Shown: in pieces, positions 1-64,000 of the stretch | Position numbering within the stretch: position 1 is the stretch's first letter | How the letters are laid out: every line of letters begins with the position of its first letter | Source of the DNA: Macrostomum hystrix | Lineage: Eukaryota > Animalia > Platyhelminthes | Reading direction: 5' to 3' | DNA length: 64,000 nt | Assembly: GCA_950097015.1 (NCBI GenBank) | Contig: CATNEN010000025.1 | Coordinates: 7,998,001-8,062,000 of the forward strand | The notes under the pieces: generated by a model | What the model was told of the DNA's origin: nothing | Database searches by the model: none | Seen by the model: the letters and a program-made list of their open reading frames with translations, nothing else | Made by a program: the position numbers and the translations under genes

Positions 1-3000
1 TCAGCTGGTAGGTGAGGCTGCTGCAACGACGCCTCGGATGCCGACATCGCGGAAGACGATGACGGAGGATGCTGCGAATGACCCGACACCACCAGCGCCT
101 GCGAGATTGACACGGACGGCGACTGAGACGCAGATGCCGACGAAGTAGCCACAGTTGTAGACGTAGCCGTTACAGTAGTCGAAGCTGTAACCATGGTTGC
201 AGCAGTCACCGTAGCCGTCACCGTAGCCGTCACCGTAGCCGTCACCGCAGCCGTCTCCGTAGCTGTCTTCGTAGCCGTCTCCGTAGCCGGATCTGAAGCC
301 CTAGCCGCGGCCGCTTCAGCCTCGTCGTGGGCTTTCTGCTGAGCGTCCAGCTCCTCCTCCCAGCGGCTGCTGTAGTCGTCGCGCTCTTTAATAACGCGCC
401 GCTTCGCCTCGGCCCATCGGCGAGCCTGCAGGCCGAGGCGAACTATCGGCGAGACGTCGTTCTCCGACTCCGGCTCGGGATCGGATTCGCGCAGCTTCTC
501 CATGACGTGATTCCAAACGCCGGCTAGCACCTAAGAGTAGGTTTTACACATCATGGTATGTTCTGATTGGCTAGCATATATTTATGGTATGTTCTGATTG
601 GCTAGTATATATTATGGTATGTTCTGATTGGCTCGTATAGATTATGGTATGTTCTGATTGGCTAGTATAGATTATGGTATGTTCTGATTGGCTCGTATAT
701 ATTATGGTATGTTCTGATTGGCTAGTATAGATTATGGTATGTTCTGATTGGCTAGTATAGATTATGGTATGTTCTGATTGGCTCGTATAGATTACGGTAT
801 GTTCTGATTGTCTAGTATATATTTATGGTATGTTCTGATTGGCTAGTATAGATTATGGTATGTTCTGATTGGCTAGTATAGATTATGGTATGTTCTGATT
901 GGCTAGCATAGATTATGTAAAATACCGATCGGCAAGGTACTATATTCTCTGTTCTGATTGGCTAGTATAGATTATGGAACCTTTTGATTGGCTAGCATAG
1001 ATTATGGCATTTTCCGATTGGCTAGGTTAGGTTAGGAGATTTTTGATTGGCTAGAATTTATTTTATAGAGCTTTCTAATAAAAAATTCGCTTTTATAATT
1101 GGCTAGAACATATCTTGGTGCATTTTGGAGCATTACTTTTTTCTTATAGTACGTAAGCTGATGCCGAACACCGGAAATCTTCTGTCGCAAGCGTCGCTGC
1201 TGATCGCTGCCTCCGCCATTGGCGTCTGACTCGGCGTATTCGGCGAAAGAGTTGACCACATTCTCTAAGTCTTCGTCAATGAAGCAATCTAGCTGGAATT
1301 CGAAGCCAACGCCGGGCAAGATTTTCATCTGCTGTTGCAACTGCTTATCGTTCACTACTAGGCGAAATTCGGCCACGTGAAAGAACTTGCTGGGATCGCC
1401 ATTGTACTCAACGGCTGGGGCGGCGCTAAAGACGGCGGTTTCCTGGTCGCGACTGCCCGACTGCTGGGCTGGCACTTTCTTCGGCTGCTCCTAGAAGAAT
1501 GAGGAAGGGTGGTAAAGTGTTTCAGATTGATAGCTCTAGTGTGATATATAGGGATATCTTAATTGCATCTGATTGGTTAGCAGCAAAATTTTTTGTTATT
1601 GGTCTGTATCTAAATAAATTGTAAATCGCGTCTGATTGGTTGGCAGCGAAATTGTTTATTATTGGTCTGAAGCTAAATCTCTTCTGATTGGTTGGCAGCT
1701 ATATCGCTTCTGATTGGTTGGCAGCAAAATTATTTCTTATTGGTCTGAAGCTAAATCTCTTCTGATTGGTTGGTAGCTAAATCTCTTCTGATTGGTTGGC
1801 AGCTACATCGCTTCTGATTGGTTGGCAGCAAAATTATTTCTTATTGGTCTGAAGCTAAATCTCTTCTGATTGGTTGGTAGCTAAATCTCTTCTGATTGGT
1901 TGGCCGTCAAAAGTTTCTGATTGGTTGCCATCAAATTCGCACTAGATTAACTATTGTCTAAATCATTTTAGATTTTTTAGAGAAAAAAGAATAAAGTTAT
2001 ATTGAAAAAAAAGACCAACCCCAGACATAGTGGCTTCAGTGGTGTCAGCCTCCTCCCATTTTAGTGCCTGGGACAATCGGACCAGCTGAACCTGGATTGG
2101 CACCGGTTTCAAATTGAAAATCTGCAGCGATAGCAGCTCTTCAGCTGTTGGACGAAAGTCTGGCAGCGGATTTGTGCACGCGAAGAATATGTCGCGAATA
2201 TCCTGGTTCTCGATGCTGAAATCAAAAAACGTTATTGTATCTCTTTACAAATGAGAAAAAAATTGACGGTAGAGTGGAGGGTAGAGATGATAGAGTAGAG
2301 TGGGAGAGAAACTAGAGTGGATGGTAGAGATGATGGAGTAGTGAGAGAAGGTAGAGTGGTGGAGGAGAGAAGGTAGAGGTCAGGGGAGAGAAGGTAGAGT
2401 GTTGGAGGAGAGAAGGGAGAGTGGAGGGTAGAGAAGGTAGAGTGGTGGAGGAGAGAAGGTAGATGTAGGCGGCGCCAGCCGTCACGCGTGCGTGGGGTTG
2501 GCGGCGTTCTGCGCTCTTTCTCTCTGCCACCTTTCTACCCCCCTTGGCACGCACGTTAACTGATGTACGGGGTGCGGCTTTAGCCGCCACCCCAGCACAA
2601 CTCGGCTGTTATAAAATATACTGAATCGCATTGAAATCGCTCTTATGACATTTCGGCTATCGACTACAAACAGTCGCATTTCTCAGTTCCTACAGTGGCA
2701 TCGCAAGCCATCGCAGCCAACGCGGGGCATGGCCACAAGCTACGTTTCTCTACCTCCACCCGAGCCATTTCTCATTACTCACGACCCGCACAACGCAGGC
2801 AAACGTTGGAACGAATGGTCAGCGCGATTCGCAGACTTCATTGAGGCATCTGGAATTGCCAATGAAAACCAAAAATGCAAGCTGCTCTGCTACACGGCCG
2901 GAAAGGAAGTCTCGGACATCATTCGGGAACTACCAAAGCCCAGGTCTGACGCCGACGGCCAGGAGCAGGAGCACACACTGCAGACAATCTTCAAGGGGCT

Positions 3001-6000
3001 GAAGCAACACTTCGACGATAGAAAGAACATCGTTTACGCTCGATACCAGTTCCGTCTGTGTGTTCAACAATCTGGTGAGAAAATCGAAGCTTGGTACAGC
3101 AGACTGCGGACGGCTGCTGAACCATGTGAATTCGGCGACTTACGCAACTCCCTCATCCGAGACCAACTTGTTGCTACATGCACCTCCGACAAGCTGCGCA
3201 GACGGCTGCTCCAGGAAGCAAACATCTCACTGGAAGACGCGCTGCGGAAGGCCAGAGCATTCGAAGCTGCGGAAGAACAAGCTGCTGAGATGGAGAAGAC
3301 CACCGAGTCGCAGGTGGCCAGCGTGGCCAATAGAAGCCAAACAGCGTCAGACAAACGCAGACCACACAGCGAGGCCAGGCAGAGCCAGTCACAGACCTGC
3401 TACCGCTGCGGCGAGCGCGGCCACGCTTCCTGTGACGCAGCCAAGGACAAAATCTGCCACAACTGTGGCAAGCCAAACCACCTAGCAAAGGCCTGCCGCC
3501 AGCCGCGGTTAAGCAGCAACAGAGTCAAACAGCAGATTCACGCCAACGCATACAGTACAGCTCCTGGAGACACCGCCAGCCAAGACGTGTTCACACTACA
3601 CAGGGAAGGCATCTATCCGCCCGACGTCTCGCTGAAAGTCCAAGTGGGAGATCAGCAGCTCTCGATGATGATTGACAGCGGAGCTAGCTGCAGCATTATG
3701 AGCAAATGCACCTTCAAGACGCTCAGCCGGCCGCATCTGCGAGCTCCAAAATCCGAGGTGCGAGCCTACGGTTGCGCTTCACCGCTGAAGATCCTTGGTG
3801 TCTCCGACTTACAAGTCCACGTTGGATCAGCCAGCACTGTCATTCCGTTCTACGTCATGGATGGTGACGGCCTGACGATTCTCGGTCGCGAGCCCGCATT
3901 CAGACTCGGAGTGCTCAAAATCCAGCGCCTCGATTCGAGTGGGACGGAAGCCGTGCACTCAAACAGCACAGCGAGCCTGTCACCGCAGCTGCAAGACATC
4001 CTGCACCGTCACAGAGAAGTCTTCGAAGGCATCGGATGCATCAAGGGCGTCCAGGTGAAAGTGCAGCTGTCAGGCGACGCCGTTCCAGTCTGCCACGCGC
4101 CTTCCCGGGTAGCGGCGCATCTAAGAGCAACCGTGGTGGACGAGCTGAAGGAATTGGAGCGACAGGATATCATCGAAGCAGTCAAGGGACCCAGCGCCTG
4201 GGTGGCACGCATGGTCGTAGTGCCCAAGGCGGACGGCGGCGTCAGGATCTGCCAAGACCTTCGCGACCTGAACGCCTTCGTTGTTCCGGAAAAGCAGCAG
4301 ATCCCGACACTGGACGAAGTCACCGAGGAGATGTCTGGAGCCAAGCTTTTCAGCGAGCTGGACATCCGGAAAGCTTTCTATCAGATCCCCGTGCACGAAG
4401 ACAGCCGACATCTGTTCACATTCAGCACGCCGCTCGGACTGATGCGACTGAAGCGGCTGAGCATGGGATTTACCAACGCCTCAGAAATCCTTCAACGGGT
4501 TATGCTAGGCATCCTCAGCGGCATCGACGGGGTCAGGTGGGTCCACGACGATGTCATCGTGTACGCCGCAGATATCAAACAACATCATGAAAGACTGAAT
4601 GTATGTCTTCAACGCCTCGGCGAGTTTGGCATCACGTTGAACAAAGACAAGTGCAAGTTCGCCAAGCCAGCAGTCGACTTCCTCGGAATGCATCTGTCAG
4701 CCAAGGGCATCCAACCAGCTGCCGAGAAGATCCAAGCAATGCAGGACTTCCGGCAGCCCGCCAATGTCTCAGAAATACGGTCATTCCTTGGCACAGCAAA
4801 CTTTCTGGCGAAGTTTATTTCTGGATACGCTGACGTGTCAGCCCCGCTGCGCCAACTGACTAAAAAGGGCCAGCCGTGGGATTGGACCGCCAGCCACACC
4901 AAGGCATTCAACAGCATCAAAAGTGCAATTGCCAACGCCGACACGCTAGCATTCTTCGATCGCAAGCGGCACACGGAGCTCCTGGTGGACGCATCTCCGA
5001 TCGGACTCGGCGCCATTCTCACCCAGAAGCAACCAGACGGCAGCAGCCGTCCCGTGGCCTATGCCAGCAGAGCTCTGTCGCCGGTGGAGCAGCGGTATGC
5101 GCAGATCGAGCGGGAGGCGCTGGCCATCAAGTTCGCCTGCCTGAAATTCGAACATTACCTGGCAGGCGACCCGAACTTCACCGTTGTGACGGACCACCGG
5201 CCCCTAGTTCCACTGTTCAAGCCGGGGTCCCGCCCGCCGCCGCGGATCGAGCGAATGGCCCTCCGCATCCAGCACCTCCGCTTTACTCTGTTGTACAGGC
5301 CGGGACCAGCAAATCCAGCCGATCTGCTCAGCCGCCAGCCGCTGCCAGAGTCGAGGCCAAACATCGGCGAGGTCCTCGATGAAGCCCACGTCAACGCTGT
5401 GTCAACTGGTGCCGTGCCAAAGGGCTTCACAATCCAACAGATCAGAGAGGCTGCAAGAACTGATGCGGAAATGCAGGCCGCACTCGGCGCGATCAGAACC
5501 GGCAACTGGAACACTCTCAGCCCGGTGCAACGCTCATTCAAGTCCATCAGCAGCGAACTAACCGAGAACGACGGCGTCCTGCTTCGTGGAGATCTCATCG
5601 TCATCCCCGAGGCACTGCGGAGGCCGATCCTGCAGCTGGCTCACACCGGACACCTCGGGGCGGACAGGACTCTAAAGCGCCTGCAAACCAAGGTCTGGTG
5701 GCCAAAAATGTACAGCGACTGCGAAGTCTTTGTCAAGTGCTGCATCTACTGTCAGGCAGCGGCAACGCACGTGCACCAGACGCCTCTAAAGCCGACGGAA
5801 ATGCCCGACGGGCCTTGGCAGCTGCTCGGCATGGACTTCTACGGTCCGGTGCAAGGTCACATGCTGCTCGTCACCACCGACTTGTACTCCAAGTACCCAG
5901 AAGTCGACGTAATGCAGTCAACCACGGCCGGCAGCGTGACACAGCACCTGAGACGGCTCTTCAGTCGCCACGGAATTCCCGCGGAGGTCATTACCGACAA

Positions 6001-9000
6001 CGGACCGCCCTTCAACTCCGCTGAATTTCGTAACTTCCTCACCGAATATGGAGTTCATCACCGGCTTATCTGTCCACTGCACCCGGAGTCCAACGGAGCC
6101 ACCGAACGTGTCAACCGCAGCATCGGCAAGGTGATCAAGACGGCGATTGCTGAGGGCCGGAACTGGAGAGAGGCTCTAGACGACTGGCTACTGGCATTCC
6201 GCACCACGCCACACAGAGCCACAGGACGCACCCCGGCCGAGCTACTCATGGGCAGGGCGATCAACGACGGAATCCCGGCTAGTCGGCAGCCAACTGTGAC
6301 TGGATTCGACCATCAAGCCGTGAGGGACTGGAGTCGGCAGTACACGCGCGAAATGAAGCGAGCCTTTGACAAGCGCAACACCGCCAAGGAGCACAGAGTA
6401 GTTCCCGGGACAATGGTTCTCCGAAAGCAGCAGGCACGCATCAAAACTCAGCTGCCATTCGAGACCCAGCCGTGGACGGTAGAAGAGGTTCGAGGCGACA
6501 CCTGCATCCTACGACGAGGCCAACAGTCCTGCATGCGACACGTGACTCAGCTCCGACCAATGTTTCCACCTGCCAGCCCGCCTGCCGGCCCGCCTGCCGG
6601 CCCGCCTGCCAGCCCGCCTGCCGGCCCGCCTGCCAGCCCGCCTGCCGGCCCGCCTGCCGGCCCGCCTGCCGGCCCGCCTGCCGGCCCGCCTGCCGGCCCG
6701 CCTGCCGGCCCGCCTGCCGGCCCGCCTGCCGGCCCGCCTGCCGGCCCGCCTGCCGGCCCGCCTGCCGGCCCGCCTGCCGGCCCGCCTGCCGGCCCGCCTG
6801 CCGGCCCGCCTGCCGGCCCGCCTGCCGGCCCGCCTGCCGGCCCGCCTGCCGGCCCGCCTGCCGGCCCGCCTGCCGGCCCGCCTGCCGGCCCGCCTGCCGG
6901 CCCGCCTGCCGGCCCGCCTGCCGGCCCGCCTGCCGGCCCGCCTGCCGGCCCGCCTTCGCCTGCCGGCCCGCCTCCGCCTGTCGGCCAGGATACGGGTCAG
7001 GAAAATGATGCCGTGGCACTGAGACGCCATCCTAGAGCTGCCCGTGACAAGCCTAAGCGGTACAAGTAACTAAGGAATTGCGCTCTAAAGATCCATTAAG
7101 TTTCTATTATCTGAACTGTTAATCTCATGTTCAAAGTTTAGTTTTTTCAATTTCGTTTTATTCCTTTGGGGGGGAGAAGTGTAGGCGGCGCCAGCCGTCA
7201 CGCGTGCGTGGGGTTGGCGGCGTTCTGCGCTCTTTCTCTCTGCCACCTTTCTACCCCCCTTGGCACGCACGTTAACTGATGTACGGGGTGCGGCTTTAGC
7301 CGCCACCCCAGCACAACTCGGCTGTTATAAAATATACTGAATCGCATTGAAATCGCTCTTATGACATTTCGGCTATCGACTACAAACAGTCGCATTTCTC
7401 AGTTCCTACAGTAGAGTGGAGGGGAGAGAAGGTAGAGTGGAGGGGAGAGAAGGTAGAGTGGAGGGGAGAGAAGGTAGAGTGGAGGGGAGAGAAGGTAGAG
7501 TGGAGGGGAGAGAAGGTAGAGTGGAGGGGAGAGAAGGTAGAGTGCAGGGGAGAGAAAGTGTGGTGGGGAGAGAAGGTCGAGAGGAGGGGGGAGATAAGGT
7601 AGAGTGGAGGGGAGAGACATAAGGGAGGAAGGAGAGAGTGCGGAAAGCAGGGAGAGAGGAAGGAGTAAAGGGGTGAATTCAAGAAAATATCACTAATAAA
7701 AACTGGCAGTTGATTCAGAGGCACGCACCGCGTTAGCACCTGCGGCGGTGTATTGCTGGCGATCCTCTGCCAGACGTCCAGAAAGTTCTGACATTCCTGA
7801 TACGGAATGCTATTAGTGACCATCTCCACAATGAGAATGCCGAAAGCGAAGATGTCCACCTTCTCGTCGTATCTCTCCTGCAGCATCTCGGGCGCCATGT
7901 AGCCCAGGGTGCCCAGCATGGTCTTGCGGGTCTGGGTCTTGGCCGTGGCCAGGCCGAAGTCGCCCAGCTTGATGTTGTAGTATTCGTCCGGATTCTCTCC
8001 GTCGGCTATGAACACGTTCTCCGGCTTCAGGTCGCGGTGAATCACCGGCGGATTCATCCTGGGATTATTTGTTTTTGAAGATTATTAATGAGTAAAATGA
8101 GGTACAGGAAAAATTATAAAAGTAAATTCAATGTAAATACATAGGGATACTCTTTTGAAAAAAAAACCTTAAAACAACTAGAAAATTCTTAAAAGGAGAT
8201 TTTAAAGAGAAATCCTAAATAAAATTCTCGCTAGAGGAAATCCACTTAAGGGAAATAAATAAAGAGAAATCCCACAAGGGGAAATCCCACAAGGGGAAAT
8301 CCCACAAGGGGAAATCCCACAAGGGGAAATCCCACAAGGAGAAATCCCACAAGGGGAAATCCCACAAGGGGAAATCCCACAAGGGGAAATCCCACAAGGG
8401 GAAATTCCAAAAAGAAAAAAAATATAATCCAGCTCGAAAAGACGTGGAAACTCGACTGCTTAGCACTCGATTAGACAGGGCTGCTTACTTATGATGCATG
8501 TGCCGCAGGCCCTCTAAGATTTGCTGCATCCACGACTGGAACACATTGAAGTCGACAACGGCCTCTCTAGTCTGCTCATTGTAAAAGGTCTTCATTTTTT
8601 CTCGCAGCGTGCCCTCGCTCATGAACTCGGTGACAATGACGGTGGCCTTCACTTTTTCGCCTTTCTCTCCGTTCTCGTCCAATTCGAAGTAGCAGTCGAG
8701 CAGGTCATAGTAGCGCACAATGTTCGGGTGCTCGCATTTGATCATCATTTCAACCTGCAGTTTTCAGGATTGAAAGCTAGGATTTTGATTCGTGGCTGGG
8801 ATAGTTACTGATATACTACATCAGTAAGTCAGATATGTTGGGATTGAGTCACGGAATGGCAAAATGAGTCAAGAAATGAGTTATTGGGTTAGTGAGTCGA
8901 AAACATTTTAAATGGGTCAAGAATGAGTCATCAAGTAGATGAGTTATTGGGTTATTGAGTCAGTACATTTTAAATGGGTCAAGAATGAGTCATCAAGTAG

Positions 9001-12000
9001 ATGAGTTATTGGGTTATTGAGTCGAAAACATTTTAAATGGGTCAAGAATGAGTCATCAAGTAGATGAGTTATTGGGTTATTGAGTCAGTACATTTTAAAT
9101 GGGTCAAGAATGAGTCATCAAGTAGATGAGTTATTGGGTTATTGAGTCAGTACATTTTAAATGGGTCAAGAATGAGTCATCAAGTAGATGAGTTATTGGG
9201 TTATTGAGTCAGTACATTTTAAATGGGTCAAGAATGAGTCATCAAGTAGATGAGTTATTGGGTTATTGAGTCAGTACATTTTAAATGGGTCAAGAATGGG
9301 TCATCAAGTAGATGAGTTATTGGGTTATTGAGTCAGTACATTTTAAATGGGTCAAGAATGAGTCATCAAGTAGATGAGTTATTGGGTTATTGAGTCAGTA
9401 CATTTTAAATGGGTCAAGAATGAGTCATGAAGTAGATGAGTTATTGGGTTATTGAGTCAGTACATTTTAAATGGGTCAAGAATGGGTCATCAAGTAGATG
9501 AGTTATTGGGTTATTGAGTCAGTACATTTTAAATGGGTCAAGAATGGGTCATCAAGTAGATGAGTTATTGGGTCATTGTGTCAAAAACTCTTCAAATGGG
9601 TCAAGAATGAGTCATCAAGTAGATGAGTTATTGGGTTATTGTGGGTCAAGAATGGGTCATTAAGTAGATGAGTTATTGGGTTATTGAGTCAGTACATTTT
9701 AAGTGGGTCAAGAATGGGTCATTAAGTGGATAATTTACTGGGTCACTAAAATTTTCCGCTATATCCGATGAAACAACTTTCTGAATCACAAAACATCGAC
9801 ATCGTCGAGATATTCAACGATTCTCGTCGGGGTAAACAACGAATATAGGCATATTTTTCTGCTCTAAAAATTTCCTAATGTAACCATGTCGGCTATTATA
9901 TTGCATTGGATATATTTGTCACCAGACCAGGGTCTTCGACAAGAACCGCTGGGCTTTGAAAGTGAGTTAGTTCATCGTAAAGGGGGAAAAATCGGATCCA
10001 TTTGGTTAGCTTTCACGAAAAAACGGTCACTCGGTTTGGGGCCTACTGCTCAAACAAGATTTTACTCACCTCTTTTCGAACTTGCTCCTTCTCGGCCGGC
10101 CGATCCTTGCCCACCTGAAATTTCAGCTCGCACCAGGCGATGGGCCGACCCTGTTCCCGGTCGTAGCCTCGATAGACTCGCTTGTAGGCGCCTTCGCCGC
10201 ATTTGATATTGTGCTTGATCCAACGGCCGCACGGACTGACGGCGATGCCGCGCTGTTTGAGCTGCAGCTCCATCTGGTGCCGGCGCCACATCTGCTCCTC
10301 TCGCTTCCTCTCCCGCTCTTTGGCTTTCTCTTCGCGAGACTTCACCGCCTTTTTCTCTCGCTCCTTGTCAACGGCGCCGGCTGGCATTGAAGAGGCGGCG
10401 GCGGACGATGACCCGGAAGCAGTAGAATGTGTCGGCAATGAGCCTGGAGCGATGTTCGAAGCCACGGCGGAAGCCGGAACGGAGGCGGTGACATATCCAG
10501 CGGCTATAGTCGCTGATGCCATTGTCGACGAAGCGGTCTCAATGACGATGACTGCGGATCCGCCAGCCGCCAAGGCGGGTCTCGACGGATCCGTCTCTTC
10601 TAAAATAGCTTCGTCAATTATGCCGGAGGCGGCAGCAGCCGCGGCGGCTGCGAAGGTCTTGACTGCTGGCGTCGGCGGCGGTGGCTTCGGCATGGCGACG
10701 GATGCCGGCCTGGATAAACACTCTGATTCATCAGCCTCCAGGTACTGTGCTTGTTGCTGCTGCTGCTTTTCATCATATTGATTCTCATGTTGATCAGCTG
10801 GCTGCTGCTGCTGCTGCTGCTGCTGCTGTGACAACTCGCCTTCAGATCTGTCTATGTTTGTCTCGCTAACAACGCGGCGTCTTCTGCAAGAATAAATATT
10901 TCACTTAATAATCAGTTTAAAGCATAAAACTAGAAGCTTCAAGAAATGGCATTGTCAAGAAATGACACTAGATTTCAAGAAGTAACACTCGATTTCAATA
11001 ATGGCACCAGATATAAGGAAATGGCGCCAGATATTAGGAAATGGCACCAGATATTAGGAAATGGCACCAGATATTAGGAAATGGCGCCAGATATTAGGAA
11101 ATGGCACCAGATATTAGGAAATGGCGCCAGATATTAGGAAATGGCGCCAGATATTAGGAAATGGCGCCAGATATTAGGAAATGGCACCAGATAAGGAAAT
11201 GGCGCCAGATATTAGGAAATGGCGCCATGTATTAGGAAATGGCACCAGATATTAGGAAATGGCACCAGATATTAGGAAATGCCACCAGATATTAGGAAAT
11301 GGCACCAGATATTAGGAAATGGCACCAGATATTAGGAAATGGCCCAGATATTAGGAAATGGCACCAGATATTAGGAAATGGCGCCAGATATTAGGAAATG
11401 GCACCAGATATTAGGAAATGGCACCAGATATTAGGAAATGGCACCAGATATTAGGAAATGGCCCAGATATTAGGAAATGGCACCAGATATTAGGAAATGG
11501 CACCAGATATTAGGAAATGGCACCAGATATTAGGAAATGGCCCAGATATTAGGAAATGGCACCAGATATTAGGAAATGGCGCCAGATATTAGGAAATGGC
11601 ACCAGATATTAGGAAATGGCACCAGATATTAGGAAATGGCGCCATGTATTAGGAAATGGCACCAGATATTAGGAAATGGCACCAGATATTAGGAAATGGC
11701 GCCAGATGTTAGGAAATGGCGCCATGTATTAGGAAATGGCACCAGATATTAGGAAATGGCGCCAGATATTAGGAAATGGCGCCATGTATTAGGAAATGGC
11801 ACCAGATATTAGGAAATGGCACCAGATATTAGGAAATGGCACCAGATATTAGGAAATGGCGCCATGTATTAGGAAATGGCGCCAGATATTAGGAAATGGC
11901 ACCAGATATTAGGAAATGGCACCAGATATTAGGAAATGGCACCAGATATTAGGAAATGGCGCCAGATATTAGGAAATGGCGCCAGATATTAGGAAATGGC

Positions 12001-12875
12001 ACCAGATATTAGGAAATGCCACCAGATATTAGGAAATGGCACCAGATATTAGGAAATGGCACCAGATATTAGGAAATGGCGCCAGATATTAGGAAATGGC
12101 GCCATGTATTAGGAAATGGCACCAGATATTAGGAAATGGCACCAGATATTAGGAAATGGCACCAGATATTAGGAAATGGCACCAGATATTAGGAAATGGC
12201 ACCAGATATTAGGAAATGGCCCAGATATTAGGAAATGGCGCCAGATATTAGGAAATGGCACCAGATATTAGGAAATGGCACCAGATATTAGGAAATGGCA
12301 CCAACAATAAAAATGACACCGCAGTTTTATAAAACAAACACAACAGAGCCCGCTCACTCTTTGGCAGCAGCAATTCCTACAGCCAATCTCTGCTGGAGGC
12401 CGCCGCTGCCGCTGCCGCCGACGCCGCCGCTGCCTCCGTCGACGCTCTCACCAGACGAAGCCAGCGGTTCAACTTGGCTGAGCACAGTCTCACGAAAGGG
12501 CACCCGGGCCAGCCTGCGTGGCCTAGACACGCCATGCTTGCCTTGGCCTTTGTGAGGCGGCCCGAGCGGACTCAGGCTGCTGCTGTTGTTGACAATGTCG
12601 TCGTCGGTTTTGGAATGCCTACGCCGCGTTGTCGGGCCGCCTTCGCCTAAAGACTCCAAAGATCTGGCGTAGCACAGGTGAACTTCACGTTCGGCTGAGT
12701 TCTGCTCGCCATTGTCCGCGGACTCGCCGGCGGACACCCTCAGCCTGATTGGCTCGTCTGTTGAAGTGTCCGCTGGCGACAGCTGCGGCTGCGGCGCGCT
12801 GCGACTGCACTGGCCGTCATCCTGGACAGGCTGGGTCACGTGACCCCGGTCTGTCCGCAGATCAGCGGCTGAAGA
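1..12875 (-). CDS. WNK-like Ser/Thr kinase, multi-exon, 3' end beyond window start
   Basis: Phase-consistent GT-AG exons: 12875-12358, 10883-10070, 8754-8489, 8058-7729, 2215-2020 (or 2092), 1490-1137, 530-<1. Motifs: SPCGRWIK..GEGAYKRVY (Lys in Gly-loop) and IAWCELK (Cys in place of the subdomain II Lys), which are WNK hallmarks; also HPNIVRYY, HRDLKPEN, DFG, YMAPEM. The post-kinase FRLVV..GFEFQL segment resembles the WNK autoinhibitory domain. Confidence 0.85.
555..960. repeat. 30-bp minisatellite (ATTATGGTATGTTCTGATTGGCTAGTATAG)
   Basis: About 13 tandem units, decaying to about 1070; WNK intron. Confidence 0.9.
1568..1925. repeat. About 26-bp composite minisatellite (CTTCTGATTGGTTGGCAGCTAAATCT variants)
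   Basis: Repeated CTGATTGGTTGG cores; WNK intron. Confidence 0.85.
2270..2463. repeat. Purine-rich 21-bp minisatellite, left half (split by the LTR element)
   Basis: GGTAGAGTGGAGGGGAGAGAA-like units that continue at 7411. Confidence 0.8.
2464..2694 (+). repeat. 5' LTR
   Basis: TG...CA termini with 6-bp inverted ends; TATAAAA-like motif near 2610; matches 7180-7410. Confidence 0.96.
2729..7069 (+). CDS. Gag-Pol polyprotein (Gag, two zinc knuckles, PR, RT, RNase H, integrase), 1446 aa from the first ATG downstream of the LTR
   Basis: Uninterrupted ORF. Knuckles CYRCGERGHASC and CHNCGKPNHLAKAC; protease DSGAS; RT ELDIRKAFYQ and VHDD; RNase H VDAS/EREALA/TDHRPL; integrase HTGH..CIYC, DFYG, TDNGPPF, ESNGATE. 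PR-RT-RH-IN order is Ty3/Gypsy. Confidence 0.96.
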   Translation: MATSYVSLPPPEPFLITHDPHNAGKRWNEWSARFADFIEASGIANENQKCKLLCYTAGKEVSDIIRELPKPRSDADGQEQEHTLQTIFKGLKQHFDDRKNIVYARYQFRLCVQQSGEKIEAWYSRLRTAAEPCEFGDLRNSLIRDQLVATCTSDKLRRRLLQEANISLEDALRKARAFEAAEEQAAEMEKTTESQVASVANRSQTASDKRRPHSEARQSQSQTCYRCGERGHASCDAAKDKICHNCGKPNHLAKACRQPRLSSNRVKQQIHANAYSTAPGDTASQDVFTLHREGIYPPDVSLKVQVGDQQLSMMIDSGASCSIMSKCTFKTLSRPHLRAPKSEVRAYGCASPLKILGVSDLQVHVGSASTVIPFYVMDGDGLTILGREPAFRLGVLKIQRLDSSGTEAVHSNSTASLSPQLQDILHRHREVFEGIGCIKGVQVKVQLSGDAVPVCHAPSRVAAHLRATVVDELKELERQDIIEAVKGPSAWVARMVVVPKADGGVRICQDLRDLNAFVVPEKQQIPTLDEVTEEMSGAKLFSELDIRKAFYQIPVHEDSRHLFTFSTPLGLMRLKRLSMGFTNASEILQRVMLGILSGIDGVRWVHDDVIVYAADIKQHHERLNVCLQRLGEFGITLNKDKCKFAKPAVDFLGMHLSAKGIQPAAEKIQAMQDFRQPANVSEIRSFLGTANFLAKFISGYADVSAPLRQLTKKGQPWDWTASHTKAFNSIKSAIANADTLAFFDRKRHTELLVDASPIGLGAILTQKQPDGSSRPVAYASRALSPVEQRYAQIEREALAIKFACLKFEHYLAGDPNFTVVTDHRPLVPLFKPGSRPPPRIERMALRIQHLRFTLLYRPGPANPADLLSRQPLPESRPNIGEVLDEAHVNAVSTGAVPKGFTIQQIREAARTDAEMQAALGAIRTGNWNTLSPVQRSFKSISSELTENDGVLLRGDLIVIPEALRRPILQLAHTGHLGADRTLKRLQTKVWWPKMYSDCEVFVKCCIYCQAAATHVHQTPLKPTEMPDGPWQLLGMDFYGPVQGHMLLVTTDLYSKYPEVDVMQSTTAGSVTQHLRRLFSRHGIPAEVITDNGPPFNSAEFRNFLTEYGVHHRLICPLHPESNGATERVNRSIGKVIKTAIAEGRNWREALDDWLLAFRTTPHRATGRTPAELLMGRAINDGIPASRQPTVTGFDHQAVRDWSRQYTREMKRAFDKRNTAKEHRVVPGTMVLRKQQARIKTQLPFETQPWTVEEVRGDTCILRRGQQSCMRHVTQLRPMFPPASPPAGPPAGPPASPPAGPPASPPAGPPAGPPAGPPAGPPAGPPAGPPAGPPAGPPAGPPAGPPAGPPAGPPAGPPAGPPAGPPAGPPAGPPAGPPAGPPAGPPAGPPAGPPAGPPAGPPAGPPAGPPSPAGPPPPVGQDTGQENDAVALRRHPRAARDKPKRYK
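6566..6980 (+). repeat. 12-bp tandem repeat CCCGCCTGCCGG inside the pol ORF, encoding (PPAG)n
   Basis: About 33-34 near-identical in-frame units after the integrase C-terminus. Confidence 0.95.
7180..7410 (+). repeat. 3' LTR
   Basis: Same sequence as 2464-2694; preceded by the purine tract GGGGGGGAGAAG. Confidence 0.96.
7411..7625. repeat. Purine-rich 21-bp minisatellite, right half
   Basis: Period 21 (7441, 7462, ...). Confidence 0.88.
8262..8408. repeat. 15-bp minisatellite (AAGGGGAAATCCCAC)
   Basis: About 9 units. Confidence 0.9.
8875..9730. repeat. 62/63-bp minisatellite
   Basis: Unit GAGTTATTGGGTTATTGAGTCAGTACATTTTAAATGGGTCAAGAATGAGTCATCAAGTAGAT, about 13 copies. Confidence 0.92.
11000..12303. 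repeat. 20-bp minisatellite (CCAGATATTAGGAAATGGCA/CG)
   Basis: About 65 units. Confidence 0.95.
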
Positions 12876-12999
12876 CTGAAAATTGCGTTTTTTAAACGGA
12901 TTATAAGGTCACAAGTTAGAATCTTGGCGCAGAAGGAAACAGCTTCTAAAGTAATTAATTGAGCAAAACACTTAATTCAATTTGAGTATTGGTATAGGT

Positions 13000-13078
13000 G
13001 CATTAGCTAGGGTAAAAGTGGATCTCGCGGCCTCCCCAGTCCATGGACTGAACAGCTGAACACCGCCTTTAGAAGGAG
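13000..13078 (+). mobile_element. SINE fragment
   Basis: GCATTAGCTAGGG...CCCCAGTCCATGGACTGAACAGCTG matches the SINE 3' half. Confidence 0.7.
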
Positions 13079-13084
13079 TAAAAG

Positions 13085-13622
13085 GAGGTGTGAATGGCAG
13101 TTGGAAACACCGGTGGAAGGAGGTAAGATTGGCAGTTGGAAACACCGGTGGAAGGAGGTAAGATTGGCAATTGGAAACACCGGTGGAATGAGGTGAGAAT
13201 GGCAGTTGGAAACACCGGTGGAATGAGGTGAGAATGGCAGTTGGAAACACCGGTGGAATGAGGTGAGAATGGCAGTTGGAAACACCGGTGGAAGGAGGTG
13301 AGATTGGCAGTTGGAAACACCGGTGAAAGGAGGTAAGAATGGCAGTTGGAAGCACCGGTGGAAGGAGGTAAGAATGGCAGTTGGAAACCCCGGATGGAAG
13401 GAGGTAAGAATGGCAGTTGGAAACACCGGTGGAAGGAGGTAAGAATGGCAGTTGGAAACACCGGTGGAAGGAGGTAAGAATGGCAGTTGGAAGCACCGGT
13501 GGAAGGAGGTGAAAATGGCAGTTGGAAACACCGGTGGAAGGAGGTGAAAATGGCACTTGGAAGCACCGGTGGAAGGAGGTGAAAATGGCAGTTGGAAACA
13601 CCGGTGGAAGGAGGTAAGAATG
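13085..13622. repeat. 35-bp minisatellite between ATP6V1H and WNK
   Basis: GGCAGTTGGAAACACCGGTGGAAGGAGGTAAGAAT, about 15 units. Confidence 0.92.
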
Positions 13623-14385
13623 GTATGTTGAAATACCTTAAAAATGAATAATTGTAATAAAACTAATTCTAAACTACATCAACAAATTACTTAATCACCA
13701 AAGTCACTCTTAAATGGTTTATAAATAGCAATAAAATGCACACAGAGGTTCGACAAAGAGTTGAAAAAGAACTTTTTAAACTACAAGTGTATAATTTTTC
13801 ATAGTTATTTTTTGTATTATGCTGCGTGGAAAGTAAAAGAAAACAACAAAACATGGTTTGAGAGAGAGAGTGGACTTAATATCAATTTACTCGAGCTAAT
13901 ATAAAGAGACAACAATGAAAAAATAGGACAATGTGCTGATCTACATGAAAATAAAAATGAGAGGATTAACAATTGATTATGAGAATCTGCTAAAGGTCGA
14001 GGCATAGAAGTATCTCGAACTGTGCTAAAATACAAATCACTTAAAAAAACAAGTGGAACTAAAACGCATGCGGTGTAGGAATAAAAAGGAACACTATGAG
14101 TTGATAGTTTACGTTAATAAAAACCAGCTGAATATTGTATATATTATGCGAATAAAATATATAAAGGAAAATGTAGTAGGAGCGTAGTAAACGCAAAAAA
14201 ATAATTTTTGTTACAGGCATCAACCCAACAAAAACTATTCTAAACCTAACTAATAGCATTATAATAATAAAGTTGATATTAACAATAACAAATACACTAA
14301 AACTCAACTAAACAGAACTAATACTTTAATCAAAGAGTTATCTACTGCAATAGTTCAAATTTCAAGTTTCTGTTAGCAAATATAG

Positions 14386-17300
14386 TTATGATTTGACAGC
14401 CTGCTGGTTCTGCGACTTGCTGCCACCACCGCCGCCCTCCGTTTTGGCCTTGTCTTCAATCTGCTTGCCGAGATACTCCCTGCGTTTGATAGATTAGATG
14501 ATCACTCACAGGTGGGAATGCCATAGATAGATTATCACTCACAGGTGGGAATGCCATAGATAGATTATCACTCACAGGTGGGAATGCCATAGATAGATGA
14601 TCACTCACAGTTGGGAATGTCATAGATAGGTGATCACTCACAGGTGAGAATGCCATAGATAGATGATCACTCACAGGTGGGAATGCCATAGATTGACGAT
14701 CACTCACAGGTGGGAATGCCATATATTGACCAATGACTAAATAGTAAATCTAATATATAGTATCTTATCTAATCAAAGTACCTAGAACCCAAGTATCTTG
14801 TCTAATCAAGGTACCTAGAACCCAAGTATCTTATCTAATCAAAGTACCTAGAACCCAAGTATCTTATCTAATCAAAGTACCTAGAACCCAAGTATCTTAT
14901 CTAATCAAGGTACCTAGAACCCAAGTATCTTATCTAATCAAGGTACCTAGAACCCAAGTATCTTATCTAATCAAGGTACCTAGAACTCAAGTATCTATAA
15001 TCCAAGCATTTATAATTCAGTATCTATTATCTGGTAGTTTGTATCCAGTAGTCCGTAAATTAAATGTCCAAGAAATGAGAAAATATTCGCAGCTCACCAG
15101 TTGTGAACCATAATTTTTTGTACGGCAATGAGAGCATTGTAGCGAACATTAGGATCATCGCTAGTCAGCATCTTCATCACCAGCTCCTTGGCGCCTAGCT
15201 GTTCGATTATTCTGCGAAGTTTCAGATTAACTGGCTTTGTTAGCAAGCTTTTTTGAGTTTGGAAATCGAAAACCCTTCGCGATATGTTTTCCTTCTTTTG
15301 GGACCAACTGTGGGTCTTAGTCGCTGAAATCTTTCAGAAACTTCAGCAAGTCTCTGTAGCTAATTATACTTATTACTTCAGTAGTAACTTCAGTAGGTTT
15401 CAATGTATACCAGATTCATAGCAGTCAGAAAGTCTTTCTAGCTACAATATTTCTTGTATTTCAGTAGAACTTCGTAGCCATCATATTCCCAGTACTTTAG
15501 TAAGCCTTTGTAGCTACCATAATCCGGGTATATGAGCAGGTCTTTGTAGCTACCATAATATGGGTATATGAGCAGGTCTTTGTAGCTACCATAATCTGGG
15601 TATATGAGCAGGTCTTTGTAACTACCATAATCCGGGTATATGAGCAGGTCTTTGTAGCTACCATAATCCGGGTATATGAGCAGGTCTTTGTAACTACCAT
15701 AATCCGGGTATATGAGCAGGTCTTTGTAGCTACCATACTCCACGTATATGAACAGGTCTTTGTAGCTACGATGCTTCCAGGTATATAAGCAGATCTTTGT
15801 AGCTACCATACCTCAGGTATATGAGCAGGTCTTTGAAGCTACGATACTTCCAGGTATATGAGCAGGTCTTTGTTGCTACCATACTTCCAGGTATAAGCAG
15901 ATCTTTATAGCAACCATATTCTTAGTATATGAGCAGGTCTTTGCAGGCACCTTTTACCCACTATATCAGGTCTTTGTAGCTACCCGCCCGCCAAGCAGAC
16001 AGAGAGAGCGAACTCACGTTTTTCCCCTTGGATAGTGCCTGACGTACTCTCCGACATCGTGCGCGGCCACGCACAGTACCAAAGAGTCCTTGCTAGTCTC
16101 CAGCAGGCGCACCAGAATCTTCAACAGTTCATAGTTGCGCTCATTCAATCTGGTGGCATTCTCGCGCCAGAAGCGCTCTGATTTGTGCACTGGACTCCAT
16201 TCCAGCCGGCCGGCCTTCAATTCGCTGGCGTATTCGTCGAACGAGCTCAGATCCTGGATGGAGGTGCTCAGGCGCTCGAGAAGAAACTGCAGATCTTCCT
16301 CGTGTTCAGGATCGTCGTATTTCTTTTGCACTAGCAGCTCCACCTGCGATGAGCACAGGTAGAATGATTGAACAATTTGACAGCAGAAAAAAAGAAAAGA
16401 AGACATAACAATGTGTCAACAAAACAGAGCTGGGAAAGATAGAGCAACAATGAGGTGATAGAAAAACAACAGAAGAACAGAACAAGAAAAGGAGGTGACA
16501 GAAGAATAACTGACAGAAAGAACAAGGAAATAAGGTGACAGAAGAAAACCAGACAGAAAGAACAAGGAATTGATGCGACAGAAGAAAACCAGACAGAAAG
16601 AACAAGGAAATAAGGTGACAGAATAAAACCAGACAGAAAGAACAAGGAAATGAGGTGACAGAAGAAAAACTAAAAAAAATAACAAGGAAATTATGCGGCA
16701 GAAGAAAAACAGACAGAAAGAACAAGGAAATGAGGTGACAGAAGAAAAACAGACAGAAAGAACAAGGAAATAAGGTGACAGAATAAAACCAGACAGAAAG
16801 AACAAGGAAATGAGGTGACAGAAGAAAAACTAAAAAAAAGAACAAGGAAATTATGCGACAGAAGAAAACCAGACAGAAAGAACAAGGAAATAAGGCGACA
16901 GAAGAAAACCAGACAGAAAGAACAAGGAAATAAGGTGACAGAATAAAACCAGACAGAAAGAACAAGGAAATGAGGTGACAGAAGAAAAACTAAAAAAAAG
17001 AACAAGGAAATTATGCGGCAGAAGAAAAACAGACAGAAAGAACAAGGAAATGAGGTGACAGAAGAAAAACAGACAGAAAGAACAAGGAAATGAGGTGACA
17101 GAAGAAAAATAGACAGAAAGAACAAGGAAATGAGGTGACAGAAGAAAAACTAAAAAAAAGAACAAGGAAATTATGCGACAGAAGAAAACCAGACAGAAAG
17201 AACAAGGAAATAAGGCGACAGAAGAAAACCAGACAGAAAGAACAAGGAAATAAGGCGACAGAATAAAACCAGACAGAAAGAACAAGGAAATGAGGTGACA

Positions 17301-20300
17301 GAAGAAAAACTAAAAAAAATAACAAGGAAATTATGCGGCAGAAGAAAAACAGACAGAAAGAACAAGGAAATGAGGTGACAGAAGAAAAACAGACAGAAAG
17401 AACAAGGAAATAAGGTGACAGAATAAAACCAGACAGAAAGAACAAGGAAATGAGGTGACAGAAGAAAAACTAAAAAAAAGAACAAGGAAATTATGCGACA
17501 GAAGAAAACCAGACAGAAAGAACAAGGAAATAAGGCGACAGAAGAAAACCAGACAGAAAGAACAAGGAAATAAGGTGACAGAATAAAACCAGACAGAAAG
17601 AACAAGGAAATGAGGTGACAGAAGAAAAACTAAAAAAAAGAACAAGGAAATTATGCGGCAGAAGAAAAACAGACAGAAAGAACAAGGAAATGAGGTGACA
17701 GAAGAAAAACAGACAGAAAGAACAAGGAAATGAGGTGACAGAAGAAAAATAGACAGAAAGAACAAGGAAATGAGGTGACAGAAGAAAAACTAAAAAAAAG
17801 AACAAGGAAATTATGCGACAGAAGAAAACCAGACAGAAAGAACAAGGAAATAAGGCGACAGAAGAAAACCAGACAGAAAGAACAAGGAAATAAGGCGACA
17901 GAATAAAACCAGACAGAAAGAACAAGGAAATGAGGTGACAGAAGAAAAACTAAAAAAAATAACAAGGAAATTATGCGGCAGAAGAAAAACAGACAGAAAG
18001 AACAAGGAAATGAGGTGACAGAAGAAAACCAGACAGAAAGAACAAGGAAATGAGGTGACAGAAGAAAAACAGACAGAAAGAACAAGGAAATGAGGTGACA
18101 GAAGAAAAACTAAAAAAAAGAACAAGGAAATTATGCGACAGAAGAAAACCAGACAGAAAGAACAAGGAAATAAGGCGACAGAAGAAAACCAGACAGAACG
18201 AACAAGGAAATGAGGTGACAGAAGAAAACCAGACAGAAGCGAACAAGGAAATGAGGTGACAGAAGAAAACCAGAGAGAAATAACAAGAAATTGATGCGAC
18301 AGAAGAAAACCAGACAGAAAGAACAAGGAAATGAGGTGACAGAAGAAAAGCAGACAGAAAGAACAAGGAAAGGAGGTGACAGAAGAAAACCAGAGAGAAA
18401 GAACAAGGAAATGAGGTGACAGAAGAAAACCAGACAGAAAGAACAAGGAAATGAGGTGACAGAAGAAAAACAGACAGAAAGAACAAGGAAATGAGGTGAC
18501 AGAAGAAAAACAGACAGAAAGAACAAGGAAATGAGGTGACAGAAGAAAACCAGACAGAAAGAACAAGGAAATGAGGTGACAGAAGAAAAACAGACAGAAA
18601 GAACAAGGAAATGAGGTGACAGAAGAAAAACAGACAGAAAGAACAAGGAAATGAGGTGACAGAAGAAAAACTAAAAAAAATAACAAGGAAATTATGCGGC
18701 AGAAGAAAAACAGACAGAAAGAGCAAGAAATTGATGCGACAGAAGAAAAACAGACAGAAAGAACAAGGAAATGAGGTGACAGATGAAAAACAGACAGAAA
18801 GACAGGACAAGCAAACCAGGTGACAGGAAAAAAGCAGGAAGAAAGGCAGTACAATTGGTTACCTGTTTGAGCACCTTGCAGTGCACCATGGACAGGGCGC
18901 TCTCTCGCACCAGCAACGAGTCGGTCGGCTTCTCTAGCAGGTGGCGAAAGAAGGCGCAAATAATGCGATTCACCTTCTCCTTCTCCGATTCGCAGAGCAC
19001 ATCGGCGCAGATTGGGATCAGATTGAACCTGGTAAAGGGATTTTTATATAAATTAAAGCTAAACTGGCAAACTTCCCACCTCCGGTCACTAAAATAGGTC
19101 ATTAATCTGCATTGAGTCATCCTCAATGAACTAGCCACCCTCCGGTCACTAAAATAGGTCATTAATCTGCATTGAGTCATCCTCAATGAACTAGCCACCC
19201 TCCGGTCACTAAAATAGGTCATTAATCTGCATTGAGTCATCCTCAATGAACTAGCCACCCTCCGGTCACTAAAATAGGTCATTAATCTGCATTGAGTCAT
19301 CCTCAATGAACGAGCCACCCTCCGGTCACTAAAATAGGTCATTAATCTGCATTGAGTCATCCTCAATGAACGAGCCACCCTCCGGTCACTAAAATAGGTC
19401 ATTACTCGACCTTCAGTCATTCCAGTTGTTGGTCATTACCCTTCTACAATCCTGTAAATTGGTCATTTATCTCCCTTATTCTTTCTGAGTCCGTTAAAAA
19501 ACCAAATTTGCAAAATTTCGCCCTTGAAATCCCACTCTACAAGCGCACAGTTAATTTTAAACTGACTTCTTCATTCGCATTACAATGTCGGCATCGAAGC
19601 TGAGACACCAGAGGCAGAACACCAGCTGGTACTGGATCTGATAGTTTACTTTAGTAGCCAGCACGCTAGCCAGTGTGGCTATGCCGTCGATGTCACAGAA
19701 TGCCTGCCTGTACGGCCCAACGCGGAGCATCATCTGGAGGCAGCGGGCCACTGTCTGGATGTACTCGTTCGACTAGATGAGAAAACGAGGGCAACGCGTC
19801 GGGTGTTGCAGTCAAAACTATATAATAATAATAATTGATTTACACCTGTCCGAATCAGGCCAGCTAAATAAACTGGATGGGATCTAAATAAACGGGATGG
19901 GATCTAAATAAACGGGATGGGATCTAAATAAACGGGATGGGATCTAAATAAACGGAATGGGATCTAAATAAATTAGATGGGATCTAAATAAACAGTATGG
20001 GATCTAAATAAACAGGATGGGATCTAAACAAACAGGATGGGATTTAAATTAACAGGACGGGATCTAAGTTAACAGGATGGGATCTAAACAAACTGGGTGG
20101 GATCTAAATAAACAGTATGGGATCTAAATAAACAGTATAGGATCTAAATAAACAGTATGGGATCTAAATAAACAGTATGGGATCTAAATAAACAGGATGG
20201 AATCTAAACAAACAGGATGGGATCTAGAAATGGAAGGCTGGATATAATTTATTTAATCGGCTCTGGATTTATATTTCGAGTCATTAAAGAAACAGAACGA

Positions 20301-22041
20301 GAATGAAAGAATGCCAACAAGCGAATTGGTTCTCACAGGCGATCGCAGCTGCTCCCTAAGCCAGGACAGATAGTGCAGCAATTCAGCGTGTTCCATCAGC
20401 TGGCTGCCCCAGCAGGCGAATTTCGCAATGATCCTAGAAGCTTGGTTCACAATGAAACTGTCCTGCCTGTGCAGCATGGCAAAGAACGGACTCCACACGC
20501 TTTCCCTGCGTCGCTGAGAATAAGACTTGAAGATTTCTACTCTCTGCTTGTCTTCCTGAAGCAGATCGTCTAGCAGAGTGAGAATGTACTGCACAGTCTG
20601 GTCTTTGGAGATTCTAGCCAGCAGGGCCAGGATAGTACGAGCGAATTGGCCAGGATTCTCATCGATGAAAGCCTTGCGCTGCTCTGGCTGATTGGCCCGT
20701 GACTCCAGCTTGACTATGAAATCATAGTCGGCCTGGTCAATCATCTGACCTCTGGAAAATACATACTAGTCATTTGAACTTACAGTTTTCTTAGCTGCTT
20801 AAATTGATATTCACAGTAATTGGAAAACTCACTGCAAATAGGACTGCCAGTTGACTCGATTTGCACGAACTTCATTCGATTTGTGCTGTAGCAGGCTGGT
20901 GGCCGCATACATGCCTGTGAAAGTTGTTTATTTTTATGGCTAATATTTTTCAAGGATAGTTAAAGTAAACTTAGCTAAGCAGTTTATTTAAAGACAGATA
21001 GTACATCACATTAGCAATATAGAAGAAGAACAATTAAAATGGTTTATGATTATTTTTTATGAGCAACACAGCCAAATAAAATTACAAGATCAAATTTATC
21101 AATCTACTAAATTGAAGTATTTAGTACATTCTAAAAGTAATAAATAAACAAACTCTGATTTGCTACTAAATACTTCATGTGTAAGGCTAACAATACTTTT
21201 TACATCCAATAAATTAACATTTGGCAATAATAACTATTATAAACAACATATTAATAAAGAAAAAAAAGTACAATTTTTTATTAAAAATCTAACTTAATTA
21301 AAACTTATTCTGGTTTTTAAGTATGTAAAAACTAACCTAAGACAAAGAATAAGTATATAAAAGCAGTGGATTGCTATTACTATTAATATAATAGAATATA
21401 TACTAACTTCAAATCAATTGCTAACAGCTAAAATATTACAATATTACCTATATGTAGATACAAGAAAAACATTTATAATAAAATTACTGAAATAAAACTA
21501 ATTTTATATGCACAAAGGCAATTACCAATATATATACAATATAATATATATATATCAGATATACCTTTGCAAAATAAGAAAAAATAAAATACACTTTTAA
21601 TAGTTTTTTTACTGCTTTGTCATTTTAAGCAGCATATTCATAGCTATCATTGACCTAGGCACACCATAATTTTTTTTAAGAATTAGACAGATGCTTTAAT
21701 TTTAAGACACATTAGTGTTATTATCCACTAATAATAGACACTACGACCCCATTCGATCCAACTAAAGTCATCAAAAGTAATTTGAAAAGACATCACCAAA
21801 AATATTTTTATAAAATAAATTTTAAATGGTACAAAAGCAAGCAACAGTCAACTAAGCTAAACCTTGGACTTTAAATTTAAGTTAATTTTTTGTAATACAG
21901 TTATTTAAAAGAGCGGCACAAGAGAAAAAGCTGCTACTCACCGATTTTATCAATGTCTTCAATGTGACCACTACGAAAAATATTCGAAACGTTACTAGAG
22001 TAGTTGTCAGTAGCGTCTTGACTGAGCTGTGAATAAGACAT
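14386..22041 (-). CDS. ATP6V1H: V-type proton ATPase subunit H
   Basis: Exons 22041-21942, 20914-20833, 20751-20337, 19772-19567, 19028-18863, 16343-16018, 15211-15098, 14479-14386, all phases consistent. Motifs [74 protein letters not shown]. Confidence 0.95.
14490..14995. repeat. Two adjacent, unrelated 33-bp minisatellites (14490-14730 and 14760-14995)
   Basis: Units ATCACTCACAGGTGGGAATGCCATAGATAGATG and CAAGTATCTTATCTAATCAAAGTACCTAGAACC. Confidence 0.9.
15490..15985. repeat. 36-bp minisatellite
   Basis: GTATATGAGCAGGTCTTTGTAGCTACCATAATCCGG and variants. Confidence 0.9.
16420..18830. repeat. 40-bp satellite with 160-bp and 640-bp higher-order periods
   Basis: Monomer GAAGAAAACCAGACAGAAAGAACAAGGAAATGAGGTGACA. 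A variant monomer recurs every 160 bp from 16671 to 18111. Confidence 0.93.
19078..19405. repeat. 60-bp minisatellite
   Basis: About 5.4 near-identical units starting TCCGGTCACTAAAATAGGTC. Confidence 0.95.
19822..19863 (-). mobile_element. SINE 3' tail fragment
   Basis: ATAATAATAATTGATTTACACCTGTCCGAATCAGGCCAG versus ATAATAATTGATTACACCTGTCCGATTGGGCCAG at 45602. Confidence 0.65.
19865..20228. repeat. 20-bp minisatellite (GGGATCTAAATAAACAGGAT)
   Basis: About 18 units. Confidence 0.9.
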
Positions 22042-23959
22042 TATCGTGATTGCGCGAAATAAATATTTGTGCCCTTAAATTTATCAAGAACTCAAGATAC
22101 TAATATCGACCCAGTCTTGGAAAAAATCGTTGATCAGTTTAAATGTTAGACCTGAAAAGTTGTAGATTTGTCAAATTATCCCACTTGATTCTTTGAAAAC
22201 GAAGTTTTAAATACTCAAAGATCAGAATTAGTAAAAATGAATTTCAAATGCTAAAATATTCTAAGGTAATATTTCAAAAAATATAAGACGCTTTTCTAAC
22301 CCCAAAAGTTGAACAAAATTAAGAAATTTGCAACGCGTTTTTGTTAAAATACATTAAGCCGGCAAGATTGTAACACAATGTAACACGCGACTTGAAAATT
22401 TTTCTTCGTTCGTTTTTTATCGTTGGATTATAGCTAGAGTCCAAGCACCGATATCCGCATTCACTCTAGGAGGATGAGTTTGGGAAGCTAGCTGTTCCGC
22501 AAATTGAAAAAGTTGTTTTTAAGTTGTTAAAAACATGAATTCTTTGTGTAAGACAAATCAAAGTGAATACGATCGATAAATGGATGCTTTGCAGATCGGA
22601 CCTAAAAAGTTACATATAGCTCTTAGCCTAGATCTACACCAGTGACGAAGCGGTAAAGCGTCCGAATCTCGCACCAAAACGTTCCTGAGATTATCCGCAG
22701 CCATTGCTACATTAACTAATTTCACGGAGAAAGAGCAAGGACCAAATATTGCTAGGAGCAGATCTAGAAGAACGGCCGAATCTTTGTTTCTTGAAAATTT
22801 ATTAGAAAAGTAGGCTAGTTTACGCCAAAAAATGCAATACGCGGATCGTGAATTTTCAATTTTCACATTCAAACAAAGGATCGTATTTATTTGCGATAAG
22901 TGCTTACAGACCCAGTGTGGGCCTGTGTACTTTAAAAAAGCCCCTCTTATAGCTGGCAGCGATAAGTGTTTACAGGCCCCTGCAAATGTCTTTTTAATAT
23001 TTATTACTTCCTTCTAAGTTTACCATTTTCAGGATTTTCAGATTTTCAGTAATTGCGGGCTCGTACGTATTTGCCCATACAATATCTAGTAATTACTTGT
23101 AGAACAGACAACTTGCCATAGGAGAATTCAGAAAGTTGTGTGTGCGTGTGTGTGCGTGCGTGTGTGGCTGCTATATATTGATTTACCTTTCAGGTTCTAT
23201 TTGCCAGCCTGCTGCCGCAGGCCATATACGAGCTATAAGTTCATTTTGCGGGTGTTAGTTGGCGGATTCGGCTTATTCGTCGCGTTGCCATGGTCACTGA
23301 GGATGAGAATAGAAAGGTGTTTGTCCTTGTGAGGCATCGCACAGTCCACCTTCACTTTCTGCTGCTGCTGCTTTCTTGTCCCGAATTGTCCAATCCCCAT
23401 GCAGTGCGAGTCGGTCAAATCTCTCACAGTCACCTTCCCTCCCACAGGCTATAGTTAATGCCATCAGTCATTCGCCCTCCTCCTTCCACACCCCTCTGTG
23501 GGCTCGCTAGCTTGAGTCTGAGCCGCACCTTGCTCACCGCCGTCACTCTCTATATTTTCACCCACCTCTCGGGCTTTCCCAGTTCCTGCATATAGTTCTC
23601 ACTCAGCATCAATTTGGCAGTGGCAAAAGAACGATAGGTTGCACGAAAGCCTGTGCTGAAAGCCGAAAGGCAGAAATTGAAAGAAAATAAACGACACATT
23701 CCAAGTAAATTAAAAGTAGTTTGATAAAAATATATTATCAAATTCCCTGTTTTCAAGGTAAACCCTTTTTCTTCAATCTGTTTATTTTTGTTGCCATAGT
23801 GACAGAAGATTCGGTTTTCTGTTTCCTTAGAGACAACTGTTGAAATTGAAACTTTCTGTTGTCATGGTGAAGTAGTTAAAATAGTTCCCTTTCATACGTG
23901 CATTTTGCTTAGTAATTGTTAACTTGTTTCATCGTCCTTAAGAAAAACACTAGCTTAAT

Positions 23960-24122
23960 TTCATATGGGTACCAGCATCAGCTGGGCTAGAAATTTTGGA
24001 TGTGATGGCCACCCTGTCCATGGACTGTACAGTGTACAGCTATACACAGCTTTTTGGAGGAGTCGCGCAATAGCTGCGCCTGTGCCACTGGCTGTTCGTG
24101 TGGTCCGATTCGGGGTGGCATC
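23960..24122 (+). mobile_element. Diverged 5'-truncated copy of the same SINE
   Basis: ATGGGTACCAGCATCAGCTGGG..GTCCATGGACTG..CGCGCAATAGCTGCG aligns with the 3' half of the 45.6-45.9 kb copy. Confidence 0.75.
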
Positions 24123-24195
24123 ATTTCTACCTATATTACTATATTATATTCTAAAAGTACACAACATCCACCGTCGCTCCACCCAGCCAGTCTCG

Positions 24196-25086
24196 ATGGC
24201 TTCCGTCAGCCCCATCACCTCGGTTGAGCAGTTCAGCGCCGATCTGCGCTCGCTGAACCGCAGCCTGGCCCAGTGCAAGCTGCTCCTGCGGCAGCTCGGC
24301 ACTCAGGCCGACAGCCGGCGGCTGCGCGACGAGCTTCAGTCGCTGCTGCTGGACCGTCTCCTGGCCGGCCTGCACGCCGCCAAGGACGCCATCCTGCCGA
24401 CGATGCAGAGCCAGCAGGACGGCAGCGATCCGGCCTGGCGCGACTGGGAGGCCAGGTACGCCACTCTGGTGCAGACGGCCGAGTCGGCCGTGGAAAACGC
24501 GGACAGAGCGGCGGCGCTGATTGCGCGGGCCAGGCCGGGCCAGCCGCCAGTGCTGACGGGCGTCACCGAGGCGTTCCGCACCGGGCGCCGGTCGATCCTC
24601 GGACTGGGCAGTCGAAGCAGCTCACTGAGATCATCTCGCCGCGGCTCCATCGTCAGGGCTTCGTTGGCCAGTCCAGACGTCGACGCAGCTGCCGTAGCGT
24701 CGGTATCGTCGACAACGTCGTCGGTGGCTACAGCAGGCGTCACCGGCGCCCACGGGCTGATAGTTGAAGAGGAAGAAGGCGAGGAGGCCTTGTCGGAGCT
24801 GCGTCGCGAGGCGGCGACGGCTCGGCAGCTGGTCGAGCAGCTGCAATCGGCTGTCAGTGTGGCCCACTGGACTGTGCAGCACAGCCTGGACTTGGACTCC
24901 CTGTCAGCCATGGACGATGGAGACGGTGGCGGCGGTGGTGGTGGCGATGGAGGCGACGACTATGATGATGCCCTTGAGGAGACTATTCAGAAGGACTTTA
25001 GACGATTCACTGAGGCTGCCGACAAAGGAGAGATGGAGGGCGGACGCGGCGGCAGCCGGTTGAGCGGCTGTGTCTGGTGCAAGTGA
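24196..25086 (+). CDS. R7-RGS membrane anchor-like protein (R9AP/R7BP family, syntaxin-like fold), single exon, 296 aa
   Basis: QLGTQADSRRLRDELQ resembles the Habc-like N-terminus. PVLTGVT and LRREA..VEQLQSAVSVAHWTVQ recall R9AP (from memory: LVRTGVT, LEREV..MEMKVNVPRWTVQ). Ends GCVWCK. The upstream in-frame ATG at 23965 lies in a SINE, so 24196 is preferred. Confidence 0.7.
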   Translation: MASVSPITSVEQFSADLRSLNRSLAQCKLLLRQLGTQADSRRLRDELQSLLLDRLLAGLHAAKDAILPTMQSQQDGSDPAWRDWEARYATLVQTAESAVENADRAAALIARARPGQPPVLTGVTEAFRTGRRSILGLGSRSSSLRSSRRGSIVRASLASPDVDAAAVASVSSTTSSVATAGVTGAHGLIVEEEEGEEALSELRREAATARQLVEQLQSAVSVAHWTVQHSLDLDSLSAMDDGDGGGGGGGDGGDDYDDALEETIQKDFRRFTEAADKGEMEGGRGGSRLSGCVWCK

Positions 25087-25959
25087 CGATCGGTGTTTGC
25101 TGACTGCCTGCCGCATGTCGTATTGTTAAATCCGTCCTTTTTTAGATATGTTATATTTTAATAGATTTTCGCATAAGTAAATAAACGCATACGATCTAAA
25201 ATCTCTTTTGATAGCATCTGCTGAATCACTCAAAATTTTATAATAGTCGTATAATAAAAGATCATTTTCACAGTAGATTCATTTTCTTTGATAAAACAAG
25301 TGAGTTTCTTAACAAGTGAGTGAGAGTAATTGCTTTTAAATGGTAACTGACTGTTCTGCAATCGGTCCTAAATAAAGAAGCGGATCTCCTCCTTCGGACA
25401 CGATGTCGGCGAAGTGCTATTCTAAGAGAAATGTTCACTTCAAAATTCATCGAAGTGAATTGAGTCATCCACACAAGCTTTATAGTTTCGCTGCAGAACA
25501 CTGCACAAAGCATTTGAAAGAGGATAGTTCTCGGGTTCGGCTTTTGATTAAACTCTGCCGCTATCCAGCCTGTGTCTCTCTCAATCTCTCTTCCGTGTCG
25601 GTGCATACGCAGCTCGGATAGAGCTAGCTAGTCACTAATTGCAGCGCATGCCCAAGTGCCAAGCTTGGATCTGACTTGACGCGGCTTAATTTTAAGTGTG
25701 CCGTCTAAAGATACAGGCGACTGAGTGCGTGTAAGTCAACAGACGCAGAGAGCGCGATGGCTCCTTCAAGAGGAGAAAAAACGAAGCTACTGGCATCACT
25801 GAACCCACCTGAAATAGTTAAGTGCCCGTACGTTCAGTCTCAATTAGCGCAGACAGATGACTGACTTCTGAGTTCTGAAAGAAATGGAGAAAAATACGTA
25901 GAACAAAAACTGACACATACAAGAGCATGGAGTCCAGCCCATGCAGAGAGTTAATATAT

Positions 25960-27336
25960 GAGAGAGTTAGGACACGGAAGAGATAGGACACTAGATACAG
26001 GAGACAGGGAGAGATGAGACACTGGAGAAATGAGACAGGGGAGAGATAAGACAGGAGAAAGATGAGACAGGGGAGAGATGAGACACGGGAGAGATGAGAC
26101 ACGGGAGAGATGAGACAGGGGAGAGATGAGACAGGGGAGAGATGAGACACGGGAGAGATGAGTCAGGGGAGAGATGAGACACGGGAGAGATGAGACACGG
26201 GAGAGATGAGTCAGGGGAGAGATGAGACACGGGAGAGATGAGACACGGGAGAGATGAGACACGGGAGAGATGAGACACGGGAGTGATGAGTCAGGGAGAG
26301 ATAAGACACGGGAGAGATGAGACACGGGGAGAGATGAGACACGGGAGAGATAAGACACGGGAGAGATGAGACATAGGGGAGAGATGAGACACAGGGGAGA
26401 GATGATACACGGGAGTGATGAGTCAGGGAGAGATAAGACACGGGAGAGATGAGACACAGGGGAGAGATAAGACACAGGGGAGAGATGAGACACGGGAGAG
26501 ATGAGACACGGGAGAGATGATACACGGGAGTGATGAGTCAGGGAGAGATAAGATACGGGAGAGATGAGACATAGGGGAGAGATGAGACACGGGAGAGATG
26601 AGACACGGGAGAGATGATACACGGGAGTGATGAGTCAGGGAGAGATAAGACACGGGAGAGATGAGACACAGGGGAGAGATGAGACACAGGGGAGAGATGA
26701 GACACAGGAGAGATAAGACACGGGACAGATGAGACATAGGGGAGAGATGAGACACAGGGGAGAGATGAGACACGGGAGAGATGAGACACGGGAGAGATGA
26801 TACACGGGAGTGATGAGTCAGGGAGAGATAAGATACGGGAGAGATGAGACATAGGGGAGAGATGAGACACGGGAGAGATGAGACACGGGAGAGATGATAC
26901 ACGGGAGTGATGAGTCAGGGAGAGATAAGACACGGGAGAGATGAGACACAGGGGAGAGATGAGACACAGGGGAGAGATGAGACACAGGGGAGAGATGAGA
27001 CACAGGGGAGAGATGAGACACGGGAGAGATGAGACACGGGAGAGATGAGACACGGGAAAGATGAGACATAGGGGAGAGATGAGACACAGGGGAGAGATGA
27101 GACACGGGAGAGATGAGACACGGGAGAGATGAGACACGGGAGTGATGAGTCAGGGAGAGATAAGATACGGGAGAGATGAGACAGGGGAGATATGAGACAC
27201 AGTGGAGAGATGAGACACGGGAGAGATGAGTCAGGGAGAGATAAGACACGGGAGGGAGCTAGACACAGGGGAGAGATGAGGCAGTGGATAGCTGAGACAT
27301 GGGCATTGGCCGACAGGAGGGTGATTGCCGACTCTT
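25960..27336 (-). mobile_element. Degenerate MITE family A copy with about 1.3-kb 16-bp array (GAGAGATGAGACACGG on +)
   Basis: The array unit is the reverse complement of the family A unit. The right flank ATGGGCATTGGCCG...GATTGCCGACTCTT resembles the reverse-complemented MITE left end and TIR. Confidence 0.65.
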
Positions 27337-27974
27337 TTTCGGCGGGAGTAAAAGAGACGACAATTGTCAAATAAAAAGTGCAGCAGAAAAGGCTAGTCAC
27401 CAAGCAGTTTCAACCGGATCGGCCCCTGTCAGACGTTTGAGTCAGAAGCGATCAGCTGGTCACGAAAAGCCCGTCCCCCAGGCGGCCAGTTTAATTCCCC
27501 CACCCTCCTTCCCAGGTCTGCCTATCCGCGACTCGATTCCTCGTTTAGCAGAATCTAATTAATGTGCCTTCGCCGTGGGGCTAGCCGACCGATTGACTTC
27601 GCTCGCTGCCCTATCGCACGCACAGCCGGGCTGATTGACTTCGGAAAAAGCCTGGCCTTTAAAAGAAAAGGATTCCTCACTACAGGAGTGGGGCGCGTGG
27701 GAAAAAAACTGTCGAGTGAATTTAATGTGAGGATTTTCTAGAAAGATTTTAAATGACTAAGGATTTTTAGATTTTCTATAGTTAATTATGCTCAGTCTCA
27801 GATATGGGAACTTTTTACAGGCTGATAATACAGCGGAATAGGGATTTGGGATACTTTTGAGATTCCAGTTCTAAGTTAAGATTAGTTGATCCACCTGATT
27901 TACTGATCTTCGGTGTCCACTAACCACACACAAGGTTATAAATAAATTAAATAAAGAGGAAGGCAAACAAACAA

Positions 27975-28021
27975 ACGGATGGGCAGGTAGACAGACAGAC
28001 AGACAGACAGACAGACACACT

Positions 28022-28061
<40 letters not shown>

Positions 28062-28081
28062 CACAGACAGACAGACACAAT

Positions 28082-28169
<88 letters not shown>

Positions 28170-28212
28170 CACTGACAGACAGACAGACAGACAGAAAGAC
28201 AGGCAGACAGAC
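27975..28212. repeat. (GACA)n microsatellite
   Basis: Direct reading. Confidence 0.95.
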
Positions 28213-28849
28213 GGACACACAGGCCGGTAGACACAGATACAAGCATGAAAATGTGTCAATAAATGAAGTCATAACATAGCAAAGTAAATAGCCTTTTGTC
28301 ACATACTCAAAAGCTCTAGCGTTAATGAACCAGACAGAAATAGGACACTTTTAATTTTGTTTCCAATCGGTTTACGAAAGATTATTGACTGCGCCAGTCA
28401 GCTTGGTCGCAAAATTATCTAAACAATCATAAAAACTGATTGCATTACAGAGATAACATTAGGCTCATACAGTGGTAATAGACAGCTAATAGTTGAACAG
28501 ACAGTTGCAGTCGGTGGAAACAAGAAGGGCTTTGGCGATCGTGCGAACAAGAGGGTCAAGAGAGCTAGAGACGCAGCTAGAGCAGAACCAAACTAAAAAA
28601 AGTAACGAAAACTCAGACTTCGAGTACGTCAATGTCAAATTATCAAAATATCAAAACTGTGCCCACTTGTCTGCGTAGAAAACAGCAAATTTCAGTTTTC
28701 AATTGCATGTCTAGGCAACCAAATCGGCTCCGATGTGTGGGTCTGTGGGTCAGACAGTGCGTTGAACTCACAGACGAGCTACAAGTAAAAGCATGAACTT
28801 CGCGAGTCAAGTGAGTCAAAAATTATTTGAATCAGGTTGATAAATACTC

Positions 28850-29090
28850 AGGTCAGGTGGGTCAACTAGGCTAGGCTTGGGTCAGGTGGGTCAACTGATC
28901 AAGGCTTGGGTCAGGTGGGTCAATGATCTAGGCTTGGGTCAGGTGGGTCAACTGATCTAGGCTTGGGTCAGGTGAGTCAACTGATCTAGGCTTGGGTCAG
29001 GTGGGTCAACTGATCTAGGCTTGGGTCAGGTGGGTCAACTGATCAAGGCTTGGGTCAGGTGGGTCAACTCATCTAGGCCTGGGTCAGGTA
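28850..29090. repeat. 29-bp minisatellite (CTGATCTAGGCTTGGGTCAGGTGGGTCAA)
   Basis: About 8 units. Confidence 0.9.
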
Positions 29091-30069
29091 GGTTTGTATT
29101 TTCGCCATAAAATACAACAGGACTGACCCAATGACCCAAAAAATCGAACATTTAATTTTTCAGGTGGATAAAAAGGTGTAAAATGTGAGCTTGGATTAAA
29201 ATAGCGCGGATTGAAAGTAATTTTTTCTGTCAGATGTGGCTTTTTAACGCTGTCCGATTAGAATAGATTAATAAGTCAAGCGACAGAAGAAATCTACGCA
29301 ACTGTATACATATTGAGCATAAGAGCCGGTTTGCAAAAAAAGCTTTTAAAGCCTCCGTTTAGAGGGTTTATATAAAAGCTTAAGCCTCATAAAAGCTATT
29401 AATATTTTTATTAGAAAAGTTACCTTAAAGATCTCACATGTAAATCGGCTCTTTTTAAACAGCACCGTGATATTTTGTATAGTTGATTTGCAAGATACGC
29501 ATGTTACTACTGGCCTAAATTTTTATAGTAGTATTATTATACCATATTGCCAAAGGAATGCCGCTTATAATAATATATATTAAATTTCTAAGATGAAATT
29601 AAGGGACAGGCACGGCAAAAAGCGGAAAGTGCAGAATAAGAAGAAAAGCAAAATAAGATACTACTAATTTACTTATTCTACTACTGACAATGGTGCTAAG
29701 TAGTAAGCAAATAAAAGTCAATACAAAACGAATATAGAGTTCTCGAATTAATTTTTTTTCAATTTTGTGACAGATGATACACAATACGTATCCTCAGTAC
29801 TGTAGATTCATACTATTATAAACAGCAATTTGTTTTAGACGCTAACCCTTAACAGTAACAAAAACACAATTTCAAATAGGAATATATAGTAGTAAAACAG
29901 AACTGCTGCGAATGGATTAGAACACGGGAACAGGGGCGGCAGGCACACAATGAGAGAAAATATAGAATTGAAACTGTCACACTGCATCATTCTGCAGGAT
30001 TCTGTCTAGATACGAATCACAAACAAAAATAGTTTAAATTGATCATTCAGGCGTCACGTTAAGCAAGTG

Positions 30070-31730
30070 ATCGGGATCAACCTGTCGTCATTGGGATCAA
30101 TCTGTCGACATTGGGATCAACCTGTTGACATTGGGATCAATCTGTTGACATTGGGATCAATCTGTTGACATTGGGATCAATCTGTTGACATTGGGATCAA
30201 TCTGTTGACATTGGGATCAATCTGTTGACATTGGGATCAATCTGTTGACATTGGGATCAATCTGTTGACATTGGGATCAACCTGTCGTCATTGGGATCAA
30301 TCTGTCGACATTGGGATCAACCTGTTGACATTGGGATCAATCTGTTGACATTGGGATCAATCTGTTGACATTGGGATCAACCTGTTGACATTGGGATCAA
30401 TCTGTTGACATTGGGATCAATCTGTTGACATTGGGATCAATCTGTTGACATTGGGATCAATCTTTCGACATTGGGATCAATCTGTTGACATTGGGATCAA
30501 CCTGTTGACATTGGGATCAATATGTTGACATTGGGGTCAATCTGTTGACATTGGGATCAATCTGTTGACATTGGGATCAATCTTTCGACATTGGGATCAA
30601 CCTGTTGACATTGGGATCAATCTTTCGACATTGGGATCAATCTGTCGACATTGGGATCAACCTGTTGACATTGGGATCAATCTGTCTACATTGGGATCAA
30701 TCTGTCGACATTGGGATCAACCTGTTGACATTGGGATCAATCTGTTGACATTGGTATCAATCTGTCGACATTGGGATCAACCTGTTAACATTGGGATAAA
30801 TCTGTCGACATTGGGATCAATCTGTCGACATTGGGATCAACCTGTTGACATTGGGATCAATCTGTCGACATTGGGATCAACCTGTTGACATTGGGATCAA
30901 CCTGTTGACATTGGGATCAATATGTTGACATTGGGGTCAATCTGTTGACATTGGGATCAATCTGTTGACATTGGGATCAATCTTTCGACATTGGGATCAA
31001 CCTGTTGACATTGGGATCAATCTTTCGACATTGGGATCAATCTGTCGACATTGGGATCAATCTGTCGACATTGGGATCAACCTGTTGACATTGGGATCAA
31101 TCTGTTGACATTGGGATCAATCTGTTGACATTGGGATCAACCTGTTAAGATTGGGATCAATCTGTCGACATTGGGATCAACCTGTTGACATTGGGATCAA
31201 TCTGTCGACATTGGGATCAACCTGTTGACATTGGGATCAACCTGTTGACATTGGGATCAATATGTCGACATTGGGATCAATCTGTTGACATTGGGATCAA
31301 TCCTGTCGACATTGGGATCAATCCTTTCGACTATTGGGATCAATCTGTCGACATTGAGATCAATATGTCGACATTGGGATCAATCTGTCGACATTGGGAT
31401 CAACCTGTTGACATTGGGATCAATCTGTTGACATTGGGATCAATCTGTCGACATTGGGATCAACCTGTTAACATTGGGATCAATCTGTCGACATTGGGAT
31501 CAACCTGTTGACATTGGGATCAATCTGTTGACATTGGGATCAACCTTTTGACATTGGGATCAACCTGTTGACATTGGGATCAATATGTTGACATTGGGAT
31601 CAATCTGTTGACATTGGGATCAACCTGTTAACATTGGGATCAATCTTTCGACATTGGGATCAATCTGTCGACATTGAGATCAATATGTCGACATTGGGAT
31701 CAATCTTTCGACATTAGGATCAATCTACTG
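30070..31730. repeat. 20-bp minisatellite (TTGACATTGGGATCAATCTG), downstream of the SPTLC1 stop
   Basis: About 80 units. Confidence 0.95.
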
Positions 31731-31816
31731 ATTTTGGGATCGATCAATCGGAATCGGATTTCAGTTTTCTTAACCAGCAAAACAAGAGATCGAGATCTAG
31801 TCCGCAGCATGATTGT

Positions 31817-34800
31817 TCACTCCTTTTTACCAGCCAGCAGTCCTTTGGCGTAAGACTTCAAGAATTGCAACAGCAAGTCGACCTCACTGTCGGCATGATT
31901 GCAGTTGATCGACAGTCGAATCGACGGCTCCGGTTGACCGAGATCTTGGGCGACGTAGCGGGCCACAGTCAGCAGTAGGCCGGCTTTTGACGCGGCGGAG
32001 CTGGCGGCCTCCAAGGCTGGCAAACTGTTGCCAATGCCCGAAGCCAAACGCAGGTGCTTGATCGGGGATATTGGCACACCTTCAACAGTCCACAGGTTGG
32101 CTAGTTCGCTAACTAAACGCTGGTGAATCTGTTCGCTAATGGATTTCAACCGGCGCGTCCTCTCGCCGCTCATCTCGTCCATCATGGTCAGAGCCTCGCA
32201 GGCGGCGGCGGCTAGCATCGGCGGCAGGCTGGCCGAGAAGCAGTAGCCCAGACCGCTGAGGCGCTGATGATCCACCACGTATCTGGGCGATGTTTCGGTT
32301 GATGGCTTAAATAAGGGGTCTGCACACTCCGGCCCGCGGGCCAGATGCGGCCCTCGAAACTCCCAAATACGGCCTGCTGCCCCTTCCGACTCCTACAGTA
32401 TCCTGCTTCATCTTTCCCTGTGTCATCTCTCTTCAGTCTCGTGTCTCCCGTGTCTCATCTCTCCCGTGTCTCGTCTCTCCTGTGTCTCATCTTTCCCGTG
32501 TCTCATCTCTCCCGTGTCTCCTCTTTCCCGTGTCTCCTCTTTCCCGTGTCTCATCTCTCCCCTGTCTCCTCTATCCTGTGTCTCATCTCTCCCGTGTCTC
32601 CTCTTTCCCGTGTCTCATCTCTCCCCTGTCTCCTCTATCCTGTGTCTCATCTCTCCCCTGTCTCCTCTATCCTGTGTCTCATCTCTCCCCTGTCTCCTCT
32701 ATCCTGTGTCTTATCTCTCCCGTGTCTCATCTCTCCTGTCTCTCATCTCTCCCGTGTCTCATCTTTCCCGTGACTCATCTCTCCCATGCCTCATCTCTCC
32801 CGTATCTCATCTCTCCTATGTCTCATTCTCCCGTGTCTTATATCTCCCCTGTCTCATCTCTCCCTTGTCTCATCTATCCCGTGTCTCATCTCTCCTGTGT
32901 CTCATCTCTCCCATGTCTCATCTCTCCCATGTCTCATCTCTCCCGTGTCTCATCTCTCCCGTGTCTCATCTCTGCCGTGTCTCAACTCTCCCGTGTCTCA
33001 TCTCTCCCGTGTCTCATCTCTCCCCTGTCTCCTCTATCCTGTGTCTCATCTCTCCCGTGTCTCATCTCTCCCCTGTCTCCTCTATCCTGTGTCTCATCTC
33101 TCCCCTGTCTCCTCTATCCTGTGTCTTATCTCTCCCGTGTCTTATCTCTCCTGTGTCTTATCTCTCCTGTGTCTTATCTCTCCTGTGTCTTATCTCTCCC
33201 GTGTCTCCTCTATCCCGTGTCTAATCTCTTCCTAATCTCGTATTTCTATAGTCGAATCGGCACGCTGTCGTCTTTTAGGTTCTCTCTTTTCGTGCCTTTT
33301 TTCGATAATCATATCAGAGCAAAATAGAAACAATCGATACTCCGTAGAAATATAACGGAGGGTATTTCAAATACCCACATTTTTTTCTTTATCTTCTAAA
33401 AGTTTCTACTAATCGCCATGAAAATGCAGAACACGGGCTAGAATTATCCGCTCTAGCCGATGAAACAACTTCCAGAATCACAAAACAGCATCATCTTCGA
33501 GATATTCAAGGATTTTCGTTGGGTTGTCTCGTATTAGCCTATTTTGGAAATATCATACCGCTTCCCAAATCCCCATATCAATAATAAAGTATAACTAACC
33601 AGACAAAAAAAATATCACTAGATACTAAATTCCCAGTTGCAAAGCGATTCCACTAAAAACCAGAGCTCACCGCAGCTAATAAACTCACTTGGTGCCAACC
33701 ACAAAGCCGCCCTGTGTAGCCAGGGCATTCTCGATACCAGCCGCGATCAAGTCCACATCCTGGACGCTGACGTTGGCCTCCTCGCAGGCGCCCCGGCCGG
33801 TGGCGCCAAGAGTGCCAAGGCTGGCGCTTTCCTCCAGGAACAGGCGCACCTTGTACTTGTACTTTAGGCGCACCAGCTCGGCCAGTGGACAGATGTCGCC
33901 GCAGTTGACGTAGAGCCCCTCCGCGACGATGAATTTTCTAGTGACGCGCGCCTTCTTTGGATCACGCCGATCGTGCTCCGCCTGGCGCTGCAGCAGCTCC
34001 TCCAGGTGGGCGACGTCGTTGTGCTTGAAGCGAACGATCTTGCTGCGCGAGGCTTCCAGGCCTGATTTAGTGCGGACCAAGGTGGAAAAGGTGGGATCCT
34101 CTATTAACAATTTAAACACTCTCTGCCACTGATGTACATACTCTCTATCCACTGATGTACATACTCTCTATCCACTGATGTACATACTCTCTATCCACTG
34201 ATGTACATACTCTCTATCCACTGATGTACATACTCTCTATACACTGATGTACATACTCTCTATCCACTGATGTACATACTCTCTATCCACTGATATACAT
34301 ACTCTCTATCCACTGATGTACAGAACTCTCTATCCACTGATGTACATACTCTCTATCCATTGATGTAAACTCTCTATCTACTAATGTACATACTCTATAT
34401 CTACTAATGAACACACTGTCTACTAATGTACATACTGTCTGTCTACTAATGTACACATTGAACCAACTAATGTACACATTGAACCAACTAATGTACACAT
34501 TGAACCAACTAATGTACACATTGAACCAACTAATGTACACATTGAACCAACTAATGTACACATTGAACCAACTAATGTACACATTGAACCAACTAATGTA
34601 CACATTGAACCAACTAATGTGCACATTGAACCAACTAATGTACACATTGAACCAACTAATGTACACATTGAACCAACTAATGTACACATTGAACCAACTA
34701 ATGTACATACTGTATTTACTAATGCAGTACATACCGCCTATGAGTGACTAGACATCCTCCTCGAATGTACAAGTAACAAGCTACAAGGCTAAAATGAGCA

Positions 34801-35686
34801 AGAGGGCACAGAATGTGTCGCACCCTGTTGAATAGCAAAGCAGCACCGTTCGTCGGCAAAGATAATATCGTGACGCTTGGCATAGGAAGGAATGGCCGAT
34901 GCGATGGTAGAGAATCCGTAGGAGTACAGGACAGCCTCTTCGCAGCCGAAGAATTTGGCTAGCTGCTCCTCCAGCTGCAGGTGGACGTCCATAGTGCCGT
35001 AGAAGCCGCGTGGGCCGCAGCTGCCAACTCCGTAGTGACGAAGGCTGGACAAGGCGCGGTCGCGAATTCTGGATTCGCCGACAAAGTCAAGAAAATTGCC
35101 GGTGGCAAAGTTGACCAGGGTGCGGCCGTCCGCGTACGTTACGCTGCGGCCCACCTGTAAATTTAGAAAGCCAAACTGGCTATTATACTTTTCGACTTTT
35201 TTGGTCGAATATGACTGAGAGTTTTATCTCTGTGAGTGTACATTGGGGGTAGAGTTTTATCTCTCTTCGATGTACATTAGAGGTAGAATTTCGGCTCTCT
35301 TTGATGTACATTGGGGGGTAGAGTTTTATCTTTCTTCGAGTGTACATTAGGGGTAAAACAAAAAATGAAATAGGAAACACAAAGGGTAGGCGCACCTGAG
35401 ACGTGGCGCATCGCTGGTAACTGGCCAGCAAGTTCTCGTCGGGCTGAACATCGCCGCTGACGAGCGGCTCGGGGCGCCACTCCGCAATCAGCTGGTCCTC
35501 TTCGGCTTTAGTCAATCGATCGCCGCGTTTTCTAGAGGGCAAAAACGAACGCTGAAAAAGTAGGCCGACTATAAATAGAATTAAGCAGCCTTCAAACACC
35601 AGGTGATAGGTTGGGGCGCTATATATAGCATCGATGAGGTCCTTGAACTCCCAGGACACTTCTGATTCGGCCATGGTCATCAACAT
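31817..35686 (-). CDS. SPTLC1: Serine palmitoyltransferase subunit 1 (LCB1)
   Basis: Exons 35686-35396, 35154-34824, 34061-33689, 32282-31817. N-terminal TM segment; motifs [65 protein letters not shown]. Confidence 0.93.
32313..33290 (+). mobile_element. MITE family A copy, right TIR lost, expanded 16-bp array
   Basis: Left end AAGGGGTCTGCACACTCCGGCCCGCGGGCCAGATGCGGCCCTCG aligns with 41870. Same repeat unit over about 32410-33230. Shares the AGGTTCTCTCTTT subterminal motif. Confidence 0.85.
34125..34730. repeat. Compound 23-bp (CTCTCTATCCACTGATGTACATA) then 21-bp (TAATGTACACATTGAACCAAC) minisatellites
   Basis: Periods 23 and 21 read directly; SPTLC1 intron 2. Confidence 0.9.
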
Positions 35687-35939
35687 ATTGATGGCGACGG
35701 CTTGCAGACTAACTGAAAGTGATTGCGGTATGAGAGTAAACATTACCTATTTGAAACGACTGTTGGATATTTTGAAATTTTGAACAATTTCCCTTAACAA
35801 GTTAGAGGTAACCACTTTACATGTGGAATTATGAGTATGCAGGCTTGCTGGGGTAGAAAATATTTCGGTGCTAAGTGTACATTCCGGAAGGAAGTTTGGT
35901 CGGTGCTGGATTTTAATTTGACATTAGGATTTCCGTTAA

Positions 35940-36172
35940 TATGAGTGTACATTAGGGGTAGAGTTTGGTTGACAGTGAGTGTACATTCGGGGTAGAGTTT
36001 GGTTGATAGTGAGTGTACATTCGGGGTAGAGTTTGGTTGATAGTGAGTGTACATTCGGGGGAGAGTTTGGTTGATAGTGAGTGTACATTCGGGGTAGAGT
36101 TTGGTTGATAGTGAGTGTACATTCGGGGTAGAGTTTGGTTGATAGTGAGTGTACATTCGGGGTGGAGATTGC
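35940..36172. repeat. 34-bp minisatellite between XPD and SPTLC1
   Basis: GAGTGTACATTCGGGGTAGAGTTTGGTTGATAGT, about 7 units; related degenerate units at 35215-35350. Confidence 0.9.
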
Positions 36173-36599
36173 TTGTAGGGGAATTTACCATATGGTCATC
36201 ATCTTTAAATATATATTCTCTCTAATACAATACCTTGACATCTGCGTTTTATCTTATTATTTCCGGTCGCCAAAAGAAGTAAATCAAATATCTGATAAAA
36301 ATAAAAACAACTGTTCATATCGAACTTTATTGATGTATTAAACCTTAGAATAATGCAATTCTCTGGTTAAAGTCATATTCAGGCACAGGAATTATTTAGA
36401 AAGTTCCTTTTTACTTTTAAAAGTTTCAATGTGAACGAGATGAAACATACACTGGTATGTTTAGCGTTGCTAAAATGAAGCAACAAAAATGTCGAAAGTT
36501 TTTTGAACTGCGAGATGAGTTCGGAGTGAAAATAGTTCGTATACCGGGATCTAGAATGCCAAAATGAAGCTGGTTAACCAAAATAATCAATTTAAAAGA

Positions 36600-39500
36600 T
36601 TAAGCAGCTTCATTAGCGTAGCGTCGTTGCAATTCAATGTCGCGCAGCTGTTCCAGAGTCAGCAGGGACACGCCCAGCTGGTCCTGCCTAGTGAACGGCT
36701 GGGCCATCTGCTTGAGAAAACGCCTGGAGATCTGTACGGCTTCGTCCACAGACAAGTTTAGCACAGCGTCGCTGAGGTTCTCCTAAAAAATTCAGTTTTC
36801 AGTGGTGAAAGTAAGTATAATTAAAGTATGGACAGCACAAATCAAAGGCCAGGTTGAAGGTTAAAAAATGATTTATGTTCACGCACATGGCCGACGATTA
36901 ACTTGACTGTGTAAAACTTCCTGCAATAGAAATCTCTTTCTACCACCAAAAAGCGAGGCATATCTGAGGTTCTCAATCTCTGCTCAACTAGGCTAAAGTG
37001 AATAGATAGGGCGCACAGTGTTAAGAGTAATTCATAATTCAGCTAGATAGCCAAAAATATGACTCCATATTTTGCTGGAGTGGCTTTGAATGTGACAAAG
37101 TTCAAAATTTAAATAGGCGGACCATCGATATTTAGCCAGCGCACTTGGCAAATGTTCTACTTATTTATTTTATTTGCTATTTGTTAGATTTATAACGAAG
37201 CATAGTCCTAGCTTGCTGCTAAAACTCATTGACGCCATTGCATAGCAAGTTGACAAAAAATTTATACCGCATCACGTTTTTCAACACCTCATCTAAACAG
37301 TTACTATTTAGTACTTTGCGTCTTAGTTCGGAATGTACTTTTAATTAAAAAGATCTTAAATTGCAGTTGGTGTACGTAAGGTACAGAGAGTTTTGGAGTG
37401 AGGTTGGTTAGAGGCTAGTGTACGTAAGGGATAGAGAATTTTGGAGTGAGGTTGGTTAGAGGCCAGTGTACGTAAGGGATAGAGAATTTCGGAGTGAGGT
37501 TGGTTAGAGGCTAGTGTACGTAAGGGATAGAGAATTTCGGAGTGAGGTTGGTTAGAGGCTAGTGTACGTAAGGGATAGAGAATTTCGGAGTGAGGTTGGT
37601 TAGAGGCTAGTGTACGTAAGGGATAGAGAATTTCGGAGTGAGGTTGGTTAGAGGCTAGTGTACGTAAGGGATAGAGAGTTTTGGAGTGAGGCTGGTCAGA
37701 GGCCATGTTGGGGATAGAGAATTTCGGAGTGAGTTAGAGGCTAGTGTACGTGAGAGATAGAGAGGTTGTGTAGTGAAATATAACAGAATCATCAGAGTAA
37801 ATCACGAGGGAAAGAAATTCTAGTAGATTTCAGCATACCTGAATCCATCTAGGCAGTTTCGTCCTCTTGTCGGCCCTAGCGAATCGCTTGTCGGCAAACA
37901 GCATAATGCCGTAGTCTGTCTTGCCACGCAGTGCCCGACCAACGCATTGGGCCGCGTGTCGCATAGCGTCGAATGTAAGAAAGTCATTCTCTCGAATGTG
38001 AAAATGCTCGCGCAGATAGTCTAGTCGAGTTTTTAAAATTCGACTCTGCGTATAGACATACGGTACACCGAACATGATGACGCAACGGCCAAGGTGATGG
38101 TCGAAGTCGATGCCTTCAGACACTTTGCCTCGAGCGACTGACAATAAAATGGCACCACGACCGTTCTCGCAGGCTCGCTGATAATTGTAGAGGGCTATGC
38201 TAGTCTCCTGGGCGTCCTGTGTTTCAATAAACACCAGCTTGTACTTTTGCACCTGATCTATTATCTTGTGCTCATACCAGGAGGCAAAAATTGTCTCCAG
38301 GTACAGGTAGCTAGGAAAGAAGCACACTAGGCCGTCTGGTACAACGCGAGCCATCTCCAGCAGCAGGCTGCCGTAATTGCGCATCACGGCGGGATCTTCG
38401 CGACTTTCGTAGCGGGAGGTGATTGTTACCTGTGCCGGGCGGTAGCATTGGTAAGTGTTCTTATGATATGACCAAAAAAGTGGCAAGCAATACAAACTAA
38501 ATACGACCTTTTTGTTTCAGGATACAAGGATTAGAAAAAACGACCCCTTAATTTTTTCGTATATGTCTAGCAAAAAAGAATATTATTTTAGTATATAGAA
38601 CTAGCAAAACATGACCCCCTGCTAAGAATCTCTTGCTGGAGTATTTCACACAAAACATTCTACGATAAAAAGCCTTTATTTATCTGAAATTAATATACCT
38701 GATCGTTACCCTTGGCAACTATCATGGGACAGATGCACTGTCTGGCTAAGGTGACAGTGAACGACACCATATTGACTGGACGAAAGTCCAAAATGCGCGG
38801 ATACATCTCCAATGGTGACAGAGTACCAGATGTAACTAGAACGGTTTGAAAGCGAGCGAACACTGGCCGGACAGCAATGCTAGCGTCCATGCAGGTCAGA
38901 TGCATGATAGGATTAATCACCGTAGGCGCTCTATCGTCGAATGGCTCCACTAGGAAACAGAAGCCGCGCAGATAGGTTGCTAGGAGCGTAGCCAGGTTGG
39001 CAACGCGAAATAGGCTGCCAAGTTCCGGAGATTCAGCCACTTCCAGTGTCGCTAACAGGCTGCGCAAGCGTTCGTGACAGAAGCGCAACGGCTTGCGATC
39101 TAGGCAGACGCGTTCGGCGCAGTCGCGCAAAAATGCGGCTGGACTCTCGGACACGACGTGTACAACTCGAAGGCGCAGCTTCAAGTATTCCAGGAAGCGA
39201 CGCAGGAAGGCAAGAAAGTGCTCCGCTGTGCGAATATTTCCGGGCACAGCTTCGCGCAGGACCTTTGGTGGGAAGGGAGGCAAGTCGTGAGTAGCGAATG
39301 TGAATCTTATCTTCACAATAGAACTACCGTAATATAAATTTAATTGCTTCAAATTTACAAATATTATTGGTTTTCAACTTCTAATTCAAACTAGGTAACT
39401 TCAATTTCGCCCACGGGGAGGGGGGATGCTCTTGTGTATTGGGTAACCGATTGAGTAACTTCAATTTCGTCCGCGAGAAGTTACTTAGTTTAAAAAAGAA

Positions 39501-42500
39501 GTTGAAAACCAAACAGTGAAGTGCAAAGATGCAAAGTACAAAGTTAAGCAAGATGCTCAAAGATATCTCAAACATAACTAACAAAGAGAACTTTCTTAGA
39601 TATAATCTACAGAGATTTTAGAGCGAATCTACAGAGATTTTAGAGCGAATCTACAGAGATTTTAGAGCGAATCTACAGAGATTTTAGAGCGAATCTACAT
39701 AGATCTAAGAGCGAATCTACACAGATCTAAGAGCGAATCTACACAGATCTTAGAGCGAATCTTAGAGAACTCTTAAAAAAGCGGAGAATCTTAAAGAAGC
39801 ATAGAAGTGCACCGCGCACACTAACCTGATCAGGCAGCACAGGATTAGCCAGAATAAGATCTGTCTCCCTGGCAGTCTGGGCCTCTCTAAGATTATTAAC
39901 CAGTCGATTGTATTCCTCTTGCAATTTGGCAGCGTCCTGTTGTTTGATCTCTCTGACACGATTTTGCAAACTGTTCAGGCCTAACTGAGCGCGATCTAAT
40001 GAGCGTCGACTCAAGGTAACGCTCATTGATTCAATGCAAACATTGTCAATATTGTGAGCCTCGTCGAATACAACAATGCTAGACTTAGGCAGCTGTTTGG
40101 AGACTAATTCGGATATCTTGGGATCTAGCAGATAGTGATAGCTGTACACTATGATGTTGGCCGTTGACATGGAGTAGCGAGCGAAGAAGTACGGACAGAA
40201 GCCTTTTCGTCGACCGTAGGCCTAGAAACAAAATAAGGAGGAACTAGCTTAATAGTTGCATTTGTAACAACAAAATATATTGAGAATACTTATACTAGTA
40301 AGAGAGGAGCAGAAGAGAGGGGAGAAAAGACAGGAAGGAAAGCAGAAGAAAGGACGGGAGAAAAATACAGGAAGACGAGCAGAAGACAGGACGGGGGAGC
40401 AGAAGACAGGAAGGGGAGCAGAAGACAGGAGGGGATCAGAAGACAGGAAGGAGAGCAAAGGGGAGCAGAAGACAGAAAGGGGAGCAAAGGGTAGCAGAAG
40501 AGAGGGGAGAAAAAGACAGGAAGGGGAGCAGAAGACAGGAGGGGATCAGAAGACAGAAAGGGAGCAAAGGGGAACAGAAGAGAGGCGAGAAAAGATAGGA
40601 AGGGGAGCAGAAGACAGAAAGGAGAGCAGAAGACAGAAAGGGGAGCAAAGGGGAACAGAAGAGACGCGAGAAAAGACAGGAAGGGGAGCAGAAGACAGAA
40701 AGGAGAGCAGAAGACAGGAGTGGGAGCAGAAGACAGGAGTGGGAGCAGAAGACAGGAGTCGGAGCAGAAGACAGAAAGGAGAGCAGAAGACAGGAGTCGG
40801 AGCAGAAGACAGAAAGGAGAGCAGAAGACAGGAGTCGGAGCAGAAGACAGGAGTGGGAGAAGACAGGAGTGGGAGCAGAAGACAGAAAGGGAATAAATAA
40901 ATAAAAGTGATCTCAAAAGTAGAAAGGATTAAGTACTACAAATCAAACTGATAAAAGCAGCCTTCCAAACCTTCAGATCATCCAGATTGTAAACCCCAGG
41001 CGGCAGCAGAAATTCCCGACCATGGGCGTCAAATTCTTCGTAAAACCGACAGCCCGGAGGTCCATCAGCCTCTGAATCGGCTGCTGCGGAGGCGTTGACA
41101 GCGGCGTGACGCCGGCGATCGCGAACAAAGCTGGCCGTCAGCTGATGACAGGCGCTGTCTATGGCCCTACCATCGCCGGTGTTGCCTTCCAAAACATCCG
41201 GATTAACGCAGAGATTCTTGCGCGAACTCAACGCCATGCCAGTTAGATTTAAACTGACGCCACTCTTCGCGTAATAATCAAACAATGTTTTCATTTCTTC
41301 TACAACTTTCTCCAACTCTGGCACTGTGCGCGAGCAATAGACCAATTTGCTGACATGCTCCGGACAATGATGCAAAAAGGCCACGGCTAGGGACAGGATT
41401 GTGATAGTCTTGCCTGTGCCTGAGGGCATTTCTAGTACACAATGACCCTGTCGAATCGTGAGTGAGTGACTAACTTGCTTTATTGTTGGATTTGCTTAAC
41501 CCTTTGTTGCCAGAAGTACAGAATCTTATGATTTTACCTTGGCGTCAATGCTTCTTTTGAACTCCACCATGTAGGAGTACTGCTCAGGATAGATATACTC
41601 ATATGGGAAGAGAACTGGTAAGCCATCGACATTCAACCTAAAAATATCATAGCATGGTAGAAATGTAATTTTTCAGTATTTAAAATCTAAGTCTACAAAC
41701 TGACTATAAAAGCTCGGAAGCATAGCTAATAAGTTCCTGAAAAACCGAATCATTTTTGTCTCACTTTATTATTCTATATAGCTATCAGAAGTTGTGTTGA
41801 ATATCTAACTAAGCAGTCTTTGAAATAGGTAGCAACTAAGTTGTATCAGTCAATTTAGTTGGTATATATCAGGGGTCGGCAAACTCCGGCCCGCGGGCCA
41901 GATACGGCCCTCGAAGCTCCCGAATCCGGCCCGTTGCCCATTCTGACATCTACAGTGTCCTGTTTCATCTCTCTCGTGTCTAATCTCTCCCGTGTCTCAT
42001 TGCTCTCGTGTCTAATCTCTCCCGTGTCTCATCTCTCCCGTGTCTCATCTCTCCCGTGTCTAATCTCTCCTGTGTCTCATCTCTCCCGTGTCTAATCTCT
42101 CCCGTGTCTAATCTCTCCCGTGTCTGATCTCTCCCCCGTCTAATCTCTCCCGTGTCTCATCTCTCCCGTGTCTCATCTCTCCCGTGTCTCATCTCTCCCC
42201 TGTCTCATCTCTCCCGTGTCTCATCTCTCTCGTGTATCATCTTTCTGTGTCTCATCTCTCCCCTATCTCATATTTATACAGTCAATGCGTAAAGGTTCTC
42301 TCTTTGGCCTGCCAGCAAATAAGTTTGCCTACCCCTGGTATATATGATTATCTGGACATTTCATTTTGTTATACTTAGCTAGGCCCAAGCTAGTTCTATA
42401 TAGGCTATGAAACTGAACAAATTTCATGTAGCAATAACTTTAAAACATTAGTTTTTATTTTGAAAAAAATTAATGAGAGATGGCCCAAAACGCAAATTGG

Positions 42501-44043
42501 TGGTTACCAAAAACCTAAAATAAAATATGTACCCTCAATATTAAAATTCTGCATATTATTTTTAATAAAATTAACAGCAAATAAAAAACTATAGTTAAAT
42601 TATAGCCAATACAATAGCCAATAGCTAGTAAACCATTAGTCATTACCCTTGACCACTCCCTAGCTGTGGTAGTCTTGTGTGGTGGTCTTGGTCCTGTAAC
42701 CATAAAAATCACAATTTGGGCAATTTATATTTAGCATTTTTCAATGATACTTATGGTCTTTGTATTAGGTAGGGCCTTAGCTAATGAAATAGCTATTAAT
42801 GTTGGCAGTTGTTATTTGTAGGTCTACAGTGACCATACAAATAACAAAATGGCTATTCATATGGTAACAATGATATGGTAACAATGATAAAAAAAATCAC
42901 AATATAACCAATGTACAACAAAAATTGTTGTCAAAGTTTGCCCATTAAAATTGTTGAAATTTAAGTGTTAGGGATAGAGGCAGAATTAATCGAAAGTTGG
43001 ATACTTCCATGTCACTATGTTGTCATGGTCTTAGCCCAGCTGTGTCAATTTTTTAAACTTATATCCCAGATGCAATGCAGGCATGAGTTTGAAAGTCAAC
43101 TTATTTTCTTTCAATGTGACACAAATAATTATTCTGGCAATAGATATGGTGTGGTGAAGACAACAAATAATATTTAATAATTACCTAAGAAAGTCAAATT
43201 ATGAATAAAATGCATGTCAAACAACAGTTAAGCCCAAAATAACAAAAACTGTTTTAGCAGTATTGTATCATAACATTTTTTAGTTTGTAGTTGTTTTTGT
43301 ATGAGTACTCACCATATGAATAAACATTTTGCTATTTGTAGTCACCATAAGATTAGCTGTTTGTTATTTGCTATTTATAACATATAACCTATAGGAAATA
43401 ATTATATACAAGCCATTCAGCAATTTAAATTTTATCTTGATTCATTTTAGGTTCTGACAACTTCAATTTTTTACTATGAAATATAGATTGCCATGCAAAC
43501 AGTTTACTTAGAACATACATGCGCAACACCCGGCCGACCTGGCCGAACCGGCCGGGTGAAACGAAGGCCAAGCAAGGTAAGTCGCAAAAACCAATCGACC
43601 AAGCACAAAAAATCATAGGGGGGACCAAGGGACAAAAAAGGTAGGCGTGAAGAAAAGGAAAAAGGGGAGAGAAAAAGAGAGCAAACTAAGTCGTAAATAG
43701 AGCAATGAAATGAACAAGTCGCAAATGAGAGCAAAAACTAAGTCGCACGGCCAGCTAAGATTTGGGACGTTGCGCATGTATGACTTAGAATGGAAATATA
43801 TATGTCCAGATTATATCCTGATAAAATAACCAAATTCTATGCAAAATAGCCTAGTTTTCTGCTACAAATATTGACTATAAATTAAGGTTCATTTATTTTG
43901 GCAGGTGTATGCTAGCTTAGTGGCTAAACTGATGCCCTTGTCATGGACATCGACATGTTAGCTAATTTAAACGTACTAAAATATTTTATGGACAAAAATA
44001 TGAAGTGTATCTATCGATATGTGATTATAAATACTTACTTCAT
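36600..44043 (-). CDS. ERCC2: TFIIH helicase XPD (Fe-S DNA helicase)
   Basis: Exons 44043-44039 (ATG AA|gtaagt), 41637-41538, 41447-40971, 40221-39826, 39262-38699, 38429-37839, 36782-36600. Motifs [18 protein letters not shown], four Fe-S cysteines (RKNLC, SACH, GCRFY, FCPY), [34 protein letters not shown]. Confidence 0.96.
37365..37760. repeat. 48-bp minisatellite
   Basis: GCTAGTGTACGTAAGGGATAGAGAATTTCGGAGTGAGGTTGGTTAGAG, about 8 units. Confidence 0.9.
39605..39770. repeat. 22-bp minisatellite (ATCTACAGAGATTTTAGAGCGA)
   Basis: About 7 units. Confidence 0.88.
40310..40890. repeat. Purine-rich composite repeat (GCAGAAGACAGGA.. variants)
   Basis: Recurrent GAGCAGAAGACAG core; XPD intron. 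Confidence 0.85.
41870..42337 (+). mobile_element. hAT-type MITE family A (intact) with internal 16-bp minisatellite
   Basis: 16-bp TIRs CAGGGGTCGGCAAACT / AGTTTGCCTACCCCTG (1 mismatch). 8-bp TSD GTATATAT at 41862-41869 and 42338-42345. Internal (CTCCCGTGTCTCATCT)n at about 41965-42265. Lies in XPD intron 1. Confidence 0.92.
43514..43782. mobile_element. hAT-type MITE family B (269 bp)
   Basis: Perfect 14-bp TIRs CATACATGCGCAAC / GTTGCGCATGTATG. 8-bp TSD ACTTAGAA at 43506-43513 and 43783-43790. No coding capacity. Confidence 0.92.
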
Positions 44044-45586
44044 TATTTTCCTTGTCTTGTTGTACAAAACTAGAAGCAAATGCTCTTTGCTTTTTCGCTT
44101 TTTTTGTCTCTTCCTAAACTAGAGTGTGAAGTAGTTTTTAATAGTGAAGACAAAAAACAAGGATATGTGCTAGTACTAGAAAAAATAAGTAAAGGAAGCT
44201 AATTTCTTTCGTTACTGTGCGTACGAATAACTTAGTATTTTGACAACCAGAGTACAGTTTTCATGATTGAGTTTATGAACTTATAAGTGACTAATCGTGT
44301 ACATATCTAATAAATTTCGTGACTCAATCCGTTAATATTAAAATAGGTAGAAATACATACGAATTCCATCGCAAAACAATTAAAAGCAATAAAAAAACGC
44401 TACATAGCATATAATATTGTTTTCGTTTTGTTCTAAAATAAAAATTTTATTTCTTTTGGTAACACTACCTTAACTTTTGATTTATTAGCTATAAAAAAAT
44501 TATAATAAGTCCGGACCTCCCTTGACGCTGATTTGGCACATTTATTGTCCCGAAAGTAGCAAGGTTATTTATTCCTTTTCTCGCATTTAACCTTCCAATT
44601 CACAAATTAACTGATCAAAATACTTTGATGTAGTGTATTTTGTAGTGTCAGCTTGTTTGTCCTTCTGTCCCCCGTGTTATTTATTATTCTGAGTTATTTC
44701 TCGGTTGTCGCGTGAATTATTTTAGGCGCGCATTTTTTAGCTAAGAGTCACTCACGCCCAGCCGGGCCGGACCAGCCGGGGGAGCGGACGCCACCACCAC
44801 ACGAGCGCTATCCCTGGGCTACAGTCTCGGCCAATCAGCGAGCGACCCGGCCTCACTACCTGTCTAGCCTCGGCAAGAAGCCACCCCGGGGCTCAGGACC
44901 GCGGCCGCGAGTCTACTATGATTTGTCACCTTGGCTCAAGCAACAGGCGGGCATACACCTCGTCGATCGATCTAATTTGGGGTTAAAATAACCCTATAAA
45001 AGAAAGCGTCTTTTTGCAGTGACTTTTTATCTCTTTCCGCAATCCACCTCACTACGTGAGAACACGGACTACTCAAGTAGAACTATCTACTAGTGGTCCT
45101 TGCGTGAGAAGCATGTGCAAGCAAGTCCACTTTGTTTTGTCCCGCCCCGCCCCGACCACACTCCGCTTGTTCAGTTGGGTAGCTTTCGGCACTACGCGTC
45201 TTGGGAGTGCGCCGCTGACAAGGCAGGTCTAGATAGGCGCTTGTGATCGAAGTCAGTACGTGCTCTCTTCGGAGTATTCCTTTGTATCAAGTTGAGTAAG
45301 TAAACGAGAATCAAATCAAACCTTATTCTTATATCTAGAGTCGGCGAGTCTACGAGAGTCTACGAGATTACGAGTTGGTAATAAACGCTGAATTTAGTAA
45401 AAAGCGACTTGAAGTTGCAAGTTTAAGTTTCAGTAAATACTTAGAAATGTAAATTTGCACCAAAATAATGAAAATGATGCTGTGATGCAGAATTTTATTT
45501 TTAATCCTCGCAAAAGAGACGAAAAAATTATTAAACTCATTAAGCACAAACGAGAAAATTGTAACTTATCTTCTTTGTTCATTAAT

Positions 45587-45900
45587 AACTAATAATTAAT
45601 AATAATAATTGATTACACCTGTCCGATTGGGCCAGATGTGCAGCTGACAGCACAGCCGCAGCTATTGCGCGGCGCATCTGAAGGCTGCGTACAGCTGTTC
45701 AGTCCATGGACTGGGGGGACGCCACACCCACCTTCAATTATCCCAGCTAATGCTGGTGCCCATTTAACAGCTGGGTGAACTGAAGCAATGCAGAGTTAAG
45801 TGTCTTGCTAAAGGACACAAATTGTTCCAGTGAAGTCAGGAATCGAACCCCCGACCTTCAAGTTGTGAGTCCTACGCTCTAACCACAAGGCTACAACCTC
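45587..45900 (-). mobile_element. tRNA-derived SINE with CORE-like central domain, full length
   Basis: A box GTGGTTAGAGC and B box GGTTCGATTCC. Central TGTGTCCTTTAGCAAGACACTTAAC...CAGTT..CTGTTAAATGGG resembles the MIR/CORE domain. (ATT)n-like tail. Candidate TSD TGTTCA(T/A)TAAT at 45576-45586 and 45901-45911. Confidence 0.85.
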
Positions 45901-46209
45901 TGTTCAATAATTAGGTCAACACCCCAACAGTAGGACTTTCAGTGGTCTAATATATACTTATAAAGCAAAACAAATGACGGCCTGATTGAACCAAAAAGCC
46001 ATGCAAAAATGAGTAAGTAATTTGGAATTGAATTCATTTTACGCATCGCACCTATCTTCGCTCAGTGCCTTAATCATATTGACATTAAGCTAACATGTTT
46101 GATTGTTTTTTGTTACTTTTCACGACAAAACATTGAGAAAAAAATAAGATTTAAAAATTGATAGGAAAGTTCCCAAATCGGTAGAGACTGCATAGTAGAC
46201 TGGTGGCCA

Positions 46210-46735
46210 ATAGACTGATAGACTGATGGACTGGGAGACTGGTAGACTGGTAGACTGGGAGACTGGTAGACTGGGAGACTGGTAGACTGGGAGACTGGTA
46301 GACTGGGAGACTGGTAGACTGGGAGACTGGTAGACTGGGAGACTGGTAGACTGGGAGACTGGGAGACTGGGAGACTGGGAGACTAGTAGACTGGTAGACT
46401 GGTAGACTGGGAGACTGGGAGACTGGGAGACTGGGAGACTGGTAGACTGGGAGACTGGGAGACTGGTAGACTGGGAGACTAGTAGACTGGGAGACTGGTA
46501 GACTGGGAGACTGGTAGACTGGGAGACTGGTAGACTGGGAGACTGGTAGACTGGGAGACTGGTAGACTGGGAGACTGGGAGACTGGGAGACTGGGAGACT
46601 AGTAGACTGGTAGACTGGTAGACTGGGAGACTGGGAGACTGGGAGACTGGGAGACTGGTAGACTGGGAGACTGGGAGACTGGTAGACTGGTAGACTTGAG
46701 ACTGTTAAGACTGGGAGACTAGACACGCAAAAATT
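46210..46735. repeat. 8-bp repeat with two variants (GGAGACTG / GTAGACTG)
   Basis: Direct reading; just downstream of the GPCR stop. Confidence 0.92.
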
Positions 46736-46837
46736 GTTTAGACAATTCGACATTCACGAGATACAAAGATCATACTCTAACGCTCAAGATAAAAAGTGCA
46801 ATTACACTCTAGGGGGTTAAGCGGGAGGAGGGCATCT

Positions 46838-49800
46838 TTAAACGAAGCCATCTTCGTATTTAAAGTTCGAGCTATCTCCACAGTCTGAGTTTGAGCCGCC
46901 ACCGTCGCTTCCAACGCCGCCGCCGCCGCCGTTATTGTCCAATGCCGTCAGCTGCAGAATCGGTGAAGACGGCGGACAATGCGATTCCATGATGGCTGAA
47001 GTAATCTGCTTCTCCTGGTGCGGCTGCCTCTCTGGCACTCGAACTATGCACCTCATCCGGAACTGATCGGCAGCTTCGTCGCTATCGTCGGCGCAGCTAA
47101 TATCGCCGACGGAAGCGGCGCTCAGACTAACCAGCGCCCGGTCGTTCTCAATCACGGCATTGTTGGTGTCGGCGTCGTCCAGTCTGTAGAGTTGAGACGG
47201 CAGCCGGGTGGTTGAGCACGAATCGATTGAGGCGGCTTCTTCTGCAAGGAACATTTTTTAGAAAGTTGTTAATTTTTTGTGTTTTCATCCATTCCAGTTG
47301 ACGTTTTTGAACAGGTAGTGATAGGCTTGTCTAATTAGCGTGAGAACAGGTGATAAGGAATGTCTAATTAGCGTGAGAACTGGTGATAAGGCTTGTTTCA
47401 TTAGCGTGAGAACAGGTGACTGGCTTGTCTCATTAGCGTGAGAACAGGTGATAAGGAATGTCTAATTAGCGTGAGAACTGGTGATAAGGCTTGTTTCATT
47501 AGCGTGAGAACAGGTGACTGGCTTGTCTCATTAGCGTGAGAACAGGTGATAAGGAATGTCTAATTAGCGTGAGAACTGGTGATAAGGAATGTTTCATTAG
47601 CGTGAGAACAGATGATAGGCTTGTCTCATGAGCGTGAGAACAGGTGATAGGCTTGTCTAATTAGCGTGAGAACTGGTGATAGGCTTGTCTCATTAGCGTG
47701 AGAACTGGTGATTAGCTTGTCTAATTAGCGTGAGAACAGGTGATAAGGAATGTCTAATTAGCGTGAGAACTGGTGATAGGCTTGTTTCATTAGCGTGAGA
47801 ACAGGTGATAAGGAATGTCTAATTAGCGTGAGAACTGGTGATAGGCTTGTTTCATTAGCGTGAGAACAGGTGATAAGGAATGTCTAATTAGTGTGAGAAC
47901 AGGTGATAAGGAATGTTTCATTAGCGTGAGAACAGATGATAGGCTTGTCAAATTAGCGTGAGAACAGGTGATAGGCTTGTCTAATTAGCGTGAAACTGGT
48001 GATAGACTTGTCTCATTAGCGTGAGAACAGGTGATAAGGAATGTCTAATTAGTGTGAGAACAGGTGATAAGGAATGTTTCATTAGCGTGAGAACAGATGA
48101 TAGGCTTGTCAAATTAGCGTGAGAACAGGTGATAGGCTTGTCTCATTAGCGTGAGAACAGGTGATAGGCTTGTCTAATTAGCGTGAAACTGGTGATAGAC
48201 TTGTCTCATTAGCGTGAGAACAGGTGATAGGCTTGTCTGATTAACGTGAGAACAGGTGACTGGCTTGTCTCATTAGCGTGAGAACAGGTAATAGGTTTGT
48301 CTCATTTGTGTGAGAACAGGTGATAGTTATCAAATTTTGTTCAGAACAGGTATAGGCCTTTGAAATTAGATTTAGCTAAAGTGACAATAAGCAGAGAAAA
48401 TAACAGGTAATACACTTTGTGGGTCAAACGAGACCCAAGGCAGTTATGAAAATTGATCCTCACTGTGATTGGCGTTGGTGTAGCTGCCACCACTACTAGA
48501 CGGCTGCTTCTTGTAGTGATTTGAGTTCATTGTCAGCTTGCGCACATTCTTCTCCGGTTGAAAGAAGATTATATACAGCTTTGGGGTAAACAAGCACACC
48601 AGAGCCACCGAGGCTGATAAGGAGATGCTCACGCACTGTGTTGTTATTTGTACCTGGTAAGGTAGACGCGAAATAAGAAGTGCATCGTGGAGTGGTGTGT
48701 TTGCTGAGGTGAGTACATCAGTACATCATTGCTGAGGTGAGTGCATGATCTTGTGAGTACATAGAAGGATGATCTTGTGAGTACAGTGAAGGATGATCTT
48801 GTGAGTACAGTGAAGGATGATCTTGTGAGTACAGTGAAGGATGATCTTGTGAGTACAGTGAAGGATGATCTTGTGAGTACAGTGAAGGATGATCTTGTGA
48901 GTACAGTGAAGGATGATCTTGTGAGTACAGTGAAGAATGATCTTGTGAGTACAGTGAAGGATGATCTTGTGAGTACAGTGAAGGATGATCTTGTGAGTAC
49001 AGTGAAGGATGATCTTGTGAGTACAGTGAAGGATGATCTTGTGAGTACAGTGAAGGATGATCTTGTGAGTACAGTGAAGGATGATCTTGTGAGTACATAG
49101 AAGGATGATCTTGTGAGTACATTGAAGGATGATCTTGTGAGCACATAGAAGGATGGGCTTGTGAGTACATTTAAGGATGATCTTGTGAGTACAGTGAAGG
49201 ATAATCTTGTGAGTACAGTGAAGGATGATCTTGTGAGTACATTTAAGGATGATCCTGTGAGTTCATAGAAGTATGATCTTGTGAGTACAGTGAAGGATGA
49301 TCTTGTGAGTACAGTGAAGGATAATCTTGTGAGTACAGTGAAGTATGATCTTGTGAGTACAGTGAAGGATAATCTTGTGAGTACAGTGAAGGATAATCTT
49401 GTGAGTACAGTGAAGGATGATCTTGTGAGTACAGTGAAGGATGATCTTGTGAGTTCATAGAAGTATGATCTTGTGAGTACAGTGAAGGATGATCTTGTGA
49501 GTACAGTGAAGGATGATCTTGTGAGTACCTCATACGACGAATGAGTTCCATAGTACAACGGCACGAAGGCTAGCCAAATGATGCAGGTTGTGTACATTGT
49601 GAAGCCGATAAATTTCGACTCGTTGAAATTCTCCGGAATGCGTCTAGTCTTGATGGCATAATAGGTGCAGATCATAATTAGGATGACATTGTAGAGCAGG
49701 GATACTAGAAATGATTTATCGTCAATGCGGCATCGCAGGATGGCTTCCAGTCGTTGGGGATGATAAATTCTGGTGCCAGGATGACTCAGCACCAGCCAGA

Positions 49801-52800
49801 TGAGGGTGCTGACCAGCTGGACGCTGATAAGTGCTCCGCCAATCAGCAGCTGGGAGCGGGGCGAGATGAATGGCGGCCGTTTGGCGCTTCGGCTGGCGGC
49901 GTCGAAGATTCGGGCAATCCGATTGGTCTTCGTCAGCAGGGAGGCGTAGATGACGGCGAAGCCTAGGCCGATGCCGATTCGCTGCAAGGCGCAGGTGAAC
50001 GCGCTTGGCTTAGTGATGAGCAGGAAGGTCATGAGGTAGCAGATTAGGCAACCAGTCAGCAGCAGGTAGCTCAGCTCGCGACCTGAGGCCTTCACTAGTG
50101 GGGTCTCATTGTAGCGCATGAAGGTGACAATCACGAAGCAGGTGGCCATAATGCCAACAGCGCTAAGAATCATTGGGACTATGGAATACCAGCTGCTCCA
50201 CTGCATGTAGTGAATCTGCGGATGAGGAGATAGCGGGTGAGTTCATGCATGAGTTCATGAGTGAGTTCATGCATGAGTTCATGAGTGAGTTCATGTGGTG
50301 AGTTCATGAGTGAGTTCATGTGGTGAGTTCATGAGTGAGTTCATGTGGTGAGTTCATGAGTGAGTTCATGTGGTGAGTTCATGAGTGAGTTCATGAGTGA
50401 CTTCATGAGTGAGTAGTTCGTGTGTGAGTTCATGAGTGAGTTCATGAGTGAGTTCATGTGTGAGTTCATGTGGTGAGTTCATGAGTGAGTTCATGAGTGA
50501 GTTCATGAGTGACTTCATGAGTGAGTAGTTCGTGTGTGAGTTCATGAGTGAGTTCATGAGTGAGTTCATGAGTGAGTTCATGAGTGAGTAGTTCATGAGT
50601 GAGTTCATGAGTGAGTAGTTCATGTGTGAGTTCATGAGTGAGTTCATGAGTGAGTTGATGAGTGAGTTCATGATTTAGTTCATGAGTGAGTTCATGAGTG
50701 AGTTCATGAGTGAGTAGTTCATGTGTGAGTTCATGAGTGAGTTCATGAGTGAGTTCATGAGTGAGTTCATGTGTGAGTTCATGAGTGAGTAAGAATTTAT
50801 TTATCGCACCAAAACACTCTACTACTGGCAGTATGTCCAACACTCGCACAGATTTCTTGGAAGGAAAACAGTGTTGTCGAATGTCTTTTGAGGGAAACTA
50901 TATTTTTTTCTGCTCATTAATTGTTGCAATAGAATACTGTTGCATATTTGACTGGTCTGAAGTCAAGAAAACAACAGGAACAAAGTTTTCTTTTGAAAAA
51001 GGATTAATTATCTTCAGTGGAAATCTGGAAATAGATATTGAGCAACCGGATTGCCACAGGGAAGTGACGAAGGAAGCAGGTCTTGTCAGGGTATGTATAA
51101 AATTCTTTAAACTTGAGCAAGGAAAACATTATTTTACTTTCGCCCAAAGCAAAGTGGAACTGACTTTTATCTGTCAGTGAAATAACAGTACTAAGAACCA
51201 CTGGAGGTATTTGATATACCCCAAGATTTCTACTATTTAGAGCATTGCGAAAGCGCCCTTCGGGGTCCAGACAGGGAAACAGAATGTCGGCTAATTTGAC
51301 ACTTGCCAATCAGCTGGCTAATTAGACTATTGAACTATTGTTCTTATTTTATCCTTACCTGGGCCCTCTCCAAGCCCGAAAATTTTCGCGATGTACTTTT
51401 CATTCAACTTGCCTTCGAATATTCCATTTCGCCTTGTCCAACTGCACATCCCACCCACACACAGCTGAGAGACGTGCCACTTTCTGGCACAAATCCCTTT
51501 CGAGGGGAAAAATCTCCCATCCATCTATCAGTCACGAATTTTGCCCCACCCCATCCATTTTTCCCTCACAATCTTTCGGCATAAATACTTATAGCCTGTA
51601 CCTGACTGCTCATCACAGTTAGTTATGGGACTGCCTCGACAAATGTTGAGTAGAAAGTGAATTTAAATCAAAGTCTGTAAAAGTAATTTCCGTCCTAATC
51701 CAGGTGGCGGATTAGCTGATTGGCGATTGGCAATTTGAGCAAAGACTTTTTCTTACGCGTTTATTCGAAGAAATGACACAATTTCTGTCCCAGCAAAAAT
51801 TGGGACACACTCAAAGCTCTGGTCGATAAAACTCAACCAAGTTAGATCCTTATGTACGAGGTGAACTATCGTATAAACTATTTTTATTCTCCTTTTTTTG
51901 AAAAAGAAAAAAAAATTCGATCAAGGCCAGTTTTGAGTGGGCTTTTTGCCCAGTGTAACAATTAGACTTAGGTATCCAATGACATCATTAGTCAGTTCAA
52001 GCTCTAATACATGCAATTTTTTTAGTACAAGTTTCTATATTTTATTGATTCCCTTTTTTCTGCGTGTTGATCGCACAGCATTGGTGAGATTGTGCGACAT
52101 TGGGAAATCCCATTGGAATTAACAATTGGTTTAGATACTAAAAAGGCTGTATGATTTATTAAGCACTGTCATCTCTTCCACGCCAAGATGAAACCAATTT
52201 TATCCCAAAATTTTATTACCCAACTAGCCATAAACTATCTGAGTAGGGAAATATTATTTGCTTGTAGGATGACTGAAAATCTTCTTGCAAATTGTAGATG
52301 GAAATTTGTTTGACATTTGATTTTGATCTTTCCAGAAGTTTTTGTTAAAAACACAAATCACACTCGACTCGGTCACATCAGGATTTCCGACAGGAACAAA
52401 CCTACTTTGGTAATGAGACCAAAGGGCTTTGAGAAAGTCTGTTCTTTAATCCAATCCAACCCAATATAAGTTAACTCCTGATAATCCAACCCAAGATAAT
52501 CCAATCCAAGATAATCCAACCCAAGATAATCCACAAGATATTCCAATCCAAGATAATCCACAAGATAATCCACAAGATAATCCAACCCAAGATAATCCAA
52601 CCCAAGATAATCCAACCCAAGATAATCCACAAGATAATCCAATCCAAGATAATCCACAAGATATTCCAACCCAAGATAATCCACAAGATAATCCACAAGA
52701 TATTCCAACCCAAGATAATCCAACACAAGATAATCCAACCCAAGATAATCCAACCCAAGATAATCCAACCCAAGATAATCCACAAGATAATCCAATCCAA

Positions 52801-53934
52801 GATAATCCACAAGATATTCCAACCCAAGATAATCCACAAGATAATCCACAAGATATTCCAACCCAAGATAATCCACAAGATAATCCAACCCAAGATAATC
52901 CACAAGATAATCCACAAGATATTCCAACCCAAGATAATCCACAAGATAATCCAACCCAAGATAATCCAACCCAAGATAATCCAACCCAAGATAATCCAAT
53001 CCAACCCAAGATAATCCAACCCAAGATAATCCAATCCAACCCAAGATAATCCACAAGATAATCCAACCCAAGATAATCCAACCCAAGATAATCCAACCCA
53101 AGATAATCCAACCCAAGATAATCCAACCCAAGATAATCCAACCCAAGATAATCCAACCCAAGATAATCCAACCCAAGATAATCCAACCCAAGATAATCCA
53201 ACCCAAGATAATCCAACCCAAGATAATCCAACCCAAGATAATCCAATCCAACCCAAGATAATCCAATCCAACCCAAGATAATCCAATCCAATCCAATCCA
53301 ATCCAATCCAATCCAATCCAATCCAGTCCAATCCAATCCAATCCAATTCAATCCAATCCAATCCAATCCAACCCAAGACAATCCAATCCAACCCAAGACA
53401 ATCCAATCCAATCCAATCCAATCCAATCCAGTCCAATCCAGTCCAATCTAATCCAATCCAATCCAATCCAATCCAATCCAATCCAATCCAATCCAATCCA
53501 ATCCATTCCAATCCAATCCAATCCAATCCAATCCAATCCATCACTCACATGCAGCGGAACGCAAGCAGTTCTATCCGCTGTCGGGCCGTCATCTTCGCCG
53601 CAGTCGATGCAGTCGTCCCCAGCTTCGTTGGTCCGCTGATGCGGCTGGCAGTCGCCGCAGGTCCAGCAGCACTTGTCCTTGTTCGCATCCTTATTTGAGT
53701 ACATCTTCTTCTGGCCCACCGCGCACTCCTCGCTGCACCTGGAGATTGGAACGTCCAAGACGCCGTTGACCCAGTAGACTTGGTCAGTCCAGGACAGGCC
53801 GCTGCCCTTGCGCCATTCGCCAACTGGCCGATAATCCAGGTGTTTGGTCTCTCGATTGCGCCGATAATTGTAGATTATGTAGGTGCCGATGCCATCTCCG
53901 GATTTGGTGTACTGGACGTTGCGGTTCGCAGAGT
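46838..53934 (-). CDS. Metabotropic glutamate receptor-like class C GPCR, 3' portion (end of ligand-binding domain, Cys-rich domain, 7TM, C-tail)
   Basis: Exons 53934-53549, 50215-49529, 48653-48464, 47241-46838, phases consistent. Cys-rich SRCSEEC..CCWTC..C..C; 7TM motifs TPLVKASGREL, SLLTKTNRIARIF, IPENFNESKFIGFTMYTTCIIWLAF, LFTPKLYII. Most Venus-flytrap exons were not found in the window. Confidence 0.92.
47325..48320. repeat. 32-33-bp minisatellite (TTAGCGTGAGAACAGGTGATAGGCTTGTCTCA)
   Basis: About 30 units. Confidence 0.92.
48750..49528. repeat. 24-bp minisatellite starting at the GPCR splice donor
   Basis: Sense-strand unit GTACTCACAAGATCATCCTTCACT, about 32 units. Confidence 0.94.
50238..50790. 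repeat. 12-bp minisatellite (GAGTTCATGAGT)
   Basis: Period 12 with 14-15-bp variants. Confidence 0.92.
52450..53540. repeat. (CCAAT)n pentamer grading into CCAAGATAAT-containing 10/15-mers
   Basis: Direct reading; begins 8 nt after the GPCR donor at 53548. Confidence 0.93.
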
Positions 53935-54089
53935 CTGTTTGTTTGGGGATTCGGTGTTTGAGTAGCTTTCCTGTTTGAGTAGTATTCCAATGACAGCTTG
54001 CGTATAGATTTCTACCAGATTCTTAGCATAGGTAATTTTTCTCCCCGATCCCGGTAACATTCACTCTATCCTCAGTATAGGGTTTTTAT

Positions 54090-54780
54090 TCCCGAAATCC
54101 TCGATATGGGAATTTTTATCTACGAAATCCTCGGTATGGGATTTTTTATATTCAAAATCCTCGGTATGGGATTTCTATATCCACTATGTGGATTTTTATC
54201 ACCAAAATCCTCGGTATGGGATTTCTATATCCATTATTGGGATTTTTATATTCAAAATCCTCGGTATGGGATTTTAATCTTCAAGATCCTCGGTATGGGA
54301 TTTTAATCTTCAAGATCCTCGGTATGGGATTTCTATATCCGCTATTGTGATTTTTATCACCAAAATCCTCGGTATGGGATTTCTATATCCGCTATTGTGA
54401 TTTTTATCACCAAAATCCTCGGTATGGGATTTCTATATCCGCTATTGTGATTTTTATCACCAAAATCCTCGGTATGGGATTTCTATATCCGCTATTGTGA
54501 TTTTTATCACCAAAATCCTCGGAATGGGATTTCTATATCCACTATTGGGATTTTTATCACCAAAATCCTCGGTATGGGATTTCTATATCCACTATGTGGA
54601 TTTTTATCACCAAAATCCTCGGTATGGGATTTCTATATCCGCTATTGTGATTTTTATCACCAAAATCCTCGGTATGGGATTTCTATATCCGCTATTGTGA
54701 TTTTTATCACCAAAATCCTCGGAATGGGATTTCTATATCCACTATGTGGATTTTTATCACCAAAATCCTCGGTATCCTCG
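54090..54780. repeat. 50-bp minisatellite
   Basis: CAAAATCCTCGGTATGGGATTTCTATATCCGCTATTGTGATTTTTATCAC. Confidence 0.9.
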
Positions 54781-55404
54781 ATTTTTAATCTCTCTAAAAT
54801 TCAGGGTTTGGTGATTTTTCTCCGCAGATTTTCAATATGGGATTTCTCCCAAATTCTGAGGAAGAGAATGTTTCTCCCAGATCTTCATTGCTTTCTAGGA
54901 GATGTTGCCTGCTTTTTTACCCGGATCCCTCAAGTGTGAGTGGCTGCCACAGTCTTATCTAGTTGGCTCATTAATCAAACCTATTAATCACGCATATATC
55001 GCTATCACACCGAGGCATTCTTTCCTTTACGGCTGCTCAATCCGATGGCCGCAACAGAATGTAGACAAAAATATTGCGTTTATCCCCTCCAATAGATAGG
55101 GGAGAGAAGGAGAGAAACTACCCGGCTTGAGCTGGGTCTACTCGAAGCGGCTAAAAAAATTGAATTTCTACCTAATTAGGCCATTCAGATCGACTGTGGC
55201 GGTGAGGATGGGGGTTGATATTAGGCGGAAGACCAAAGGAAAAACTTCCTTTTCTATCTTGTTATTTCTTTCCAACCCAAACTAACAAACATTGATGTAC
55301 ATCATGACTCAGGTCTCAAAAGTGCCACCAATAACCATTGTTATCGGAATTAGCCAGCAAGCGTTTGCCAACATTAAACATAAGATTCTATGTGTTCATA
55401 CTTT

Positions 55405-56545
55405 TGGCCTTCGTCTCATATGAGATTCTCATCTCACAATTGTTTGATTTCAGTCTCATGTGAGATTCTCTTCTCACAATAGTTTGATTTCAGTCTCATG
55501 TGAGATTCTCATCTCACAATAGTTTGATTTCAGTCTCATGTGAGATTCTCATCTCACAATAGTTTGATTTCAGTCTCATTTGAGATTCTCATCTCACAAT
55601 TGTTTGATTTCAGTCTCATGTGCATGTGAGATTCTCATCTCACAATTGTTTGATTTCAGTCTCATATGAGATTCTCATCTCACAATTGTTTGATTTCAGT
55701 CTCATCTCACAATAGTTAGATTTCAGTCTCATATGAGATTCTCATCTCTCAATTGTTAGATTTCAGTCTCATGTGAGATTCTCATCTCACAATTGTTTGA
55801 CTTCAGTCTCATGTGAGATTTCAGTCTTATATGAGATTCTCATCTCACAATTGTTTGATTTCAGTCTCACGTGAGATTCTCATCTCACAATTGTTAGATT
55901 TCAGTCTCATGTGAGATTCTCATCTCTCAATTGTTAGATTTCAGTCTCATATGAGATTCTCATCTCACAATAGTTTGATTTCAGTCTCATGTGAGATTCT
56001 CATCTCACAATTGTTTGATTTCAGTCTCACGTGAGATTCTCATCTCACGATTGTTAGATTTCAGTCTCATGTGAGATTCTCATCTCCCAATTGTTAGATT
56101 TCAGTCTCATATGAGATTCTCATCTCACAATAGTTTGATTTCAGTCTCATGTGAGATTCTGATCTCACAACAGTTAAATTTCAGTCTCATGTGAGATTCT
56201 CATCTCACAATTGTTAGATTTCAGTCTAAAATGCGATTCTCATCTCACTATTGTTTGATTTCAGTCTCATGTGAGATTCTCATCTCACAATAGTTAGATT
56301 TCAGTCTCATGTGAGATTCTCATCTCACAATTGTTTGATTTCAGTCTCATGTGAGATTCTCATCTCTCAATTGTATATTTCAGTCTCATTTGAGATTTCA
56401 GTCTCATGTGAGATTCTCATCTCACAACAGTTAAATTTCAGTTTCATGTGAGATTTCAGTCTTATGTGAGATTTTAGTCTTATATGAGATTCTCATCTCA
56501 CAATATTTAGATTTCAGTCTCATGTGAGATTCTCATCTCACAATA
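55405..56545. repeat. 40-bp minisatellite with internal TCTCA-TG-TGAGA inverted repeat
   Basis: About 28 units. Confidence 0.92.
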
Positions 56546-57214
56546 GAATATCAACACGGAAATTGTAGTCGGTATTTCAGTTGATCCCTGCAATGCTTAA
56601 GCAAATCAAATCTGCTTCAAACTGAGGAGGCATAGATTGAAATGATTGTAGCGACACACCGAATCGATGACTCGGTGTGTCGGAGTGGCTGGTCGAAATC
56701 ACACTGAGCATCGCAAGAAATCTCATCCACTCTCCAGCAGGCGGTTCTGTCCGGTCCCGACAAAAATTTAGAGAGAAGAGATCCCATTTTTATCCCACCC
56801 CAGATTCCACTCCCTTCGCGGCCAAAGTTCTCTATCCCTCCCTCCTGCTCCCCCCCCGCCCCAGCATTTTTTCGGCGAGAGTTCGGCAATCGATCCGATC
56901 CGCCTTGGCCCTCGCCCATTCCGTCACTGCCAGGCTATAGAAAAACAAGCCGACGCACACTGGAAAAAAAAGATTCCCAACGGCAGCGGTAGTTGCTTCT
57001 TCGAGTGGGTCTAGAAACTGCTCTACGCATTTCGCTGAGAGCTTGCTTGAAATTTTATTTATTTTTTTTACCTAATTAGCACTAAAAAGTCTGTGAGGGA
57101 TTCTGAGAGCTATGCGACTGTTGAGTTACATTTTATCGAGTGTGGAAGCTTAATACTGTCTCCTGAAATTCCTCGATTAGGAAAACCGCGAATATAATAG
57201 CACAAATTTTAAAT

Positions 57215-57530
57215 CCAAAATCCCGAATCCCGAATCCAGCATCCGGAATCCGGAATCCAAAGTCCTGAATCCTGAATCCTGAATCCTGAATCCTAGATCC
57301 GGAATCCGGAATCCGGAATCCTCAATCCGGAATCCTGAATCCGGAGTCCTGAATCCTGAAACCTGAATCCAAAGTCCTGAATCCTGAAACCAGAATCCGG
57401 AATCCTAGATCCGGAGTCCTGAAACCTGAATCTTGAATCCGAAGTCCTGAATCCCGAAGTCCTGAATCCTGAATCCTGAATCCTAAATCCGGAGTCCTGA
57501 AACCTGAATCCAGAATCTTGAATCCTAAAT
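57215..57530. repeat. 6-7-bp repeat (GAATCCT / GAATCCG)
   Basis: Direct reading. Confidence 0.88.
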
Positions 57531-58129
57531 TGTGAATCTCGATTTCCGAATTTTATATCAGAATGCAGAATCCCTAATCCCGGATCGTAAAATTCAAACT
57601 GGAATCCTGACACACTAAGTTAGTTAAAATTTGAATCCTGTGTCGCTCACACCGAATCTTAGAACCAGACTCTTAGAATCCAATGTCACGAAATTCCTAA
57701 TCTATAATTTGTACTTTTGTAATTATAATTATAAAATCCTGTACATAAAATATCTAGCTATTTACAAAGTCACGAATTGTCTTTGAAAGAATTGTAATTA
57801 CACAATGTCTGCCCTTTGTAACTCGAAGCAGATATTAATAGGTAAATTAATACACGTTACACAGCTAAAGAACGATTAGCGTCCTCAGCAGAAAATTTTA
57901 TTTAGGACAGTCCCTAAAACGAGAACACACAAAGCAACAATAAAAAACTAACAATGATATTAGATTGCTGCAAAATGCTATGATTGGAAAAAGAAGAGGT
58001 GCAATCAATTATGTATCTGAACTGCAACAGACGGGTGAACATGATACTTACATGATACTTACATGATACTCGTACGTTGGCGAAAGAGGCAAAATGATTC
58101 TGGCTAGGGATTGCTATCGATGAATCAAT

Positions 58130-61100
58130 TACAGCTGCTGCAATTCTACCCGATGTTACTGCTGCGATTCTAGCCAATGCTCCTGTTGCGATTCTAGCCA
58201 ATGCTCCTGCTGCGATTCTTGACAATACTCCTGCTACAATTCTACCCGATGTTACTGCTGCGATTCTAGCCAATGCTCCTGTTGCGATTCTAGCCAATGC
58301 TCCTGCTGCGATTCTTGACAATACTCCTGCTACAATTCTACCCGATGTTACTGCTGCGATTCTAGCCAATGCTCCTGTTGCGATTCTAGCCAATGCTCCT
58401 GCTGCGATTCTTGACAATACTCCTGCTACAATTCTACCCGATGTTACTGCTGCGATTCTAGCCAATGCTCCTGTTGCGATTCTAGCCAATGCTCCTGCTG
58501 CGATTCTTGACAATACTCCTGCTACAATTCTACCCGATGTTACTGCTGCGATTCTAGACAATACTCCTGCTGCGATTCTAGACAATACTCCTGCTGCGAT
58601 TCTAGACAATACTCCTGCTGCAATTCTACCCGATGTTACTGCTGCGATTCTAGACAATACTCCTGCTGCGATTCTAGCCAATACTCCTGCTGCGATTCTA
58701 GACAATGCTCCTGCTGCGATTCTTGACAATACTCCTGCTGCGATTCTTGACAATACTCCAGCTGCGATTCTAGCCAATGCTCCTGTTGCGATTCTAGCCA
58801 ATGCTCCTGTTGCGATTCTTGACAATACTCCAGCTGCGATTCTAGCCAATGCTCCTGTTGCGATTCTAGCCAATGCTCCTGCTGCGATTCTTGACAATAC
58901 TCCTGCTGCGATTCTAGACAATTCTCCTGCTGCGATTCTTGACAATACTCCTGCTGCGATTCTTGACAATACTCCTGCTGCGATTCTAGCCAATGCTCCT
59001 GTTGCGATTCTAGCCAATGCTCCTGCTGCGATTCTTGACAATACTCCTGCTACAATTCTACCCGATGTTACTGCTGCGATTCTAGACAATACTCCTGCTG
59101 CGATTCTAGCCAATACTCCTGCTGCGATTCTAGCCAATGCTCCTGCTGCGATTCTTGACAATACTCCTGCTGCGATTCTAGCCAATACTCCTGCTGCGAT
59201 TCTAGCCAATGCTCCTGCTGCGATTCTAGACAATACTCCTGCTGCGATTCTACCCGATGCTACTGCTGCGATTCTAGACAATGCTGCTGCTGCGATTCTA
59301 GACAATACTCCTGCTGCGATTCTAGACAATGCTCCTGCTGCGATTCTAGACAATGCTCCTGCTGCGATTCTAGACAATACTCTTGCTGCGATTCTACCCG
59401 ATGCTACTGCTGCGATTCTAGACAATACTCCTGCTGCGATTCTAGACAATGCTCCTGCTGCGATTCTTGACAATTCTCCTGCTGCGATTGTAGACAATGC
59501 TCCTGCTGCGATTCTAGACAATACTCCTGCTGCGATTCTAGACAATACTCCTGCTGCGATTCTACCCGATGCTACTGCTACGATTCTTGACAATGCTCTT
59601 GCTGCGATTCTTGAAAATTCTCCTGCTGCGATTCTTGACAATACTCATGCTGCGATTCTAGACAATGCTCCTGCTGCGATTCTTGACAATTCTCCTGCTG
59701 CGATTCTAGACAATACTCCTGCTGCGATTCTAGACAATACTCTTGCTGCGATTCTAGACAATTCTCCTGCTGCGATTCTAGACAATTCTCCTGCTGCGAT
59801 TCTAGACAATACTCCTGCTGCGATTCTAGACAATGCTCCTGCTGCGATTCTTGACAATTCTCCTGCTGCGATTCTAGACAATACTCCTGCTGCGATTCTA
59901 GACAATACTCTTGCTGCGATTCTAGACAATTCTCCTGCTGCGATTCTAGACAATGCTCCTGCTGCGATTCTTGACAATTCTCCTGCTGCGATTCTAGACA
60001 ATACTCCTGCTGCGATTCTAGACAATACTCCTGCTGCGATTCTAGACAATACTCCTGCTGCGATTCTAGAAAATGCTCCTGCTGCGATTCTAGACAATTC
60101 TCCTGCTGCGATTCTAGACAATACTCCTGCTGCGATTCTAGACAATACTCCTGCTGCGATTCTAGACAATACTCCTGCTGCGATTCTAGACAATGCTCCT
60201 GCTGCGATTCTAGACAATACTCCTGCTGCGATTCTAGACAATGCTCCTGCTGCGATTCTAGACAATACTCCTGCTGCGATTCTAGACAATGCTCCTGCTG
60301 CGATTCTAGACAATGCTCCTGCTGCGATTATAGACAATACTCTTGCTGCGATTCTACCCGATGCTACTGCTGCGACTCTAGACAATGCTGCTGCTGCGAT
60401 TCTAGACAATACTCCTGCTGCGATTCTACCCGATGCTACTGCTGCGATTCTAGACAATGCTCCTGCTGCGATTCTAGACAATGCTCCTGCTGCGATTCTA
60501 GACAATACTCCTGCTGCGATTCTACCCGATGCTACTGCTGCGATTCTTGACAATGCTCCTGCTGCGATTCTAGACAATACTCCTGCTGCGATTCTAGACA
60601 ATGCTCCTGCTGCGATTCTAGACAATGCTCCTGCTGCGATTATAGACAATACTCTTGCTGCGATTCTATCCGATGCTACTGCTGCGATTCTAGACAATGC
60701 TGCTGCTGCGATTCTAGACAATACTCCTGCTGCGATTCTACCCGATGCTACTGCTGCGATTCTAGACAATGCTCCTGCTGCGATTCTAGACAATGCTCCT
60801 GCTGCGATTCTAGACAATGCTCCTGCTGCGATTCTAGACAATGCTCCTGCTGCGATTCTAGACAATGCTCCTGCTGCGATTATAGACAATACTCTTGCTG
60901 CGATTCTACCCGATGCTACTGCTGCGATTCTAGACAATGCTGCTGCTGCGATTCTAGACAATACTCCTGCTGCGATTCTAGACAATGCTCCTGCTGCGAT
61001 TCTAGACAATGCTCCTGCTGCGATTATAGACAATACTCTTGCTGCGATTCTACCCGATGCTACTGCTGCGATTCTAGACAATGCTGCTGCTGCGATTCTA

Positions 61101-61845
61101 GACAATGCTCCTGCTGCGATTCTTGACAATTCTCCTGCTGCGATTCTAGACAATGCTCCTGCTGCGATTCTAGACAATACTCCTGCTGCGATTCTAGACA
61201 ATACTCCTGCTGCGATTCTAGACAATACTCCTGCTGCGATTCTAGACAATACTCTTGCTGCGATTCTAGACAATTACTCCTGCTGCGATTCTTGACAATA
61301 CTCCTGCTGCGATTCTAGACAATACTCCTGCTGCGATTCTAGCTAATGCTCCTGCTGCGATTCTAGACAATTCTCCTGATACGATTCTAGACAATACTCC
61401 TGCTGCGATTCTTGACAATACTCTTGCTGCGATTCTAGACAATTCTCCTGCTGCGATTCTAGACAATGCTCCTGCTGCGATTCTTGACAATTCTCCTGCT
61501 GCGATTCTTGACAATACTCCTGCTGCGATTCTTGACAATACTCATGCTGCGATTCTAGACAATACTCATGCTGCGATTCTAGACAATACTCCTGCTGCGA
61601 TTCTTGACAATACTCCTGCTGCGATTCTAGACAATACTCCTGCTGCGATTCTAGACAATACTCCTGCTGCGATTCTAGACAATGCTCCTGCTGCGATTCT
61701 AGACAATACTCCTGCTGCGATTCTAGACAATTCTCCTGCTGCGATTCTAGACAATTCTCCTGCTGCGATTCTAGACAATACTCCTGCTGCGATTCTAGAC
61801 AATACTCCTGCTGCGATTCTAGACAATACTCCTGCTACGATTCTA
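58130..61845. repeat. 3.7-kb 24-bp satellite (TGCTGCGATTCTAGACAATACTCC) with local 96-bp higher-order units
   Basis: Period 24; 96-bp period at 58201, 58297 and 58393. Confidence 0.95.
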
Positions 61846-61879
61846 TTTGGCTATCTGAATCATGAATTCTAAATATCTA

Positions 61880-62850
61880 GACAATAAGGATCCTGAATGT
61901 TTGGCTACGGATCCAGTAAATCTTACTGCGGTTCCGGAATATCTAGCTACCGATCCTGAATATCTAGCTACAGATCCTGAATATCTAGATACCGATCCTG
62001 AATATCTAGCTACGATCCTGAATATCTAGATACCGATCCTGAATATCTAGCAAAGATCCTGAATGTCTACTACAGATCCTGAATATCTAGCTACGATCCT
62101 GAATATCTAGCTGCGGATCCTGAATATCTAGCTGCGGATCCTGAATATCTAGCTACGGATCCTGAATATCTAGCTACAGCTCATGAATATCTAGCTACAG
62201 CTCATGAATATCTAGCTACAGCTCATTAATATCTAGCTACGGATCCTGAATATCTAGCTACAGCTCATGAATATCTAGCTACAGCTCATGAATATCTAGC
62301 TACAGCTCATGAATATCTAGCTACGGATCCTGAATATCTAGCTACGATCCTGAATATCTTGCTGCGGATCCTGAATATCTTGATAAATATCCTGAATATC
62401 TAGCAAAGATCCTGAATGTCTAGCTACGGATCCTGAGTATCTAGCTACAGATCCTGAATATCTAGCTACAGCTCATGAATATCTAGCTACAGCTCATGAA
62501 TATCTAGCTACAGCTCAATAATATCTAGCTACGGATCCTGAATATCTAGCTACAGCTCATGAATATCTAGCTACAGCTCATGAATATCTAGCTACAGCTC
62601 ATTAATATCTAGCTACGGATCCTGAATATCTAGCTACAGCTCATGAATATCTAGCTACAGCTCATGAATATCTAGCTACAGCTCATGAATATCTAGCTAC
62701 GGATCCTGAATATCTAGCTACGATCCTGAATATCTTGCTGCGGATCCTAAATATCTTGATAAATATCCTGAATATCTAGCAAAGATCCTGAATATCTAGC
62801 TACAGATCCTGAGTATCTAGCTACAGATCCTGAATATCTACTACAGATCC
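61880..62850. repeat. 21-bp minisatellite (GATCCTGAATATCTAGCTACA / GCTCATGAATATCTAGCTACA)
   Basis: About 45 units. Confidence 0.92.
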
Positions 62851-63429
62851 TAAAGCAGTCTAAAGCAGTCGATACGGGGTTTATTTAAGAGAGAGAATTC
62901 AGAAGATGGTCGAGTGCAACCATCCGCAATGCTTAAACCGGAAGAATTTCGGATCGCGTCACACAAGACTTCGCTTGAACTGCTGCTTGACAACTGAGGA
63001 AGGCCATAGGAGGGGAGAGAGAGTTGGAAATAAGAGAAGTAGAAATGAAACTTATTTTACGGCACACACTCTTCGCCTACCGTTAAAGTGGAATTTCGTT
63101 TCTTGCCGCTTAATCAGACACAAGCTGAGACTTTATACTCAGTGAGGTAGTGAATGAGGGAGGTTGACACAGCGAACGCTATAGGTGGACATTCGACCAA
63201 GGGTTTCACGCCTCGCTGACTCTTAGATAGGTGGTTTCGAGGTGGTGGACATCTCGAGTTTGGGATTTTATGTTGTAGATCGAATATTTCTGCCTGCGTG
63301 TGTGAGAGATAAAGTTATTTTGCTTTGTGAAACTAAAAAATTGTTAACTTTTTCCTGGAAATACTGTATGATCAATCGCGTCTTGGAAATCATACGAATC
63401 TACGTAACCAGTGCGTAACCATTACCTTT

Positions 63430-63850
63430 AATAGGAATCCAGAGAGAATCCACATAGGAAATCCCATCCGGGGAATCCCTGTAGATAATCCTATGTAGGT
63501 AATCCCTATAGGGGATACTATATAGAGAATCCCAATTGCGGCTCCCTTATAACAAATTTATATAGGGAATCCCAATAAATATCACATATGGGGAATCCCT
63601 AAAAATATGATATATGGGGAATCCCTATAAATATCACATATGGGGAATCCCTATAAATATGATATATGGGAATCCCAGTAAATATCACATATGGGGAATC
63701 CCTATAAATATGATATATGGGGAATCCCTATAAATATGATACATGGGGAATCCCTATAGAGATCATCTATGGGGAATCCCCATAGGGAATATCAGATAGG
63801 GAATTCCAGATAGGGAATACCAGATGGGGAATACCAGATGGGGATTCCTT
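63430..63850. repeat. About 26-bp minisatellite with a GGGGAATCCC core
   Basis: TATGGGGAATCCCTATAAATATGATA variants. Confidence 0.85.
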
Positions 63851-64000
63851 TTAGAGCGGGTGCAATCTCAAACTCAATTTCACTTCACGCAACGGCAAGT
63901 GATACCACTGGTATCAAAGTAATCTCAAAAGTGTGAGAAGTTATCAGTATGGCATGCTTCGTTGGCAAACTTTGCATATCATGAAACACTTCTCCACCAA

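What the first reader, a model, noticed from the sequence alone, without database searches (positions are those of the whole stretch)
12358..14388. ATG-less first WNK exon in frame for a spliced-leader AUG, 1.5 kb downstream of ATP6V1H (candidate operon)
Seen: the most 5' WNK exon found starts after a strong acceptor (TTTTCAG, 12876). It reads TCT TCA GCC GCT... in the kinase frame with no in-frame Met in the whole exon. Upstream, before the ATP6V1H stop (14386, same strand), there is only a SINE fragment, a 35-bp array and AT-rich DNA, and no ATG-bearing exon was found. Known: flatworm spliced leaders end in AUG, which can serve as the initiator Met, and trans-splicing resolves polycistronic transcripts. 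Inference: SL addition at 12875 gives MSSAADLRT..., so translation of this kinase would depend on trans-splicing.
Basis: partly seen in the sequence, partly recalled or inferred. Interest (0 to 1): 0.75.

Follow-up and report, generated by a model that had tools for sequence, protein, structure and literature searches.

The report
WNK kinase start codon from spliced leader
In the flatworm Macrostomum hystrix a WNK-type kinase gene has no start codon in its first coding exon and most likely takes it from the AUG that ends the trans-spliced leader, a flatworm habit known since 2006, so the case is well supported but ordinary.

Summary
On the minus strand, a GC-rich exon (12875-12358) opens right after GCAATTTTCAG. 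It has an in-frame TGA 34 nt upstream and no in-frame ATG in 172 codons. It joins in phase to the WNK kinase exon at 10883.

The genome is Macrostomum hystrix. It carries at least 23 exact copies of the 35-nt Macrostomum spliced leader, which ends in ATG followed by GTAAG.

The exon is real coding sequence. The M. lignano orthologue keeps the frame, all length differences are multiples of 3, and dN/dS is about 0.44. A 5'-partial M. lignano CDS spans the same exon 1/exon 2 junction. One M. lignano copy has CAG at the same spot. The other has ATG there, which predicts the same Met-Ser-Ser start.

The 1510-nt spacer has no GT[AG]AG donor, so a cis-spliced upstream exon is unlikely. I found no M. 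hystrix RNA for this gene, so the trans-splice junction is inferred, not seen.

The operon with ATP6V1H is only possible. The raw gap is 1.5 kb, or roughly 0.8-0.9 kb once repeats are subtracted.

The scan has already reported this mechanism for many other genes on other DNA of this genome (LTV1, TOP3A, NF-YB, TAF10 and others).

The parts
14386..14479 (-). Last coding exon of ATP6V1H (..[15 protein letters not shown], stop TAA at 14388-14386)
   Evidence: Read directly. V-ATPase_H_C and V-ATPase_H_N Pfam matches on the exons upstream, at window 15097-20759. 79% identical to the last V1H exon of M. lignano.
14325..14330 (-). ATTAAA, a poly(A)-signal-like hexamer 56 nt after the ATP6V1H stop
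   Evidence: Pattern scan. Function is inferred only.
12876..14385 (-). Spacer of 1510 nt, either a candidate outron or an intercistronic region. It is AT-rich and has no GT[AG]AG donor on the gene strand.
   Evidence: zero GT[AG]AG sites. Only 17 ATG...GT combinations exist, all with weak donors in AT-rich DNA.
13082..13623 (.). Tandem array with a 35-bp unit, 15.5 copies
   Evidence: TRF.
13000..13075 (.).
   Evidence: Dozens of matches at 77-97% identity elsewhere in the genome. ARAGORN finds no tRNA-like fold.
12909..12911 (-). In-frame TGA upstream of the exon. It closes the frame before the acceptor.
12876..12886 (-). Candidate trans-splice acceptor GCAATTTTCAG (AG at 12877-12876). It is the only conserved island in the upstream region.
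   Evidence: Fits the M. lignano trans-splice motif [T/C]TNCAG (PMC8629364). GCAATTT..AG|TCTTCA aligns with M. lignano.
12358..12875 (-). First coding exon of the WNK-like kinase: 518 nt, 172 codons plus 2 nt, with no ATG in frame
   Evidence: Orthologous exons in M. lignano are 440 and 434 nt, in the same phase. Conserved blocks include EVHLCYARS.ESLG, SSLSPLG.P.KG, RVP.RETVLSQ and GLQQRL.VGI.
12869..12870 (-). Second AG, 7 nt downstream (TCTTCAG). Using it would put the SL AUG out of frame, with a stop after 11 codons.
   Evidence: Read directly. It is absent in M. lignano, which has TCTTCAATT.
12352..12357 (-). Donor GTGAGC of exon 1
   Evidence: Matches the donor motif GT[G/A]AG.
10884..12357 (-). 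Intron 1, mostly a 20-bp tandem array (11000-12303, 65 copies)
10070..10883 (-). Exon 2: a low-complexity N-terminal region, then the start of the kinase domain carrying the WNK signature (GEGAYKRVY ... IAWCELKF)
   Evidence: The M. lignano protein P0188 reads ..ISAASE|RRRVLSE.. across the same junction.
7680..8748 (-). Kinase-domain exons (about 8485-8748 and 7680-8057)
   Evidence: Pfam Pkinase. The best solved structures are WNK1 and WNK3 at E about 1e-27, against about 1e-14 for the next kinases.

Best explanation
This is the 5' end of one of three WNK-type kinase genes of Macrostomum hystrix. Its first coding exon (12875-12358) begins directly at a 3' splice acceptor and has no start codon.

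The pre-mRNA is most likely trans-spliced at AG 12877-12876 to the 35-nt Macrostomum spliced leader. The last three bases of that leader are AUG. This places AUG directly before UCU UCA, so the protein starts Met-Ser-Ser-Ala-Ala-Asp... and runs in one frame through exon 1 into the kinase exons.

Shown here: the anatomy, the SL genes, conservation of the exon as coding sequence, and the exon 1/exon 2 junction in the sister species. Inferred: the trans-splice junction in M. hystrix and use of the SL AUG by the ribosome.

Whether the outron is the tail of an ATP6V1H-WNK polycistron or comes from a promoter in the spacer stays open. I put the operon at about one in three.
For: 1. Species and SL. 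The 35-nt SL published for M. lignano (PMC8629364) occurs 23 times exactly, in arrays of about 11.6-kb period. In the one copy I read (L005) it is followed by GTAAG, a hairpin and an Sm-like AUAUUUUUAG.

2. Acceptor. TTTCAG fits the trans-splice motif [T/C]TNCAG. It is the only AG between the upstream in-frame stop and the exon.

3. Coding exon. It has zero stops in 172 codons, against 5 and 8 in the other frames, and a chance of about 0.008. Against M. lignano, exon lengths are 518, 440 and 434 nt, all phase 2. dN/dS is 0.44 at dS about 1.1, and several blocks are conserved. These blocks lie upstream of any genomic in-frame ATG in M. hystrix.

4. Transcript-based model. The M. lignano protein P0188 (BOX15_Mlig013440g2, flagged partial) spans exon 1 into exon 2 at the homologous junction. 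Its CDS is open at the 5' end and starts 15 nt after the orthologous CAG, with no upstream exon.

5. Same spot in M. lignano. Copy L026 has GCAATTTGCAG|TCTTCA. Copy L025 is otherwise identical for the 35 nt before the site and the 120 nt after it, but has GCAATTTGATG TCTTCA. So an ATG sits exactly where the acceptor is and gives the same Met-Ser-Ser.

6. Paralogue C. It encodes ATG TCG TCA (Met-Ser-Ser) 3 nt after an acceptor.

7. No cis donor. No GT[AG]AG occurs in the 1510-nt spacer.

8. Precedent. Flatworm SLs end in AUG, and more than 40 S. mansoni cDNAs need it to initiate (Cheng et al. 2006, as cited in PMC9851317 and PMC12582326).
Against: - I could not retrieve any M. hystrix RNA read or transcript contig for this gene.
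- A second AG 7 nt downstream (12870-12869) also fits the motif. If used, it would put the SL AUG out of frame.
- The M. lignano partial CDS starts 15 nt inside the exon, not at the acceptor, so it does not fix the 5' end exactly.
- M. lignano has its own in-frame ATG at codon 19 of exon 1, so SL dependence there is not obligatory.
- The ATG in copy L025 may be a polishing artefact rather than a genomic start codon.
- The SL AUG context (U at -3, U at +4) is not a strong Kozak context.
Confidence: 0.8

Rival explanations
1. ATP6V1H and the WNK gene form an operon. One promoter upstream of ATP6V1H makes a polycistronic precursor, and SL trans-splicing at 12876 releases the WNK mRNA. This is an addition to the best explanation, not an alternative to the SL AUG.
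For: - Both genes are on the same strand.
- The acceptor has no upstream consensus donor.
- Raw distance is 1510 nt. Counting from the ATTAAA (about 1450 nt) and subtracting the 542-bp array and the 76-bp repeat fragment leaves about 0.8 kb (about 0.9 kb from the stop). That is under the 1-kb repeat-adjusted threshold used for M. lignano.
- Adjacency and spacing are kept in both M. lignano copies. I measured it in L026 at 1578 nt with two arrays; a fused gene model, P0034, also exists.
- About 40% of SL genes in M. lignano are assigned to operons.
Against: - The operon mode in M. lignano is about 100 bp, and this gap sits near the cut-off.
- The spacer sequence is not conserved between species.
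- In the paralogous segment on contig C1, a TOP1 gene lies between the ATP6V1H and WNK copies. The linkage therefore reflects a segmental duplication, not necessarily co-transcription.
- Another follow-up in this genome rejected a similar dicistron idea (s1-286158; not checked by me).
- No RNA spanning the gap was available.
Confidence: 0.35
2. Exon 1 is not translated in M. hystrix. The start codon was lost and translation begins at the first genomic in-frame AUG in exon 2 (the Met in ..SVAMPKPPPP.., about 10690), which would make exon 1 a long 5' UTR.
For: That Met is conserved in M. lignano (..SVAMPPPPPAV..). One NCBI model, P0155, even starts further downstream at MWRRHQ.
Against: - Exon 1 stays open for 172 codons at dS of about 1.1 from M. 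lignano, all indels are in threes, and blocks are conserved.
- If the SL is added, its AUG is the first AUG, lies in frame, and has no stop before exon 2.
- P0155 is a truncated model. The full frame is intact in its own locus.
Confidence: 0.07
3. A cis-spliced upstream exon, in the spacer or further upstream, supplies an ATG and joins the acceptor at 12876.
For: The acceptor could serve cis-splicing. Flatworm acceptors are often shared between cis- and trans-splicing (PMC12582326). Seventeen ATG...GT combinations in phase 0 exist in the spacer.
Against: - None of them has a GT[AG]AG donor, and all lie in AT-rich DNA with no coding character.
- The N-terminal region is about the same length in all three paralogues (about 160-172 codons before the phase-2 donor), which leaves no room for a missing exon.
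- The M. lignano transcript-based model has no upstream exon.
Confidence: 0.05
4. The mRNA is not trans-spliced here, or is spliced at the second AG, and exon 1 is translated from a near-cognate codon (CUG at 12860-12858 or GUG at 12839-12837).
For: Both codons are in frame. The second AG also fits the acceptor motif.
Against: Non-AUG initiation is rare and weak. The conserved Ser-Ser codons right after the acceptor, and the ATG or CAG at that exact spot in M. lignano, point to initiation there.
Confidence: 0.03

Closest known systems
SL-donated initiator AUG in flatworms (Cheng, Cohen, Ndegwa and Davis 2006, J Biol Chem 281:733; 'slORFs' of PMC9851317)
   Same: The SL ends in AUG. The recipient exon starts at a 3' acceptor in phase 0 and has no AUG of its own. 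In a relative, a Met sits at the same position.
   Different: Here the recipient is a WNK-type kinase in a free-living macrostomid. The junction is inferred from DNA and from the sister species, not from cDNA of this species.
SL trans-splicing and operons in Macrostomum lignano (Wudarski et al. 2017, PMC5730564; Ustyantsev and Berezikov 2021, PMC8629364) and in M. hystrix (Wiberg et al. 2023, PMC10468722)
   Same: The 35-nt SL is identical. The acceptor motif [T/C]TNCAG is met. The intergenic spacer is padded with repeats, as described for Macrostomum operons.
   Different: The gap is about 15 times the typical 100-bp operon spacing and passes the 1-kb rule only after repeats are subtracted.
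Other genes of this same genome already reported by this scan (LTV1, TOP3A, NF-YB, TAF10, POLR3K, TIM21, ADCK1, OTUD6B, RINT1, CEP170)
   Same: The same mechanism, SL and species.
   Different: Those follow-ups report transcript contigs showing the junction. For this long gene I could not retrieve any. New here is the comparison with paralogues and with two M. lignano copies (CAG versus ATG).

Membership tests
Gene with an SL-donated start codon (flatworm slORF) | The species has an SL RNA whose exon ends in AUG, followed by a GU donor | tested here: met
   There are 23 exact copies of the 35-nt SL. The one copy read (L005) is followed by GTAAG, a hairpin and an Sm-like site.
Gene with an SL-donated start codon (flatworm slORF) | The first exon begins at a 3' acceptor with no matching cis donor upstream | tested here: met
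   The acceptor is TTTTCAG|TCT and fits the published motif. No GT[AG]AG occurs in the 1510-nt spacer.
Gene with an SL-donated start codon (flatworm slORF) | The SL AUG is in frame with a conserved ORF that has no AUG of its own before the conserved residues | tested here: met
Gene with an SL-donated start codon (flatworm slORF) | RNA reads or cDNA with the SL joined to this acceptor | not testable with these tools
   No M. hystrix transcript could be retrieved. Only indirect support exists from the M. lignano 5'-partial CDS and from the ATG at the site in copy L025.
Gene with an SL-donated start codon (flatworm slORF) | Translation starts at the SL AUG (N-terminal peptide or ribosome footprints) | not testable with these tools
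   No such data are available.
SL-resolved operon (polycistronic unit) | Same-strand neighbours, with the downstream gene starting at a trans-splice acceptor and a repeat-adjusted gap under 1 kb (the PMC8629364 criterion) | tested here: inconclusive
   Both genes share a strand. The raw gap is 1510 nt, or about 0.8-0.9 kb after subtracting the 35-bp array and the repeat fragment. This sits near the cut-off, and trans-splicing itself is only inferred.
SL-resolved operon (polycistronic unit) | Precursor RNA spanning both genes, and no promoter between them | not testable with these tools
   No RNA or TSS data are available.
WNK (with-no-lysine) kinase | Protein kinase domain | tested here: met
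   Pfam Pkinase on two exons.
WNK (with-no-lysine) kinase | The beta3 Lys is replaced (Cys in AWCEL) and the catalytic Lys sits in the glycine loop (GxGxxK) | tested here: met
   Exon 2 reads GEGAYKRVY ... IAWCELKF. This was read directly against my own knowledge of the WNK motif.
WNK (with-no-lysine) kinase | The closest characterised relatives are WNKs | tested here: met
   PDB: WNK1 and WNK3 at about 1e-27, the next kinases at about 1e-14. Non-flatworm relatives of the paralogue's M. lignano orthologue (P0004) are named WNK3 or WNK4.
WNK (with-no-lysine) kinase | Autoinhibitory / PF2-like domain after the kinase (PF12202) | tested here: inconclusive
   No Pfam hit on the conserved C-terminal exon 1032-1475. 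The flatworm proteins also lack PF12202.
V-ATPase subunit H (ATP6V1H) | V-ATPase_H_N and V-ATPase_H_C domains in order on one strand | tested here: met

The most novel reading that the evidence does not exclude
The trans-splice acceptor and a genomic start codon are interchangeable at one nucleotide position. In M. lignano, two near-identical copies of this gene differ only by CAG (acceptor) versus ATG (start codon) directly before TCT TCA, and M. hystrix has CAG. If the ATG is real, one copy has 'hard-wired' the SL-donated Met into the genome and lost the acceptor. That would be a snapshot of how genes enter or leave SL dependence. If it is not real, it is an SL footprint written into the Mlig_3_7 assembly by RNA-seq polishing, which could affect other trans-spliced genes in that reference.
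Probability: 0.35. Interest if true: 0.5.

Novelty: new member of a known kind. Interest (0 to 1): 0.3.

Why it matters
For annotation, gene finders that demand an ATG will truncate this kinase by about 230 residues or fuse it to ATP6V1H. Both errors occur in the public M. lignano models (P0155 starts in exon 2; P0034 is a V1H-WNK fusion). For biology, this adds a signalling kinase to the list of flatworm genes whose translation depends on trans-splicing. The CAG/ATG pair in M. lignano also offers a simple test of how such dependence is gained or lost. The mechanism itself has been known since 2006 and is common in this genome.

Tried and rejected
1. Word search with the exon 1 translation found no hit in the 95-301 aa band, and Pfam found nothing. 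The N-terminal region is fast-evolving and low in complexity.

2. Exon 2 in the word search and in the full HMMER library returned only M. lignano models and distant WNKs. No transcript-derived protein of M. hystrix appeared.

3. BLASTP of exon 1 against the paralogue's orthologue P0004 was not significant (E = 1.2). I accepted homology of the N-terminal exons only after finding the shared PHK...R.RK.V.I/F.ETVL motif at the same relative place in all three paralogues, each before the same phase-2 GA|GTGAG donor.

4. I looked for a second example of an ATG 'footprint' at paralogue B in M. lignano. Both copies read GTAATG|TTGCAG, with a 5'-partial CDS starting right after the ATG. Because both copies agree and the species differ anyway, this does not separate a real ATG from an artefact, so I dropped it as support.

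5. The 5' end of ATP6V1H in L025 could not serve as another test because that model is truncated.

6. ARAGORN found no tRNA-like fold in the 'SINE fragment'.

7. Conserved V1H-WNK linkage is not evidence for an operon. The paralogous segment has TOP1 between the two genes.

8. I made no joined exon 1 + exon 2 sequence and searched with none. The junction rests on phase arithmetic and on the M. lignano protein P0188.
Full report
**What is in the sequence**

All features are on the minus strand.

- The last ATP6V1H exon ends with TAA at 14388-14386. The upstream exons carry the V-ATPase_H_N and _C domains.
- A 1510-nt AT-rich spacer follows. It contains ATTAAA at 14330, a 35-bp tandem array at 13082-13623, and a fragment of a dispersed repeat at about 13000-13075 with dozens of other copies in the genome.
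- At 12886-12876 the sequence reads GCAATTTTCAG. Base composition then switches sharply to about 64% GC.
- From 12875 the frame TCT TCA GCC GCT ... stays open for 172 codons up to a GTGAGC donor at 12357.
- That frame has no ATG. An in-frame TGA lies at 12911-12909. The other two frames have 5 and 8 stops. The chance of the open frame is about 0.008.
- The 518 nt leave two bases (GA). Exon 2 starts at 10883 after CTTGCAG with an A, and continues in the frame that carries GEGAYKRVY...IAWCELKF.

I built no joined exon 1 + exon 2 sequence and searched with none. The junction rests on phase arithmetic and on the M. lignano protein described below.

**Which gene and which organism**

- The kinase exons match Pfam Pkinase.
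- Their best solved relatives are WNK1 and WNK3, at about 1e-27 against about 1e-14 for other kinases.
- The Cys in AWCEL and the Lys in the glycine loop are the WNK hallmark (my own knowledge of the family).
- The genome has 220,453,370 bases in 42 contigs. These are exactly the figures for Macrostomum hystrix in Table 1 of PMC10468722.
- The 35-nt SL published for M. lignano (PMC8629364) occurs 23 times without mismatch, mostly in arrays of about 11.6-kb period. In the copy I read it is followed by GTAAG, a hairpin and an Sm-like site.

So the 'no AUG-terminated SL' route to refutation is closed.

**Is exon 1 really coding, and is it the first exon?**

It is single-copy in the genome and has no Pfam match or word-search hit.

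The decisive evidence came from M. lignano. Two copies of the orthologous locus were fetched: L025 and L026, both with ATP6V1H directly upstream.

- Their exon 1 is 440 and 434 nt, against 518 nt here. All three are in phase 2, so every length difference is a multiple of three.
- dN/dS against M. hystrix is 0.44 at dS of about 1.1.
- Several blocks are conserved: EVHLCYARS.ESLG, SSLSPLG.P.KG, RVP.RETVLSQ and GLQQRL.VGI.
- The NCBI protein P0188 comes from the transcript-guided Mlig_3_7 annotation (PMC5730564). It reads ..ISAASE|RRRVLSE.. across the homologous exon 1/exon 2 junction.
- P0188 is flagged 5'-partial, and its CDS starts 15 nt after the orthologous acceptor, with no upstream exon.

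In M. hystrix all the conserved blocks lie upstream of any genomic in-frame ATG. They can be translated only if initiation occurs at or near the exon's 5' end.

**The acceptor**

- TTTCAG fits the trans-splice motif [T/C]TNCAG reported for M. lignano.
- It is the only AG between the upstream stop and the exon.
- The spacer has not one GT[AG]AG donor on this strand.
- The string GCAATTT.(CAG)TCTTCA is the only conserved island in an otherwise unalignable upstream region.

Copy L026 of M. lignano has CAG|TCTTCA at the same place. Copy L025 is identical to L026 for the 35 nt before the site and the 120 nt after it, but has ATG TCTTCA there.

An ATG sitting exactly on the acceptor position predicts the same N-terminus, Met-Ser-Ser, that SL addition would give.

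Paralogue C in M. hystrix also starts ATG TCG TCA, 3 nt after an acceptor. Paralogue B has CAG|TCTTCA followed 13 nt later by its own ATG.

**Caveat on the M. lignano ATG**

Mlig_3_7 was polished with Pilon using RNA-seq as well as DNA reads (PMC5730564). SL-bearing reads that overhang the junction by three bases carry ATG. The CA-to-AT difference could therefore be an RNA footprint rather than a genomic start codon.

- If it is a footprint, it is indirect RNA evidence that the SL is joined exactly there in M. lignano.
- If it is real, one copy has converted the acceptor into a start codon.

Either reading supports AUG-UCU-UCA in the mRNA. I could not tell them apart. A look at paralogue B was uninformative.

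**Weak points**

- I found no M. hystrix RNA for this gene. The length filter of the word search, and then its cap, prevented the transcript-contig check that earlier follow-ups made on shorter genes.
- A second AG 7 nt downstream (TCTTCAG, 12870-12869) also fits the motif. It would put the SL AUG out of frame, with a stop after 11 codons. It is absent in M. lignano, and the usual preference for the first AG favours 12876, but only reads can settle the ratio.
- The SL AUG context is not strong.

**Operon**

The gap is 1510 nt.

- Counted from the ATTAAA, and with the 35-bp array and the repeat fragment subtracted, it is about 0.8 kb (about 0.9 kb counted from the stop). That is under the 1-kb repeat-adjusted threshold of PMC8629364, but far from the roughly 100-bp mode.
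- The arrangement and spacing are kept in M. lignano: 1578 nt measured in L026, padded by different arrays.
- The spacer sequence itself is not conserved.
- In the paralogous segment on contig C1, a TOP1 gene lies between the ATP6V1H and WNK copies. The linkage is therefore inherited from a segmental duplication and does not argue for co-transcription.

I put the operon at about 0.35. It is neither needed for nor excluded by the SL-AUG reading.

**Comparison with what is known, and verdict**

All reported flatworm SLs end in AUG. Cheng et al. (2006) showed that it serves as initiator, with more than 40 S. mansoni cDNAs depending on it (as cited in PMC12582326 and PMC9851317).

This scan has already reported the same mechanism for many genes on other DNA of this genome: LTV1, TOP3A, NF-YB, TAF10, POLR3K, TIM21, ADCK1, OTUD6B, RINT1 and CEP170. 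I did not check those notes.

This case is therefore a new member of a known kind. It is well supported by comparative evidence (confidence 0.8) and not yet seen in RNA. Its practical value is for annotation: public M. lignano models either truncate this kinase (P0155) or fuse it to ATP6V1H (P0034). The only mildly novel element is the CAG/ATG alternation at one position between two M. lignano copies.

Noticed in passing
L025:8087-8089 versus L026:5983-5985 (M. lignano NIVC01001283.1 and NIVC01002377.1): Two near-identical copies of the orthologous gene differ by ATG versus CAG exactly at the trans-splice acceptor. Either a genomic start codon has replaced the acceptor, or RNA-seq-based Pilon polishing wrote an SL footprint into Mlig_3_7.
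   Followed up: partly
G000:C25:4582022-4582519 (L023) and L027/L029 around the CDS start: Paralogue B also has CAG|TCTTCA, followed by its own ATG. The ATG is 13 nt after the acceptor in M. hystrix, so an SL AUG would be out of frame and open a roughly 60-codon overlapping uORF. It is 12 nt after in M. lignano, which is in frame and would give MSSCKMAHG.
   Followed up: partly
G000:C1:23411790-23438002 (L020, L024, L019, L021): A paralogous segment carries ATP6V1H, TOP1 and WNK copies, all on one strand. The first WNK-C coding exon is split by an intron filled with a 24-bp tandem array, at a place where the window's exon 1 is continuous.
   Followed up: partly
window 11000-12303 and 13082-13623; L026 5549-5936 and 6465-6797: In both species the spacer before exon 1 and intron 1 are filled with tandem arrays, but the unit sequences and periods differ: 35 and 20 bp in M. 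hystrix, 32 and 12 bp in M. lignano. This points to independent satellite growth at orthologous non-coding positions.
   Followed up: no
window 2300-7310, plus strand: An intact-looking Gypsy/Ty3-type retrotransposon ORF (1474 aa, 2645-7069) with a long C-terminal PAGP repeat sits inside a WNK intron. It is flanked by duplicated stretches (2312-2590 and 7085-7306) that look like LTRs.
   Followed up: no
window 20910-20916, minus strand: The ATP6V1H start ATG (20912-20910) lies 2 nt after an acceptor (AG at 20916-20915) that follows AT-rich DNA. ATP6V1H is probably SL trans-spliced too, with the SL AUG out of frame.
   Followed up: no
G000:C15, C17 and C42 (for example L005:1495-1535): The SL RNA genes sit in tandem arrays with a period of about 11.6 kb. 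Many further SL-like copies with 1-3 mismatches are scattered through the genome, some ending in ATA and some in arrays of about 927-bp period on C39.
   Followed up: no
P0034 and P0155 (M. lignano public models): P0034 is a frameshifted fusion of ATP6V1H and WNK. P0155 starts at an internal Met in exon 2, although the full frame is intact in its locus. Both errors are what an ATG-less, SL-dependent first exon would be expected to cause in automatic annotation.
   Followed up: partly

Follow-up and report, generated by a model that had tools for sequence, protein, structure and literature searches.

A 16-bp minisatellite, its putative Buster-type hAT MITE carrier and its orphan arrays in Macrostomum hystrix

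Three arrays of one 16-mer unit

The analysed window, a stretch of 64,000 nucleotides of contig CATNEN010000025.1 of Macrostomum hystrix (assembly GCA_950097015.1), harbors two exons of a class I/II aminotransferase gene on the minus strand. They are located at 31820-32278 (PF00155, profile positions 239-360) and, upstream in the same gene, at 33688-34152 (PF00155, profile positions 95-232). Tandem Repeats Finder disclosed three arrays with a period of 16 in the window, and the statement of the first-pass annotation that all three have one 16-mer unit in common proved to be right. Three arrays of the same unit cannot lie in the window by chance.

The element at 41870-42337 on the plus strand extends from one 16-bp terminal inverted repeat (TIR) to the other. 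Its left TIR CAGGGGTCGGCAAACT (41870-41885), the same 16-mer that opens all 51 intact copies sampled from the genome, is followed by a unique subterminal part (41886-41960) containing the left-end 20-mer which was used in the genome search; the left end as a whole (41870-41964) shows 96.8% identity with the consensus of the family. The minisatellite consists of 19.5 units (41961-42271, 0.3 kb), in which we sought private repeated variants and found none. On the right side, a subterminal part with a 14-bp deletion against the consensus (42272-42321) precedes the right TIR (42322-42337), the inverted complement of CAGGGGTAGGCAAACT. By direct reading, the two TIRs differ by one mismatch, and the same target site duplication (TSD), GTATATAT, occurs in identical copies at 41862-41869 and 42338-42345. 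It fits the family target nnnTAnnn. The earlier description of this copy as an intact MITE with an array of about 0.3 kb was thereby confirmed.

An older copy on the plus strand resides at 32313-33290, in the intron between the two aminotransferase exons. Its left end (32313-32407) is 89% identical to the consensus, with three changes in the TIR, and is preceded by the 8 bp GCTTAAAT, which match the target consensus. The array comprises 51.5 units (32408-33229, 0.8 kb) and includes a private 32-bp higher-order unit that is repeated seven times in two clusters. On the right flank, whose identity to the family consensus is 87%, only a subterminal remnant was detected (33235-33289, consensus positions 3-57 of 89). 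Since this flank ends at position 57, the right TIR is gone; a second TSD copy is likewise absent at the right side. These data agree with the previous reading, by which this copy has kept a degenerate left TIR and subterminal sequence, has lost the right TIR and carries about 0.8 kb of array.

The third and longest array (25971-27303) lies in reverse orientation on the minus strand and contains 81.5 units (1.3 kb), mostly a private block repeated seven times. Its flanks were compared with the family ends by local alignment against shuffles, which gave a z of 2.3 (p 0.03) for the left and of 1.6 (p 0.09) for the right flank. A TIR remnant proposed at 27306-27336 was not counted because approximately one in 30 shuffles aligned as well. 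Thus, of the inverted copy previously placed at 25960-27336, the 1.3-kb array stood, while the TIR remnant was not distinguishable from chance.

A MITE family with an internal minisatellite

Runs of three perfect 16-mer units occurred 5,447 times in the genome versus none for the control. CT-rich repeats unrelated to this unit (L066a, L062b) were left out of the array set. The left-end 20-mer gave 1,053 matches with up to three mismatches (control, 13) and the right-end 20-mer 768 matches (control, 3), so that approximately 1,050 left ends of the family are recognisable in 220 Mb. We characterized the family on 51 TIR-to-TIR copies drawn from the best-scoring matches. They were 275-1544 bp in size and are composed of a 95-bp left end, the internal 16-base minisatellite and an 89-bp right end. 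Each of the 51 copies carried the array, with a variable number of units. The element has no coding capacity, as the only open frames read through the repeat. Inside the MITE the array edges grade into degenerate units, which suggests that the 16-mer repeat was born within the element. The family is young and abundant, and it spreads a 16-base tandem repeat through the genome.

Perfect 8-bp TSDs were found in 41 of the 51 copies, and most of the others matched at seven of eight positions. All 41 perfect TSDs showed TA at positions 4-5, 24 had T at position 2 and 31 had A at position 7. According to PMC3517528, nnnTAnnn is the target consensus of the Buster family. The 16-bp TIRs, CAGGGGT(C/A)GGCAAACT, start with CAG, and their first 11 bp match the TIR given in that article for Mar. 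By its TSD length, target, TIRs, size and copy number, the family is a predicted non-autonomous Buster-type hAT MITE; the original assignment to hAT, based on 8-bp TSDs and TIRs beginning with CAGGGGT, was corroborated. The genome contains at least 40 places with a hAT dimerisation domain, and multi-copy hAT open frames of 816 aa (five copies) and 601 aa (four copies) were identified. A hAT transposase acting in trans may move the MITE by cut and paste. Insertion would duplicate 8-bp nnnTAnnn targets, and transposition would thereby spread the array.

Array change, array length and loss of ends

Private multi-substitution variants repeated seven to ten times were present in both older arrays of the window and in none of 67 other loci. 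The private-repeat fraction was close to zero in the arrays of young intact copies, for lengths of up to 893 bp, and it ranged from 0.16 to 0.49 in long decayed or orphan arrays. Two paralogous pairs were informative as well. The arrays of L062 and L063 differ by a single 48-bp indel, and the flanks of the two loci are about 99% identical; L035 and L036 exhibited 17 clustered differences in the array versus a single one in 1.3 kb outside. In the sample, arrays change faster than their own flanks, and amplification in place after insertion is real. The perfect-unit share was 37-65% in orphan arrays versus 24% in MITE arrays. Locus L064 combines a left flank of only 75% identity with a 2.35-kb array, yet 65% of the units in this array are perfect consensus units, and its homogeneity rises toward the orphan end. 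Simple drift in place does not explain this mismatch between flank and array.

At three loci (L028, L042, L060) one flank was 99-100% consensus, and on the other side unique DNA followed and the second TSD copy was absent. Like the older copy of the window, L067 lacked the right TIR only. The breakpoints were situated in the array or adjoining it, even where the other flank was still 99-100% consensus. In this sample, ends were thus lost abruptly at the array and not by slow decay, presumably through breaks. Orphan arrays start and stop in differing unit phases. Among seven independent arrays chosen by array content on contig 1 (0-1.45 Mb), a selection which required three perfect units in a run and favours long homogeneous arrays, five had no MITE flank within 3-4 kb, and these five have no flanking sequence in common. 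That most arrays lack MITE flanks, an outcome which the first-pass annotation had itself named as speaking against its explanation, was therefore what this array-chosen sample gave. We also looked for a second carrier family of the orphans by an all-against-all comparison of 600-bp flanks, which disclosed only one segmental duplication in common, and the candidate was dismissed. Together with 25971-27303, which has no significant flank, the five loci are arrays freed from element ends. Around many arrays nothing is left of the carrier, which the repeat outlives. Moreover, intact copies contain on average 1.06 perfect three-unit runs each; typical intact copies, at approximately 1,050 in number, would supply only some 20% of all 5,447 runs and leave about 80% unaccounted for.

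We consider it probable that the three arrays of the window belong to one Buster-type hAT MITE family, in which drift of array length and independent loss of ends have produced orphans. After insertion, the array gains and loses units and at times amplifies privately mutated blocks; its length drifts in both directions, and the spread of array lengths increases over time. Breaks in or beside the array may independently remove one end, and along with it the adjoining TSD copy and some of the host DNA nearby. Repeated loss of ends, or possibly the insertion of array-only fragments, would leave orphan arrays, and it is in these that the bulk of the perfectly homogeneous 16-mer DNA lies. Another explanation, close to that of the first-pass annotation, is that the MITE lands with a short seed and that the array grows steadily as the ends decay, with length reflecting the age of the copy. 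The three window copies fall in the order which it predicts (0.3 kb in the intact, 0.8 kb in the half-decayed and 1.3 kb in the orphan copy), it is mainly decayed or orphan arrays that contain amplified private variants, and the long array beside the diverged flank of L064 fits it too. The same holds for the longest arrays (2.35, 2.76 and 3.29 kb), each of which lacks at least the right TIR. However, arrays of 50 intact young copies already ranged from 91 to 1359 bp (median 458 bp), and those between consensus-identical flanks measured 394-780 bp. Among intact copies, flank divergence and array length were correlated with a Spearman rho of -0.30. Decayed copies with short arrays exist (120, 210 and 328 bp in L069, L050b and L048b), and the loss of ends opposite a flank of 99-100% consensus is also at odds with steady growth during decay. 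Old copies that had not been picked by their array content, of which there were only seven, had arrays of 120-1333 bp (median 328 bp) and did not differ from young ones (Mann-Whitney p 0.78), a comparison between small and differently ascertained samples. On contig 1, the pairing of left-end with right-end coordinates (28 pairs) gave a median of 466 bp (range 155-1360 bp). Steady growth is thus quite improbable, and the proposal that arrays are longer in the more decayed copies failed as a rule; the order seen in the window is probably one draw from drifting lengths. What could be retained of the idea of a seed that grows is that the MITE brings the array (51/51) and that arrays change in place, but not that growth tracks decay. 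A weaker form of the length claim also survives, since every array above 2 kb is missing at least one end and no intact copy of the sample exceeded 1.36 kb, namely that the upper tail of lengths represents immobile copies.

The orphans bear on a further alternative, by which they never were MITEs on site. The 16-mer would spread by itself, for instance through excised circles or through break repair that copies another array, exchange between loci would keep arrays close to the family consensus, and the MITE would be one carrier among others. The five of seven array-chosen loci that are flank-less on both sides and have no surrounding sequence in common point in this direction, and so do the higher homogeneity of orphans, the gradient of L064 toward its orphan end and the share of perfect runs beyond typical intact copies. 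Against it stands the graded series from loss of a TIR over loss of one flank to loss of both, which includes young half copies. Furthermore, selecting for perfect units by itself enriches homogeneous arrays, the degenerate array edges suggest birth within the element, and no observation points directly to circles or templated insertion. We regard this alternative as unlikely. A further version, in which the 16-mer has escaped its MITE, seems doubtful to us. It holds that most of the homogeneous repeat lies in orphans which arose or were refreshed independently of transposase, either from array-only fragments or through copying between arrays at different loci, that old arrays in this way stay at consensus while their surroundings diverge, and that the array itself provokes the breaks which strip the ends.

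Related elements and the other arrays of the window

MITE-borne tandem repeats are a known kind of element; the 16-mer hAT family itself is new, and a literature search yielded no published description of its TIR string. A close likeness is miDNA4 of Xenopus tropicalis, both a MITE and a satellite (Scalvenzi and Pollet 2014, cited after PMC9659126), whose motif was born in a MITE, spread by a transposition burst, amplified to arrays and homogenised. Three features of such a process, an internal variable array, amplification in place and arrays freed of ends, are present here. Unlike miDNA4, which is listed as Tc1/mariner-type in PMC9659126, our family has Buster-type hAT ends and 8-bp TSDs, and its 16-bp units form arrays of 0.1-3.3 kb in gene-rich DNA. 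Mar, a Buster-type hAT MITE of Drosophila willistoni, resembles it in the TIR (CAG(G/A)GGTAGGC versus CAGGGGT(C/A)GGC), in 8-bp nnnTAnnn TSDs and in many copies with intact TSDs (PMC3517528); this comparison covers TIR and TSD, and the passages of that article consulted mention no internal minisatellite in Mar. Repeats riding on MITEs with lineage- or locus-specific expansion are also summarised in PMC9659126 for Xmix/Xstir of Xenopus laevis and for lepidopteran MITEs with (GTCY)n. The table of that review traces Xstir to the TIR region, whereas our array is internal between two unique ends, and (GTCY)n is a hitchhiking microsatellite, whereas our unit is a 16-mer. A MITE of Porphyromonas gingivalis, a bacterial element, also contains a minisatellite (PMC4596501).

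The family offers a clean, many-copy case in which the fate of a transposon-borne tandem repeat after insertion can be measured: flank divergence dates the copies, TSDs reveal which insertions are intact, and changes of the array can be read directly from paralogous pairs. It bears on the origin of dispersed satellites and on genome instability near intronic arrays. The first-pass annotation had further proposed the MITE as a candidate mechanism for the private intronic arrays of the window. Two other window arrays that were tested turned out to be single-locus in 220 Mb, and flanking TIRs above the null were detected for only one of 39 window arrays, the intact copy, and for none of the 36 arrays of other units. 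Seeding by the MITE therefore does not explain the other arrays, which may have arisen in place from unique sequence. The MITE array would share a genome-wide tendency to build minisatellites without causing it. The genome's load of single-locus minisatellites, which the family does not explain, is the more interesting question; such minisatellites make up 41% of the window.

Three arrays with a common 16-bp unit

Tandem Repeats Finder gave one period-16 unit common to three arrays of the window, located at 25971-27303 (reverse orientation, 81.5 copies), 32408-33229 (51.5 copies) and 41961-42271 (19.5 copies), as the first-pass annotation had described. The last of them belongs to the copy at 41870-42337, whose reading as an intact MITE was confirmed: its ends are CAGGGGTCGGCAAACT and the inverted complement of CAGGGGTCGGCAAACT with one mismatch, and GTATATAT is present at both outer sides. 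This copy lies upstream of an XPD/ERCC2-type helicase gene, approximately 440 bp from its DEAD_2 exon; three exons of the gene (DEAD_2, HBB and Helicase_C_2; 37833-41429, minus strand) have introns full of arrays between them. The copy at 32313-33290, too, was found to be as proposed. Identity to the family consensus is 89% for its left end and 87% for its right subterminal part; the latter extends only to position 57 of the 89 in the consensus, and therefore the right TIR, the only part of the MITE ends missing, and the second copy of the TSD are lacking. It takes up most of the intron between two exons of a minus-strand aminotransferase gene. For the third copy (25960-27336), the array itself is real, while the TIR remnant ascribed to it is unproven, since about one in 30 shuffles (left) and one in 11 (right) aligned with the family ends equally well as its flanks.

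The 220-Mb assembly (42 contigs; window on contig 25, 7998001-8062000) was searched with 20-mers of both ends, allowing up to three mismatches. The left end gave 1,053 matches (control, 13), the right end only 768 (control, 3). Either loss affects the right end more often, or a further element has just the left end in common. From the best-scoring matches 51 TIR-to-TIR copies of 275-1544 bp were taken, 41 of which possessed perfect 8-bp TSDs, while most others matched at seven of eight positions. All 41 perfect TSDs contain TA at positions 4-5, with a preference for T at the second position and for A at the seventh. In a study of Mar, a Drosophila MITE (PMC3517528), the target of Buster-family hAT elements is given as nnnTAnnn and the Mar TIR as CAG(G/A)GGTAGGC, which matches the first 11 bases of the TIR of the present family. 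TSDs and TIR thus affirmed the assignment to the hAT type. The hAT dimerisation domain was detected at at least 40 places of the genome, among them multi-copy open frames of 816 aa (five places, all scoring equally) and 601 aa (four places), which are candidates for active hAT transposases. Examples of the multi-copy matches are contig 1 13005386, contig 10 2390865 and contig 25 3198154.

Tandem repeats derived from MITEs are already known. Among the examples in a 2022 review (PMC9659126) are miDNA4 of Xenopus tropicalis, Xstir, which X. laevis carries on Xmix, lepidopteran (GTCY)n, and satellites of ants and bivalves; according to the review, the miDNA4 monomer was born inside the MITE and then amplified and homogenised. 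The family studied here is of the kind described there and, with its Buster-type hAT ends, is a new one.

Array length and decay of the carrier

The length of the array does not track the decay of the MITE. In 50 intact copies (the 51 TIR-to-TIR copies minus one of a duplicate pair) arrays measured 91-1359 bp (median 458), and their length was weakly negatively correlated with flank divergence (rho -0.30, p 0.03); copies with flanks equal to the consensus had arrays of 394-780 bp. A further 28 elements, recognised on contig 1 by the coordinates of perfectly matching 20-mers of the left and right ends, had arrays of 155-1360 bp (median 466). Another seven arrays, old or unflanked, were obtained without selection for array content (bystanders in fetched loci, one left-end match and the two older window copies) and comprised 120, 210, 262, 328, at least 718, 822 and 1333 bp, with a median of 328. 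Their lengths were no different from those of young copies (Mann-Whitney p 0.78), and their spread tended to be larger (Levene p 0.056). The rule that more decayed copies carry longer arrays therefore had to be abandoned; the array of the intact window copy (304 bp) falls within the lower third of intact copies.

Growth in place, loss of ends and orphan arrays

Arrays grow in place, as had been suggested. In two recent segmental duplicates about 13 kb apart on contig 1 (L062 and L063, about 222.9 kb and 236.3 kb; flanks ~99% identical), the arrays differ solely by one 48-bp indel of three units, and a second duplicate pair on contig 9 (L035 and L036) showed 17 clustered differences within the array vs one in ~1.3 kb outside. 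A 20-base variant that combines several linked changes is present seven times in the array at 25971-27303 and a 25-base variant seven times, in two clusters, in that at 32408-33229; both are absent from the other 67 loci. The private-repeat share, i.e., the part of an array made of 24-mers that it contains at least three times and that all other arrays lack, was ~0 for young intact arrays of at most 893 bp and 0.16-0.49 for long decayed or orphan arrays, indicating local amplification in older copies. The very short arrays of some old copies reveal that units are lost as well. The L062/L063 duplication holds an orphan array, and 0.6 kb from it, in opposite orientation, a diverged CT-rich 15-16-mer forms an array of 0.6 kb.

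Three copies of the MITE (L028, L042 and L060) retain one flank at 99-100% consensus identity, and on their other side unique DNA abuts the array, with no second copy of the TSD. A 2.76-kb array (L067) has flanks of 97% and 93% identity and misses only the right TIR, and orphan arrays start and stop at differing unit phases. Such a pattern bears the signature of breaks inside or beside the array that take away an end along with host DNA, and not of gradual substitution. In a young copy on contig 5 (L009, about 5.209 Mb), the right TIR has 12 unrelated bases in place of its final 6 bp, and directly after them comes the expected TSD copy ATCTAGAT, which is a small terminal rearrangement rather than a truncation.

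A search for three perfect units in genome order returned, among the first 100 matches listed, eight arrays on contig 1 (0-1.45 Mb), seven of which are independent and were fetched with flanks. Five exhibited similarity to neither MITE end within 3-4 kb, and a comparison of their flanks disclosed nothing in common between them. One retained as its only MITE trace a left end of 75% identity, and one had both flanks without the right TIR. That most 16-mer arrays are without MITE flanks, which the first-pass annotation had named as speaking against its proposal, was thus true of five of seven, though in a sample that favours long homogeneous arrays and does not give a genome-wide fraction. Perfect three-unit runs number 5,447 in the genome and average 1.06 per intact copy, so that ~1,050 copies would explain only about one fifth of them. 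A 2.35-kb array (L064; contig 1, 314.6-317.0 kb) lies beside a left-end relic. Despite the flank being only 75% identical, 65% of its units have the exact family consensus, this share rising from 27% beside the flank to ~85% at the flankless side.

Other arrays of the window

The window contains 39 tandem arrays, together 41% of the 64 kb. The MITE had also been offered as a model for the other private arrays, an extension that failed: among the 39 arrays, flanking inverted repeats above the null were found at the intact MITE copy only, and the two arrays tested (11000-12303 and 30073-31745) occur in the 220-Mb genome at their own locus only. A multi-copy vehicle with a ready-made seed hence cannot explain the window's other arrays, which arose in place. 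Single-locus minisatellites appear to form in this genome at a very high rate.

A Ty3/gypsy-type LTR retrotransposon harbors, at 2645-7069 (plus strand), an uninterrupted gag-pol open frame of 1474 aa with zinc knuckle, protease, RT, RNase H and integrase domains. A 21-bp minisatellite is common to both sides of this frame (2268-2463 and 7411-7617), these arrays probably residing inside the two LTRs, and the gag-pol frame itself contains a 12-bp array (6569-6955) of 32 copies with 98% matches.
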